A stretch of 64,000 bases of DNA from NCBI GenBank assembly GCA_965214605.1, contig OZ243961.1, positions 64,001 to 128,000 on the forward strand, read 5' to 3'. The position numbers and the translations under genes were made by a program. Shown piece after piece: positions 1 through 64,000 of the stretch (its first letter is position 1; every line of letters starts with the position of its first letter). The notes beneath the pieces are model-generated. The model had not been told where the DNA came from, made no database searches, and saw only the letters and a list, made by a program, of their open reading frames with translations. The DNA comes from an uncultured Candidatus Binatia bacterium (GTDB taxonomy: Bacteria; Desulfobacterota; Binatia; Bin18).

Positions 1-626
1 ACTCGGGGGGCCGGCCTGTCGGCGTCTTTGGCCGCGCTGGTGATACGCGGAACAACGTGTTCACGCAGCGCTTTATGACCGGCCATCCAGGTCACAGTGC
101 CCTCCGACTCGCGTCCAGCAAAGGCGAGCATCTTGGGACCCAGGGCAGCTAACACGACCGGCACTGGGCTGGCCCCCTGGACGCTGAGATTCACATTGGC
201 CCGGTACTCATGGCCCTCATGTTTGACGGATTGACGTTGCAAGATCGGCTTCATGACCGCCATGTACTCGCGCATATGGCTGAGGTGACGGGTGTAGGAT
301 ATCCCGTACATGTCTTCAATAACGAATCTATGAGAGAGGCCGATACCTAGGGTAAAGCGCCCTTTGCTAGCCGCCTGGGTCGTCAGCGCTTGTTGAGCCA
401 TGGCCACCGGATGGCGCGGGTAGGTCGGTACCACGGCCGTCCCTAATTCTATCCGATTTGTCTCGCGTCCAACGATTCCTAGTAGGCCTATCGCGTCGTG
501 CGAAAAAGCGTGGGCCAGCCAGGCCGAGTGGAGCCCTGCGGCCTCTGCCCGCTGCGCCCGTTGGATCACGTCGTCCATACGCGGGCTCTCCCCCGCCCCT
601 TCGCCAATCATCATACCGATACGCAT
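1..626 (-). CDS. LLM class F420-dependent oxidoreductase (TIGR03564-like); 3' end runs off the window
   Basis: Not in the ORF track. Manual translation from ATG 626 (RBS GGAGG): MRIGMMIGEG...IELGTAVVPTYPRHPVAMAQQALT...GRFTLGIGLSH...VVLAALGPKML. Confidence 0.85.
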   Translation of the reverse strand, partial: MRIGMMIGEGAGESPRMDDVIQRAQRAEAAGLHSAWLAHAFSHDAIGLLGIVGRETNRIELGTAVVPTYPRHPVAMAQQALTTQAASKGRFTLGIGLSHRFVIEDMYGISYTRHLSHMREYMAVMKPILQRQSVKHEGHEYRANVNLSVQGASPVPVVLAALGPKMLAFAGRESEGTVTWMAGHKALREHVVPRITSAAKDADRPAPR

Positions 627-748
627 GTCTGTGTTCCTCCTTGTCTTTGCGGCGTTTTCGGCCATGTTGGTGTATACCAACATTGATGCTACAAAGCATC
701 CTCAGCGCCAGGTCACGTTGAAATACAGAAACAGATAGGTAGCGTATC

Positions 749-1486
749 ATGAACGAGATTGATTTTAGCGGCAAGACGGTTCTGGTCATCGGCGGTTCAA
801 GCGGGATCGGCAATGGCATTGCCCGGCAATTCAGAGACCATGGGGCTGAGGTGTACGTGTGTGGCACTAAAGCGTCTGCCGACGACTACAGCAACGAAGA
901 CGGCTCAGAGCTGAGCGGCTTACACTATTTTCAACTCGACGTGTCACAAGACGACAATGTGCAGAGTTTCCAGCCTCCTTTTGACAAGCTCGACGTGCTC
1001 ATCGCCTCACAAGGGACGGTGATGTACAAACGGGCCGAGTTTGAGATGTCAAACTTCCGCAAAGTCCTTGACGTGAACCTGATGAGCGTCATGAACTGCT
1101 GTATGAAGTTCTACCCCATGTTGAAGGAGACCAAGGGGAGTGTGGTCATTCTGGGCTCGGGAGCGAGCTTTTTTGCCGTCTTTGGGAATCCCGCCTACAG
1201 CGCTAGCAAGGGTGCATTGCGGACCTTGACGATGACGCTCGGTGAAGCCTGGGCATGCGACGGTATTCGGGTAAACGGTATTGCACCAGGCCTGATTGCC
1301 ACCAAGATTACCAAAGTGACCTGGAATCATCCGCGTCGCTACGCGGACTCCTTAAGCGAAATCCCCCTCCACCGCTGGGGCACTCCGGAAGAGATGGGTG
1401 GAATCGCCCTGTTTTTAGCCTCGCCGCTGGCCTCGTATATGACCGGTCAGATGTTGCTGGTAGATGGTGGGATGGGCTTGTCCTGA
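749..1486 (+). CDS. SDR family oxidoreductase
   Basis: GGSSGIG Rossmann motif, YSASK catalytic motif, IRVNGIAPG. Confidence 0.95.
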   Translation: MNEIDFSGKTVLVIGGSSGIGNGIARQFRDHGAEVYVCGTKASADDYSNEDGSELSGLHYFQLDVSQDDNVQSFQPPFDKLDVLIASQGTVMYKRAEFEMSNFRKVLDVNLMSVMNCCMKFYPMLKETKGSVVILGSGASFFAVFGNPAYSASKGALRTLTMTLGEAWACDGIRVNGIAPGLIATKITKVTWNHPRRYADSLSEIPLHRWGTPEEMGGIALFLASPLASYMTGQMLLVDGGMGLS

Positions 1487-1522
1487 TACTCTGGAAGGAC
1501 GACTAGTCGCCCTTCCAGCCTA

Positions 1523-2014
1523 CTACGCGGCTTCTTTACGCTGTACTTTTCTTGGACGCTTGGCGCTTTGCTTGGACGCCTCAAACTCCTCCTGAGCGCG
1601 TTTGAGTTCTTCCCAGCTAATATAGCCCTCGAATTTGTCTTCGCCAAAGAACAGCACTGGGCCGTTACAGATAAACAGGTACTCGGTGTCTTCAAGGGCG
1701 GTGGTCGCCCCGTGGATCATACCGTTGGGCTCATACACGTAATCGCCGGCGTTCAGGACGCCGTCACGGACCTGGAGCTTGCCCTTGAGAATGAAGGTGT
1801 GGGAGGCGCTCAGATGCTTGTGCGGGGGCGCCGCATAACCCTTGAGCCAACGGAACAGCACCGCCCAGCTACCCGACTCTGAACCGGTCCACAACACCTT
1901 CATAAAGGCACGTTCTGGATCTGTCGCATTGGGAATCCAGTCCATGTCCGAGGTCCGGGCAAGCGAGTCCATAATCTCGCTGTTAAACGGGGTAATATCT
2001 TGCGGTAGTGCCAT
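1523..2014 (-). CDS. Cupin protein (ChrR-like / 2,4'-dihydroxyacetophenone dioxygenase family)
   Basis: PHKH...YVYEPNGMIH cupin metal ligands; AAGGAGG RBS before ATG 2014. Confidence 0.75.
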   Translation of the reverse strand: MALPQDITPFNSEIMDSLARTSDMDWIPNATDPERAFMKVLWTGSESGSWAVLFRWLKGYAAPPHKHLSASHTFILKGKLQVRDGVLNAGDYVYEPNGMIHGATTALEDTEYLFICNGPVLFFGEDKFEGYISWEELKRAQEEFEASKQSAKRPRKVQRKEAA

Positions 2015-2110
2015 TATGCCCTCCTTTTTGGCGTAGTGTCTCAACACCGTGTGTGACAAACATGCCTGCCTCTGGCCGGAGATGCAAGCCGGTGTGTTTC
2101 ATAGCCGGTT

Positions 2111-3079
2111 TTAGGCGAGGCGTGGCAGCACCTTTTCGGTCAACAGCAAAAAGCTCTGGTGGCTTAGCGGTGCGCCGATAATATAATCGAGATGGATTTC
2201 CTCGTGCAGCCGCGCGAGCTCATCGACCACCCGCTCGGGCGAGCCGTGAACGATGACTCGATCCACATAGTTCTGAACCGGATCATCAACAACGCCAAAC
2301 CGTTTTGGATCAACATAGGCGTCAATCAGCCAGCGCGCCCCCTGGGTCGCGACTTCCCTTGCTTGAGCATCATTCGGGGCAATTGCCACCAGGCGGGCCA
2401 TAGGCGTGTCTCGACCGGCGATCGAATGACCGTGGTGGTGCAGCTGATCCCGATAGCTGGCCCACTTTTGACCGATCTCCACGTGGGTCGAGTGGGGATC
2501 CATGAGAATCGAGTAGCCCATGGCGGCCGACCAAGCGATGGCAGCCGGGGAGGACGCGGCGGTCCATACCGGAGGGTGGGGGTGCTGGAGCGGCTTGGGC
2601 AGAACCTCCACTTGGTCAAATGAATAATAGTGGCCGCTGTAGCTCAGCCGCTCACTCGTCCAGGCCTTAATGACAATATCGACGCTCTCGTGAAAGCGGG
2701 CCTGACTCTCGTCCAGAGGAACGTCAAACGCCTTAAACTCATTGACATCAAAGCCGCGTCCGACTCCCCAGTTGACCCGCCCGCCGGAGAGGAGGTCAAG
2801 CAGGGCAATCTCCTCGGCTAGACGCAGCGGATGGTACAATGCGGCCAGACTCACTCCGGTCCCAATGCGCAAATTCTTTGTCCGGGCCGCCGCATAACTG
2901 CCCATGACCGGAATTGACGGACACACGCTGTAATCGGTGAAGTGATGCTCGGTCAGCCACACTGCATCATAGCCGGCGTGATCCATGATCTCGATGCGTT
3001 GGAGTGTCCGTTGATAGACGGTCGGCAGGGTCACCCGCCGCCCGGGCCAACTGAAGAATTGGAGAATACCGAATTTCAC
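2111..3079 (-). CDS. LLM class flavin-dependent oxidoreductase
   Basis: WLTEHHF, HPLRLAEE, GRVNWGVGRG, PKPLQHPHPP. Confidence 0.95.
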   Translation of the reverse strand: MKFGILQFFSWPGRRVTLPTVYQRTLQRIEIMDHAGYDAVWLTEHHFTDYSVCPSIPVMGSYAAARTKNLRIGTGVSLAALYHPLRLAEEIALLDLLSGGRVNWGVGRGFDVNEFKAFDVPLDESQARFHESVDIVIKAWTSERLSYSGHYYSFDQVEVLPKPLQHPHPPVWTAASSPAAIAWSAAMGYSILMDPHSTHVEIGQKWASYRDQLHHHGHSIAGRDTPMARLVAIAPNDAQAREVATQGARWLIDAYVDPKRFGVVDDPVQNYVDRVIVHGSPERVVDELARLHEEIHLDYIIGAPLSHQSFLLLTEKVLPRLA

Positions 3080-3443
3080 GCGCTTTCCTTCTTCCGTGTG
3101 ACCGGGGTCGTCAACTGATCACGCCAGCGTCCGCCCCACCCATCCGTCCGCCCTGCGTCCGGCCCAGGCAGCACAGAGCGAGAGCTTGGAGAGTGCGCTT
3201 TTCCTGTGTCTTCGGGTTTCAGATGCGGCTACGCGTTTCATGTCAACAATTTATAACTCAATCTATGCGGGGGTAAATCCCCGAATAGAAGAGCGGGGCG
3301 GGACATGCTGCGCGGCGGCTGTTGCCAAACACACCGAGTCTGACTGGAATCCCCTCTCGACGCTACTGACTTTTCAACGTAATCTTGAGATGCCAGTGTC
3401 CGAGAATGAACATCGTGCAAACCCTTTTCTTAAGGAGGTCGTT

Positions 3444-4706
3444 ATGAAGTTTACCTGGTTCAATCTGATGCCGTGGCCGTATCTCCCAGATAATTTCCGG
3501 GAGGACTACCGCTCGGTCTGGGTGGATTTGCCCAATTCGCTCTACGACCCCCAAAAGGGTCATTTTGTCTACCATGAGTATATGGATCAGCTCGAATACG
3601 CTGACTCGCTAGGCTTTGACGGCATTGGTGTGAATGAGCACCACCAGAACGGCTATGGTCTGATGCCCTCGCCCAATATCATTGCCGCCGGTCTGGCTCG
3701 GCGGACATCGCAGGCGGCGCTGGCGGTAATCGGTAATTCCATCGCTCTCTACAACCCGCCGATTCGGGTAGCCGAAGAATTCGCCATGCTGGACGTGCTT
3801 TCGGGTGGCCGACTGCTGGCCGGGTTCCCGGTTGGTACATCGATGGACACCAACTATTGCTACGGGCAGATTCCAGCGACGACCCGCGATAAATACGCCG
3901 AGGCGCATGAACTCATTATGCGCGCTTGGGCTGAAGAAGAACCGTTTGCGTTCGATGGCAAATACAACCAGTTACGCTGGGTCAACTGCTGGCCCAAACC
4001 CCTCCAACGGCCGCACCCGCCAATCTATATTCCCGGCGGCGGCTCGGTCGAAACCTGGGACTTCTGCTTAGATAACGACTATAACTATTCCTACCTGTCG
4101 TTTACCGGCTACTTGCGCGGCAAGCAGCTGATGGACGGTTACTGGGACCGGGTGGCGGCGCGTGGCAAAGATGAGTCTCCTTACCGGGGCGCGTTTGCCC
4201 AGACCGTTTGTGTGGCTGATACTGACCAGGAAGCCGAAAAGCTCTACGCCGAGCACGTGAGCTATTTCTATAATCGCTGTTTGCACGTCTACAACGGCTT
4301 TGCCGACGCACCGGGCTATCGGACGGTTAAAACCATCAAGGCGAATGTGCTGAACGCCCTGAGTGAGGATATGCAGCAGACTTTTCCGACCCTGACCTGG
4401 AAACAGCTCCTTGACGAGGGCTACATCATTGCCGGTAGCCCGGCGACCGTGCGCGAACGTATGGAAGCTATGATCAAAGGCTTGCACGTTGGGCATGTTT
4501 TCTGCCTGATCCACATCGGCAATATGCCGGATTGGAAGACACGCTACTCAACCCAGCTGTTTGCCGAACAGGTCATGCCTCACCTGCGTGACATGTGGCC
4601 AGACTGGAAGGATGACAATCGGTGGTGGTGCCAACCCATGGATGATCGGCTGGAACCCGAAACGAATATCGAAAAAGCCCGTGCTAACGGGAGGGTTCCT
4701 CTGTGA
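3444..4706 (+). CDS. LLM class flavin-dependent oxidoreductase
   Basis: AAGGAGG RBS before ATG 3444; VNEHH, PIRVAEE, PKPLQRPHPP. Confidence 0.95.
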   Translation: MKFTWFNLMPWPYLPDNFREDYRSVWVDLPNSLYDPQKGHFVYHEYMDQLEYADSLGFDGIGVNEHHQNGYGLMPSPNIIAAGLARRTSQAALAVIGNSIALYNPPIRVAEEFAMLDVLSGGRLLAGFPVGTSMDTNYCYGQIPATTRDKYAEAHELIMRAWAEEEPFAFDGKYNQLRWVNCWPKPLQRPHPPIYIPGGGSVETWDFCLDNDYNYSYLSFTGYLRGKQLMDGYWDRVAARGKDESPYRGAFAQTVCVADTDQEAEKLYAEHVSYFYNRCLHVYNGFADAPGYRTVKTIKANVLNALSEDMQQTFPTLTWKQLLDEGYIIAGSPATVRERMEAMIKGLHVGHVFCLIHIGNMPDWKTRYSTQLFAEQVMPHLRDMWPDWKDDNRWWCQPMDDRLEPETNIEKARANGRVPL

Positions 4707-5491
4707 ACAGCCGGATGATTGAGACCCGGCCGGGGATTAAGGTCCGTGTCTTTGAGGCTGGCAGCGGTACGCCGCTGGTCTTTTTACACGGGGCCGGCGG
4801 CCTGTTTGGCCAAGAACCCTTCCTGGACCGCCTGGCCGAGCGCTATCAGGTCTTCGCCCCCGAGCTGCCGGGCTTCGGGGAGTCGAGTGGCGAAGACCTG
4901 TTGGAGGATATGCTCGACTTTACCCTGCACGGCTGGGATGTCGTGGGCGCTCTGGGACTCTCCGATGTCCATCTCATCGGTCACTCCATGGGTGGAATGA
5001 TCGCTGCTGAAATGGCGTGTGTGGCACCGAACGACCTGGCTAAACTGGTGTTGGTTGCCTCGGCCGGTCTGTGGATTGCCGAACAGCCGATTCCCGACCT
5101 GTTTTCGTTCTTGCCCCATGAGTTCGCCCAATCTCTGTTTCATGACCGCGCGGCCGGCGAGGCAATGTTGACCGGCGGGCTTGATCTCAAAGACCCCGAG
5201 GCACTCAAAGAGTTCTATATTGGGAACACCAGGCGGATGGGCACGGCTAGCAAGATGCTCTTCCCGATTCCAAACCGTCGTCTGTCCAAGCGGCTGTACC
5301 GCCTGACCGCGCCGACCCTTTTGGTCTGGGGGAAGAGTGATCGTTTGATCCCGCCGGTGTATGCCGACCGTTTTCAGGCGCATATCCCTCACGCTCGGAA
5401 AACGCTCATCGAAGCGGCCGGCCATATGCTGCCGTATGAGCAGTCGGACGCCTTTGTTGAGGCGGTGAGCGATTTTCTGGCCGAACGCTAG
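4703..5491 (+). CDS. Alpha/beta hydrolase
   Basis: HGAGG oxyanion motif, GHSMGG nucleophile elbow, GKSD, AGH; overlaps the LLM stop (GTGA). Confidence 0.93.
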   Translation: MNSRMIETRPGIKVRVFEAGSGTPLVFLHGAGGLFGQEPFLDRLAERYQVFAPELPGFGESSGEDLLEDMLDFTLHGWDVVGALGLSDVHLIGHSMGGMIAAEMACVAPNDLAKLVLVASAGLWIAEQPIPDLFSFLPHEFAQSLFHDRAAGEAMLTGGLDLKDPEALKEFYIGNTRRMGTASKMLFPIPNRRLSKRLYRLTAPTLLVWGKSDRLIPPVYADRFQAHIPHARKTLIEAAGHMLPYEQSDAFVEAVSDFLAER

Positions 5492-5557
5492 GGGCGGACA
5501 ACTGTGTGCCTTTCACCGACTCTGTTGGCGTCTTGGGCAAAAGAAGGCGGGAACCAG

Positions 5558-5588
5558 AGCGGCGACCGATAGGCTGTCGGTCGCCGCT
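5558..5588. terminator. Hairpin between convergent genes; possible terminator
   Basis: agcggcgaccgat-aggct-gtcggtcgccgct: 13-bp stem with a short T tail. Confidence 0.5.
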
Positions 5589-5992
5589 TATTGAGGTGAA
5601 CGAACCCTTGGAATCCATCGACGTCTCGCGCGAGCTCAGCCCATGAGAGCGGCCGCCGAATCACATGATGCGGGAGAGCCCGCATGCGGCCAGAGCGCAA
5701 CGCGCTGAAAACTGCATTGGCGAGAGGCGTCCACGTCCAGGGCTGCCTAGACGTCGCCCTGGGTCACAAGATCGACAGTCCTTTCCATCACAAGCTTGGC
5801 TACGCGCTCTTTCGCCGCTCAGGATGAGGGCCTCCTCTGTTCAAACGCCTCCGTAATCGTTGTCGCTCCGCCGTCATCCAAGGTCTGAGCAGCTTCCCGT
5901 ATAACCGCCCAAGGGTTCCCAATGAGGTGGGCGGATCAATTGGTGGGAGAACAGGGCGCGCCATACTGCACACGTATTCTTCTCCGAACAAT

Positions 5993-6940
5993 CTACGACA
6001 CCACCAGTACTGCTTTGCCGCCAATCTCGCGCTGGTACAAACGCTGGGCCACATCGGCAATCTCGGTCCACGGTTGTTCGACCTCGATAGGCGGCTCAAG
6101 ACGGCCGTCCTCAACTAGCCGCAACAGCTGTGACAGGCCGTGTGAGGCGGGGTGGCGCTTCACCTCGTGAAACAGAATAAAGCCGTACAACGACGCCCCC
6201 CCGATGACCATGAACTGCCGGGCCTCAAACGACACATCGGGCGCTTGTGACACGCCGTACAGCACGCACACGCCGTCTTGAGCTAGCATGGTCAGAGCGT
6301 TGGTGAGGGACTGACCGCCAACCGACTCCATGATGAGGTCATAGGGCCCGAGTTTCCGGGCGTTTGCCAGATCGGCCCCGACCACAACCTCGTGTGCCTT
6401 GGCCGCTTGGGCTTGGCGGACCCGCTCTTGGCGCCGAACCGAGGCAACAACACGAGCGCCCGCATCACGTGCCAGCTGACAGGCGAAATGTCCGACTCCG
6501 CCCGACGCACCGGTCACCAATACCGACTTGCCGAGCAGAAACCCACCTTTTTCCAGCGAGTACAGAGCGGTCAGGCCGGCCACCGGTAAGGTCGCGGCTT
6601 GGGCGAACGAAACGGAGGAGGGGAGTTCGGCTAAGGAGTGACCGGGAACGGCAACAAGCTCGGCCCAGCCGCCCGACGGCACAAACCCGACCACCCGCGC
6701 CCCAACCCGGGGACTAGATCCGTCGGCGGCCGATCGTTCGACAATGCCTGCCAGATCCCAGCCGGGCCGCGCTCCGGCGGCCGATATCGTCAAGGCACGG
6801 CGTGTTTCACCCAGGTTGAGTGAGATGGCACACACCCGAATGAGAGCCTCCGACTCTCCAGGACTGGGGGCTTCCACCTCGTGGAAAGCCAAACGGCCCG
6901 CTACCTCCGGGTCAACAACAACGGCGCGTTGGGTTTGCAT
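5993..6940 (-). CDS. MDR family NADPH:quinone oxidoreductase / zinc-binding dehydrogenase-like protein
   Basis: PGWDLAG, AATLPVAGLTA, TGASGGVG, GKAVL; no Zn-binding Cys residues. Confidence 0.9.
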   Translation of the reverse strand: MQTQRAVVVDPEVAGRLAFHEVEAPSPGESEALIRVCAISLNLGETRRALTISAAGARPGWDLAGIVERSAADGSSPRVGARVVGFVPSGGWAELVAVPGHSLAELPSSVSFAQAATLPVAGLTALYSLEKGGFLLGKSVLVTGASGGVGHFACQLARDAGARVVASVRRQERVRQAQAAKAHEVVVGADLANARKLGPYDLIMESVGGQSLTNALTMLAQDGVCVLYGVSQAPDVSFEARQFMVIGGASLYGFILFHEVKRHPASHGLSQLLRLVEDGRLEPPIEVEQPWTEIADVAQRLYQREIGGKAVLVVS

Positions 6941-6950
6941 AGTCCGCTCC

Positions 6951-7820
6951 TTAGTGTGGAGCGAGCGCTTCCAGCGCCCGCTGGTGTGGATTCATTCCGC
7001 CTTCAGAGCTGAGCGGCAGCAGGCACACATGGCTGGCCCCGGCCTGATAATACGCGTCGATGCGTTGTTGAATACGCTCCGCATCGCCCCAGGCAATCAG
7101 CGCGTCCACCAGACGGTCACTCCCGTCGTCGGCGAAGTCCGTGTCATCGAAGCCGATCGTCCGCAGGCGCCGTACGTAGTGGTCTATCATGAGGTAGGTG
7201 CGCATATAGCGGCGCGCGGCACGGCGTGCTTTGGCCGCGTCGGTTTCTAGCATCACAGCGAGTTCGGCACACAGCCATGGTTCCGGACCCAGAGCTTGGC
7301 GGGTGTGGGTGATCTGTGCGGTGGTGGTGAAATAGGTGTGCGTCCCGCGGGTCTCGGCCGCGGCCAGGGTCAACATCTTGGGCATCATCGCGGCTAGGAC
7401 GACTGGCGGCTCAGGCTGGGGAGCGGGACCGACATACGGCGCAGCTCGCATCTTTTGTAAATATTGACGGGTGAAGCTCAGCGGTTTTGCGTAGGGAATG
7501 CCGCGGCGCTGATTACCGCCTTTGTTGCTGACACCGAGTCCCAGCACAAAACGATCCGTAAACAGTTCGCCCAACGTCCGGCTGGCATTGGCCACCGCAA
7601 TCGGCTCATAGGAGTAGATCACGGCAATGCCGGTTGCCACAACAAGACGCTCGGTTTGACTGAGCAAATACGAGGCGAACGAGAAACTCTCCCGCCCGCT
7701 CGCCTCGGCAAACCACAGCGCGCTGTAACCTAGCCGTTCGACGCGGCGGGCAAATTGACCAGCCTGGTCTCCGCTTAAACCGTCCAGAAAACAGAAAACG
7801 CCGGGGCGGTGTAAGTCCAT
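6951..7820 (-). CDS. LLM class F420-dependent oxidoreductase (TIGR03620-like)
   Basis: LGYSALWFAE, VATGIA, RFVLGLGVS, GSDRLVDALIAWG, AGASHVC. Confidence 0.85.
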   Translation of the reverse strand: MDLHRPGVFCFLDGLSGDQAGQFARRVERLGYSALWFAEASGRESFSFASYLLSQTERLVVATGIAVIYSYEPIAVANASRTLGELFTDRFVLGLGVSNKGGNQRRGIPYAKPLSFTRQYLQKMRAAPYVGPAPQPEPPVVLAAMMPKMLTLAAAETRGTHTYFTTTAQITHTRQALGPEPWLCAELAVMLETDAAKARRAARRYMRTYLMIDHYVRRLRTIGFDDTDFADDGSDRLVDALIAWGDAERIQQRIDAYYQAGASHVCLLPLSSEGGMNPHQRALEALAPH

Positions 7821-7909
7821 ACGGGGCTCCTCAAGAATGTATCGGGGGAAAGAGAGGCCGAGAGACAGGGGGGAAGAGCAGCCACAGGCCGAAGGACGCG
7901 GACATCCTG

Positions 7910-7951
7910 TGGTTCATCCTGTCCGCCCGATCGAACGGTCAGGATGAACCA
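7910..7951. terminator. Intergenic hairpin
   Basis: 12-bp inverted repeat tggttcatcctg...caggatgaacca downstream of the 7973-9307 gene. Confidence 0.45.
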
Positions 7952-7972
7952 TCATTCGCCTGTCTCCGCCCG

Positions 7973-9307
7973 CTAGTTCGGCAGCATATCGAGATTTTTC
8001 AGCGGTGTGCGGTCTACGACCGGCAGGCGCTTGGTGCCCGGATTGAGCTTGACCGATCCCGGCTGCCGGGTAAACGGATCGACCAGACCGATGTCCTTGG
8101 CGTACTCTTGCAGGGCCGGCTTGACCTCTTGGGCGAGTAAACGGATGCTGGTCAGCCGGTCTTCATTGCTGACCGGTCCCTGCACGTTAAAGCAGGAGAA
8201 GGCGCCCGGACGCAGCACGCGCATCATCGTCTTGACCTTTTCGATAACCGTCTTGGGCGAGCCGATGACCATCAGGTAGTCGTCCTGAGCTCGCTTGTAG
8301 GCTTTGAGGAGTTTTTGTCGGACCTCGTCCAGGTCTTTGGTCTTGCGCTTGCCCTGTTGGGATTCTTTGAGCCGGTCGGAATCTACCCCAACCCAGCCGC
8401 CACTCGGCCGCTTGGCCAGCAGCCGGATGGCGTTCTTGGAGTTGTAGCCCGGCGGCAGGGTGTGTTCCGGGCGCGAAAAAGCGCTGGCCCCGCCGCCAAA
8501 CACAAAACCCCTGCCCAATTCTTGGGCTTTTTCATCGGTTTCTGCGCAGAATACGCCGATGAGGTAGCCGAAATTTTCCGGACCGGCTTGATAGCCGTTC
8601 TCGGCCGCGATATCGGCATAAAAGTCCAATAGATCGCAGGTCGGGCTGAGCGCGGTCACCAAGGCGAGGTAGGGATAGTTGTGTTCGGCCGCCCATCTGA
8701 CGGTTTCAGGGCTCAGCACGCCGGGAATCCACATCTGGGGATGGGGTTTTTGGTAGGGCAGAGCCCACGGATTGACGTGACGATAGTGAAAATGTTTGCC
8801 CTCATAGCGCCACGGCCCGGGTTTGGTCCAGGCCTGAATAATAAAGTCGTGGGCTTCGTTGAACATCTCCCGGTTATAGGTCGGGTTGGCATTATTAAAA
8901 AACTGCTCGCTGCCGGCACCCCGCACCCAGCCGGTGACGAGTCGGCCACGTGAGATGAGGTCGATTTCGGCCAGCTCCTCTGCCATGCGGAGCGGATGTT
9001 TGATCACCGGCAGGGGATTCCCGATCAAGACGATTTTGGCCGTGTTGGTAATCCGGGCCAGGATGGACGCCTCGACGTTCATCACGCTGCCCATGCAAAA
9101 CGGGTTGCCGTGATGCTCGTTGAGCATCAGCGAATCAAAGCCCATCTCCTCTGCATAACAGTATTCGTCGAGGAAGTAATTGTAGTCATCCGCCGCCTTA
9201 TCACGGTCAAAACGGTCATTCGGGATGGCAAAGAAACCCTCGTGTCCGAGCACTTCGTCCTCATCAACCCAGCGATACGGCCGCTCAGTAAAATACCCAA
9301 AGTTCAT
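7973..9307 (-). CDS. LLM class flavin-dependent oxidoreductase
   Basis: LNEHH, GNPLP..HPLRMAEE, PYQKPHP, PPGY. Confidence 0.95.
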   Translation of the reverse strand: MNFGYFTERPYRWVDEDEVLGHEGFFAIPNDRFDRDKAADDYNYFLDEYCYAEEMGFDSLMLNEHHGNPFCMGSVMNVEASILARITNTAKIVLIGNPLPVIKHPLRMAEELAEIDLISRGRLVTGWVRGAGSEQFFNNANPTYNREMFNEAHDFIIQAWTKPGPWRYEGKHFHYRHVNPWALPYQKPHPQMWIPGVLSPETVRWAAEHNYPYLALVTALSPTCDLLDFYADIAAENGYQAGPENFGYLIGVFCAETDEKAQELGRGFVFGGGASAFSRPEHTLPPGYNSKNAIRLLAKRPSGGWVGVDSDRLKESQQGKRKTKDLDEVRQKLLKAYKRAQDDYLMVIGSPKTVIEKVKTMMRVLRPGAFSCFNVQGPVSNEDRLTSIRLLAQEVKPALQEYAKDIGLVDPFTRQPGSVKLNPGTKRLPVVDRTPLKNLDMLPN

Positions 9308-9466
9308 AGATGCCGCTCCTTTTCGGGATATTTAAGATGTCCCTCCTGATAGCAGATTTCTCCTGAAATTGGGAGGGGCTCTCTTGACGGCCCTTGGCTG
9401 TCCGATTTAGTGAAGAGGCTGACAGCGGTACCCGATGAGACGGACGATGAATATGAGGCGTTTGTA

Positions 9467-10525
9467 ATGAGTCGTGGCAACACATATGCGACCCCGGAAG
9501 AATTGGCTCCGGTGCTAACCGATTTTCTGCTCCGGGCCTTTCCGGAGCAACAGCAACAGATGGTCAAAAAACTTGAGGTCAAAGACCTGCGGCTGCTCAC
9601 CGGCGGCGCGTCACGCCAAAGCTGGGCGTTTGATGCCAAATTGGAGACCACGGCTGGGCAGACCAAGAGCTTTCCCCTGATTCTTCGTGGTGACGCCCAA
9701 GAGGGGCCGCAGGGGTTTATGGAGCGCAGTCTGGAATATCGGGTGATTGCGGCGGCCTCCGCTGAGGGGGTCTTAGCCCCCAAGCCCTATTTTGTAGGCG
9801 ACGGCAGTCTGGGGATGCCCTTTTTCATTATGGAGCGAGTCGCCGGCGAAACCCTACCGCGCCGCCTGTTCCGCGACGCCCAGTACGCCCGCGCGCGAGA
9901 GGTCATGGCGGCCGAGCTGGGCGCCACGCTGGCCCGGATTCATCGGATATCGGCTGAGAAGCATCAGTTGGGCGACTTGCCGGCTCCGCAAGGGACACAC
10001 ACCGCGGCTGAGGAAGAGATCGCCCGCTACATGGAGAAGTACCAGCGTATGGCCCGCGAACCCCACCCGGTTTTTGAGCTGGCTTTTCGCTGGTTGGGTC
10101 AACACCTCCCCCAGGAGCGTGAACGGGTCTTGGTGCACGGCGACTACCGGATGGGCAATATCATGTTTGGCCCGGAAGGCGTCCGTTCAATTCTAGACTG
10201 GGAGCTGGCCCATATCGGTGACCCAATGGAGGATCTGGGCTGGATTTGTGTACGGTCGTGGCGCTTTGGTAACGATCATCTCCCGGTCGCTGGGGTGGGG
10301 ACACGGCGCGTATTCCAGCGGGCCTATGAAGAGGCTGGCGGCTGGCCGCTTGACCTGCAGCGTCTCAAGTTCTGGGAAATCTTTGGCAATCTGCGTTGGG
10401 GCGTTATTTGTCTGAACATGACCCAGCCGTATCTGGATGGCCTGAATCCCAGCGTTGAACTGGCCGCCATTGGGCGGCGGACAGCCGAGACCGAGTGGGA
10501 ATTGCTCCACTTAATGGAGGACTAA
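9467..10525 (+). CDS. APH-family phosphotransferase (LvaA / ACAD10-11 kinase-like)
   Basis: TGGASRQ, HGDYRMGN, LDWELAHIGDPMEDLGW, SWRFG; alternative GTG start at 9410. Confidence 0.9.
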   Translation: MSRGNTYATPEELAPVLTDFLLRAFPEQQQQMVKKLEVKDLRLLTGGASRQSWAFDAKLETTAGQTKSFPLILRGDAQEGPQGFMERSLEYRVIAAASAEGVLAPKPYFVGDGSLGMPFFIMERVAGETLPRRLFRDAQYARAREVMAAELGATLARIHRISAEKHQLGDLPAPQGTHTAAEEEIARYMEKYQRMAREPHPVFELAFRWLGQHLPQERERVLVHGDYRMGNIMFGPEGVRSILDWELAHIGDPMEDLGWICVRSWRFGNDHLPVAGVGTRRVFQRAYEEAGGWPLDLQRLKFWEIFGNLRWGVICLNMTQPYLDGLNPSVELAAIGRRTAETEWELLHLMED

Positions 10526-10929
10526 TGCAAGATCGTCCAACCATCCTCGAACTGCTGAGCGCGGTCACCCGTTTGCTCGACCAAGAAATGGTACCGAACC
10601 TGTCGGGATCACGCCAGTTTTACGGTCGGGTAGCGGCCAATGTCCTCCGCATTGTCATGCGGGAGTTGGAACACACAGAAGAGCACACAGCCGCTGAGTG
10701 GCGGCGCTTGGACGGACTGCTGTCAGCAGCCGAACGACCAACTCGCCAGGCTGCGGTGCGAGACAGTATCTGGCAACGGACCGAAGAGCTGTGCGGACGT
10801 ATCCAGAACGGCGAGGCCGACAGCGGACCCTACCGCGAGCAGGTGCTCAGCCATCTGAGACAGACGGTTCATGAAAAGCTCGCCATCAGTAACCCGCAGT
10901 GGATCACGCGGCCGGTTGAGGAGGAGTAA
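10525..10929 (+). CDS. DUF6285 (LvaB-like) small partner protein
   Basis: MQDRPT..ELL.AV...GRVAANVL.IV.RE...KLAISNP; translationally coupled to the kinase (TAATG). Confidence 0.8.
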   Translation: MQDRPTILELLSAVTRLLDQEMVPNLSGSRQFYGRVAANVLRIVMRELEHTEEHTAAEWRRLDGLLSAAERPTRQAAVRDSIWQRTEELCGRIQNGEADSGPYREQVLSHLRQTVHEKLAISNPQWITRPVEEE

Positions 10930-12023
10930 TGACATCCGACACCTACACGATTTGCAGCCTGAATGCCCGGGCGGTTGAGGTCCCGATGCCGCGTCCGCTG
11001 CTGACCGGCGGTGGACAGGTCAGCATTGCTCCGCTCGTCCTGCTCGACCTGGAAACACACCAGGGCATTACCGGCCGGAGCTATATTTTTGGCTATACCC
11101 CACTCACCCTCAAGTCCTTGGTCGTCTTTCTCAGCGAAGTCGAAAAACTGATTGTCGACCAGCCCGTCTCACCCCTGACGCTGGCCGACATGTTCCGGCG
11201 GCGTTTTCAGCTGCTCGGAACCCAGGGCTTGGTTAGTATGGCCACGGCCGGCATTGATATTGCCGCCTGGGACATCCTGGCCAAGGCCGCCGAACTACCG
11301 CTCGCCCGCTTACTCGGGGGGCAGGAGCGGCCGATACCGGCCTACAACAGCTGTGGTCTGGGCATCAGCAACAGCCAACACCTGGCGGCCGAAGCCCAGG
11401 ATTTTGTTAAATCCGGCTTTGGAGCGGTCAAGATTCGCCTGGGCTATCCCGACATCGGGACCGATGTGGCCGCGGTCCGGGCAGTTCGTGAGGCGGTCGG
11501 CGACAGAGTGTGCATCATGTCCGATTACAACCAGGCTTTATCCGTGCCCGAAGCCCAGCAGCGGGTGCACCGGCTGGACGCTGAAGGGCTGTACTGGGTT
11601 GAAGAACCAACCCGGGCCGACGACTATGTCGGCCACGCCCGGATTCGAACCGCGGTTACCACGGCGATTCAGATTGGCGAGAACTGCTGGGGAGTGAACG
11701 ACATGGCCAAGGCATTAGCGGCTGAGGCGTGTGATTTTTTCATGCCCGATGTGGTCAAAATTGGCGGCGTCACCGGTTGGTTGCGAGCGATCGCTCTAGC
11801 TGAGCCGATGGGTATGCCGATATCGAGTCATCTGTATCCTGAGCTGAGCGCCCATCTGCTGGCTGTCACACCGACGAGACACTGGCTTGAATATATGGAC
11901 TGGGCCAACGCTATCCTGGCCCAGCCGCTGATCATCACCGACGGCCAGGCAGTACTGTCTGATGCGCCAGGAAACGGGCTGGTCTGGAATGAGGAGGCCG
12001 TTGAACGGTATGCGAAGCGCTGA
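10929..12023 (+). CDS. Mandelate racemase subgroup enolase-superfamily enzyme
   Basis: Metal ligands in DYNQ, WVEEP and GEN; PDVVKIGG, SSH, HWLE; has KxR in place of KxK. Confidence 0.9.
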   Translation: MTSDTYTICSLNARAVEVPMPRPLLTGGGQVSIAPLVLLDLETHQGITGRSYIFGYTPLTLKSLVVFLSEVEKLIVDQPVSPLTLADMFRRRFQLLGTQGLVSMATAGIDIAAWDILAKAAELPLARLLGGQERPIPAYNSCGLGISNSQHLAAEAQDFVKSGFGAVKIRLGYPDIGTDVAAVRAVREAVGDRVCIMSDYNQALSVPEAQQRVHRLDAEGLYWVEEPTRADDYVGHARIRTAVTTAIQIGENCWGVNDMAKALAAEACDFFMPDVVKIGGVTGWLRAIALAEPMGMPISSHLYPELSAHLLAVTPTRHWLEYMDWANAILAQPLIITDGQAVLSDAPGNGLVWNEEAVERYAKR

Positions 12024-12099
12024 GCGCCCACTGCCGGCGGTGGCACTCTTGGGCCCGGAGCGCTGCTGTAACACGCCGGCCCCCGGTCTGAGGTCTGCC

Positions 12100-15000
12100 C
12101 TAGTCGGGTTGAGGGACGTCGCTCGTCTGGGGGGGAGCCGTCGGGCCGGGCCGGGCGGCGCTTGCCCGGAGCAGCCGGGGGAGGCTGCGGAGGTCCTCCA
12201 GAATCATATACCCAGCCGGGACGATCAGGAGAATAATAGCGGTCGCAAACAAGATGCCAAAGCCGATTGAGATGGCCATGGGGATCAGAAAGCGGGCCTG
12301 CATAGAGGTCTCAAAAATCATCGGCATCAGACCGAAAAAGGTGGTCAGCGAAGTCAGCAGAATAGGCCGGAAGCGTCGCATCCCGGCCCGGCAGATGGCC
12401 TCTAGGGGGGTGGGCGTGGTCTCGCGCAGTTGGTTGGCGGTGACGACCAGAACGAGTGCGTCGTTAATCACCACCCCGGCTAGGGCGATGATGCCGAACA
12501 GGCTAATCATGCTGAGCGTATAGCCCAACAGAATATGGCCGATGACCGCGCCGATAATGCCGAAGGGAATGCTCAGCATGACAATGATGGGCTGGATATA
12601 GCTCTTGAACGGGATAGCCAGCAGGGCATAGATGGCCAGGAGAGCGAAAACAAAACCCAAGCCGATCGCCGCTATTGACTCTTTTTGCCATTCCTGCTCG
12701 CCCTCCAGGGTATAATTGAGGCCGGGATATTTCTCCATCAGGAAGGGGATCTCGTTCTGTTCCAAGGAGGTCACAATCATGTTGGCATTCGCAACGCTCT
12801 CATCAACATCGGCCGTCACCGCCATGATACGCCGGCCTTCGCGGCGACGGATCTCGGTATAGGCCCGGCCATAGTCGACCGTGGCAGCCTGAATGAGGGG
12901 AATCTCCCCGCCCTGGGGAGTCCGAATGACCAGCTGCTCAATGGTATGGGCGGTCCGCCGCTCGTGTTCGGGCAGGCGGACCATAACCTTGATCTCGTTG
13001 CGGCCGCGCTGCTGACGGAGAGCTTCGGCCCCATAGAACGAGCCGCGCAGTTGGCGGGCGAGGTCGGTTGCATTGATCCCCAGGCTGCGGGCTTCGGGTT
13101 TGACGGTAAGGCTGAGTTGGGGTTTGCCGTGTGAGACGCCGTCGTCAATATCGGCGACACCGGCATAGCCGGCCAGCAGGCCGGCCAGGTCTGCGGCGGC
13201 GGCTTCAAGCACCTGGCGCGAGCGATGAGTGAGCTGGATGTCCAGGGCAGCCTCACTGCTGAAGCCGGATTCGGCATGAAAGCTTAGCGATTCCAGGCCG
13301 GCAATATGGCTGGCTGCCTGGCGCCAGGTGTTGGCGAATTCAACGCCGCTGACATCGCGTTGATCGGACGGAACCAGAGCAAGCTGTACCCCGGCCAGAT
13401 GGCCGCCGCTCAGCTTTGGCGGTCCATCGTTGGGGCCGCCGGGGTTGAGCACCGCCCCGATCTGTGTATACGTCCCGCGAACGATAGCCGGCCCGCCATG
13501 GGTAGCGACGGCCACCTGCATGGCTTCGAGCAGCTGCTGTCGCACCCGTCGTGAGGTGTCCAACGGAGCACCGAACGGCAGGGTGGCCTGGGCGGTAATG
13601 AGGTCGGAGTCGATGCGGGGCATGAAACTGAACTGGAGATGACCGCCCCCGATTGCGCCAAGGGCGAGCAGCAGGGCGGCAATACCGGTCATCAGGGTGG
13701 TGTAGCGGTGGACGATGGCCGTCTGCAGCAGCGGATGGTAGACTCGTCTAATGAACGCCTCGAGCAGACGCCCGAAGACCAGCCGGGGACGGTTGAGGGT
13801 CTGCCACAGGCGGCTGGGTGTATTTTGACGTGACAGGTGGGCCGGAAGGATGAACAGCGACTCAATCAGCGAGACGCTAAATACGGCGATCGTCACCGCC
13901 GGGATATTCAGAAAGAACTTGCCGGCCGCACCAGGGACAAACACCAGCGGCAGAAAGGCAACGATATTGGTCAGCACGGCAAAAATAATCGGCCCAGCAA
14001 TTTCTTGCGCGCCCTCAATGGCCGCCACGAGGAACGGCCGGCCGCGCTGGCGTTTTTCATAGATGTTCTCCCCCATGACGACCGCGTCATCAACGATGAT
14101 GCCCAGGGTAATAATAAACGCGAAGAGCGAAATCATGTTGATCGACGCTCCGCTCAGGGGCATGAAGAGAAAAGCGCCCATGATTGAGATGGGGATGCCC
14201 AGGGTGACCCAGAAGGCGAGCTTGGGGTCGAGGAACAGCCCTAGCAGGAGCAGAACCAGGATCAGACCGAGGAAGGCGTTTTTCAGCAGCAGGCGCATCC
14301 GGTCGCGGTAGATCTCAGACCAATCGTTCCAGACCGTCAGGCCGACCCCTTCAGGCAGCCGGGGTCGGATCTCGTCAATATAGGCGTGGACACTGGCGGA
14401 AACCGACTGCGGGGTTTCCTTGGCGACCCGATACACCTGAACCTGGACGGCGCGCTGGTTGTTGAAAAACGCCTCAAAGTCCCAATCTTCAAAGCCGTCG
14501 GTGATCAGCGCAATATCGCCGACCGTAATGCGGGAGCCGTCCGGGGCTGAGGCAACGGCAATATCGGCGTATTGGCTGGCATAGTCGCGGCGTTCCTGGG
14601 TACGCAGCAGGATTTCTCCGCCGGCAGCCTTCAGCCCGCCGGCCGGTAGTTCGACCGCGGCTTCGCGTATCTCACGCGCAATCTTGCCCAGAGTGAGATT
14701 ATGGGCGCGCAGATTGCGCTGGGGCACCTCGACGGCAATCTCAAGCGGGCGCACGGCCCCGAGCTCGACCAGAGTGATGTCCGGGCGCTGAAGTAAGTCG
14801 TCGCGGATCTGTTCAGCGAGGTCGCGCAGCGTTTGTTCGTCGTGGTCGCCATAGATCATGAGCGTCAGCACTTGATTGCGGAGTTCGACCAGACTGACGA
14901 TCGGCTTTTCGGCTTCTTCGGGGAAGGAGAGGATACTGTCCACCGCATTTTTAACATCCTGGAGGGCCCGGTCTGGGGCTGCGCCGGTGAGCAGTTCGAT

Positions 15001-15318
15001 CACCACCGAGCCGTGGTTCTCGCGGGCCATGGCGGTAACCTTTTTGACCCCCTCAATGCCGCGGACCCGGTCCTCAATCGACAGGATGATCCCCTGCTCA
15101 ACCTCAGCCGGGCTGGCTCCGGGATAGGGGACGCTGGCCACGATGACATCTATGGCGAACTCGGGAAACACCTCTTGTTTCACCTGGGTACTGGCGATGA
15201 AGCCACCGCAGACAATGACCAACATAATCAGATTGGCGGCAACGTGGTTGCGGGCCATCCAGGCGATCGGGCCGCTGTGCAAGGTTGTTGAATCGGCTTC
15301 AGAATTGGTGCGTTCCAT
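12100..15318 (-). CDS. RND efflux transporter permease (AcrB family)
   Basis: About 1070 aa; GIIVDDAVVMGEN and RFRPILLTSLTT; two TM bundles. Confidence 0.96.
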   Translation of the reverse strand: MERTNSEADSTTLHSGPIAWMARNHVAANLIMLVIVCGGFIASTQVKQEVFPEFAIDVIVASVPYPGASPAEVEQGIILSIEDRVRGIEGVKKVTAMARENHGSVVIELLTGAAPDRALQDVKNAVDSILSFPEEAEKPIVSLVELRNQVLTLMIYGDHDEQTLRDLAEQIRDDLLQRPDITLVELGAVRPLEIAVEVPQRNLRAHNLTLGKIAREIREAAVELPAGGLKAAGGEILLRTQERRDYASQYADIAVASAPDGSRITVGDIALITDGFEDWDFEAFFNNQRAVQVQVYRVAKETPQSVSASVHAYIDEIRPRLPEGVGLTVWNDWSEIYRDRMRLLLKNAFLGLILVLLLLGLFLDPKLAFWVTLGIPISIMGAFLFMPLSGASINMISLFAFIITLGIIVDDAVVMGENIYEKRQRGRPFLVAAIEGAQEIAGPIIFAVLTNIVAFLPLVFVPGAAGKFFLNIPAVTIAVFSVSLIESLFILPAHLSRQNTPSRLWQTLNRPRLVFGRLLEAFIRRVYHPLLQTAIVHRYTTLMTGIAALLLALGAIGGGHLQFSFMPRIDSDLITAQATLPFGAPLDTSRRVRQQLLEAMQVAVATHGGPAIVRGTYTQIGAVLNPGGPNDGPPKLSGGHLAGVQLALVPSDQRDVSGVEFANTWRQAASHIAGLESLSFHAESGFSSEAALDIQLTHRSRQVLEAAAADLAGLLAGYAGVADIDDGVSHGKPQLSLTVKPEARSLGINATDLARQLRGSFYGAEALRQQRGRNEIKVMVRLPEHERRTAHTIEQLVIRTPQGGEIPLIQAATVDYGRAYTEIRRREGRRIMAVTADVDESVANANMIVTSLEQNEIPFLMEKYPGLNYTLEGEQEWQKESIAAIGLGFVFALLAIYALLAIPFKSYIQPIIVMLSIPFGIIGAVIGHILLGYTLSMISLFGIIALAGVVINDALVLVVTANQLRETTPTPLEAICRAGMRRFRPILLTSLTTFFGLMPMIFETSMQARFLIPMAISIGFGILFATAIILLIVPAGYMILEDLRSLPRLLRASAARPGPTAPPQTSDVPQPD

Positions 15319-15322
15319 GTGC

Positions 15323-16555
15323 TTAGACCAGGTCTTCGTCAAGAGTCCGGGGGAGGGTCTCGGTCGGCGAGGAGGGTTCGGGTGCGCTCTGGAGAACCAT
15401 ACCGGGGAGGGCGGCGGGAAGGGGACTGGTAATCACCTCGTCGCCATCCTGCAGACCGTGCCGAATGAGCAATGAGTCGTGTCTGCCTAGGATGACTTCG
15501 ACCTGTCGGATTTCCAGTTGATTGCTGGCGTTTTTGACCCACACCCGGCCGCCTTCTCGGAGTGTGCCACGGGGGAGGACGAACACGTCGGTCAGCTGAG
15601 GCCCGTCAATTTCGACCCGCACATACTCTCCGAGCAACAGCGGCAGTCGCCGGTCTTGGGAGTGCTGACGGTTCAGAGGGTCATTGACCAGGACGAGGAG
15701 ACGGGCCATGCGGCCGTTTTGTGAGACGTCGCCAAGCAGGCCGGCGATCTCCCCCTGGCGCAGGGCGGTCTTGCCATTTCCCAGGTCTCGAATGACCTGC
15801 GCCTGTGAGCCGGTGGGCTGCGTCGGCCCGGGAATATCGATCCAGGTCAGGTCGTGTATGGGGAGGCTGACCTCGACCCGAAAGGCGTCGGTACACACCA
15901 GGCGGGCCACGGGGGTTTGGGACATGACGAGTTGGCCGACCTCGACCGATTCCTCCAGCACAAGGGCGTTACACGGGGCGGTCAAGGTCGTCCGCTGGAG
16001 GTCGAGCCGGGCCTTGGCCAGACGGCTTTTGGCGGCGGCTACCGCGGCCTGTTTTTCGCGCAGATGGGGTCTGCGTAGGGCTAGCTGTTTGCCCATTTCG
16101 CTGGCCTCGATCGACGGCTCGAGCAACTCCCACTCACGCTGGGCAATGACCTGCTTGCCGAGTTCAAGCTCTAACTCAAACTCAGCTTTGGCCAGAGCAC
16201 CCTGCTGGGTCTCAACCGCGTAGGTGTAGTCGCGGGAGTCAATCCGTAGCAGTACGTCGTCAGTCTGCAACAGGCCGCCTTTGGTCAGGTTGGCATGCTG
16301 CTGGGTTACAGAGCCGCCGACCTGGGGATGAACGCTTAATTCCTGATGGGCCCGAACTGTGCCAAAGGCTGAAATCACGGCGCGTATGTCTTCGGAGTGG
16401 ACGGTGAGGACTTCAACAACGGTCGCGGTTGCTGGTGGAGCCGCTTTTTGGACTGCAGGCCGGCTGGCAATCAGCGCCCGAGCGCCCATCACTCCACTGC
16501 CTAGAATGAGGACAGGGAGCAGAGTTTGGAGGAGTCGTTTGGCCCAGTATATCAT
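15323..16555 (-). CDS. RND efflux periplasmic adaptor (MFP)
   Basis: N-terminal TM segment, FGTVRA, lipoyl-like LRIDSRDY, alpha-hairpin, GLQDGDEVI. Confidence 0.93.
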   Translation of the reverse strand: MIYWAKRLLQTLLPVLILGSGVMGARALIASRPAVQKAAPPATATVVEVLTVHSEDIRAVISAFGTVRAHQELSVHPQVGGSVTQQHANLTKGGLLQTDDVLLRIDSRDYTYAVETQQGALAKAEFELELELGKQVIAQREWELLEPSIEASEMGKQLALRRPHLREKQAAVAAAKSRLAKARLDLQRTTLTAPCNALVLEESVEVGQLVMSQTPVARLVCTDAFRVEVSLPIHDLTWIDIPGPTQPTGSQAQVIRDLGNGKTALRQGEIAGLLGDVSQNGRMARLLVLVNDPLNRQHSQDRRLPLLLGEYVRVEIDGPQLTDVFVLPRGTLREGGRVWVKNASNQLEIRQVEVILGRHDSLLIRHGLQDGDEVITSPLPAALPGMVLQSAPEPSSPTETLPRTLDEDLV

Positions 16556-18033
16556 CAGTGCGTCCTAGCGGCCGTGATTTGCGCGGACCAGAGGGTGGGA
16601 GGGGCGGTCAGGTGGCCCGTCCAGTGCCCGCCTAGGGCCCGATAGAGGCCGGCGCGATTGCTCAGCAGGCGGCGTTTTTCGTTGATCAGCCGGCGTTGCA
16701 GACCTTGTAAGGATTGGACGGCGATCAGGACGGTCACATAGTTGACCAGACCGTGCATATAGCGTGACTGGGACTCTTGTAGCGTTGCTTCGGCCAGCGA
16801 ACTCTGATTCTCCAGGTTGGCGATCAACTCGACCTGAAAACGTTCCCGCGCCAGGGCGTCTTCAATTTCGAGCAGAGCTTGCAGATACCGCTGGCCAAAG
16901 CGGTCGAGCAGCTCTTGGACGACCGCCTTGTGGCGCAAGACCTGGTTGCGACGCTGACCACCGTCAATAACCGGCGCAACCAGGTTGCCGACTAGGGATC
17001 CGACTTCTTGGCGGAAGACGCTTGAGAAGCTGCGGGCGCTGAACTCGTAGGAGAGGTCAAGGACCAAGCGCGGCAGCCGTTCGGCCACCGCGGTAGCAAC
17101 CCGAAAGTCCGCGGCCTGCAGGCGGAGCTGAGCGGAGCGCAGGTCCGGCCGAGCCATCAGCAGCTCGGCCGGATCGCCCAACTCGGGAAACGGGGGCAGG
17201 TCGGGCAGGTCCCCATCCGGAATGCTGGGGTCAAGCGTTCCCGGGGAGGTGCCGAGCAGCACGGCTAATTGATTGTAGGCAGTACTGAGAGTTGAGCGGA
17301 CCAGAGGAATTTCGGCCTGGGTGGCGGCCAACTGCTGGCGCTGCTGCAACACATCAACCGCGGAGCCGGCACCAACCCCAAAACGCACTTCGGTCAGATC
17401 GAGCAGGGACTGGCTGACCTGAATTTGCTCTTCCAGTAAGGCCAGCAGTGCCTTCTGTTCCTGAAGAATGAACCAGACGTCTACCACAGAACCGGTCAAA
17501 AGGATCGCGCTGGCTTCAACGTCTTGACGGCTGGCCTGATACTCCAGCGCGGCCGCGCGACGGCGGGCGGCAATCCGTTTCCAGACGTCAATTTCGTACG
17601 ACAGACCGGTGGACACAAAATAGCGGTCGGTATGGGTAATCCGGGTGGACGGTCCAGCCTGTCCGCCGAATGGGACTTGGGGGTCGCGGTCAACTTGGTG
17701 GGTTCGGGCCGCGCCGCCGCTCAGATTGACCCGCGGGAATATCTCGGCGCCCTCGATCCGAGCCTGGGCGTAGGCCTGAGTGAGGCGGTTCCACAGTTGT
17801 CGGAGCTCCAGGCTGTTTCCCAGGGACTGTTCGACCGTCGCGTTGAGCGCCGGGCTGTTAAATTCCTCCCACCATTCGCCGATCACCCGGGTGCCGTCCA
17901 TGGCGTGATGATAGGTTTTCAGCATCGGGACTTCGGGCCGGTTCAGAGTTCGCACCTGATATGGGCTACAGCTGTTAGTCACAAAGGCTAGGAGGATTGA
18001 GCAGACCAAAGCTTGTAGAGATGTTGTCCACAT
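16555..18033 (-). CDS. Outer-membrane efflux factor (TolC/NodT-type lipoprotein)
   Basis: Lipobox-like TNSC, WWEEF, YEIDVW, RPDLRSA, LYRALGGHW. Confidence 0.93.
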   Translation of the reverse strand: MWTTSLQALVCSILLAFVTNSCSPYQVRTLNRPEVPMLKTYHHAMDGTRVIGEWWEEFNSPALNATVEQSLGNSLELRQLWNRLTQAYAQARIEGAEIFPRVNLSGGAARTHQVDRDPQVPFGGQAGPSTRITHTDRYFVSTGLSYEIDVWKRIAARRRAAALEYQASRQDVEASAILLTGSVVDVWFILQEQKALLALLEEQIQVSQSLLDLTEVRFGVGAGSAVDVLQQRQQLAATQAEIPLVRSTLSTAYNQLAVLLGTSPGTLDPSIPDGDLPDLPPFPELGDPAELLMARPDLRSAQLRLQAADFRVATAVAERLPRLVLDLSYEFSARSFSSVFRQEVGSLVGNLVAPVIDGGQRRNQVLRHKAVVQELLDRFGQRYLQALLEIEDALARERFQVELIANLENQSSLAEATLQESQSRYMHGLVNYVTVLIAVQSLQGLQRRLINEKRRLLSNRAGLYRALGGHWTGHLTAPPTLWSAQITAARTH

Positions 18034-18057
18034 GGTCGATGATACACGTCAGGCTAG

Positions 18058-18753
18058 CTATTCCATCCCGTTTCTATTTTTCCCGATCTGCTCTGCCTGA
18101 GCTCTAATGCCGGCCAGCGAAAAGTCGGCAATATGCTTGGCCAGGTCAGAGATGATAAGCGGATCGTGCTGGAGAAATCTCTGAATGAGTTCAAGCTGTT
18201 GATGGGGAGCGTGGTGTTGAAAACGTTCGATGATCGGCCGCGAATAGCGGTAGATCAGGCATTGGCCGAACACACTGTTGCAGCACAGCTGGACGAGCGG
18301 ATGAGCTTGGCTGACGTTTAGAACAGCCGCAATCAGAGCTTCGCCAGCCGCATAGATGGGCTGCATGGAGCGCTCAAAAAACTCGTCGAAGGCTGGCGTC
18401 GGGTTCTGCAACTCTTTGACAATCAACGCGTAGACGGCATGTCCTCTAGCACCGAGCATGCGCTCGGCATTCCAAGTGATCCAGGTCCGCAGCTGTTCTT
18501 GTGGATGGCTCGGATCATCTGCAAGTTCAGGCATGGGACGTGGCGGCTTGGCGTTTTCAAAGGCGTGCGACAACACTGCCTTGTAGAGTTCCATCTTGCC
18601 GCCAAAATGATAGTTCACGGCCGCTAAGTTGGCTCCCGCGGTCGTGCAGATTTCGCGTATACTGGCCGCGTGAAAGCCTTTGTTGACAAAAATCTCGGTG
18701 GCGACCGCTAACAATTTCTGGCGAGTCGTCTTGCTTTTTTCTGTTAAAACCAT
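18058..18753 (-). CDS. TetR family regulator (CecR/CerR-like C-terminal domain)
   Basis: HTH GFHAASIREIC...AAVNYHFGGKMELY; C-terminal SVFGQC...HIADFSLAGI. Confidence 0.92.
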   Translation of the reverse strand: MVLTEKSKTTRQKLLAVATEIFVNKGFHAASIREICTTAGANLAAVNYHFGGKMELYKAVLSHAFENAKPPRPMPELADDPSHPQEQLRTWITWNAERMLGARGHAVYALIVKELQNPTPAFDEFFERSMQPIYAAGEALIAAVLNVSQAHPLVQLCCNSVFGQCLIYRYSRPIIERFQHHAPHQQLELIQRFLQHDPLIISDLAKHIADFSLAGIRAQAEQIGKNRNGME

Positions 18754-18786
18754 TTCAAACGATCGTTTCAAACGATCGTATCATAC
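18753..18786 (-). promoter_or_regulatory. Tandem palindromic TetR operator and likely -10 box
   Basis: tttcAAACGATCGTTTcaaACGATCGTatcata: perfect 12-bp palindrome plus a second ACGATCGT core 13 bp away; TATGAT on the minus strand. Confidence 0.7.
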
Positions 18787-18922
18787 TGTTGTTGACAAAC
18801 AAGACCATTTCCTGTCCTCAGCACACAAAATCGCAGACACGGGCCGGCGCTGTCGGTCTTGATAGGCGCGGTCGTCTTTTGATGGTATGAGCACGTGGTA
18901 ATATACCATAGGAGGTCCGACG

Positions 18923-19141
18923 ATGGGGGGAAGTGAATCGTACGGGGGATTTATTATTGAGCCACGCTCAAAACAGCTCGAGTCGGGGGATTGGCAGCCT
19001 GGATCACGCGTGTTCCGTTTGCTGGACGGCGTGGTCCATGAATATTTCCCGCTCAGCGAGTGCGGCCGCTGCTTCCCGAGTGAGGAAGCGGCCGATGATT
19101 TTGCTCTGGTGGAGAGCAGGGATTGGGTCGATCGTCATTAG
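18923..19141 (+). CDS. Small hypothetical protein (72 aa)
   Basis: Strong AGGAGGT RBS; protein-like composition (FPSEEAADDFAL...WVD). Confidence 0.7.
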   Translation: MGGSESYGGFIIEPRSKQLESGDWQPGSRVFRLLDGVVHEYFPLSECGRCFPSEEAADDFALVESRDWVDRH

Positions 19142-19167
19142 TGCTACACGATCAAGCGAGGTTTCCC

Positions 19168-20322
19168 ATGGCAAAGAAAAAAATGTTGGTTGCTGGGGCA
19201 TCTGGACTGGTAGGGTTTGCTGCGGTCAAGCATTTTGCCCAGCTTGAGGATTGGAGCGTGGTTGGCGTGTCGCGCCGGATCCCCGACGGCCTACAGGGGG
19301 CGAGCGTCATTTCGGTTGATCTCCAAGACAAGGCGCAATGCGCCGCGGTCTTTGGCAGGATGTCTGACGTGACCCACGTGATCTATGCCGCGTTGTATGA
19401 GAAGCCGGGTCTGGTCGAGGGCTGGTTTGAGCAAGACCAGATGCAAACCAACCTGGCCATGCTAGACAATCTATTTGACCCGCTTGAGGCGGCGGCCAAA
19501 GACTTGCAGCACGTCTCGCTGCTACAGGGCACCAAAGCCTACGGCGTCCATATTGAGCCGTTTCCGGTCCCGGCCCGCGAGCGCTGGCCACGTCATAACC
19601 ATGAAAACTTTTACTGGCTGCAACAAGATTATTTGCGCGACCGCCAGATTGGCAAGCCGTGGCATTGGACGGTCTGGCGCCCGCAGCTTATTCTTGGCGA
19701 GTCGCTCGGAAGCCACATGAACATCTTTCCCGCCCTTGGGGTCTATGCCGCGCTGCGAAAGGAAGCCGGACTGCCGCTCTCTTTTCCGGGTGGACCGCCA
19801 TTTGTGTTTGAAGCCATTGACACAGAGATCCACGCCCGGGCGTTTGAGTGGGCGGCGACCGCGCCGGCCGCCCAGAACGAAATCTTTAATATCACCAACG
19901 GCGATGTCTTTGTGTGGCAGAATGTCTGGCCGCTCATTGCCGAGGCGTTCGGGATGCAGGTCGGGCCGCCGGAGCCGTGCTCGCTGGCCGAAGCAATGCC
20001 TAAACAAGAGGCGGAATGGGGGGCGATTGTGGATAAGTATGGGCTGCGGGCTCCGAAAAGCCTCAAAGAGTACGTCGGTCAGTCGTTTGTTCTGGCCGAT
20101 TTTTCGTTTGGCTTTGGAAGGAGAGACCAGGCGCCGCCTCCTATGCTGGTCAGCACCATCAAACTCCGTCAGGCCGGCTTTCCCGACTGCATGGATACCG
20201 AAGATTGTTTCCGCAAGTGGATTCAACGTTTTCAAGACCGCAAATGGCTACCGCCGGTGGATGAGGTGGGGCAGAAGAGGGACGTTGAGCACGGAGGAAG
20301 ACATGCCAACCTCAGTGACTGA
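19168..20322 (+). CDS. PRISE-like (progesterone 5-beta-reductase / iridoid synthase type) atypical SDR
   Basis: GASGLVG, GVSRR, QGTKAYG, NFYW, FNITNGDVFVW, STIKLRQAGF. Confidence 0.88.
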   Translation: MAKKKMLVAGASGLVGFAAVKHFAQLEDWSVVGVSRRIPDGLQGASVISVDLQDKAQCAAVFGRMSDVTHVIYAALYEKPGLVEGWFEQDQMQTNLAMLDNLFDPLEAAAKDLQHVSLLQGTKAYGVHIEPFPVPARERWPRHNHENFYWLQQDYLRDRQIGKPWHWTVWRPQLILGESLGSHMNIFPALGVYAALRKEAGLPLSFPGGPPFVFEAIDTEIHARAFEWAATAPAAQNEIFNITNGDVFVWQNVWPLIAEAFGMQVGPPEPCSLAEAMPKQEAEWGAIVDKYGLRAPKSLKEYVGQSFVLADFSFGFGRRDQAPPPMLVSTIKLRQAGFPDCMDTEDCFRKWIQRFQDRKWLPPVDEVGQKRDVEHGGRHANLSD

Positions 20323-21451
20323 AATGTTTGGAATTGAGTTGCCTATTTTTGCCTTCACCCACTGCCGTGATGTGGTCGTAGCGGTCAGTAAGGCAGGCGG
20401 ACTCGGCGTGCTTGGGGCGGCGATTCATACCGACGAACGGCTGGAGATTGATCTGAGGTGGATCGATGAGCAGCTGGGCAGTATTCCGTATGGTGTCGAT
20501 TTGATGATGCCGGCCAAGTATGTCGGGGCCGAGAGGGGGGGGCTGGCGCGCGAGTCGCTCGAACAGCTTATTCCTGAAGCCCATAAAAAATTTCTGGACG
20601 ATCTTTTGGAACAGGCGGGGGTGCCCGAACTGCCACCCGACGTGCCGTCGGCCAAGGGGCGTGGGCTGCGCTACTCGCAGAAAGAGGCCAAGGGAATTAT
20701 CGATATTGCCCTGGAGCATAAGGCCAAGTTTCTGGTGAGCGCGCTCGGTACTCCGCCCGCCTATGTGGTTGAAGCCGCGCATAAAAAAGGCATTTTTATC
20801 GGCGCGCTAGCGGGCAAAAAGAGTCATGCCCTGCGGCATAAAGAAGCCCAGGTTGACGTCATCATTGCCCAGTCCTACGAAGCCGGTGGCCATACCGGAG
20901 ACATCGCTGGGATGGTGCTGATCCCCGAGATTGTGGATGCTGTTGCTCCAACGCCGGTCTTAGGCGCGGGCGGCATTGGCAGCGGGCGCCAAATGGCCGC
21001 GGCTATGGCGCTCGGTGCTCAAGGGGTGTGGTGCGGGACGGTGTGGTTGACCACGACCGAGTCTGAGCTAGATCGGATGGCCAAAGATAAGCTGTTGGCA
21101 GCTGACTCAAGCAGCACGGTCCGCACAAAATCCATGACCGGCAAGCACGCCCGCTTTCTGCGCTCCACGTGGACCGATGAGTGGGAGCGCAACGACACAC
21201 CGGAACCGCTTACAACCCCGCTGCAAAGTATCTTGGCCTATAACTACCTGCGCCGGATTGATCGCGGGATGAAAGCAGCGGGAGTGACTGCCGAATCCGG
21301 TGCCTACCAGCTGTACACCTATCCGACCGGCCAGGGCATCGGCGGGCAGAGGGGGCTGCGCTCGGTGCGCGATGTGGTCCGGGATATGGCCAGCGGCTAC
21401 GTTGAGGCTATTGCACGCCTGAACGAGCAGCTTGGCTACGGGGACGAATAA
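20303..21451 (+). CDS. Nitronate monooxygenase / FabK-like flavoenzyme
   Basis: GGAGG RBS; AFTHCRDVV, EAGGHTG, AGGIGSG, GAQGVWCGT. Confidence 0.9.
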   Translation: MPTSVTEMFGIELPIFAFTHCRDVVVAVSKAGGLGVLGAAIHTDERLEIDLRWIDEQLGSIPYGVDLMMPAKYVGAERGGLARESLEQLIPEAHKKFLDDLLEQAGVPELPPDVPSAKGRGLRYSQKEAKGIIDIALEHKAKFLVSALGTPPAYVVEAAHKKGIFIGALAGKKSHALRHKEAQVDVIIAQSYEAGGHTGDIAGMVLIPEIVDAVAPTPVLGAGGIGSGRQMAAAMALGAQGVWCGTVWLTTTESELDRMAKDKLLAADSSSTVRTKSMTGKHARFLRSTWTDEWERNDTPEPLTTPLQSILAYNYLRRIDRGMKAAGVTAESGAYQLYTYPTGQGIGGQRGLRSVRDVVRDMASGYVEAIARLNEQLGYGDE

Positions 21452-21576
21452 AGTGTGTCTCTTTGCCCACCACACAGCGGCAAGGAGCCGGTCAAATCGG
21501 TCGGCTCAGGGATCTCCGCCGCGGGAAGACCGTGTCGCTCTTGGTCGCTGGGCCCGAACTTCTCGTCCCCTTTGTG

Positions 21577-22953
21577 CTAACCTCCAGAAAAACTCACCTC
21601 TGGCAGCTCCTTCATGGCACGCTCGATTTCCCTGGTGGGATGAGTGGAACCTTGCAGCGTGCCCGCGTGGTAATCGGCATAGGCCGCCATATCGAAGTGA
21701 CCATGGCCGCTGAGATTAAAGACAATGACTTTTTTCCCTCCGTGTTCTCGGCATTGCACAGCTTCGTCAATCGCCGCACGGACCGCATGGTTTGCTTCCG
21801 GGGCGGGGAAGATGCCTTCTGTCTGGGCAAACATTGCCCCGGCTTCAAAGGCATCTAGCTGGTCGATCGCCACGGCTTCGATCAGGCCAGCGTGACGCAG
21901 CGCGCTGATCTGGGGGGACATGCCGTGATAGCGCAGACCGCCGGCATGGATGGGGGCCGGCACAAAAGAATGGCCTAACGTATACATCTGACAGATGGGG
22001 GCTATGCCGCCGGTATCTGCCCAATCCCAGGTATAGCGGCCTTTTGTCAAAGTTGGACAGGCCGTTGGCTCGGCGGCGATAATTCTGGTCTTTTTGCCGT
22101 TCCTGAGGTTTTCCCGAAGGAACGGAAAGGCAAAGCCGCCAAAATTTGATCCACCGCCCGCACAAGCGATGACACTGTCCGGATACTCGCCGGCCATCTC
22201 CATTTGTCGTAGCGTTTCCTCGCCGATAATGGTTTGGTGCAGCAACACATGGGGCAGGACTGAGCCGAGGCTATACTTGGTGTTACCGTCCGAGGTTTGG
22301 GCGGCTTCGATCCCTTCTGACACGGCAATCCCTAGTGCCCCCGGATGCTCGGGATGCTCGCTAAGCAGCCTGCGGCCGACAGCGGTTCGCTCGGACGGGC
22401 TGGCGTATACCGTACCGCCATAGGTTTCGATCACATGCCGGCGGTACGGTTTCTGCTGGTAGGAAATACGGACCATGTAGACTGCACAGCCAAGGCCAAA
22501 GAAGTTGCAGGCCATTGACAGGGCCGATCCCCACTGTCCGGCTCCGGTCTCGGTCGTCAGGGTCCGGATACCCTCCTGCTTGGCGTAGAAAGCTTGGGCA
22601 ACGGCGGTATTCGGCTTATGCGAGCCGACCGGGCTGCTGCCCTCGTATTTATAGTAGATATGAGCCGGAGTCTGTAGGTGTTGCTCCAAACGACGAGCAC
22701 GGGACAATAGGGTCGGTCGCCACAGCTTGTATATGTCACGCACCGGCTCAGGAATTTCAATATAGCGCTCCTGACTCGCGTCCTGGGCCATGAGCTCAAG
22801 GATGATAAAATCACTCAGAAATGCGGGGGTGATCGGGTGCTTCGTTGCCGGATGGAGAGGAGGCGACGGCGGCGTCGGCATATCAGCGTTGATATTGTAC
22901 CAGGCTCGGGGTATGCGGCTGTCGTCAAGCAGAAATTTTGTCTGATCGTGCAT
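21577..22953 (-). CDS. trpB2: TrpB-like PLP enzyme (TrpB2), with no trpA nearby
   Basis: GSHKPNTA (PLP lysine), TETGAGQWG, GGGSN, HAGGLRYHG, NLSGHG. Confidence 0.93.
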   Translation of the reverse strand: MHDQTKFLLDDSRIPRAWYNINADMPTPPSPPLHPATKHPITPAFLSDFIILELMAQDASQERYIEIPEPVRDIYKLWRPTLLSRARRLEQHLQTPAHIYYKYEGSSPVGSHKPNTAVAQAFYAKQEGIRTLTTETGAGQWGSALSMACNFFGLGCAVYMVRISYQQKPYRRHVIETYGGTVYASPSERTAVGRRLLSEHPEHPGALGIAVSEGIEAAQTSDGNTKYSLGSVLPHVLLHQTIIGEETLRQMEMAGEYPDSVIACAGGGSNFGGFAFPFLRENLRNGKKTRIIAAEPTACPTLTKGRYTWDWADTGGIAPICQMYTLGHSFVPAPIHAGGLRYHGMSPQISALRHAGLIEAVAIDQLDAFEAGAMFAQTEGIFPAPEANHAVRAAIDEAVQCREHGGKKVIVFNLSGHGHFDMAAYADYHAGTLQGSTHPTREIERAMKELPEVSFSGG

Positions 22954-22990
22954 GGTCGTGTTCCTCATCTCCAAGGGCTGATGTGCCGGT

Positions 22991-23527
22991 TTAGTCCGTC
23001 TGGGTTAGGCCTAAGACCGCCGGCCACAGCTCACGGTCGTGAATAGTATAGCGATACGCAGCGTCGAGGCTGGCGAGCAGGCTGACAACTTCCGGCCGCT
23101 CGGTCCGGTCGCCGTTCCAGTCGCCGGCTTGCTCGACGAGTGTGTCTAAAAAGCTATGCAAAATCCCTAACACCCCGTCGCTTTTCTGGGTCAGGACTTT
23201 CAACATCGCAGCATGGTTGAGGGAAAAGCCGGGCCCTCGGACTAGCCAGCCGGCAAAGCCGGGTTCTTCGGTTGACGCCTGCTGCCACCAGTGGAGCCAG
23301 GCAAAGGCCAGCAGGACTTGATCGGCGGGAGGCATCATGTAGTAGGTCGCGGCCCAGTTCGGGGGAATGTCAGCATCAGGCCCGATGAGCTCTGAGGGGA
23401 GGGCGTCGAGCTGATCCGAGGACGTGAGGTTATTCTGAAGCGCCAAGCGCTCCCAGCGCGACACCGCCCGCCGCAGCAAACGGTCAACCTCAGCATGACC
23501 GGGCGTCCAACTCAAAAAATCATACAT
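22991..23527 (-). CDS. Hypothetical protein (178 aa)
   Basis: Fills the gap between co-oriented genes with short spacers; no recognised motif. Confidence 0.65.
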   Translation of the reverse strand: MYDFLSWTPGHAEVDRLLRRAVSRWERLALQNNLTSSDQLDALPSELIGPDADIPPNWAATYYMMPPADQVLLAFAWLHWWQQASTEEPGFAGWLVRGPGFSLNHAAMLKVLTQKSDGVLGILHSFLDTLVEQAGDWNGDRTERPEVVSLLASLDAAYRYTIHDRELWPAVLGLTQTD

Positions 23528-23541
23528 GAAGAGGGGCCGGC

Positions 23542-24672
23542 TTAGGCAGCTGTCTCACCTAACGTGTTGCGAGCCGAACCAAAGCGGTTCAAACCGAGTT
23601 CTTCTCGGAAATCGCTGCTTTTGTCCAGCATTGGGTCGCTGACAGCGATTCCGGTCGCGTCGGCAATCCGGACCATTTGCATAAACGTGGCAACGATACC
23701 GGCGGCATCGACCAATCCCTGTGGTCCGATTTCTTCAAGCATCTCGCGGCGAAGGGTCTGCCGCTCAGCCTCGTCGTCGCCCAATACGGCTTCGGCAAAA
23801 CGGATAAGCAGCTTCCCATGTGCCACGCCGCTGTCTTTTGCCAGATCAGTCACCGCGCTCAGATCAAGAGTGTCGGTCAACTGTTGTGTTTGACTGCTCT
23901 CCCGGAGCATGACCACATGGCTCGTCGTTCAATAGAAGCACTGGTTTAGGACCGAGACGCGGGCTGCCAGCAGCTCTATTTGGGCCCGATTAATGGCCCG
24001 ACCCGGGTCACAGCTGGGGTCTCTGACCCGAAACGGGTCCATATACTGAGCTGGGATCAGAGTGAAGATCGACAAACGTACTTCGTCAGGCACGAGGCTG
24101 AGCGCGCGCAGGACGGGTGCGGCGGCACGACCGCCATAGATATCCGCATCTGGACCGTGGACTTCTCCCGGTGGAAGCGTGCGCACCCATTCGCCATTGT
24201 CCTGGGCCAGCGGTGGACGGTAGTGGGAGGGAGTCCCCGCTACAGGCGAAGGCAAAGGGTGGAGGGGAACGGCGAGCGCCCGACAGAAGGTATCGATGCT
24301 GATCGTCCGGACCAACACGCCCAAGGCTTCAACGTAGTGCGTGTCCTGCAGCCCTTGGACTGTCAGCCGCTCGTACCACTCCTTGCTCAGACGGCCCGGA
24401 TCAGTCGTGATGTGGTGAATCATCTCAGCCATGACTTCGGACACAAGGCCGGTCGTGTCATGCTGGCCCTCAACGGCCGATGGGGAGAGGGCTGCGCGGC
24501 GTGCGATACAGAACCGACAGGTGTAGGCTTTGCGCACCTCGGCGGCGATGGCAATCCGTTCAGCACCCGTCCACCAGGTGCCGGGCTCGGCTAGTTTCTG
24601 CCAAATCGTCTCATGCGCGGCCCGGATATCCGCTCGAACTGGGACCAGAGACTGGGCGTACGATACTTCCAT
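23542..24672 (-). CDS. Alkylhydroperoxidase (AhpD)-related selenoprotein, about 376 aa, Sec at UGA 23931-23929
   Basis: ORFs 23929-24738 and 23542-23916 are in the same frame; readthrough gives IELLAARVSVLNQCFY-U-TTSH (AhpD E..CxxC..H pattern); AAGGAGG RBS before ATG 24672. Confidence 0.85.
23895..23928 (-). promoter_or_regulatory. Candidate bacterial SECIS element
   Basis: UGCUC-CGGGA-GAGCA stem-loop with a G-containing loop starting 24 nt after the UGA. Confidence 0.65.
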
Positions 24673-24867
24673 AACAGGCCCTCCTTCGTCCCCAAGACCA
24701 TGCAGGTGGGGGCGGTGTCTGGCAAGCATTTCGGACATCCGACTGTTCCAGACGTGCGGCTGGCGGAGGCGTGATCTCTGCTTGCATCTTTTTTCCGTTT
24801 GTATAATGTGTTGCGCAATAGTTTGCTAGGACAGGATATCACAGGCGGCAAAAACAAGGAGGATGGT

Positions 24868-25995
24868 ATGAAAGTTGGCATGATACCCCAATTGACGAGT
24901 TTTCATGGCAAACCTGATTTTCAGACGTATCAGGAGGAACTAGCGCTGGCCGACATGGCCGAAGACATGGGGTTTGACTCGATCTGGGCGCTGGATCACC
25001 ATTTCACCGGCTATACCATGTCGCCGGACCCGACCCAAATGCTGAGCTATTTTGCTGGTCGGACGAAGCGGGTCCAGCTTGGCACCGCAGTGATCGTGCT
25101 GCCGTGGCACGATCCGGTCGAAGTGGCCGAGAACATTGCCCTGCTTGATGTCCTGTCAAACGGCCGGACTATTATCGGCTTTGGTCGCGGGGCGGCCACG
25201 GTCGAGTATGAGGGCTACCGCATTCCAATGCACGAGTCGCGCGAACGGTTTGTCGAGTGCGCGGAGATCGTTCGTCTGGGGCTGACCCAGGAGAGCTTCT
25301 CGTACGATGGCAAATTTTACCAGATTCCAGAAATTCAGATCCGTCCGCGTCCGATCTCTCATCCAGAGCAGCGCTTTTACGCCTCTTCGGTCAGCCCCGA
25401 GTCGGCAGAGATTATGGCCAAGCTCGGGCTTGGGGTGTTGATCATTGCCCAGCGGAGTTGGGAGGATACGGCTGCGGACTACCAGCGCTACGTTGAGAAT
25501 GCGCTGGCCAGCGGCTTTCAGCCGCGTCCCCCGATCGGGCTGTTCAACGTGTTGGTGTCGGACGACGCTCAAGAGGCCGAGGATTTGGCTCAAGTCCACA
25601 TGGGTGCCATGTTTGACTCTATCGAAGAACACTATCGCTTCTCTTCGGGCCGCTTGAATGACGTCAAAGGCTACGAGTTCTACGGAAAGATGGCAAAAAC
25701 GTACGCCAAGCTGAACGCCGATGAAGAAGCCAAGGCTAAGGCGGTGGCATTTTATCGTAGCTTGCACGCGGCAGGCACGGCCGATCAGGTGTTGGAAAAG
25801 TTCCGCTACGTTCATTCGACCGTCGCCCTTGAGCACGTTGTGAACACTTTTGGCTTTGGTGGCTTGCCCATTGATAAACTGCGCCGCAGCTACCAGCTGT
25901 TTGCCGAGAGAATTCTGCCGGTGCTGCAGCACGACGCGGCTTTCCAACTGCCCAAGGATCAGAACGGCTATACCGAGATGGCTGCCTCGGCCTAG
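24868..25995 (+). CDS. LLM class flavin-dependent oxidoreductase
   Basis: AAGGAGG RBS; WALDHHFTGY, LGTAVIVLPWHDP, GFGRG. Confidence 0.95.
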   Translation: MKVGMIPQLTSFHGKPDFQTYQEELALADMAEDMGFDSIWALDHHFTGYTMSPDPTQMLSYFAGRTKRVQLGTAVIVLPWHDPVEVAENIALLDVLSNGRTIIGFGRGAATVEYEGYRIPMHESRERFVECAEIVRLGLTQESFSYDGKFYQIPEIQIRPRPISHPEQRFYASSVSPESAEIMAKLGLGVLIIAQRSWEDTAADYQRYVENALASGFQPRPPIGLFNVLVSDDAQEAEDLAQVHMGAMFDSIEEHYRFSSGRLNDVKGYEFYGKMAKTYAKLNADEEAKAKAVAFYRSLHAAGTADQVLEKFRYVHSTVALEHVVNTFGFGGLPIDKLRRSYQLFAERILPVLQHDAAFQLPKDQNGYTEMAASA

Positions 25996-26100
25996 CCCCC
26001 CCCTCCGTCTCCCGAGAGAGCGGGAACCAAGAGCTCGGCACCGGCTCTACTCCCCCCTCTCTCTTTCCGTACAGCATTTCTTGCCTGTGAGGAGAGGTGC

Positions 26101-27291
26101 ATGGATTTTCACTATACGCCTGAGCAAGAAGCTTTTCGGGCCGAGCTGCGGGCTTGGCTCGACGTCAACCTGCCGCCCGAGCTGTGTGTTGATGACGCCA
26201 AGGACGAACGGATCGCTCCGGATCGCAAGACCTTTGAGCGCCGCCGTGTCTGGCAGCGTCAGATGTACGACGCAGGCTGGGTCGGGATTGCCTGGCCGCA
26301 GGAGTATGGCGGGCGCGGGGCCACGCTCATGGAGCAGGTGATTTTTGAGGAGGAGTATACCCGAGTGCGGGCACCGGTCTTGCCGGGCAATTCAGGCATC
26401 TCCCTGTGTGGACCAACCCTGATGCAGTGGGGCAGTCAAGCTCAGAAAGAGCGTTTTCTGCAACCCACGCTCAGTGGCGAGCTTATTTGGTGTCAGGGCT
26501 ATTCCGAACCTGGGGCCGGCTCGGACTTGGCCAGTTTACAAACTAGAGCCGTTGATATGGGCGACCATTTTGTGGTCAACGGACAGAAAGTGTGGACGTC
26601 CGGGGCGCAGTACGCGGATTGGATCTTCATGTTGGTCCGGACCGATCCCGACGCGCCAAAACACAAAGGTATTAGCTATCTCCTAGCCGATATAAGAACA
26701 CCGGGGATCACCGTCAGACCCCTCGTCTTGCTCAACGGCCACGCCCACTTCAACGAGGTGTTTTTTGATGAGGTGAAAGTCCCCAAGCCCAACCTTGTTG
26801 GGGAAAAAAACGAGGGCTGGAAGGTCACTGTCACCACCCTGATGTACGAGCGGGCGTATGCCGGGGTGAGTAATTACAACGACCAGATCATGCGCCTCGT
26901 CGCCTTAGCCAAACAGGTCTTGATTGATGGCAAACCCGCCTGGCAGCAATCCTGGGTGCGGCAGCGGCTGGTCGGCTTAAAGACTGAGAGCGAAAGCCTC
27001 AAGTACACCCGCCTGCGTGGGATCACCCGAATGCTCAAGGGCCAGCCGCCAGGACCGGAGGGCTCGCTGCTCAAGCTGTGCGGGTCTGAGTTAGGCGTAC
27101 GGATTGCCAAGTTTGCGACCGAACTGCTCGGTGCCCATACAACGGTGAACAAGCCCTCAGACGTGGTGCCCGACGCCCCGCGCTGGTTTAACCGGATGCT
27201 GAGTGCCCGGCAGTACACTATCTCGGCCGGTACGAGCGAGATCCAGCGGAATATTATGGGCGAGCGGGTGCTGGGCTTGCCAAAAGGGTGA
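26101..27291 (+). CDS. Acyl-CoA dehydrogenase (FadE17/26-like)
   Basis: WCQGYSEPGAGSDLASL, NGQKVWTS, GTSEIQRN. Confidence 0.95.
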   Translation: MDFHYTPEQEAFRAELRAWLDVNLPPELCVDDAKDERIAPDRKTFERRRVWQRQMYDAGWVGIAWPQEYGGRGATLMEQVIFEEEYTRVRAPVLPGNSGISLCGPTLMQWGSQAQKERFLQPTLSGELIWCQGYSEPGAGSDLASLQTRAVDMGDHFVVNGQKVWTSGAQYADWIFMLVRTDPDAPKHKGISYLLADIRTPGITVRPLVLLNGHAHFNEVFFDEVKVPKPNLVGEKNEGWKVTVTTLMYERAYAGVSNYNDQIMRLVALAKQVLIDGKPAWQQSWVRQRLVGLKTESESLKYTRLRGITRMLKGQPPGPEGSLLKLCGSELGVRIAKFATELLGAHTTVNKPSDVVPDAPRWFNRMLSARQYTISAGTSEIQRNIMGERVLGLPKG

Positions 27292-27441
27292 CTTTATCCG
27301 GACAAGAGCGGAAAGATTGTGCCGCATACGTCAGAGACGAGATCGTCTGTCTCTGAGCAGTGGCAGAAGACCGACCACGCTATCGTGCGCGGTGCTCCGG
27401 GCTTTCCCCATTCCCGCTATGGCAGTGTGAAGGCTGCCCTT

Positions 27442-29200
27442 ATGGTAGACCGTCTACATCTGCACAAGCGGAACATTCTTGCTAGCCCGGATTTCAATCG
27501 CTGGTTTGTGCCGCCGGCCTCCATCGCCATCCATCTGTGCATTGGTTCCATTGGAGTTTGTTCAACCCGGCCCTGACCACGGTGCTGGGCGTGGTCGCCG
27601 GAGATTGGTCGTTGCCGGCGGTGGTCTGGATGTTCTCGGTGGCGATTGTGTGTCTGGGGCTGGCGGCAGCCTTTGCCGGCAAGTGGTTGGAAGAGGTCGG
27701 CCCGCGGTTGGGAGGAGTGGTATGGCGCGTGATTTGGGCCTTTTGGGTTGGGGTCGGTCGGCCCGCGGTTGGGAGGAGTGGTAGCCGCGCTATGTTGGGG
27801 GGGTCCTCCTCAGTGGGTTGGGCATCCTGACCCACCAAATCGTCCTGCTGTATGTGGGTTACGGCGTGATTGGTGGGTGTGGACTGGGTCTGGGCTCTGT
27901 CTCGCCGGTTGCCACCCTGCTGCGTTGGTTCCCGGACCGGCGGGGGGTCGCGACCGGGATGGCAATCTATGGGTTTCGGCGGGGAGGCGGTGTTGGGGAC
28001 GCCCCTGATTGAAAGCCTGCTGGCGACCTTTGTCGTCACTCCGGACTATCTGGGCAGTGCCGAGAGCCCGCCCCTGTTGACCCGTGATGGGGGGCGGTAT
28101 GGGGAAACGTCGGCGGGGGTGCTCCGCGAGGTGGTGGTGTTGGGGTCGGGAGAGGCGGCTCAGCTCAATCTGGCCGCTGGGGCGGATGTCGTGGGCAACG
28201 GTGCAACCGGCGTGGCGGCGACCTTCACCCGAGGTCTTGTGTACTTCACTGTTATGACGCTCGCCGCCTTCTCGTCTCGTCTGCCGGCGGCCGACTGGCA
28301 GCCCGCCGGGTGGCAAGAGCCAACCGAGCCGGACAGCATGAGGACTCGCCACCACGTCCATAGCGATCAAGCTCTGAGAACCCCCCCAATTTTACCTGCT
28401 GTGGCTGGTCCTGTTTTGTCACGTTACGGCTGGTATCGGGGTACTGGGGGTAGCCAGAACGATGCTGAACGAGATTTTTGGGACACTCTTCCCATCCATC
28501 GTGACCGCGGCCTTTGCCGCCACCTCTGTGTTGATGATCGGCCTGTTCAACATGCTGGGGCGGGTGTTCTGGGCCGGCTTGTCGGATATAATCGGCCGCA
28601 AGACGACGTATGGCATCTTCTTCATCCTCGGCACCGCGCTCTACCTCAGCGTGCCGTACAGCGCGGCAGCGGCGAGTCTGCGGCCAGCGGTGGAATGGCT
28701 TGTGGTGTTCTACGGCGCGCCTCTGCTTATCTTCACCATATAGGGGGGCGGCTTTGCGACGATTCCCGCCTATTTGGCCGATATCTTCGGGACCCGCCAT
28801 GTGGGCGCGATCCACGGCCGGCTCCTCACCGCCTGGAGTGCAGCTGGGGTGGTCGGCCCGGTGGTCATTGCTCAGTTGCGGGAGTCCTCGTGCTGGAACG
28901 CTCTGGAGCCGCGTGCCGCCCAGGTGCCCGAGCACGATTTCGTCCAAGCCTTTGGGGCGGGGAAAACGGCTCTGGCCGAACTGATTGAGACACAGACGGT
29001 AAACGATTCCAGCCCTGCTGGATATTGCTCCATCCAGAGTCTCAGACCCGTCGGCTACGCTCTATAATACAACACCCCTGTATGCCATGGCGGCTCTGCT
29101 AGCCGTCGGGCTTCTTGCCAATCTGCTGATCCGTCCCGTCCATGTCAGCCATTATATGCACGAATCCCACGCCACGGGCTGCCCTCTGGCCTTCTTCTAC
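27442..29200 (+). pseudogene. OFA family MFS transporter pseudogene
   Basis: Fragments in several frames: [80 protein letters not shown]; in-frame TAG at 28741 and multiple frameshifts. Confidence 0.88.
27695..27783 (+). repeat. 28-bp direct repeat flanking a 33-bp insert inside the pseudogene
   Basis: ggtcggcccgcggttgggaggagtggta at 27695-27722 and 27756-27783. Confidence 0.85.
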
Positions 29201-29244
29201 CGTGCGTGTCAATGTATGCTCTGTATCCGTACAGGAGGCGTGCT

Positions 29245-30372
29245 ATGACTATGGGGATACAGGACGGCTATGTTTCGGCCGACGGCCATGTTGTCGAGCC
29301 CCGAGATCTGTGGACTAGGCGGATGGACAAACGTTTTCGCCAACGTGCGCCACGGGTCGAGTCTCGGCCCGAAGCCGACTATTACCTGATCGATGGCTTG
29401 GCTCCGCTGCCGGTCGGGCTGGAAGGAGTGATGCTTGAAGAGAAAATCGCCGGTGAAATTCGCTCCTCGCTCGGACACCGATATGCCGATACCCGGCCGG
29501 GGGCTTGGGATCCCCAGGCCCGTTTAGCCGATCAGGACTTAGACCACGTCCGGGCCGAGGTGATTTATCCCGGTATGCTGGGCCTCCACTTCTTCTATAT
29601 CCGCGACGCCGAATACCAACGAGAAGTAATGCGGGTGTATAACGACTGGCTGGCTGAGTTCTGTGCCAGCGCCCCGCACCGCCTGTTGGGAACAGCGTTT
29701 TTGCCGCTGCGTGGACCGATTGAGTGGGCGTGTGCAGAGGCCCGACGGATTGCTCAACTTGGGTTGCGGGCCGTCTCAATTCCGGGCGAGGTCGAGGAGC
29801 GTCCTTACTCGCATCCCGACTATCGGCCGCTGTGGGTGACCTTGCAGGAGCTGGGCCTGCCGGTCTCGACCCACGCCGGGACCGGGACCGGAGAAGAGCT
29901 CCTGGTGAAGTGCGATCGGGTCGGTTTTGGCGTGGGCTTGGTTGACGGGAAGATCGGGATGATTATGCGGGCGATGGCCGATCTGCTCTGGAGCGCGGTG
30001 CCGCAACGTTATCCCCAGCTCCGTTTTGTGCTCGCCGAGGGGGGGATTGGCTGGATTGCCTCGGTCCTGACCTATATGGATCACTGGTGGCAGGACCACC
30101 GGCGCTGGATGGAGCCCCGACTTGAGGAAGCGCCAAGCTTCTATTTTCGACGCCAGTTTTGGGCCACCTTTGAGGATGACCGAGCGGGGATTCTGACCCG
30201 CGAGCTGCTCGGTGTGGAGCGTCTGATGTGGGGGGCGGACTATCCCCATACCGAGGGGACGTTTCCTTGCTCACAGGGGCAGATCGCGCGGGATTTTGCC
30301 GGAGTTCCAGAAGATGAGGTGTACCAGATGGTGGCGGGCAATGCAGCCCGGTTATACGGGCTGGACAGTTAA
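29245..30372 (+). CDS. Amidohydrolase family protein (Amidohydro_2)
   Basis: SADGHVVEP, VYNDWLAEF, AEGGIGW, MWGADYPH. Confidence 0.93.
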   Translation: MTMGIQDGYVSADGHVVEPRDLWTRRMDKRFRQRAPRVESRPEADYYLIDGLAPLPVGLEGVMLEEKIAGEIRSSLGHRYADTRPGAWDPQARLADQDLDHVRAEVIYPGMLGLHFFYIRDAEYQREVMRVYNDWLAEFCASAPHRLLGTAFLPLRGPIEWACAEARRIAQLGLRAVSIPGEVEERPYSHPDYRPLWVTLQELGLPVSTHAGTGTGEELLVKCDRVGFGVGLVDGKIGMIMRAMADLLWSAVPQRYPQLRFVLAEGGIGWIASVLTYMDHWWQDHRRWMEPRLEEAPSFYFRRQFWATFEDDRAGILTRELLGVERLMWGADYPHTEGTFPCSQGQIARDFAGVPEDEVYQMVAGNAARLYGLDS

Positions 30373-30479
30373 CGGAGCGCCCGTCGAACGGCTTGTGGGC
30401 TGAAAAGCGCCCCCGATGTGGTTGTCCGGACCGTTCACGACCGGGAGAAGGACCCACCCAGACACGTTAAGGATGGGCT

Positions 30480-32402
30480 GTGGGAGCTCAAGACGTACAG
30501 CACGACAACGATGCCGCCCAACGCCGCAGCTTCATCTCGCACTTGCTGCGTGATGTCCGTGCGCTGGAACACATGCTTGGCGAGGGGATGATCGAGTCCG
30601 ACGTTCACCGAATCGGGGCGGAGCAAGAACTCTTTTTGGTGGACAGCACCCGGCGTCCGGCGCCGCTTGCGCTCGAAATTCTGGAGCGGATCAAGGACCC
30701 GCACTACACTACAGAGTTGGGGCTCTTTAACCTCGAGATTAATCTTGATCCCTTGGCCTTTCGGACCGACTGCCTGCGTCAACTCGATCGCCAGCTCAAC
30801 ACCTTGCTGGCCAAAGTCAGAGCCGTCGCCCAGCAGTCTGGGGCCGAGCTTGTGCTGACCGGGATTTTGCCGACGCTGCGGAAGTCTGACCTCGCGCTGA
30901 GCAATATGACCCCTAAGCCACGCTATCGGGAGCTGAATACGGCCCTCGGCCAACTCCGTGGAGGCGATTACGAATTTCAACTCAAAGGGGTGGATGAACT
31001 GAACGTCAAACATGACTCGGTCATGCTAGAAGCGGGCTGCACCAGTTTCCAAGTCCATTACCAAGTCGGGCCGGCAGAGTTTGCCCAGTGTTATAACATT
31101 GCCCAAGCCATCACCGCCCCACTCCTGGCCGTGGCCACCAACTCGCCGCTCCTGTTTGGACGTCGGCTGTGGCAGGAAACGCGGATTCCGCTGTTTCAGC
31201 AGGCGGTTGATACGCGTAGCGCGTGTCATTATATGCGTGAGCGTGCCCCTCGGGTCAGCTTTGGGCAGCAGTGGGTGCACCGCTCTATATTGGAACTGAT
31301 CCAGGAAGATTTGGCCCGTTTTCGAGTCCTGCTAGGGACGTCGTTACAAGAGGATTCCTGGAGCGTGCTCGGGCAGGGCGGACTGCCCGGCTTACAGGCC
31401 CTGCGTATCCATACCGGAACAGTCTATCGCTGGAATAGGGGCTGCTTTGGCATTGGTGGGGGCAAGGCCCATATCCGGATTGAGAACCGCGTCCTTCCGG
31501 CCGGCCCAACGGTTGTTGACGAAGTGGCCAATGCGGCCTTCTTCCTCGGTTTACTCCGTGGCGGGCAGGACAGCTATGGGGATATCACCAAAAAAATGCC
31601 CTTCCACCATGCTGAGGCCAACTTTCTGGCTGCGGCTCAGATGGGGCTCGACGCCCAGTTTACCTGGCTCAACGGGAAAAGTATGCTCGCCCGCGAGCTG
31701 ATCGCCCGGGACTTACTCCCGCTGGCTCAGCACGGACTACGCACGGCAGGCCTGGACAGTGCGGACATTGATCATTACCTCGGCGTGATAGAGCAACGGG
31801 TGGCCTTGAACAGAACAGGCGCGTCTTGGTTGCTCCGCTCTTTGGCCGATATGCGGGGGACCGACACCCAGGAGGCACGGCTGAGCGCGCTCACCGCGGC
31901 TATCGTCCATCGCCAATGGGAGGGAGTACCCGTACATGAATGGCCGCCCGCCGAGCTAGAAGAAGGCCGTGGCGCACGGCTGCAAGCCTTACGCATTGAA
32001 GAATTTATGACCACCGATCTGTTTACCGTCCATCCCGATGAGCCGCTCGACCTGGTAGCCAATCTGATGGACTGGCAACGGATTCGTCACATCCCGGTTG
32101 AGGATGAGCAGGGTGAGCTGGTCGGCCTAATCTCGTGCTTTGAGGTCCTGCGTCACGGGCTGTCTCAGACCGACCGCGACCCGCTGCCGGTCAGCGCAGT
32201 GATGCAGCACAACCCGATTACGCTTCCTCCGGAAACCCTGGTCCTGGACGCGGTTGCCCGGATGCGGCAAGAAAACAGTGATTATTTGCTCGTGGTCAAA
32301 CACGAGCGTTTGGTTGGTATTGTAACAGAGCGTGATATTCTTAATATGACGGCCCGGCTGCTTGAACAGTCCGGCCAGGAGTCGGCCGCGCATGACGCAT
32401 AA
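30480..32402 (+). CDS. Glutamate-cysteine ligase family 2 (GCS2) carboxylate-amine ligase fused to a C-terminal CBS pair
   Basis: IGAEQELFLVD, TELGLFNLEIN, SFQVH, NSPLLFG, RIENR; CBS motifs FMTTDLFTV...RHIPV and LVGIVTERD. Confidence 0.88.
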   Translation: MGAQDVQHDNDAAQRRSFISHLLRDVRALEHMLGEGMIESDVHRIGAEQELFLVDSTRRPAPLALEILERIKDPHYTTELGLFNLEINLDPLAFRTDCLRQLDRQLNTLLAKVRAVAQQSGAELVLTGILPTLRKSDLALSNMTPKPRYRELNTALGQLRGGDYEFQLKGVDELNVKHDSVMLEAGCTSFQVHYQVGPAEFAQCYNIAQAITAPLLAVATNSPLLFGRRLWQETRIPLFQQAVDTRSACHYMRERAPRVSFGQQWVHRSILELIQEDLARFRVLLGTSLQEDSWSVLGQGGLPGLQALRIHTGTVYRWNRGCFGIGGGKAHIRIENRVLPAGPTVVDEVANAAFFLGLLRGGQDSYGDITKKMPFHHAEANFLAAAQMGLDAQFTWLNGKSMLARELIARDLLPLAQHGLRTAGLDSADIDHYLGVIEQRVALNRTGASWLLRSLADMRGTDTQEARLSALTAAIVHRQWEGVPVHEWPPAELEEGRGARLQALRIEEFMTTDLFTVHPDEPLDLVANLMDWQRIRHIPVEDEQGELVGLISCFEVLRHGLSQTDRDPLPVSAVMQHNPITLPPETLVLDAVARMRQENSDYLLVVKHERLVGIVTERDILNMTARLLEQSGQESAAHDA

Positions 32403-33558
32403 GCCCCCAGCCCAGGCATCCGTCTTTCCTCGGGTGCTCAGCAGCTATGGCGGGTACGCCGCCGGGCCGTTGGTGCTGAGCATCGGAGGGATGCACGGCA
32501 ATGAGCCGGCCGGGGTGTTTGCCCTGCGGCAGGTGCTGCAAAGCCTACACAAGTCAAACCTGCCCTTTCGGGGCACGTTTGTTGGCCTGACCGGGAACCG
32601 AGCGGCCCTGGCCCGTGGCTGTCGATATATTGATGAGGATTTCAACCGGGTGTGGTTGCCCGAGCGTCTTCAGGCGCTGAAGCAGCGGCCCGCCGACGCC
32701 AGCTCGGAAGACACCGAGCAGCGCGAACTGCTGGCGGCGATTGAAACTCAGCTGGCCCAACGCCACGGGCCGGTTGTTTTTCTGGACTTACACACCACCT
32801 CTGCCGCGGGGAGGCCGTTTGTGGTGATTGGAGATTCGCTTCTCAATCGTCGCTTTGCGTTTCGCCTCCAGGCCCCGGTGATCCTCGGTTTAGAAGAACA
32901 GCTTGAGGGAACGCTGCTGAATTATCTGAGCGACCAGGGCTATATCGCTCTCGGCTTTGAGGGGGGGCAGCACGCTTCGCCGGCAGCGGTAGAGAACCAT
33001 ACCGCGACAATCTGGAGTGTGTTGGCAACCGCGGGCTGCATGTCGCCACCCGCTCTGTCCGAACTGAGCGGTGGTCGTCTGCCGTCATCCGCCCCCCCGC
33101 TCCCTCCGGTATTAGAAATTCGCCATCATCATCTGATCCAAGCCGGCGATAACTTTGTCATGCAGCCCGGCTTCACAAATCTCCAGCCGGTTCAGCGCGG
33201 CCAGCTCTTGGCCCATGATCGCCACGGGCCGATTCGGGCCGCCGAGTCTGGGCAGATCCTCATGCCGCTCTATCAGGGACAGGGGACGGACGGATTTTTC
33301 TTGGTCAGAGGGGTGCGGACGGTGTGGCTGCGTCTCGCGGCGTGGCTCCGCCGGCTGCGGCTTGAACGGCTGGTCATGGTTTTGCCCGGCGTACGTCCCC
33401 ACCCTGAGCAGACCGCCACGCTGGTTGTTGATCCACGTATTGCACGTTGGTTCGGGCTGGAGCTGTTCCACCTGCTGGGCTTTCGGAAAAGACGCTCACA
33501 AGCCGGCAAACTCATCGTCAGCCGGCGCTGGCATGAGCCGACTGTGTTTGAGGACTGA
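32392..33558 (+). CDS. Succinylglutamate desuccinylase / aspartoacylase (M14) family protein
   Basis: GGMHGNEPAG, DFNR, LDLHT, FEGG; overlaps the ligase stop. Confidence 0.9.
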   Translation: MTHKPPAQASVFPRVLSSYGGYAAGPLVLSIGGMHGNEPAGVFALRQVLQSLHKSNLPFRGTFVGLTGNRAALARGCRYIDEDFNRVWLPERLQALKQRPADASSEDTEQRELLAAIETQLAQRHGPVVFLDLHTTSAAGRPFVVIGDSLLNRRFAFRLQAPVILGLEEQLEGTLLNYLSDQGYIALGFEGGQHASPAAVENHTATIWSVLATAGCMSPPALSELSGGRLPSSAPPLPPVLEIRHHHLIQAGDNFVMQPGFTNLQPVQRGQLLAHDRHGPIRAAESGQILMPLYQGQGTDGFFLVRGVRTVWLRLAAWLRRLRLERLVMVLPGVRPHPEQTATLVVDPRIARWFGLELFHLLGFRKRRSQAGKLIVSRRWHEPTVFED

Positions 33559-33598
33559 GCCCCCTAGGGTTGGACGCTCAGCGTAGTAAGGATACAGC

Positions 33599-34048
33599 AT
33601 GAAAGTCAAAGACCTGATGCAGACCGATCTCGTCACGCTCCGCACGAACGATACCCTCGACGTTGCCGAAGACATCATGGGCATGGGTCGGTTCCGGCAT
33701 CTGCCCGTCGTCCAGGCCGATGACCGACTGGTCGGTATCGTCTCCCAACGAGACCTGCTGCGGGCTGCGGTATCGTCGTTGTTAAAAGCCTCACCCTATA
33801 AGCAGCAGCGGTGGCTGAGTCAGGTTGCCGTTCGGGATGTGATGTCGAAAAGCGTGGTGGCCGTCGAAGTGGACGCGGATATTGAGGACGCTCTTCAGGT
33901 GCTGTTGATCGAAAAATTTGGCTGTTTGCCGGTGATTGAGAAAAAGAAACTGGTCGGCATTCTGACCGACAGCGATCTCTTGGAGTATTTGCAGCGTCTG
34001 TTGCGAGAGGGCAAAGCCACAAAGAAGAGGTCGAAAAAGGACGGCTGA
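33599..34048 (+). CDS. CBS domain protein
   Basis: VKDLM, FRHLPVV, LVGIVSQRDL, GCLPV, LVGILTDSD. Confidence 0.93.
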   Translation: MKVKDLMQTDLVTLRTNDTLDVAEDIMGMGRFRHLPVVQADDRLVGIVSQRDLLRAAVSSLLKASPYKQQRWLSQVAVRDVMSKSVVAVEVDADIEDALQVLLIEKFGCLPVIEKKKLVGILTDSDLLEYLQRLLREGKATKKRSKKDG

Positions 34049-34105
34049 GCCACATCGGCCCAGCCGTCCTGTGGACAGGGGGGTGTGTGGAACGGCGGCC
34101 CTGTT

Positions 34106-35020
34106 TTACTGGTGGAGGGCCAACACTGGGCAGCCCGCCTGGCGCATCATCTTTTCGGTGATGCTGCTCAGCAGGAGGTGGAACATACCGCTAAACCCGT
34201 GGGTTGCCATCACCAACAGGTCCGCCCCGATGGATTTCTCCGTTTCGATGATTGCCCGACCCGGATCGTCGCTCACGTGTAGCTCGATCTGGGCGTGGAC
34301 TCCACCCAAATAGGTCTGGGTCAGTTCTTCGAGCTTTTGCCGCGCGACGTTTTCGGCATACACATGATCGGCCGGAGCTTGGGGGCTAGCGCGGTACACC
34401 TCGCGGAGCAGTAAGTCGCTATCCGCAGCTGGAACAACGTGCAAGGGATAGACGGTTGCCCCATACTGCTCGGCAATCTGACGGGCGTAGTTCAGGGCCG
34501 TGCCTGACTGCTCTGTAATATCGACCGGCACCAAAATTTTCTGAAAGGACCGGGACTCAGACATGTGCTCGCCGTGCCGAGAGATAAAGACCGGGACGGT
34601 GGTTTCACGAACAACCTTCTCTGCTACGCTGCCCAGAATCAGGTGCGCCAGGCCTGTCCGTCCGTGGGTCGCCATCACAACAAGGTCTGCGCCGATATCC
34701 TTCCGGGCCTCAAGGATACCGACCGCAGGATCGCTGTTGAGACGGGTGAGGATTTCATACCGGGTCTCGTTCAGGTGTGCTTGGGCCAGGGCTTGTAATT
34801 TTTCGCGGGAGATCTTCTCTGCCCAATCCTGATCTGCACCGCCGCCTCTCTCAGGCTCATATACCCGCCGTAAGAGGTGGAATTCGTCAGTTGGGACAAC
34901 ATGGAGCAGAGAGACGCTGCCGTCGTTCCGCTGGGCAAAATGTCTGGCGTATTCGAGTGCCTCTTGAGATGTTTCATCAAAATAGACCGGACTCAGAATC
35001 TTGCGAAATAATTCGGGCAT
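34106..35020 (-). CDS. Universal stress protein (tandem USP domains)
   Basis: KILSPVYF / KILVPVD, two ADL.VMATHG motifs, LGSVAEKVVR; AAGGAGG RBS. Confidence 0.93.
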   Translation of the reverse strand: MPELFRKILSPVYFDETSQEALEYARHFAQRNDGSVSLLHVVPTDEFHLLRRVYEPERGGGADQDWAEKISREKLQALAQAHLNETRYEILTRLNSDPAVGILEARKDIGADLVVMATHGRTGLAHLILGSVAEKVVRETTVPVFISRHGEHMSESRSFQKILVPVDITEQSGTALNYARQIAEQYGATVYPLHVVPAADSDLLLREVYRASPQAPADHVYAENVARQKLEELTQTYLGGVHAQIELHVSDDPGRAIIETEKSIGADLLVMATHGFSGMFHLLLSSITEKMMRQAGCPVLALHQ

Positions 35021-35205
35021 AGATGTGTCCTCCTTCGCGTATGCGCCGGGTGTGCCACTCCTAGAAAAAAATGAGGTAGAACGTATACTACTCATACTAA
35101 AGGGGAGAGCGTGTCAAAAGTCAATCTGGACGATTTCAGAAAATGCCAGGAGCGCGCTGGGTGACACGCAGTCCGCCCGACCGGCGCAAGACTAAGGAGG
35201 TTGGT

Positions 35206-35613
35206 ATGAAAGCTGTCAGGGAGATAATGAACACCGAGGTGACGACCCTGGGGCGCAACGATACGCTCCAACTCGCTCAGGACATCATGAACCTGGGCCG
35301 CGTGCGTCATTTTCCGGTCCTTGAGGATGGCGAGGTGGTGGGAGTGATGAGCCAGCGCGACTTGTATAAGGCTTCGCTGGGGTCGGTGATGAAGTATGGC
35401 GAGAAGGCCCAACGGGAGTTCCTCGACACCATCGCCGTCAAAGAAGTCATGAAATATCCCCCCATTACGATTGCTCCACAGACATCGGTCCAGGAAGCCG
35501 CCCGGCTGATGCTGAAGGAGAGGGTTGGCTGTCTGCCGGTCCTCGACAACAACGAGCTCGTCGGTATCGTGACCGAGACCGATATGCTTCAGCTGGTGAC
35601 GGAGATGGACTAG
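35206..35613 (+). CDS. CBS domain protein (paralog of 33599-34048)
   Basis: VREIM, VRHFPV, SQRDL, GCLPV, LVGIVTETD; AAGGAGG RBS. Confidence 0.93.
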   Translation: MKAVREIMNTEVTTLGRNDTLQLAQDIMNLGRVRHFPVLEDGEVVGVMSQRDLYKASLGSVMKYGEKAQREFLDTIAVKEVMKYPPITIAPQTSVQEAARLMLKERVGCLPVLDNNELVGIVTETDMLQLVTEMD

Positions 35614-35647
35614 GGGCGGCTCATACAGATGCTGAGGAGGAAGAGCG

Positions 35648-35995
35648 ATGGACGAAAAAGATCGATTAGGCCAATTCTTGGACAAAAAAGAGCGCGCCGA
35701 GGAAAATCGGTTTTTCGCCGAGCGCGACCGGGAGCTGATCGAACAGCTCAGGCAAAAAAAGGCCGACGAAGAGGAGCAGCTCTTTCGCGAACTCGTCCAC
35801 CTACGTTGCCCGCGGTGTGGGGCACGACTTGGTCAGCGGGAGATCCATGAGATCACGATTGATGAGTGTCCGGAATGTCAGGGGCTCTGGCTTGATAAGG
35901 GCGAACTGGAAGCGCTCTCCAAACATCGGGGCGGTGAGTGGATCGCACAATTCATGGAGCGCCTCACCCACCTCTTGTCCCGTCCGGACAAATAG
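35648..35995 (+). CDS. zf-TFIIB Zn-ribbon protein with an IF1-like N-terminal helix
   Basis: CPRCG...IDECPECQGLWLDKGEL; N-terminus KKERAEENRFFAERDRELIEQLR. Confidence 0.85.
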   Translation: MDEKDRLGQFLDKKERAEENRFFAERDRELIEQLRQKKADEEEQLFRELVHLRCPRCGARLGQREIHEITIDECPECQGLWLDKGELEALSKHRGGEWIAQFMERLTHLLSRPDK

Positions 35996-36129
35996 CGCGC
36001 CGGGGGAATGGAACGCTGTTGCGGCTGAACAGACCGTTAGCACGCTCCATTGAGGAGTAGCGCTGCCGTCTCGACATTGGGATACTGAACTGAGTTCGCC
36101 GGACTCTGTTTTGTCGGAGGAGTGAGAGC

Positions 36130-38430
36130 TTGCGTCTGCTATGGACCCTGCTTGCCGGTGTACTCATCGGCTCATTCGTCGCCCTGCTGTACTACGGACG
36201 CGAAGTCTATCAGATGGCGCCGCCGGTGCCTGAGCGGGTTGTGATTGCCGGCTCAGACCGCGGGGCGCTTTTCACCGGTGATGACATTCGGGCTGGCCAG
36301 GACGTTTGGCGCTCGATTGGGGGCCATAATCTGGGATCAATCTGGGGCCATGGCGCCTATGCCGCACCGGACTGGACCGCGGACTGGCTGCATCGGGAGG
36401 CGGTCTGGCTACTGGACTATTGGGCCCGCCAGGAAGGCGAGGGCAGCTATGACACCCTCGGACCCGAGCGTCAGGCCGCGCTGCGGGTGCGCCTCCAGGC
36501 GGAGCTGCGTACAAACACCTATGACCCACGCACCCAAACGCTGACCGTATCGGCCCTCCGGGCTCAGGCCATTGACGCCGTTCAGGCGCACTACCTCGGT
36601 CTGTTCAGGACCGATCCCCAGTATGACAGCTTACGTGAGAGCTACGCCATGCCAGCCGGGACGGTGGCTAGCGACGAACTCGCTTCCCAGCTCACCGTCT
36701 TCTTTTTTTGGGCGACCTGGGCGTGTGTGACCGAGCGCCCTAACCACGACATCACCTATACCCACAACTGGCCACCAGAAGCCCTGGTTGGGAATGTTCC
36801 GACCGGCACCCTCCTTGTGGTGTCGGTCGCCAGTTTTGTGCTCCTCCTAGGAGGGATTGGCGCCTTGGCCTGGTTTTATGCCGCCAGGCGTGATTTCTGG
36901 CGCAACGCCCACGAACGACCGCCCACCGATCCACTGCTCAATCTTGAGTTGACGCCTTCAATGCGGGCAACCCACAAATACTTCTGGGTTGTTGGGACGC
37001 TGTTGTTGGCTCAGATGATAACCGGCGTCGTTACCGCCCACTATGGAGTAGAAGGCACGGCGCTGTACGGTATTCCTCTTGCCGAGTGGCTGCCGTACTC
37101 TCTGGCCCGCACCTGGCACGTCCAGCTCGGTATTTTTTGGATCGCGACGGCCTGGCTGGCGACCGGTCTGTGTCTCGCCCCCAGCATAGCTGGACGCGAG
37201 CCGCGCTTTCAACGGCTAGGGGTCAACGGTCTTTTTGTCGCCCTGGCGATTGTGGTTGCCGGCTCGATGGTCGGCCAAGCCCTGGCCATCCACCATCAGC
37301 TCGAAGGTGGGACAAACTTCTGGTTTGGCCATCAGGGCTATGAGTATGTCGAGCTCGGACGTTTCTGGCAGGTGTTGCTTGCGCTGGGCCTGTTTTTGTG
37401 GGTCGGGCTGATGCTCCGTGCGCTGTGGCCAGCCCTCCAGACCGCCCACGGGGCAAACAAGCAGCTGCTCAGCATCTTTATCCTCGCGGCGGGCGCTATC
37501 GCGCTGTTCTACACCGCTGGCCTAATGTGGGGACGGCATACCAACCTGGCGCTTGCCGAGTATTGGCGCTGGTGGGTCGTTCACCTGTGGGTAGAAGGAT
37601 TCTTTGAGGTCTTTGCAGTAACAGTCATCGCGTTTATGTTTACCCGCCTGGGGCTCGTCCGGGTTCGCGCGGCGACCATGGCCGTGCTGTTCACCACCAT
37701 TCTGTATCTCGTTGGTGGTATCCTGGGCATGTTCCACCACCTCTACTTTACCGGCACCACCCCGATCATTCTGGTCTTGGGTGGAACGTTTAGTGCCCTG
37801 GAACTGATGCCGCTGGTGTTGATCGGCTTTGAAGCCTATGAGAACTGGTCGATGGCGCGTTTGGCCCCGTGGGTGCGCAACTACAAGTGGCCTATTTACT
37901 GGTTTGTGGCGGTGGCGTTCTGGAATTTAGTCGGAGCCGGGCTGTTTGGCTTTTTGATCAATCCGCCCATTGCTCTATACTATATGCAAGGGCTTAACAC
38001 CACACCGGTCCACGGCCACGCCGCCCTGTTTGGGGTGTATGGCATGCTGGGAATCGGCCTGTGCCTCCTCAGTCTACGGATTCTCAGCCTGCGGCAGGAG
38101 TGGAAGACCACGGCCCTTAGCTTTGCCTTCTGGGCCATGAACCTTGGGATGGGACTCCAGATCCTGCTCAGCCTCTTACCGGTCGGACTTGCCCAGACGT
38201 GGGCTAGCGTAGAGCACGGGATGTGGTATGCCCGTTCGGCGGAGTTCTTGCAAACTCCGCCTCTGGAAATGTTCCGTTGGCTTCGGGTGGTCGGTGACAC
38301 GCTGCTGGCACTCGGGATACTGGCCTTTGGCTGGTTTCACCTTGGTCTGACGACCGGCTGGTCTATCACCGGCCTGCGACGTGATATTGGTGACTATGCA
38401 GTAAGCGTATCACAAGAAAGGAATGAGTGA
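36130..38430 (+). CDS. norB: Quinol-dependent nitric oxide reductase (qNOR)
   Basis: GSIWGHGAY.APDWTADWLH, GYEYVELGR, WWVVHLWVEGFFE, FHHLYF, HGHAALFGVYG; 766-aa single subunit. Confidence 0.95.
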   Translation: MRLLWTLLAGVLIGSFVALLYYGREVYQMAPPVPERVVIAGSDRGALFTGDDIRAGQDVWRSIGGHNLGSIWGHGAYAAPDWTADWLHREAVWLLDYWARQEGEGSYDTLGPERQAALRVRLQAELRTNTYDPRTQTLTVSALRAQAIDAVQAHYLGLFRTDPQYDSLRESYAMPAGTVASDELASQLTVFFFWATWACVTERPNHDITYTHNWPPEALVGNVPTGTLLVVSVASFVLLLGGIGALAWFYAARRDFWRNAHERPPTDPLLNLELTPSMRATHKYFWVVGTLLLAQMITGVVTAHYGVEGTALYGIPLAEWLPYSLARTWHVQLGIFWIATAWLATGLCLAPSIAGREPRFQRLGVNGLFVALAIVVAGSMVGQALAIHHQLEGGTNFWFGHQGYEYVELGRFWQVLLALGLFLWVGLMLRALWPALQTAHGANKQLLSIFILAAGAIALFYTAGLMWGRHTNLALAEYWRWWVVHLWVEGFFEVFAVTVIAFMFTRLGLVRVRAATMAVLFTTILYLVGGILGMFHHLYFTGTTPIILVLGGTFSALELMPLVLIGFEAYENWSMARLAPWVRNYKWPIYWFVAVAFWNLVGAGLFGFLINPPIALYYMQGLNTTPVHGHAALFGVYGMLGIGLCLLSLRILSLRQEWKTTALSFAFWAMNLGMGLQILLSLLPVGLAQTWASVEHGMWYARSAEFLQTPPLEMFRWLRVVGDTLLALGILAFGWFHLGLTTGWSITGLRRDIGDYAVSVSQERNE

Positions 38431-38882
38431 TGACTATCGACTCAATTCTGGTGCCAACCGATTTCTCCGAGTATTCGGACCGGGCCTTTGCCTGGGCACT
38501 TGAGATGGCCGACAAGTGGCAGGCCACGCTTGAGTTGCTCCACGTTGTCCCTACGCCTACCTACCCGCCAATGATGATTGGTGAGAGCGGGTTTAATGCG
38601 GCCGACTATGAGAGCAGCCTGAAGGATGACGCCGAGAAACAGATCGCGGCGACGGCCGACCGGGCCGAGAAGCCGGGGATCGCGATCAAGACCATGGTCG
38701 TGGTTGGCTCACCGTTTCACGATATCTGTACAATCGCCAAACAGGCCAAGAGCGATCTGATCGTAGTGGGCTCACATGGCCGGACAGGCTTAAGCCATGT
38801 CCTGCTCGGCAGTGTGGCCGAGCGGGTGGTCCGTCACGCTCCGTGCCCGGTCTTAGTAGTAGGCAGAGAAGCCCAGTCTTAG
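38430..38882 (+). CDS. Universal stress protein
   Basis: ILVPTDFS, GSHGRTG, LGSVAERVVRHAPCPVL; coupled to the qNOR stop. Confidence 0.95.
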   Translation: MTIDSILVPTDFSEYSDRAFAWALEMADKWQATLELLHVVPTPTYPPMMIGESGFNAADYESSLKDDAEKQIAATADRAEKPGIAIKTMVVVGSPFHDICTIAKQAKSDLIVVGSHGRTGLSHVLLGSVAERVVRHAPCPVLVVGREAQS

Positions 38883-39946
38883 GTGCTTGGCCGTCGCCGC
38901 CGCGCGGGGTCCTCAAGCCACGGGATTGGGATCATTGATTCCTTTGGATCGATCCTGGTGCTGGGCGGAACGATTTCGTCAATCCGATCGAGGACATCGG
39001 TGGGTAAGCGCAGCTCTACGGCGGCAAGATTGTCTTCGACTTGCTCAAAGGTTTTCGGGCCAATGATAATGGCGCTGACGGCCGGGTGTTCGGCGGCAAA
39101 GGCCAGGGCCATATGGGTGAGCGAATAGCCGGCCTCGTCAGCTAGGGCGGACAGCTGCTCAACCACATCATATTTTCGTTGGACCTCTGCCCGCTCCACA
39201 TTCCACACTCCCATGCGTCCCAGGCGTCCGGCCGCGCGACTGTTGGGCGGCAGCGGCTCATCGCGCTTGTACTTGCCGGTCAGCCAGCCTCCGGCGAGAG
39301 GGGCGTAGGTCATGGTGCCGACCCCGTGTCGCTGGCAAGTGGGGAAGACGCCGATTTCGCCGCCCCGGCTGAGCAGGGAGTAAATACACTGCTCGCTGCG
39401 CACCCGAGCCAGATTGCGCTGCTCGGCAAGACGCTGCGCCTCGACAATCCACTCGGCGGGTGTGGCTGAGGTGCCGATGACCCGAATCTTGCCCGCACGC
39501 TGGAGATCGGTCATCGCGGCGAGCGATTCTTCGAGCTCGGTGTCCCAGTCGCGTCGGTGGAGCTGGTACACGTCAATATAGTCGGTCTCCAGCCGTTGGA
39601 GACTGTGCTCAACCGCCCGAACGATCCATCGCCGTGAACCACCGCCAATGTTGACGTCTTTGGCCTGTCTGGAAAACTGACCGACCCGTTCGGTGGGAAA
39701 GAAGCACTTGGTGGCCAGCACCACCTCGTCCCGTCGACCTTTGAGAGCCTTGGCCAGAATGCGTTCCGACTCACCGTTCGAGTAGGCGTCGGAGGTGTCG
39801 ATGAAGTTGATCCCGGCCTCAAGTGCGGTATGGGTAATCCGAACACATTCGTTGTGATCGGTATTGCCCATCTTGCCGAACATCATTGCGCCGAGGCAGA
39901 AATGACTGACTTTTATGCCGCTGCCACCGAGGGGGCGATATTCCAT
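38879..39946 (-). CDS. Aldo/keto reductase
   Basis: GINFIDTSDAYS, LATK, DYIDVYQLH, PLAGGWLTGKY. Confidence 0.95.
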   Translation of the reverse strand: MEYRPLGGSGIKVSHFCLGAMMFGKMGNTDHNECVRITHTALEAGINFIDTSDAYSNGESERILAKALKGRRDEVVLATKCFFPTERVGQFSRQAKDVNIGGGSRRWIVRAVEHSLQRLETDYIDVYQLHRRDWDTELEESLAAMTDLQRAGKIRVIGTSATPAEWIVEAQRLAEQRNLARVRSEQCIYSLLSRGGEIGVFPTCQRHGVGTMTYAPLAGGWLTGKYKRDEPLPPNSRAAGRLGRMGVWNVERAEVQRKYDVVEQLSALADEAGYSLTHMALAFAAEHPAVSAIIIGPKTFEQVEDNLAAVELRLPTDVLDRIDEIVPPSTRIDPKESMIPIPWLEDPARRRRPST

Positions 39947-39960
39947 GGCTGCTCCTTCGC

Positions 39961-40908
39961 CTAGACTGCGACATGGGGAACGATCGCGTCGATGTCTTGG
40001 AGATCTGCGACCGACAGCTTCCAGCCCGCGGCCGCGGCGTTGGCGCGGACCTGGGCCGGTTTCGTCGCGCCGGCAATGACGGAGGCGACACACGGTTGAG
40101 CGGCCAGCCATGAGAAGGCCAGTTCCAGCAGACTATGACCGCGCTCCTCAGCAAACGTTTGGAGCGCCTCAAGCTTGGTAAAGTTCTCGTCCGTTGCCCA
40201 GCTCTGAAACCGTTCGAGTGCACCTAGGCGGGTGTCGGGGTCAAAGCCTTGGCCGCGTCGATATTTCCCGGTTAGCAACCCGTTGGCCAGGGGAAAGTAG
40301 GGCAGTTGGCCGAGCTTATGGGTGTCGCAGGCAGGGATCGCGTCATCTTCGACCTCCCGTTTGAGCAGGCTCCACTCGTTCTGGGCGGTATCAAAGCGGA
40401 CAAAGTTTCGGTCCTGAGCCATGCTCTCCGCGGCGTCAATCATCGCTCCGGTGTAGTTCGAATGGCCGATGGCCCGGACCTTGCCTTGCCGGACTAGGTC
40501 GTCTAGCGTCTCAAGCGTTTCCTCAACCGGGGTGGTCTCGTCCGGATAGTGCATCTGATAGACATCGATCCAGTCGGTCCGCAAGCGTTTGAGGCTCTCC
40601 TCAACACGAGCCATGATATAGGCCCGCGAGCCCCAGCGTTCGCCGGTTTTTTTGATCTTGGCGACGCCGCCAAATTTGGTGGCCAGGATGAGGTCTTTGC
40701 GGCGAGGGCCCAGCACTTGGCCAATCATATCTTCAGACGTGCCGAACCCGTACAGATCGGCCGTATCCAAAAAATTGATCCCGGCGTCAAGGGCCGCCTC
40801 AATGACGGCTCGACATTCTTGGAGCTGAATGCGCATGCCAAAATTGTTGCAGCCCAGCCCAACAATGCTGGCCTGTAGGCCTGATGAGCCCAACGGACGT
40901 GTTTCCAT
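39961..40908 (-). CDS. Aldo/keto reductase
   Basis: GLGCNNFG, DTADLYG, LATKF, IDVYQMH, PYFPLANGLLTGKY. Confidence 0.95.
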   Translation of the reverse strand: METRPLGSSGLQASIVGLGCNNFGMRIQLQECRAVIEAALDAGINFLDTADLYGFGTSEDMIGQVLGPRRKDLILATKFGGVAKIKKTGERWGSRAYIMARVEESLKRLRTDWIDVYQMHYPDETTPVEETLETLDDLVRQGKVRAIGHSNYTGAMIDAAESMAQDRNFVRFDTAQNEWSLLKREVEDDAIPACDTHKLGQLPYFPLANGLLTGKYRRGQGFDPDTRLGALERFQSWATDENFTKLEALQTFAEERGHSLLELAFSWLAAQPCVASVIAGATKPAQVRANAAAAGWKLSVADLQDIDAIVPHVAV

Positions 40909-40997
40909 GCTTGTCCCTCCTTCGCCTCCGCGTGTGTGGTGATAAGACGCGGCAGACGCTAGCATTTTCGTGGCGGAAATTCGAGAGGGCGGTAGGG

Positions 40998-41654
40998 CTA
41001 GGTTGTGTCGGTTGATCCGGACCTAGACTGCCCGCCTGCCTCGGTTGCCGGGGCCTGGCCGAACGACCCGCTCCCCGAATCTAGAAACGCCTGCTCGTCT
41101 GGCGTGGAGCGGCGTCCAAGGATGGCATTGCGGTGCGGAAAGCGGCCGAAACGCTGCATGATGGTCAGGTGTTTGTGGGCGAAGTCGAGCCATGAGCTGA
41201 GAAACGCGTGCCACTCAGACGGGGCTTGGGCCAACAGGGTCTTGCAGTGCCGGACCGACGCTTCCTGCAACGTGATATCCTCGGCGTGCTGCAGGGGCAT
41301 GAGAAAGAAGGCTTGTTCGACGGGTGTGAGCTGGGTCAGATACATTTTTTCCAGACCGTACTGACAGATTTGCTGGGCTTGTAGGTCTGTACCAAACGCC
41401 GCCGGAGTGCCCCGAAACAGGTTGCGCGGCAACTGATCTAGGGCAATGACAAGCGCTAGACAGGAGCGGGCCGCGGTCTGCCACGCCTGTAGTCCTCCGC
41501 TGCGGGCTTGGGCGTACACCCCGGAGAAGCGGTCCCGCAGCTGGGCGTCAATGTGTGGACCCGCCTCAAACCAGAAAGCATAGCGTTTCTCTGCCGCCTG
41601 GGCGTCAGTGACGGCGTCGGCAAACCAAAATGTTAGCAGGTGGTCTGGATTCAT
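40998..41654 (-). CDS. DUF924 family protein
   Basis: LDQLPRNLFR, F.LMPLQHAED, RFGRFPHRNAILGR.ST. Confidence 0.92.
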   Translation of the reverse strand: MNPDHLLTFWFADAVTDAQAAEKRYAFWFEAGPHIDAQLRDRFSGVYAQARSGGLQAWQTAARSCLALVIALDQLPRNLFRGTPAAFGTDLQAQQICQYGLEKMYLTQLTPVEQAFFLMPLQHAEDITLQEASVRHCKTLLAQAPSEWHAFLSSWLDFAHKHLTIMQRFGRFPHRNAILGRRSTPDEQAFLDSGSGSFGQAPATEAGGQSRSGSTDTT

Positions 41655-41822
41655 GGGTCACACTGTTTTTGTGTTTTTGTAAGTTGTAGGCTAGCATATC
41701 TGCCACCGGGAGGCGAGGGGAGAGTGGGCCGGGCAGGCCGGCACGAGCGGGTCGCTTGATCCCGAGGCCATATCCTTGTAGATGACTCGTTCCTGACGGG
41801 CTGAAGGGAGGGACGAAGCCGC

Positions 41823-44792
41823 ATGCGCTGTGCTCGGTGTGGGTTTGATGGATCCGATCTGTGGGAGGTGTTACCGGTCGTGCTCGCCCGTCTCCAGCAG
41901 GAAGGGCGGATAAGCTACCGTGCTCTGAAACGTGGTCTGGACTGTGATGATGAACTGCTGGAAGATTTGCGCACCGAGCTTGTCTTCAAACGGCTGGCCA
42001 CAGACGAAGACGGCAAGGGTTTGGTCTGGGTAGGAGAAGACCAACCTGTGGAGGAACCTTCTTCTCCCCTGTCCGACTCTGGCGCGCACGACGCCTGTCT
42101 TCACTCGGAGAGCTCGCTTCCGTCCCCGTCCACCCTCGCCGGTAAGGCCACCGGACTGGGGGAAGACACCCCCAGCAGCCCTGAGGCGGCTGAGTCAGAT
42201 TCGACCAATGAACAGGTGGCTGGCCTGCTCCAGGACGCAACGACTGGAGCCGGACCGCCACTTCTACTCGGCCGCGATGTGGAAGTCGGGCTGTGTGAGC
42301 AACGCTGGGAGCAGAGTAAGGAGGGCTTTGGCCAAGTTGTACTGGTGGGCGGCGCGGCAGGGATTGGCAAATCCCAGCTGGTGAGCTGGCTCGCTCACGT
42401 CGCGCAGCAAGACGGGGCGCGGTGTCTCAGCTTTCGCTGTCGGTCCGACTGGCAGCTGTCCACGCTGGGGCCTATTGTTGAACACTTACACCATCGCTTG
42501 GAGTGGCCGGCAGCGGCCAATCGGCTAGCTCGGCTGGAGACATTCTTGCGGGCGTCCAATCTGGCGGTGGATGAGATGCTGCCGATTTTTGCCCGCCTGC
42601 TGTCAGTCCCACTTGACGACCGCCCCGGCCCGCAGCTTGTCTCCCCCCGCCTGGAACGCCGAGCGCTGTACGCAGGGCTGACCGCCTGGCTCCTCCACGA
42701 AGCTCAACAGACGCCCGTCTTTATGTGCTGGGAGGATCTGCACTGGGCCGATCCGTCCACCCTGGAGCTTCTCGGCCTGCTGATTGAGCAGATACCCCGC
42801 CTCCGGATATTCAACGTTTGTACCTTTCGACCAGAATTTGTCGTGCCCTGGTCAAACCGTTCGTGTACGACTCCGCTATCGCTCGAAGCCCTGGAAGCGC
42901 CTGACACCGAGACGCTGGTCAGGCGTCTGGCGGACGGGGTGAGGCTGCCTGACGAACTGGTGGATGCTATTACCACAACTAGTGCGGGCGTTCCGCTGTT
43001 TGCCGAAACGCTCACCAAACTTGCTCTTGACTCAGCCCCGCTCAGGCCGGTCAATGGGCACGATGTTCTCCACGTCCCGCTCGCTGAGCTGAAGCTGCCG
43101 ACGACATTAGCCCAGGCAGTGGAGGCCCGGCTGGAGAAACTGCCCCAGGCCCAAGAGGCCGTCCAACTTGGGGCCGTGCTAGGGCCCGCTTTTTTGTATG
43201 AAACGCTACGTAGCCTGTTATCCACAGATGAGGGCTGCCTCCAAGAGCAGTGCGCCCAGTTAGTCCGGGCCGGGCTGTTTGTCCAACACGGAGCGGGGCC
43301 TCAGGCGCGCTATCACTTTGCCCATGAGGTGATCCGGCAGGTGGCCTATACCGCCACCCCTCCCCCGACGACCCAAAAATATCACCACCACTACGGCACC
43401 TTCTTAACCCGGCACCGCGCCGAGCTCGTCCAGACCCACCCGGAGTGTGTGGCGGCGCACTATGCCAAGGCCGGGACCAGCGAACCAGCCGTCGCCTATT
43501 GGCTCCAAGCCGGCCAACGGGCCTACGGCCAGGCGGCCTACCGCGAGGCGGCCGCGCACCTGCAGCACGGCTTGGCCGCGCTGCCGCAGGTGGCCGATGC
43601 GGCGACGCGCACCCCCCTCGAGTTTACGCTCCAGGCCTGGCTAGGGCGGGTGTGGGCGGCGGAGCGGAGTTTGCGGGCCCCCGAGGTCGCGCAGGCGTAT
43701 GGGCGGGCCCACGAACTGGCCCCGCACCTGCCGGCGGACCGGACGCTGGCCCCCCTCCTGTGTGCCGTCCGGCAGTTTTATGCGGCCCGGGCCGAGTACC
43801 AGACCGCCCGGGAGTTGGCCGACCACCAGCTCACCGTCGCCGACCAGACCGGAGAACGGGCGCTGCGACTGACCGCGCATGCCGGGCTGGGCGCGGTGTG
43901 TTTGTGGCTGGGCGACTACGCGGCCGCGCGTGAACATTTTGAGCAGACGCTCGCCCTCTACCAAGCCGCCAAACACCGCCGCCTAGCCCGGCGCTATGGG
44001 ACCAACCCGCAAACGCTGGCCTGTTCTTTGGCGGCCTGGACCGTGTGGTATCTGGGCTATCCGGAGCAGGCGCTGCGCCTCACCACCCAGGCTGAGCGGG
44101 TGGCCCAAGAGGCGACCGCTCCGCTGGAGCGGACCTGGGCTCTGCTGTGCTCCGCCTGGCTGCACCAACACCGTGGCGAGTGGCGACTGGTCCACGAGTT
44201 GGCGGCCCGGGGGCTGCGCTTGGCGACTGACCACGGCCTGTCTTTCCCGTCCGCTGTGGCCGGCGTACTCGAGGGCTGGACGCTGGCCAAACAGGGCCAG
44301 GCCGCGGCTGGTATTGCGCAGATCCGGCGGGGGGTGACCCTGGCCCAAGAGAGCGGGGTGGGGTGGGGGCGCCCCTATTTGCTGGGCCTGCTGGCGGCGG
44401 CCTACGGCGAGGCGGGCCAGGCGGAGCAGGGCTTGGAGGTGTTGGTCGACGCGCTGCGCCTCGTGCGGGAAACAAACGAGCGCTTCTGTGAACCTGAGCT
44501 GTACCGGCTACGGGGCGAGCTGCTGCTGGCTCGGGAGAACGGGCTGGCTGGACCTCAAGCTCCCTCTTCAGAGGCCGAAGATTGTCTGTTGCTGGCCATT
44601 AAAATTGCCCGCCGTCAGAGCGCAAAGTCCTGGGAATTACGGGCCGCACTCAGCCTGAGCCGCCTCCGGCAGCAGCAGGGGAAGGTCCAACAGGCTCAAC
44701 AAGTCGTAGAGTCGGTGTACGGCTGGTTCAGCGAGGGGCTTGATACGCCGGACGCCCAAGACGCCAAGGAGGTCCTGGCGACCCTGGGGTGA
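41823..44792 (+). CDS. AAA_16 / STAND-like ATPase with TPR region; related to adenylate cyclases but lacking the cyclase domain
   Basis: LLGRDVE, GAAGIGKS (Walker A), WEDLHWAD (Walker B), GVPLFAE, AKSWELRAALSL..., GWFSEGLDT. Confidence 0.88.
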   Translation: MRCARCGFDGSDLWEVLPVVLARLQQEGRISYRALKRGLDCDDELLEDLRTELVFKRLATDEDGKGLVWVGEDQPVEEPSSPLSDSGAHDACLHSESSLPSPSTLAGKATGLGEDTPSSPEAAESDSTNEQVAGLLQDATTGAGPPLLLGRDVEVGLCEQRWEQSKEGFGQVVLVGGAAGIGKSQLVSWLAHVAQQDGARCLSFRCRSDWQLSTLGPIVEHLHHRLEWPAAANRLARLETFLRASNLAVDEMLPIFARLLSVPLDDRPGPQLVSPRLERRALYAGLTAWLLHEAQQTPVFMCWEDLHWADPSTLELLGLLIEQIPRLRIFNVCTFRPEFVVPWSNRSCTTPLSLEALEAPDTETLVRRLADGVRLPDELVDAITTTSAGVPLFAETLTKLALDSAPLRPVNGHDVLHVPLAELKLPTTLAQAVEARLEKLPQAQEAVQLGAVLGPAFLYETLRSLLSTDEGCLQEQCAQLVRAGLFVQHGAGPQARYHFAHEVIRQVAYTATPPPTTQKYHHHYGTFLTRHRAELVQTHPECVAAHYAKAGTSEPAVAYWLQAGQRAYGQAAYREAAAHLQHGLAALPQVADAATRTPLEFTLQAWLGRVWAAERSLRAPEVAQAYGRAHELAPHLPADRTLAPLLCAVRQFYAARAEYQTARELADHQLTVADQTGERALRLTAHAGLGAVCLWLGDYAAAREHFEQTLALYQAAKHRRLARRYGTNPQTLACSLAAWTVWYLGYPEQALRLTTQAERVAQEATAPLERTWALLCSAWLHQHRGEWRLVHELAARGLRLATDHGLSFPSAVAGVLEGWTLAKQGQAAAGIAQIRRGVTLAQESGVGWGRPYLLGLLAAAYGEAGQAEQGLEVLVDALRLVRETNERFCEPELYRLRGELLLARENGLAGPQAPSSEAEDCLLLAIKIARRQSAKSWELRAALSLSRLRQQQGKVQQAQQVVESVYGWFSEGLDTPDAQDAKEVLATLG

Positions 44793-44850
44793 GGGGGCAG
44801 GCTGTTGAGGGGCTGACCATCCGGGGCAGGCGTGCTAGCTAAAGAGCAGC

Positions 44851-45642
44851 ATGACACAAGCCGAACCAGTTGGCATGATCCACCGGACCGTCTATGGGGT
44901 GCCGCTGACCCTCCTGGATCAGGGGCAGGGCCGTCCGCTCTTTGTCTTACACGGCGAGTCGGGTCTTGAGCCTCGGGCGTCCTTTCTCTCCCTGTTGGCC
45001 GAGCAGGGACGCGTGATCGCTCCTTGGCATCCGGGCTTTGGTCACGCCCCAGATGTGGACGCTATCGAGACGGTCGATGATCTGAGCTATCTGTACCTCG
45101 ACCTGCTTGAGGTGCTTGATCTACACGGAGTGACTGTTGTCGGCTGCTCGTTGGGCGGCTGGATAGCCGCCGAGATGGCTGTCAAGGGTGCTGAGCGACT
45201 GGCCAAGCTTGTGCTGGTCGCGCCGACCGGCATCAAAATCGGTGACCGTGAGACGCGCGACATCCCGGATATTTTTGCCCTGCCGCCGGACGAGGTCGCA
45301 CGATTGCAGTATCACGATCCCAGCCAGGCGGTCCAAGACTATACGGCGATGTCCGACGATGAACTGCGGGTCGTCATCCGCAACCAAGCAGCCACGGCGC
45401 TGTATGTCTGGGAGCCGTATTTTCATAATCCCAAGCTCCGTCAGCGTTTACACCGGATTCGTATTCCAACCCTGTTGGTGTGGGGCGCGAGTGACCGCTT
45501 TTTGCTTCCCGATTACTACGGCGCGGCCTATTGCGAAGCAATTCCCGACGCTCGCCTGGAAATCATTGAGCGGGCTGGCCACTGGCCACACCGCGAACAG
45601 CCGGCAGGCCTGGTTGAACACATTCGTCGTTTTCTTGGCTAA
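44851..45642 (+). CDS. Alpha/beta hydrolase
   Basis: GCSLGG, WGASD, AGHWP. Confidence 0.92.
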   Translation: MTQAEPVGMIHRTVYGVPLTLLDQGQGRPLFVLHGESGLEPRASFLSLLAEQGRVIAPWHPGFGHAPDVDAIETVDDLSYLYLDLLEVLDLHGVTVVGCSLGGWIAAEMAVKGAERLAKLVLVAPTGIKIGDRETRDIPDIFALPPDEVARLQYHDPSQAVQDYTAMSDDELRVVIRNQAATALYVWEPYFHNPKLRQRLHRIRIPTLLVWGASDRFLLPDYYGAAYCEAIPDARLEIIERAGHWPHREQPAGLVEHIRRFLG

Positions 45643-45678
45643 GGGAAACTGGGCGCGGCGAGGAAGGGAGAGACAGCC

Positions 45679-46830
45679 ATGCAGGCCTGGCACTTCAGCG
45701 AGAACGCCTACCACGTGCTCCCCGATGCCAAAGACTACAACTCAATCCGGGTCACCTTGCCCAACCGCTACTACGATCCCCAGCTCGGTGCCGACCTGTA
45801 TCACCGCTTTATCGACGAGTGGGTCATTGCCGATGCCCTTGGCCTGGAGGTGATGGTCAACGAGCATCACCAAACCGCCACGAACCTCAATCCCGCGGCA
45901 CCGATCATCATGGGGATTCTCGCCCGCGAAACCCGGCGCGCGCGGCTGTTGATTTTGGGGAATCCGATTGCCAACCGGCGCGAGCCGGTCCGGGTGGCCG
46001 AAGAGATGGCCATGGTCGATGTGTACTCGCGGGGGCGGCTTGAAGTTGGGTTTGTCCGTGGGGTGCCCTACGAGATCTCCGCCGGCAACCATCCGCCGAC
46101 CCGGATGCACGAACGTTTTTGGGAGGCCCACGATCTGATCCGCAAAGCCTGGACGAGCCATGACGGCCCGTTTAACTGGGAGGGCCGGTTTTTCCACCAC
46201 CGGCAAGTGAACATCTGGCCGCGGCCCTATCAGCAACCCCACCCGCCGGTCTGGATCACCGCTCTGAGCCCCGCCACAGCCAAAAAGGCGAGTGAGCACG
46301 GCCATGTGGCCGCCTGTTTCTTAACGGGTTTCCAGGGGACGAAAGCGATTTTTGATGCCTATCGCAAGCGCCGGGTCGAGTTGGGGATGCCCCCGCCCGA
46401 CCTCGACCGGTTGGCCTACGCGGCTCTGGTCTATACCGGGGAGACTGACGAAGCCGGCTTGGCCGGGGCGCGGAAGCTGATGTGGTATGTCGAGTCGAAC
46501 AAGGTGCCGCCCCAGTTCACGAATCCCCCCGGTTATCAGGCGACGGCAGCGAGCGTCGGGGCGCTGCGCGGGGCGGGTGGCATCTTCAAACTGTTCCAGC
46601 GTCCCAGCCTGGAGCGCTTCATGGCCAACGGACTGGTTTTTGCCGGTAATCCAGACAGTGTGTATCGGCAGATCATGCAGTTCTACGACTACGTCGGCGG
46701 GTTTGGCCATATGCTGCTGATGGGGCAAGCCGGGTACTTAGACCACCAAGAAACGGTCAAGGGGATGGAGTTGTTTGCCCGGGAAGTCTACCCGCGGCTC
46801 AAGGCGGGGGGAGGCACCGGCGGGCCTTGA
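45679..46830 (+). CDS. LLM class flavin-dependent oxidoreductase
   Basis: VNEHH, GNPIA..EPVRVAEE, PRPYQQPHPP, PPGY. Confidence 0.95.
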   Translation: MQAWHFSENAYHVLPDAKDYNSIRVTLPNRYYDPQLGADLYHRFIDEWVIADALGLEVMVNEHHQTATNLNPAAPIIMGILARETRRARLLILGNPIANRREPVRVAEEMAMVDVYSRGRLEVGFVRGVPYEISAGNHPPTRMHERFWEAHDLIRKAWTSHDGPFNWEGRFFHHRQVNIWPRPYQQPHPPVWITALSPATAKKASEHGHVAACFLTGFQGTKAIFDAYRKRRVELGMPPPDLDRLAYAALVYTGETDEAGLAGARKLMWYVESNKVPPQFTNPPGYQATAASVGALRGAGGIFKLFQRPSLERFMANGLVFAGNPDSVYRQIMQFYDYVGGFGHMLLMGQAGYLDHQETVKGMELFAREVYPRLKAGGGTGGP

Positions 46831-47066
46831 ACAGACACGGCCGTCGTTGACCGCTCCAGGGATATTCCGGGTGCCCCGCCGGTTTGTGTGGGAACGCGGG
46901 TGGCGGTCGGGGCCTTGTGCGATGAGGCCGGGCGATGGGCTTTTCTGGACGATTTCCCCGTGGTGAGCCACGAGCCGGCGGGGAGTGGGCCGGGGAAGCT
47001 CTGGTGACCGACGTTCAGGCGCATCGTTCTTGGGGAGGCGGGCTGCTGCGGAGGCTCCCCCGGCTA
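46831..47066 (+). pseudogene. Degenerate DUF433 antitoxin plus the start of a DUF5615 PIN toxin
   Basis: VVDRSRDIPGAPPVCVGTRVAVGAL...FLDDFPVVSHE matches the DUF433 consensus (DPDILGGTPVFVGTRVPV...FLDDFPTVSRE); followed by RIVLGE../LLRRLPRL. Confidence 0.65.
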
Positions 47067-47252
47067 AACCGTGCCGAGTCGCCTGAGGCGGTCGCGGTTG
47101 GCCGCAATATGGGCGAGCGCGGTAGGGAGACTCTTGGCGGGCCGCGAGGGCAGCCAGCCCGGATAGCCGGCAAGGGCAAACTCCTGGGCGATGCCGTGCC
47201 CCATCAGCCCCGCGCCAACAACCGTGACACATTGAATGTCGTCACCATCCAT
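47064..47252 (-). pseudogene. 5' fragment of 3-hydroxyacyl-CoA dehydrogenase
   Basis: Matches the first 60 or so codons of 55013-55960, then stops. Confidence 0.9.
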
Positions 47253-47895
47253 CCCGTCCTCCTGTCGTCCCCTCGGGACTTCTCTTCGCGAGACCCTTCA
47301 TGTCAGAAAACAACGGGCAAGACGAGGGCCTCCCAACAAATTTTGACAAGCCGGGCAAGACTGGGCTAGAGTTGGGCCCAACTGCCGAACGGAGAGGGAG
47401 GGACTGGGATGTCAAAGAAGACCGTGCTCGTTGCCGGAGCGTCCGGGCTTGTCGGCTCTGCGGCGGTGCGACATTTCTCCGGCCTGCCGGACTGGGAGGT
47501 CGTGGCCGTTTCTCGCCGGGCCCCACCCAGCCGGGAGGGGGTGAGGTTCCTCTCGGTCGATCTGACCGACCCGTCCCGCTGCGCTGAGGTTTTCCGCCAG
47601 ATGAGCGAGGTGACCCACGTGGTTTATGCCGCGGTGAACGAAACACCGGGCCTCGTGGCGGGCTGGCTTGATCCACACCAGATGCAGACCAACCGCAGCA
47701 TGCTGGTCAATCTGTTTGAGCCCCTCGCCTCTGTCGCCAAAGCCCTCCAACACATCTCGGTCCTGCAAGGCACCAAAGCCTACGGCGCGCATATTGCCCC
47801 CTTTCCGGTTCCGGCCCGGGAACGCTGGCCCCGCCACCCGCACGCCAACTTCTACTGGCTGCACGAAGACTACATCAAAGATAAACAGCAGGGCA
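47073..47895. repeat. Copy A of an 823-bp inverted duplication (partner 54370-55192)
   Basis: Near-identical ORF translations on opposite strands; coordinates sum to 102265 throughout; about 12 mismatches seen. Confidence 0.95.
47343..47372 (+). promoter_or_regulatory. Candidate sigma70 promoter (also present in copy B, minus strand 54893-54922)
   Basis: TTGACA-N18-TAGAGT upstream of ATG 47409. Confidence 0.5.
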
Positions 47896-47921
47896 CGCTC
47901 AGGAAGAGCGGCACGCCCTAA
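47409..47921 (+). pseudogene. 3'-truncated copy of the PRISE-like SDR
   Basis: Matches the first 162 or so aa of 53759-54856, then diverges to TLRKSGTP*. Confidence 0.9.
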
Positions 47922-47933
47922 GGAGGAGAGCGG

Positions 47934-48809
47934 ATGCAACTTGTCACGTTCACCCACGCTGGAGCAACCCGCATCGGTGTCTTGGACAACGCGGAGGTGG
48001 TAGACTTGTCCGCCGCCGTGCCCGCCCTGCCGCGCGAAATGTGCGCCTTCCTGCGGGCCGGCAGTGAGGCCCTGGCCGCCGCCCACCACGCCGCCACCAC
48101 CGGCGCCGGCCGCCTGGCGCGGGGCGAAGTCACCATCGAGGCGCCGATTCTGCGCCCGCCCAAGATCCTCGCGGTGGGTCTGAACTATAAAGATCACATT
48201 GCTGAGGCTGGCATGAAACCGCCCGAGGTGCCGATGATCTTTAACAAACAATCGACCGCCGTGACCGGCCCGACCGACCCGATCCATATTCCCCGGGCGT
48301 CAGCCCAGGTGGACTATGAGTGCGAGCTGGCGGTGGTCATTGGGCGCTTCTGCCGCCATGTGCCCAAAAGTCGAGCGGCGGCGGTGATTGCCGGCTATAC
48401 CATTGCCAACGATGTCAGCGTCCGGGATTGGCAGCTGCGGGTGCCGACCTTTACGATGGGCAAGTCGTGGGACACCCACTGTCCGCTCGGCCCGTGTATT
48501 GTGACCGGGGAGGAGCTCGGCGACCCGCACGGCCTGGCGCTACAGACCTGGGTCAATGGGGAGTTGCGTCAGGACTCGAACACCCGTGAGCTGCTGTTCG
48601 ACTGTTTTGATCTGGTGGAGCATCTGTCCACGGCGTTTACGCTTGAGCCGGGGGACGTGATTTCGACCGGCACGCCGAGTGGGGTGGGGTTTGCCATGCG
48701 GCCGCCCCAGCTGCTCAAGCCGGGGGATACGGTCCGGATGCGGATTGAGAACATTGGCCAGCTTGAGAACCCGGTGATTCCGGAGCCCGCTGGCACGCCG
48801 CGTCTCTGA
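47934..48809 (+). CDS. Fumarylacetoacetate hydrolase family protein
   Basis: VGLNYKDH, VDYECEL, NDVSVRDWQ, GKSWDT, TGTPSGVG. Confidence 0.95.
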   Translation: MQLVTFTHAGATRIGVLDNAEVVDLSAAVPALPREMCAFLRAGSEALAAAHHAATTGAGRLARGEVTIEAPILRPPKILAVGLNYKDHIAEAGMKPPEVPMIFNKQSTAVTGPTDPIHIPRASAQVDYECELAVVIGRFCRHVPKSRAAAVIAGYTIANDVSVRDWQLRVPTFTMGKSWDTHCPLGPCIVTGEELGDPHGLALQTWVNGELRQDSNTRELLFDCFDLVEHLSTAFTLEPGDVISTGTPSGVGFAMRPPQLLKPGDTVRMRIENIGQLENPVIPEPAGTPRL

Positions 48810-48837
48810 GGCCGGCAAGAGAGAGAAGGAGGTCCGT

Positions 48838-64000: not shown

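What the first reader, a model, noticed from the sequence alone, without database searches (positions are those of the whole stretch)
23542..24672. Hidden selenoprotein: two ORFs form one AhpD-like protein with CxxU
Seen: the upstream ORF ends ...VLNQCFY-TGA and the same frame continues ACG ACG AGC CAT GTG (TTSHV) straight into ORF 23542-23916, which has no clear RBS. Readthrough gives IELLAARVSVLNQCFYUTTSH, and a UGCUC-CGGGA-GAGCA hairpin loop begins 24 nt after the UGA. A second motif, CRFC, lies near the N-terminus. Known: AhpD carries E-x11-CxxC-x3-H, bacterial SECIS elements sit just 3' of the UGA, and AhpD-like selenoproteins have been reported. Inference: a protein of about 376 aa with Sec248 and multiple AhpD modules, which standard gene callers would split.
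Basis: partly seen in the sequence, partly recalled or inferred. Interest (0 to 1): 0.8.

Follow-up and report, generated by a model that had tools for sequence, protein, structure and literature searches.

The report
Known AhpD-related selenoprotein gene, split by UGA

Summary
On the minus strand, the frame starting at ATG 24672 reaches TGA 23931-23929 after ...NQCFY and continues open to TAA 23542. Read through, it gives 376 aa with Sec248.

The read-through protein matches NCBIfam NF041238 'AhpD_rel_CFYUT, alkylhydroperoxidase-related (seleno)protein' end to end (440.8 bits, cutoff 175).

All 79 related genomic loci (81 gene copies) carry TGA at this codon with the frame open behind it. Cys forms also exist.

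A hairpin 24 nt after the UGA is conserved, shows compensatory changes and has frozen synonymous sites. The window keeps only its 5-bp core.

TGA is an ordinary stop elsewhere in the window.

A 2026 review equates NF041238 with 'hypothetical protein 1' of the 2005 Sargasso Sea selenoproteome.

Two points remain open. Sec machinery in this genome could not be checked: none lies in the window. The biochemical function of the family is unknown.

Side observation: in 13 of 79 relatives the gene sits beside selA and/or selD; one of them also has selB and tRNA-Sec, and seven have senA/senB.

The parts
23542..24672 (-). Whole gene: 376-codon AhpD-related selenoprotein (ATG 24672, in-frame UGA, TAA stop 23544-23542)
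   Evidence: Translation with TGA=U. NF041238 at 440.8 bits covering profile 1-356 of 357. AlphaFold2 model with pLDDT 95.2 and pTM 0.94.
24680..24686 (-). Shine-Dalgarno-like AAGGAGG, 7 nt before ATG 24672
   Evidence: Read directly from the sequence. Homologues and the public gene call P0002 start at the equivalent Met.
24508..24519 (-). N-terminal C52-R-F-C55 motif
   Evidence: Both Cys are invariant in 45 of 45 and 37 of 37 aligned sequences. The motif aligns in register with C245/U248 in the comparison of the two halves.
23917..23976 (-). Redox centre E233-x11-C245-F-Y-U248-T-T-S-H252
   Evidence: E233, C245, Y247 and H252 are invariant. The stretch aligns to the CxxC of the solved AhpD-like protein 6k40.
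23929..23931 (-). UGA codon read as selenocysteine (residue 248)
   Evidence: TGA at the aligned codon in 81 of 81 gene copies from 79 loci. Cys in full-length homologues.
23895..23909 (-). Core of the SECIS-like hairpin: 5-bp stem UGCUC/GAGCA with loop CGGGA (loop 23904-23900)
   Evidence: The hairpin is conserved in register in 82 sequences, with 91.4% of cells paired and compensatory changes at pairs 22-38 and 21-39. Synonymous sites are frozen. The window's stem is short: -5.6 kcal/mol against a median of -10.0.

Best explanation
Window 24672-23542 (minus strand) is a single gene for a member of the AhpD-related (seleno)protein family NF041238 ('CFYUT' family, formerly 'hypothetical protein 1' of the Sargasso Sea selenoproteome).

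How it is made. During translation, the UGA at codon 248 is read as selenocysteine. SelB carrying Sec-tRNA(Sec) is recruited by a small hairpin inside the coding sequence, whose loop starts 24 nt after the UGA. This step is inferred from the bacterial SECIS model and was not tested here.

What results. The product is a 376-aa all-helical protein of two AhpD/CMD-like lobes. The C-terminal lobe carries a C245-x-x-U248 redox pair flanked by E233 and H252. This is the same Glu/Cys/Cys/His arrangement as in AhpD-type thiol oxidoreductases, so the likely chemistry is a selenenylsulfide/selenol-thiol cycle that reduces a peroxide, disulfide or similar oxidised substrate. The N-terminal lobe carries a second, invariant CxxC that may act as a relay or resolving centre.

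Shown: gene unity, family membership, conservation of the UGA, conservation of the hairpin, and the fold. Inferred: actual Sec insertion in this organism, the catalytic cycle, and the substrate.
For: - Family match: NF041238 gives 440.8 bits (cutoff 175) over profile 1-356 of 357 for the read-through protein. The two halves alone give 289.6 and 113.5 bits on adjoining profile parts 1-238 and 245-356. Pfam CMD passes its cutoff only when the frame is read through (25.5 against 23).
- Truncated homologues: of the 120 best homologues listed (599 hits), 115 cover only 57-65% of the query and are 221-281 aa long. P0003, P0011, P0013 and P0039, checked in alignment, end at ...CFY. Four cover 88-91%.
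- Conserved TGA: all 79 loci (81 copies) have TGA at the aligned codon. In 80 copies the frame stays open for 116-161 more codons; the 81st (L030) runs off its contig.
- Downstream conservation: identity to the window is 43% downstream of U and 48.5% upstream, averaged over 44 sequences.
- Sec to Cys ratio: among the best 150 of 3301 representatives, 99 end exactly at E-x11-C-x-Y, and 3 more end at C-F-Y with Gln in place of that Glu. 26 read through with Cys.
- Hairpin: 91.4% of cells are paired, against 85.8 +/- 0.7 in shuffles (0 of 500 reach it) and 24-56% when slid. Pair 22-38 is CG 51 / AU 17 / GU 2 / UG 1, and pair 21-39 is GC 57 / AU 4 / UA 1 / GU 2. RNAalifold finds the same stem.
- Frozen synonymous sites: Leu is CTC in 82 of 82 (33.6% elsewhere in the same genes). 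Arg is CGT/CGG in 81 of 81 and never CGC (44.9% elsewhere). The next codon ends in G in 82 of 82 across four different amino acids. Ser is AGY in 77 of 77 (37.8% elsewhere).
- Published bSECIS model: the hairpin fits on loop length, stem length, G in loop position 2 and 24-nt spacing.
- TGA is a normal stop here: 13 of 34 family-matched ORFs in the window end in TGA.
- Structure: the model has pLDDT 95.2. The top PDB matches are AhpD-core proteins 2prr, 6k40 and 3c1l (probability 1.00, TMt 0.52-0.63). The PDB profile search gives 6k40 at E 8.6e-14 with CxxU aligned on CxxC.
- Sec machinery in relatives: tRNA-SeC, selB, selA and selD lie directly beside the family's genes in L048.
- Literature: NF041238 is listed as a CxxU selenoprotein (passage in PMC13188914), and the original description is in PMC1088965 (passages).
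Against: - Sec machinery (selA, selB, selC, selD) could not be shown for this genome. There is none in the 64-kb window, and the rest of the genome was not available.
- The window's hairpin is among the weakest of the set. It has 5 bp with an A.G mismatch at pair 22-38, at -5.6 kcal/mol against a median of -10.0; only 3 of 81 others are weaker.
- Folding the window's sequence on its own is not informative. The 76-nt fold has z = -0.05 and its minimum-energy structure uses a competing pairing. The bSECIS energy criterion (<= -7.5 kcal/mol) is met only at the limit for a 32-nt span.
- Rfam has no matching family.
- The hairpin lies in conserved coding sequence (L-L-R-x-S), so part of its conservation is due to the protein. 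The sequences are also related to each other, so the counts are not independent events.
- No experiment on any member of this family was found in the papers read.
Confidence: 0.9

Rival explanations
1. The TGA is a true stop in this organism. The gene would be a decaying or split relic: a 247-aa N-terminal protein is made, and the downstream 124 codons are untranslated or made separately from GTG 23916.
For: Sec machinery is not shown for this genome. The window's hairpin is weaker than in most relatives. Gene callers produce exactly this 247-aa product (P0002).
Against: The downstream 124 codons are intact and score 113.5 bits on profile positions 245-356 of the same family. No ribosome-binding site precedes GTG 23916. 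The catalytic His252 and half of the C-terminal AhpD-like lobe lie behind the stop, so a 247-aa product would lack part of a fold that is predicted with pLDDT 95 as one unit. The same arrangement is kept in 81 of 81 copies across many phyla.
Confidence: 0.06
2. UGA is read through as a standard amino acid (Trp, Gly or Cys) by a changed genetic code or a suppressor, not as selenocysteine.
For: Cys at this position is functional in natural homologues (26 of the 150 best representatives). No tRNA-Sec was seen in the window.
Against: 13 of 34 family-matched ORFs in the window end at TGA, so UGA is a normal stop here. A position-specific hairpin with covariation follows the codon. tRNA-SeC, selB, selA and selD sit next to family members in a relative.
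Confidence: 0.02
3. The TGA is a sequencing or assembly error for TGC/TGT (Cys).
For: Cys forms exist in the family.
Against: The window's nearest homologues in the protein collection (87%, 79% and 74-75% identity; P0003-P0007) are all 247-248 aa, that is, cut at the same codon. All 79 genomic loci have TGA. The hairpin that accompanies the TGA is present.
Confidence: 0.02

Closest known systems
NCBIfam NF041238 'AhpD_rel_CFYUT', alkylhydroperoxidase-related (seleno)protein. [quoted passage not shown]
   Same: Full-length match of 440.8 bits against a cutoff of 175. The same C-F-Y-U-T motif, the same length (about 370 aa), the same TGA position and the same downstream hairpin as 81 other copies.
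   Different: Nothing essential. The window's hairpin stem is shorter (5 bp). Its neighbours (a 178-aa ORF of no family and a TrpB-like PLP enzyme) are shared only with one Binatia genome, L001.
TIGR01926 'peroxidase-related enzyme' / COG2128-type AhpD-like proteins, including the published 'AhpD-like' CxxU selenoproteins; solved structures 6k40, 2prr, 3c1l, 2pfx, 2oyo
   Same: The C-terminal lobe has the same fold and the same E...CxxC...H centre, with Sec in place of the second Cys. The CxxU motif is also reported for that selenoprotein family (PMC1088965 and PMC2398784 passages).
   Different: The score is below the family cutoff (44.2 against 81.8 bits). This protein is twice as long, with an extra N-terminal AhpD-like lobe that carries its own CxxC.
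Mycobacterium tuberculosis AhpD (TIGR00777; PDB 1gu9/1knc)
   Same: The same arrangement of Glu, Cys-x-x-Cys and His. The residue numbers Glu118/Cys130/Cys133/His137 are recalled and come from no call. There is a weak profile match to chain residues 112-164 (E 0.069).
   Different: Not a member: 13.8 bits against a cutoff of 191.95. No ahpC gene was noted nearby. Two-lobed architecture, and Sec instead of the second Cys.
Sestrin2 (PDB 5dj4, 5cuf), a eukaryotic protein built of two AhpD-like lobes
   Same: It is the only full-length (360-390 column) kind of match in the PDB fold search, consistent with a two-lobe AhpD-like build.
   Different: The superposition is poor (TM 0.35-0.40, rmsd 14-16 A, 11-14% identity). 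This is an architectural analogy only.

Membership tests
NF041238 AhpD_rel_CFYUT (seleno)protein | Score above the curated cutoff over the whole profile | tested here: met
   440.8 bits against cutoff 175, profile 1-356 of 357.
NF041238 AhpD_rel_CFYUT (seleno)protein | C-F-Y-U-T motif with U encoded by an in-frame TGA (Cys in some members) | tested here: met
   CFY-TGA-T at 23940-23926. TGA in 81 of 81 copies. Cys in 26 of the 150 best representatives.
Bacterial selenoprotein gene | SECIS-like hairpin after the UGA: loop 3-9 nt, stem 4-16 bp, G in loop position 1 or 2, 16-37 nt from the UGA (model as printed in PMC13188914) | tested here: met
   Loop CGGGA (5 nt, G at position 2 followed by G), 5-bp stem, 24-nt spacing. 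Conserved with covariation in relatives.
Bacterial selenoprotein gene | bSECIS minimum free energy <= -7.5 kcal/mol (same model) | tested here: inconclusive
   Core hairpin -5.6; 32-nt span -7.5; 60-nt span -11.9 with the hairpin included. The 76-nt fold uses a competing pairing, z = -0.05.
Bacterial selenoprotein gene | Cys-containing homologues aligned at the UGA | tested here: met
   P0038, P0046 and P0049 have CFYC. 26 Cys forms among the 150 representatives.
Bacterial selenoprotein gene | selA, selB, selC and selD present in the same genome | not testable with these tools
   None in the window. The genes are present beside family members in relatives.
Bacterial selenoprotein gene | Selenium actually incorporated in the protein | not testable with these tools
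   Needs 75Se labelling or mass spectrometry.
Pfam PF02627 CMD / AhpD-core superfamily | Domain score above the gathering cutoff, and AhpD-like helical fold | tested here: met
   25.5 bits against 23, but only for the read-through protein. Foldseek top hits are 2prr, 6k40 and 3c1l, probability 1.00.
TIGR01926 peroxidase-related enzyme (COG2128-type AhpD-like) | Score above the curated cutoff | tested here: not met
   44.2 bits against 81.8.
AhpD proper (TIGR00777) | Score above the curated cutoff | tested here: not met
   13.8 bits against 191.95.

The most novel reading that the evidence does not exclude
The family may not be a peroxide-defence enzyme. It may instead be part of selenium handling, for example reducing or trafficking selenium species for SelD.

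The basis is gene neighbourhood. In 13 of 79 related loci the gene lies within 6 kb of selA and/or selD. In one locus it lies directly beside tRNA-Sec, selB, selA and selD. In seven gammaproteobacterial loci it lies beside selA, senA and senB, and in four of those seven also selD; senA and senB are selenoneine genes.

The passages I read in the selenoprotein papers and the sen-cluster preprint (0 occurrences of AhpD or alkylhydroperox) do not mention this link.

The window itself shows no such neighbourhood. Clustering of a client selenoprotein with the Sec genes, through co-transfer of the trait, is an equally simple explanation.
Probability: 0.12. Interest if true: 0.5.

Novelty: already known. 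Interest (0 to 1): 0.15.

Why it matters
The practical value is for annotation. Standard gene calling cuts this gene into a 247-aa stub and an orphan ORF, as it does in most public copies: 115 of the 120 best hits and 102 of the 150 representatives.

The finding also indicates that this organism uses selenocysteine. From synteny with L001, the organism is probably a Binatia-class bacterium. Searches for 'selenoprotein' with 'Binatia' and 'selenocysteine' with 'Binatota' returned 0 papers and 1 paper; I saw only the listing of that one paper.

The family has no biochemical characterisation in the papers I read, so its substrate is an open but modest question.

Tried and rejected
- Rfam, region at E <= 10 and whole window at gathering scores: only chance hits or nothing.
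- Single-sequence folding of 76 nt around the UGA: z = -0.05, and the minimum-energy structure does not contain the hairpin. This was uninformative, so the question was settled by comparison of relatives instead.
- tRNA scan of the window: none.
- NCBIfam scan of 64 window ORFs: no sel gene. tblastn of SelA, SelB, SelD, SenA and SenB from relatives against the window: no hit.
- Conserved operon partner: the window's neighbours (178-aa ORF, TrpB-like enzyme, LLM oxidoreductase, acyl-CoA dehydrogenase) are syntenic only in L001, out of 79 loci. No family-wide partner was found.
- General UGA reassignment: rejected, because 13 of 34 family-matched ORFs end in TGA.
- Crude scan of the window for other in-frame TGA with a Cys, Ser or Thr nearby: 36 places, most in non-coding frames of this 60.6% G+C DNA. 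Apart from the gene under study, none was examined further.
- Pair 20-40 of the hairpin: unpaired in 33 of 77 distinct sequences, so it is not counted as part of the stem.
- Not done: complex prediction, which no claim here needed. For that reason I could not test whether Cys forms lack the hairpin.

Full report
**The observation**

- On the minus strand, the ORF listed as 23929-24738 ends ...VLNQCFY followed by TGA (23931-23929). The same frame continues ACG ACG AGC CAT GTG... without interruption to TAA at 23544-23542.
- Translated with TGA=U, the frame is open throughout.
- The likely start is ATG 24672-24670, preceded by AAGGAGG with a 7-nt spacer.
  - Homologues begin at the equivalent Met.
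  - The public gene call identical to the window's protein (P0002, 247 aa) also begins there.
A script asserts that codon 248 is TGA.
- The motif E233-x11-C245-x2-U248-x3-H252, the N-terminal C52-R-F-C55, and the UGCUC/CGGGA/GAGCA hairpin with its loop 24 nt after the UGA are all present.

**What it is**

- The read-through protein matches NCBIfam NF041238, 'AhpD_rel_CFYUT, alkylhydroperoxidase-related (seleno)protein' (model type equivalog).
  - It scores 440.8 bits against a cutoff of 175, over profile positions 1-356 of 357.
  - The two ORFs alone match adjoining parts of that profile: 1-238 at 289.6 bits and 245-356 at 113.5 bits.
- Pfam's CMD domain passes its cutoff only in the read-through protein (25.5 against 23), across residues 248-286 of the 398-aa translation, which straddle the UGA.
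- The protein is not AhpD proper (TIGR00777, 13.8 against 191.95 bits) and not a TIGR01926 member (44.2 against 81.8 bits).

**Is the UGA conserved?**

- Protein search (599 hits, 120 listed):
  - 115 proteins are 221-281 aa long and cover only 57-65% of the query.
  - One is a 41% fragment, and four cover 88-91%.
  - In alignment, the four short ones checked end at ...CFY.
  - Three long ones have CFYC, and one (P0118) has CFYR.
- Genome scan: a scan of one genome per species found 397 relatives. The 79 best loci were kept.
  - All 79 have TGA at the aligned codon, 68 by a strict pattern and the other 11 by a looser one.
  - Two loci (L002, L048) carry a second tandem copy, also with TGA.
  - In 80 of the 81 copies the frame stays open for 116-161 further codons. 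The last copy runs off its contig.
- Downstream conservation: protein identity to the window is 43% downstream of the UGA and 48.5% upstream, averaged over 44 sequences. The downstream part is therefore under protein-level selection.
- Exhaustive profile search (3301 hits, best 150 inspected):
  - 99 proteins end exactly at E-x11-C-x-Y.
  - 3 more end at CFY with Gln in place of the Glu.
  - 26 read through with Cys.
  - 22 are fragments or otherwise unclassified.
  - The ranking favours long (Cys) forms, so this understates the share of Sec forms.
- The 79 loci are the relatives closest to a Sec-form query, which biases them towards TGA.

**The hairpin**

- Forty-eight nucleotides from the UGA of 82 copies align without gaps.
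- For a stem at columns 20-27 and 33-40, 91.4% of cells are paired. Column shuffles give 85.8 +/- 0.7% (0 of 500 reach the observed value), and slid partners give 24-56%.
- Compensatory changes occur at three pairs:
  - pair 22-38: CG 51, AU 17, GU 2, UG 1, unpaired 6;
  - pair 21-39: GC 57, AU 4, GU 2, UA 1, unpaired 13;
  - pair 24-36: GC 71, GU 5, AU 1.
- Pair 20-40 is unpaired in 33 of 77 distinct sequences, so I drop it.
- RNAalifold independently returns pairs 22-27 with 33-38.
- The stem lies in the codons for L-L-R-x-S, so I tested synonymous sites:

| Codon | Observed at this site | Usage elsewhere in the same genes |
|---|---|---|
| Leu | CTC in 82 of 82 | CTC is 33.6% of Leu codons |
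| Arg | CGT or CGG in 81 of 81, never CGC | CGC is 44.9% of Arg codons |
| Next codon (Ala, Glu, Gly or Val) | ends in G in 82 of 82 | not computed |
| Ser | AGC/AGT in 77 of 77 | AGY is 37.8% of Ser codons |

- This argues for an RNA-level constraint on top of the protein. One caveat applies: the sequences are related, so the counts are not independent events.
- The element fits the published bacterial SECIS model on four counts: loop 3-9 nt, stem 4-16 bp, G in the first two loop positions followed by G or U, and 16-37 nt from the UGA (figure-legend passage of PMC13188914).
- The window has only the 5-bp core, with A.G at pair 22-38. Its hairpin folds at -5.6 kcal/mol against a median of -10.0, and 3 of 81 others are weaker.
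- Folded alone, the region is unremarkable (z = -0.05) and a competing pairing wins. The model's energy criterion is met only at its limit.
- Rfam has no such family.

**Other readings of the UGA**

Of 34 window ORFs with family matches, 13 end in TGA, 11 in TAG and 10 in TAA. UGA is therefore an ordinary stop here and the recoding is local to this gene.

**Structure**

- With a 45-sequence alignment, the 376-aa protein (Cys for Sec) is predicted as one all-helical unit, with pLDDT 95.2 and pTM 0.94.
- A PDB profile search places residues about 191-340 on AhpD-like/peroxidase-related proteins: 6k40 at E 8.6e-14, and 3c1l, 2oyo and 2pfx at about 1e-9 to 1e-10. C-x-x-U aligns on their C-x-x-C.
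- Foldseek gives the same entries (probability 1.00, TMt 0.52-0.63, E about 3e-3). It also gives poor full-length matches to two-lobed Sestrin2 (TM 0.35-0.40).
- The N-terminal 185 residues modelled alone (pLDDT 91.2) again hit only AhpD/CMD entries at the top, but weakly (TM 0.45-0.48, E 0.03-0.3).
- A profile-profile comparison of the two halves gives probability 24.7% (E 8e-4), with the N-terminal CxxC in register with CxxU.
- 'Two AhpD-like lobes' is therefore reasonable, with the N-terminal one divergent.

**Mechanism**

- Shown: one gene, family membership, a conserved UGA and hairpin, and an AhpD-type centre with Sec in place of the second Cys.
- Inferred from established knowledge of bacterial Sec decoding and AhpD-type oxidoreductases:
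  - SelB-dependent insertion of Sec at codon 248;
  - a selenol/thiol to selenenylsulfide redox cycle, assisted by His252 and Glu233;
  - a possible relay to the invariant C52/C55 pair.
- The substrate is unknown. I found no experiment on this family in the papers I read.

**Context**

- The gene is followed after 14 nt by a 178-aa ORF of no family (23527-22991), and then after 16 nt by a TrpB-like PLP enzyme (22974-21577; NF009057, 689.7 bits).
- A luciferase-like monooxygenase gene diverges upstream.
- Only L001, a Candidatus Binatia chromosome, shares these neighbours, at 72-91% amino-acid identity. The organism is therefore probably a Binatia-class bacterium (inference), and there is no family-wide operon partner.
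- No sel gene or tRNA lies in the window.
- In relatives, 13 of 79 loci have selA and/or selD within 6 kb.
  - L048 has two tandem family genes followed by tRNA-SeC, selB (392.5 bits), selA (589.8 bits) and a selD fusion (299.5 bits).
  - Seven gammaproteobacterial loci have selA, senA and senB next to the gene, and four of those seven also selD. In L014, where the ORFs were scanned against NCBIfam, senA scores 479.5 bits and senB 413.2 bits.

**Comparison with what is known**

- CxxU AhpD-like selenoproteins and a CxxU 'hypothetical protein 1' were reported from the Sargasso Sea in 2005 (passages of PMC1088965).
- They were counted again in the GOS data (passages of PMC2398784).
- A full-text search for 'NF041238' finds only that review.
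- A Binatia entry in NCBI already bears the family name, though it is truncated at 247 aa (P0011).

**Verdict**

The kind is already known, so interest is low (0.15). What remains open is proof of Sec machinery in this genome, the function of the family, and whether its frequent placement beside selenium-metabolism genes means more than co-inheritance.

Noticed in passing
L048:4660-13002 (also L014, L019, L023, L024, L025, L039, L047, L076; L033, L036, L040, L051): Family genes sit next to selenium genes in 13 of 79 loci. L048 has two tandem copies, then tRNA-SeC, selB, selA and a selD fusion. Seven gammaproteobacterial loci have selA, senA and senB (selenoneine genes), and four of those seven also selD. 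Four Myxococcota-like loci have a selD fusion nearby. The papers I read do not mention this.
   Followed up: partly
window 47073-47895 and 54370-55192: An 823-nt inverted repeat, 99% complementary, with 6474 nt between the arms. One arm holds the start of a full NAD-dependent epimerase gene (53759-54856, minus strand). The other arm holds a 170-aa truncated copy (47409-47921). This may be a partial inverted duplication or an assembly artefact.
   Followed up: partly
L002:5992-8352 and L048:4660-7215: Two tandem paralogous copies of the selenoprotein gene, each with its own TGA and hairpin. The Binatia chromosome of L001 also holds a second, distant copy (L079).
   Followed up: no
protein P0118 (356 aa): A full-length homologue with Arg (CFYR) at the Sec/Cys position. 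This might be a TGA-to-CGA change or an inactive form.
   Followed up: no
window 22991-23527 (-): A 178-aa ORF 14 nt downstream of the selenoprotein gene. It has no Pfam or NCBIfam match and is found only in L001, at 72% identity, among the 79 loci. It may be co-transcribed with the selenoprotein gene and the TrpB-like gene at 21577-22974.
   Followed up: partly
window 2111-3079, 3186-4706, 6951-7820, 7973-9307, 24799-25995, 45679-46830: Six luciferase-like (LLM class, several F420-type) oxidoreductase genes in 64 kb, together with several acyl-CoA dehydrogenases and an RND efflux operon at 12100-18033.
   Followed up: no
window 23542-24672 against L001:5989-7131: In the only syntenic relative, the selenoprotein is 63% identical to the window's, while the flanking genes are 72-91% identical. 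The selenoprotein has diverged faster than its neighbours.
   Followed up: no

What the first reader, a model, noticed from the sequence alone, without database searches (positions are those of the whole stretch)
35648..35995. Zn-ribbon protein with an N-terminus resembling the mitochondrial ATPase inhibitor IF1
Seen: LGQFLDKKERAEENRFFAERDRELIEQLRQK followed by a CxxC...CxxC ribbon. Known (recalled from memory): the IF1 inhibitory helix reads roughly [28 protein letters not shown], and the alphaproteobacterial zeta subunit uses FDDRERAHEAKF. Inference: a bacterial IF1-like F1Fo inhibitor, possibly gated by an NO- or redox-sensitive Zn-thiolate. Its position directly upstream of qNOR among CBS and USP genes fits a role in blocking ATP hydrolysis when respiration fails.
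Basis: partly seen in the sequence, partly recalled or inferred. Interest (0 to 1): 0.75.

Follow-up and report, generated by a model that had tools for sequence, protein, structure and literature searches.

The report
Bacterial zinc-ribbon protein with IF1-like helix
A small bacterial stress-island protein carries, in front of a zinc ribbon, a highly conserved helix that specifically resembles the part of mitochondrial IF1 that jams ATP synthase, so it may be an unrecognised bacterial brake on ATP hydrolysis, though binding has not been tested.

Summary
The ORF is real: window 35648-35995 (+), 115 aa, 93 homologues. It has a 50-residue N-terminal helix, a PF13453 zinc ribbon (E 3.5e-14) and two short C-terminal helices.

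The IF1 resemblance survives testing. A profile of 81 family members finds bovine IF1 as the best non-ribbon match in the PDB (E 1e-4, ungapped, on the inhibitory helix). Pig, yeast and plant IF1s follow, and no other coiled coils appear. In reverse, Pfam IATP hits only this ORF in the whole genome, but at 21 bits it stays below Pfam's cut-off of 25. Its five best hits in 151 related genomes are all this family.

Seven of the eight IF1 residues that supply binding energy have identical or conservative counterparts, including an invariant Glu at the E30 position.

Against the reading:
- No zeta-subunit similarity was found.
- No atp genes lie nearby in any locus examined.
- A homologous sister subfamily lacks the first half of the motif and does not hit IF1.
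- The qNOR/CBS/USP setting is not conserved; close relatives sit beside clpB and riboflavin synthase.
- 18 of 81 members lack a four-Cys site.

The F1 docking job never ran.

Verdict: an IF1-like F1 inhibitor is the best single reading (about 0.4), and it is unproven.

The parts
35648..35995 (+). Whole gene, 115 aa plus stop
   Evidence: ORF list; 93 homologues; Pfam PF13453
35634..35640 (+). GAGGAGG ribosome-binding-like run, 7 nt before the ATG
   Evidence: Read directly from the sequence
35669..35755 (+). IF1-like segment, residues 8-36. It is the best-conserved helical stretch of the protein, conserved on every face of the helix.
   Evidence: Ungapped profile alignment to IF1 residues 19-47; column counts; mean 3.15 bits per column, conservation moment 0.05, hydrophobic moment 0.43
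35756..35800 (+). Amphipathic helical linker, residues 37-51, less conserved
   Evidence: AF2 helix 3-51; mean 1.98 bits, hydrophobic moment 1.56
35804..35917 (+). Zinc ribbon, residues 53-90 (C54, C57, C74, C77; GxWLDxGE motif)
   Evidence: PF13453 E 3.5e-14; 8yoz_A (ZifS) E 9e-13 with the family profile; Foldseek top hit 8yoz
35897..35980 (+). Two C-terminal helices, residues 84-94 and 96-111, the last one amphipathic
   Evidence: AF2 model; hydrophobic moment 1.87 for residues 96-111
35143..35613 (+). Upstream CBS-pair gene, 35 nt away on the same strand; probably co-transcribed
   Evidence: Pfam CBS E 7.6e-31. One contig from an RNA library of a roughly 92%-identical relative spans this gene, the ORF and the start of norB. 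This is a weak hint only.
36130..38430 (+). Downstream quinol-type nitric oxide reductase (NorB with fused cytochrome c-like domain)
   Evidence: PF22085 E 1.5e-66 and PF00115 E 7.6e-52
36092..36106 (+). Weak terminator-like hairpin with a T-rich tail, between the ORF and norB
   Evidence: 1 found against 1.1 expected in shuffles, so not significant

Best explanation
The gene encodes a small cytoplasmic regulator made of two modules. Residues 8-36 form a charged, non-amphipathic helix conserved on all sides. I read it as a bacterial counterpart of the inhibitory helix of mitochondrial IF1. When respiration fails and ATP synthase starts to run backwards, this helix would insert into a catalytic alpha/beta interface of F1. 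The invariant Glu19 would pair with the conserved Arg of the beta C-terminal domain, and Tyr/Phe22 and Phe23 would sit in the adjoining hydrophobic pocket, locking the rotor against ATP hydrolysis. The amphipathic linker, the zinc ribbon and the C-terminal helices would stay outside F1. They would serve as an oligomerisation or masking module, the role played by the coiled coil in IF1. Shown: the gene, its domains, its family, the specific sequence likeness to IF1, and the pattern of conservation. Inferred: binding to F1, inhibition, the role of the ribbon, and the timing under stress.
For: 1. A family profile (81 sequences) against 177,635 distinct PDB sequences gives the ZifS ribbon first. 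Next come bovine IF1 (E 1e-4) and 12 further IF1-type sequences: mammalian, a second 'IF1' entry at E 0.006, plant At2g27730 at 0.0088 and 0.061, and yeast at 0.054. All align to query 8-52, and no other coiled-coil protein ranks among them.
2. In reverse, Pfam IATP run over all six frames of the 4.37-Mb genome hits only this ORF (21.2 bits, E 0.0012). In 151 genomes of the phylum, the five best IATP hits (E 1.9e-4 to 9.9e-3) all lie on family members found independently. The 8 hits elsewhere all have E 0.028-0.089.
3. Mapping by the ungapped alignment (query n = IF1 n+11) onto the mutagenesis of Bason et al. 2011 (PMC3041923, section 8 read) covers the binding-energy residues F22, A28, E30, Y33, F34, Q41, L42 and L45. 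Seven of the eight are matched: L11 (72/81 Leu), A17 (72/81), E19 (81/81), Y/F22 (81/81), F23 (80/81), I/L/V31 (81/81) and L34 (76/81). Only Q41 is not matched (L30). Four of the eight 'pathway' residues are also matched: K14, R26, R28 and E29.
4. Residues 8-36 are the best-conserved helical stretch (3.15 bits per column against 1.98 and 1.76 for the other long helices). Conservation runs all round the helix and the hydrophobic moment is low. This is what is expected of a helix that becomes enclosed by a partner, and not of a bundle or coiled-coil helix.
5. AF2 models residues 3-51 as one uninterrupted helix with its highest confidence at residues 11-40.
6. The setting is an energy/NO-stress island: three CBS-containing genes, two USP genes and qNOR. 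One relative is a natural fusion to a tandem USP (P0158). Close relatives lie divergent from clpB.
7. The genome has a single F-type atp operon with the conserved beta 'RARKIQRF' helix.
Against: 1. The match is short and stays below Pfam's own cut-off: 15.6 to 23.7 bits against 25.
2. A sister subfamily is clearly homologous (hhalign probability 99.9, E 6e-31, ungapped over the motif). Its helix starts at a Pro-Ser cap just before the Glu, so it has no counterparts of IF1 F22, R25 and A28. Its profile finds no IF1 in the PDB at E<=10. If both subfamilies do the same job, half of the 'IF1 motif' is dispensable.
3. No atp gene lies near the gene. In one search, 0 of 25 loci and the 20 kb of window around the ORF had one. 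Among 96 neighbour ORFs of 26 sister-subfamily loci, no ATP-synthase family was reported.
4. Residues invariant here have no IF1 counterpart: A24 (IF1 R35), D27 (IF1 A38), K4 and D5.
5. The genome's epsilon subunit has a full-length C-terminal domain. That domain is the usual bacterial inhibitor (recalled knowledge).
6. There is no zeta-like signal.
7. The qNOR/CBS/USP neighbourhood is not conserved in relatives.
Confidence: 0.4

Rival explanations
1. It is a ZifS-like small zinc-ribbon stress protein whose N-terminal helix grips some other partner, not F1. The partner could be a universal stress protein, ClpB or another nucleotide-binding protein. The likeness to IF1 would be convergence or remote ancestry without shared function.
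For: One relative is fused to a tandem USP (P0158). USP genes flank the gene here and in L009. clpB lies divergent from the gene in 5 of 7 close relatives. The sister subfamily lacks half of the IF1 motif. No atp genes are linked.
Against: The USP fusion was seen once among the proteins looked at. The neighbours vary widely: P-type ATPase in 3 of 26 loci, M48 peptidase in 2 of 26, and GreA-like genes in 1. No single alternative partner is therefore indicated. This reading also does not explain why the conserved positions coincide with the F1-contacting residues of IF1.
Confidence: 0.35
2. It is a transcription- or nucleic-acid-associated zinc-ribbon factor, as the Pfam name 'transcription factor zinc-finger' suggests, with the helix acting as a dimerising or RNA-polymerase-contacting element.
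For: The lower Foldseek matches for the ribbon are RNA polymerase subunit Rpb9-type and MutM ribbons. In L108 two family genes each precede a GreA/GreB-like gene.
Against: Those structural matches are weak (E 0.2 or worse) and cover about 34 residues, as for any zinc ribbon. The conserved helix is zwitterionic, not basic. The GreA pairing was seen in 1 of 26 loci.
Confidence: 0.1
3. The N-terminal helix is only a structural coiled coil that dimerises the protein, and the IF1 likeness is a chance product of charged helical composition.
For: It is a long single helix. IF1 itself is largely a charged helix. The scores are below Pfam's threshold.
Against: No other coiled-coil proteins appear beside IF1 in the PDB search. 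The segment has a low hydrophobic moment (0.43), and basic residues sit where a heptad core would be. Conservation is all round the helix, not on one face. The reverse search is specific genome-wide.
Confidence: 0.1

Closest known systems
Mitochondrial ATPase inhibitor IF1 (bovine ATP5IF1, yeast Inh1; Pfam IATP PF04568)
   Same: Both have an N-terminal helix with the pattern K-[KR]-E-x-A-E-E-x-R-[YF]-F-x-x-R-x-[KR]-E-x-[LI]-x-x-L, in the same register as the IF1 minimal inhibitory region. The acidic residue at E30 is invariant, and the aromatic pair at Y33/F34 is all but invariant: Y/F22 in 81/81, F23 in 80/81. Both are small proteins encoded away from the atp operon.
   Different: It is bacterial. 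It scores below Pfam's cut-off. It has no presequence. A zinc ribbon stands where IF1 has its His-rich antiparallel coiled coil. IF1 R35, Q41, A43 and A44 have no counterparts. A review (PMC9317440; passages read) states that IF1 is absent from prokaryotes.
Zeta subunit of alphaproteobacterial F1Fo (Paracoccus denitrificans; DUF1476, PF07345)
   Same: It is the precedent for a bacterial, non-operon protein whose N-terminus mimics IF1 and blocks F1 (abstract of PMC10469736 in the listing; passages of PMC9317440).
   Different: No profile similarity: PF07345 finds nothing in this genome at E<=10. Zeta has a helical-bundle body, not a zinc ribbon (recalled). According to the review, zeta is confined to alphaproteobacteria.
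ZifS (TTHA0897) of Thermus thermophilus, PDB 8yoz
   Same: The zinc ribbon is the same, with the CPxC...CxxCxGxWLDxGELE motif: E 9e-13 with the family profile, and it is the Foldseek top hit.
   Different: In ZifS the ribbon starts at residue 5 of 82, so there is no N-terminal helix. No paper on its function was found.
AtpTheta of cyanobacteria and the C-terminal domain of bacterial epsilon
   Same: Both are other small bacterial brakes on ATP hydrolysis under low-energy conditions (bioRxiv 10.1101/2021.07.30.454416, abstract in the listing; review passage).
   Different: No sequence relation was tested or seen. According to the review passage, AtpTheta acts on Fo. Epsilon is an operon-encoded subunit and is present in full length here.

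Membership tests
Pfam PF13453 Zn_ribbon_TFIIB | Score above the curated cut-off (22 bits) | tested here: met
   52.3 bits, E 3.5e-14, residues 53-90; 81 of 81 aligned members hit it
Pfam PF13453 Zn_ribbon_TFIIB | Four metal ligands in two knuckles | tested here: met
   C54, C57, C74 and C77 are present in the window protein. Across the family: C54 81/81, C57 69/81 (Asp in 12), C74 80/81, C77 75/81.
IF1 / Pfam IATP PF04568 | Score above the curated cut-off (25 bits) | tested here: not met
   15.6 bits for the protein; 21.2 bits in the six-frame genome search. Best E-value among 81 members is 1.1e-4. No match was over the cut-off in any of 151 genomes.
IF1 / Pfam IATP PF04568 | Inhibitory helix with the residues that supply binding energy (F22, A28, E30, Y33, F34, Q41, L42, L45 of bovine IF1) | tested here: met
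   7 of 8 are matched by identical or conservative residues in an ungapped alignment. Q41 is not matched.
IF1 / Pfam IATP PF04568 | C-terminal antiparallel coiled coil with a His-rich pH switch | tested here: not met
   Residues 53-111 are a zinc ribbon plus two short helices. That this feature defines IF1 is partly recalled; E26-H49 is mentioned.
IF1 / Pfam IATP PF04568 | Binds a catalytic alpha/beta interface of F1 and inhibits ATP hydrolysis | not testable with these tools
   The complex job was prepared (alpha 96-502, beta 83-469 and the whole protein, each with an alignment), but it never ran before the cap closed.
Zeta subunit, Pfam PF07345 (DUF1476) | Profile match | tested here: not met
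   No match at E<=10 anywhere in the genome; PF07345 is not among the families listed for the protein or its 81 relatives.
ZifS-like small zinc-finger proteins (8yoz) | Same ribbon fold and motif | tested here: met
   E 4.6e-8 with the single sequence and 9e-13 with the profile; Foldseek E 9.5e-4, probability 1.00
ZifS-like small zinc-finger proteins (8yoz) | Same overall architecture | tested here: not met
   The ZifS ribbon begins at residue 5. Here 52 residues of helix precede it.

The most novel reading that the evidence does not exclude
This family would be a true prokaryotic relative of mitochondrial IF1. On that reading, the IF1 inhibitory helix was not invented in eukaryotes, as current reviews hold. 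It would exist in free-living bacteria (genomes labelled Deltaproteobacteria and Binatia, and this one) fused to a zinc ribbon. There it would act as a stress-deployed brake on F1Fo ATP hydrolysis outside the alphaproteobacteria, with the zinc ribbon as a new kind of regulatory handle.
Probability: 0.2. Interest if true: 0.85.

Novelty: new variant of a known kind. Interest (0 to 1): 0.65.

Why it matters
Three kinds of protein brakes on reverse-running ATP synthase are commonly discussed. These are epsilon in most bacteria, zeta in alphaproteobacteria only, and IF1 in mitochondria only. The review read here (PMC9317440, passages) builds an evolutionary argument on 'the absence of IF1 in procaryotes'. 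A widespread bacterial family that carries the IF1 inhibitory motif would reopen the question of where IF1 came from. It would also add a fourth bacterial regulator and give a directly testable candidate: a 115-residue soluble protein with obvious point mutants. If the likeness turns out to be convergent or unrelated, the family is still a conserved, uncharacterised small zinc-ribbon protein. It was found in 53 of 151 sampled genomes of this phylum, and no paper on its function was found in the searches run here.

Tried and rejected
- Complex prediction with the cognate F1 (alpha 96-502, beta 83-469, the whole protein, each with an alignment). The cap then closed without a job having run. It says nothing either way.
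- ESM Atlas look-up of residues 1-50: not available.
- NCBIfam: nothing better than E 0.05.
- TAL-effector rows in the single-sequence PDB search (E 2.3e-4 and weaker) come from summed repeats of a weak match to residues 77-110. No single stretch passes, and they vanish with the family profile. Rejected as a repeat artefact.
- Search for other architectures carrying the N-terminal helix. Residues 1-48 against proteins of 63-202 aa gave 15 proteins among 16 candidates. All were the same family, or truncated frames of it (P0084, P0088). Against proteins of 30-62 aa there were no candidates. The word index limits both searches.
- FNR/DNR-type palindrome TTGAT-N4-ATCAA with up to 2 mismatches: none between 32300 and 38426. 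The nearest is at 38427.
- Promoter/terminator scan: five promoter-like sites on the + strand against 0.4 expected, but with no clear assignment; one terminator-like site against 1.1 expected.
- RNA evidence: four metatranscriptome runs hold about 5% of the sampled words. The two that were laid carry contigs of a roughly 92%-identical relative. Contigs cannot show a transcript, its ends or its level.
- Earlier findings of this scan: nothing near the place or like the sequence.
- Literature: no paper for 8YOZ, PF13453, ZifS/TTHA0897, PF04568, 'IATP domain' or 'prokaryotic IF1' in the sense meant here.
- Supplementary Table S4 of Bason et al. was not seen.
- L032 (an archaeal MAG) and L082 looked like full-length matches. 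They are double-ribbon proteins without the helix.

Full report
THE OBSERVATION. A GAGGAGG run ends 7 nt before the start codon. The quoted string is residues 7-37, and the two CxxC pairs are C54/C57 and C74/C77. The frame is the coding one. Residues 53-90 match Pfam PF13453 (Zn_ribbon_TFIIB) at 52.3 bits against a cut-off of 22. A word-indexed search found 93 homologues at E<=1e-3 among 106 candidates, most of them 100-117 residues and full-length. A word-free search of 1.84 billion cluster representatives found 6346 proteins at E<=0.001, mostly through the ribbon. NCBIfam has no model for it.

ANATOMY. AlphaFold2 was run on an alignment of 81 sequences (A1). A1 holds the window protein plus 80 of the 93 hits. 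I dropped the partial P0016 and P0044 and the weak or differently built P0083-P0093. The model has mean pLDDT 74 and shows:
- one uninterrupted helix, residues 3-51, with its highest confidence at residues 11-40;
- the ribbon hairpins;
- two C-terminal helices, residues 84-94 and 96-111.

The family consensus of the N-terminus is MDEKDRLGxKLxxKERAEEDRYFAERDRELIxKLK. E19 and A24 are invariant, and K4, D5, F23, R26, D27, L30 and L34 are nearly so.

Residues 8-36 are the best-conserved helical stretch. They carry 3.15 bits per column, against 1.98 for the linker 37-51 and 1.76 for the last helix. Their conservation runs all round the helix (conservation moment 0.05) and their hydrophobic moment is low (0.43). 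The linker and the last helix are ordinary amphipathic helices, with moments of 1.56 and 1.87. That pattern fits a helix that ends up enclosed by a partner. It does not fit a helix that packs by one face.

IS THE IF1 LIKENESS REAL? With the single sequence it is only a hint: Pfam IATP E 0.022 at 15.6 bits against a cut-off of 25, and bovine IF1 E 0.34. With the family it becomes specific in both directions.
- Forward search. The A1 profile was run against 177,635 distinct PDB sequences. It finds the ZifS ribbon first (8yoz, E 9e-13) and then bovine IF1 at E 1e-4, in an ungapped alignment of query 8-51 with IF1 19-62. Further IF1-type sequences follow: further mammalian entries, another entry named IF1 (E 0.006), plant At2g27730 (0.0088 and 0.061), yeast (0.054), a fungal entry named mS47/IF1 (0.11) and an entry named 'Inhibitor of F1 (IF1)' (0.8). 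The only other rows in that range are zinc fingers and two stray helices. The many coiled-coil proteins of the PDB do not appear.
- Member count. 67 of 81 members hit IATP at E<=1, with the best at 1.1e-4.
- Reverse search. IATP run over all six frames of the 4.37-Mb genome hits only this ORF (21.2 bits, E 0.0012). In 151 genomes of the same phylum, 15 have an IATP hit at E<=0.1. The five best (E 1.9e-4 to 9.9e-3) and two weaker ones lie exactly on family members located independently with A1. The other eight lie elsewhere and all have E 0.028-0.089, about what chance predicts for 151 searches.

The likeness is therefore more than composition. It nonetheless stays under Pfam's own threshold everywhere.

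WHICH RESIDUES MATCH. I read section 8 of Bason et al. 2011 (PMC3041923). I did not see its Supplementary Table S4. With query n = IF1 n+11, the residues that supply binding energy in the bovine complex map as follows:

| Bovine IF1 | This family | Count in A1 |
|---|---|---|
| F22 | L11 | 72/81 Leu, all hydrophobic |
| A28 | A17 | 72/81 |
| E30 (salt bridge to beta R408) | E19 | 81/81 |
| Y33 | Y/F22 | 81/81 |
| F34 | F23 | 80/81 |
| Q41 | L30 | not matched |
| L42 | I/L/V31 | 81/81 |
| L45 | L34 | 76/81 |

Of the eight residues needed on the binding pathway, four are matched: R25/K14, R37/R26, K39/R28 and E40/E29. The cognate beta subunit keeps the 'RARKIQRF' helix that holds R408 in the bovine enzyme. 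That helix is invariant in all 30 beta subunits aligned, so it does not discriminate.

Residues that are invariant here but unexplained by IF1 are A24 (IF1 R35), D27 (IF1 A38), and K4 and D5.

WHAT SPEAKS AGAINST. A sister subfamily has the consensus MxxKPSExEEEYFARxEFE...LHYMxCPKCG (26 sequences, alignment A4). It is clearly homologous: hhalign probability 99.9, E 6e-31, ungapped over the motif. The Glu and the second aromatic (E19/E9 and F23/F13) are invariant in both subfamilies, and [YF]22 and A24 align with Tyr and Ala in the sister consensus. However, the sister helix begins at a Pro-Ser cap, so nothing corresponds to IF1 F22, R25 or A28. Its profile finds no IF1 in the PDB at E<=10. If both subfamilies share one function, only E-x-x-[YF]-F-A and the helix after it are essential.

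Gene neighbourhood gives no link to ATP synthase.
- In 25 loci and the 20 kb of window around the ORF, tblastn with the genome's own atpA, atpG, atpD and atpC found nothing. Two of those loci, L032 and L082, later proved to be double-ribbon proteins without the helix.
- Among 96 neighbour ORFs of the 26 A4 loci, no ATP-synthase family was reported.

IF1 and zeta are also not encoded in atp operons, so this is weak evidence. The genome's epsilon subunit has a full-length C-terminal domain.

SURROUNDINGS. In the window the gene sits in a run of stress-type genes:
- a GCS2 ligase fused to a CBS pair (30480-32399);
- an AstE/AspA-type gene;
- a CBS pair;
- a tandem USP on the other strand;
- a second CBS pair, 35 nt upstream of the ORF;
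- the ORF itself;
- quinol-type NorB, 135 nt downstream;
- a single USP;
- two aldo-keto reductases.

One 989-nt contig from an RNA library of a roughly 92%-identical relative covers the CBS gene, the whole ORF and the start of norB. In it, the 110-nt spacer is replaced by 6 nt. That fits one transcription unit but does not show it.

The arrangement is not conserved. I examined seven close relatives with the IF1-like N-terminus: L005, L006, L007, L116, L117, L118 and L119.
- Five have clpB upstream.
- Four have riboflavin synthase immediately downstream, 10-75 nt away.
- One has a CBS gene and a nitroreductase.
- None has qNOR.

The genome itself holds, at that ancestral-looking place (PGPGW membrane protein, X, riboflavin synthase), a second copy reduced to the first 40 residues, with a glutathione-transferase-like gene in the way. 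One relative (P0158, 410 aa) is a natural fusion of the whole module to a tandem USP. The common theme is therefore stress or energy limitation, not NO in particular.

THE ZINC SITE. The ribbon is that of ZifS (TTHA0897) of Thermus thermophilus, PDB 8yoz. I found no paper on it, and it lacks the N-terminal helix. In the family, 12 of 81 members have Asp for the second Cys, and 6 of 81 lack the fourth Cys. The members I looked at (P0080, P0094) have a His one position on. The metal site is probably kept, but a thiolate switch that senses NO or oxidants cannot be a general property. Nothing here tests it.

MOST LIKELY MECHANISM. I commit, at about 0.4, to an IF1-like brake. The conserved helix 8-36 would insert into a catalytic alpha/beta interface of F1 during ATP hydrolysis. 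Glu19 would pair with the beta Arg, and the aromatic pair would sit on the beta C-terminal helices. The linker, ribbon and last helices would stay outside as an oligomerising or masking module.
- Shown: the gene, its family, its domains, the reciprocal and specific motif likeness, the residue-by-residue coincidence with IF1's binding residues, the all-round conservation, and the stress setting.
- Inferred: every step involving F1.

The main rival (0.35) is the same protein gripping another partner, with the IF1 likeness convergent or inherited without the function. Smaller rivals are a transcription-type ribbon factor (0.1) and a mere dimerising coiled coil with a chance likeness (0.1).

The decisive computation was a multimer prediction with the cognate F1. 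I prepared it with alignments of alpha (A3) and beta (A2), but the tool never ran it.

NOVELTY. [quoted passage not shown] My searches found no paper on a prokaryotic IF1-like protein, on PF13453 or on ZifS. The family is widespread: 53 of 151 sampled genomes of this phylum have a match. Relatives also occur in genomes labelled Deltaproteobacteria, Binatia, Gemmatimonadota and Acidobacteriota. As it stands, this is a new variant of a known kind (protein inhibitors of F1) resting on sequence evidence only. If binding is shown, it would reopen the question of the origin of IF1.

Noticed in passing
Own genome outside the window: G000:C1:3976218-3976331 (-), which is locus L115 6108-6332 (-): A second copy is reduced to the first ~40 residues of the IF1-like helix (E 1.4e-8 to the family profile, positions 1-40). 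It lies between a PGPGW-type membrane protein and a glutathione-transferase-like gene followed by riboflavin synthase. In relatives, the full-length gene occupies this place. It is either a remnant or a helix-only peptide.
   Followed up: partly
Protein P0158 (410 aa, from the representative search): A natural fusion of the whole helix-plus-ribbon module to a tandem universal stress protein (Usp E 1.2e-59). It was seen once among the proteins inspected.
   Followed up: partly
Proteins P0094, P0105, P0107, P0144, P0240: Tandem duplications of the whole unit (helix plus ribbon, twice) in proteins of 186-222 residues. Many other PF13453 proteins carry 4-6 ribbons.
   Followed up: no
Locus L108 (G141:C26), 562-2668: Two family genes in a row, each followed by a GreA/GreB C-terminal-domain gene. 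A third family hit lies nearby in the same contig.
   Followed up: no
Loci L098, L100, L106: In 3 of 26 sister-subfamily loci, a P-type cation ATPase (E1-E2 ATPase with Cation_ATPase_N) lies right next to the gene. An M48 peptidase lies next to it in L095 and L100.
   Followed up: no
Window 30480-32399 (+): A 640-aa protein joins a GCS2-type carboxylate-amine ligase to a C-terminal CBS pair. With it, three CBS-containing genes lie within 5 kb.
   Followed up: no
Whole window: TTGAT-N4-ATCAA-like palindromes with up to 2 mismatches occur 26 times, against 12.8 expected (0 of 100 shuffles reach 26). None is next to the ORF.
   Followed up: no
Window 36002-36113: In an RNA-library contig from a roughly 92%-identical relative, the 110-nt spacer between the ORF and norB is replaced by 6 nt. 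In that organism the two genes almost abut.
   Followed up: no
Control genomes: Pfam IATP 'rings' at E<=0.1 in Thermus thermophilus, the organism of ZifS. Which gene is hit could not be seen.
   Followed up: no
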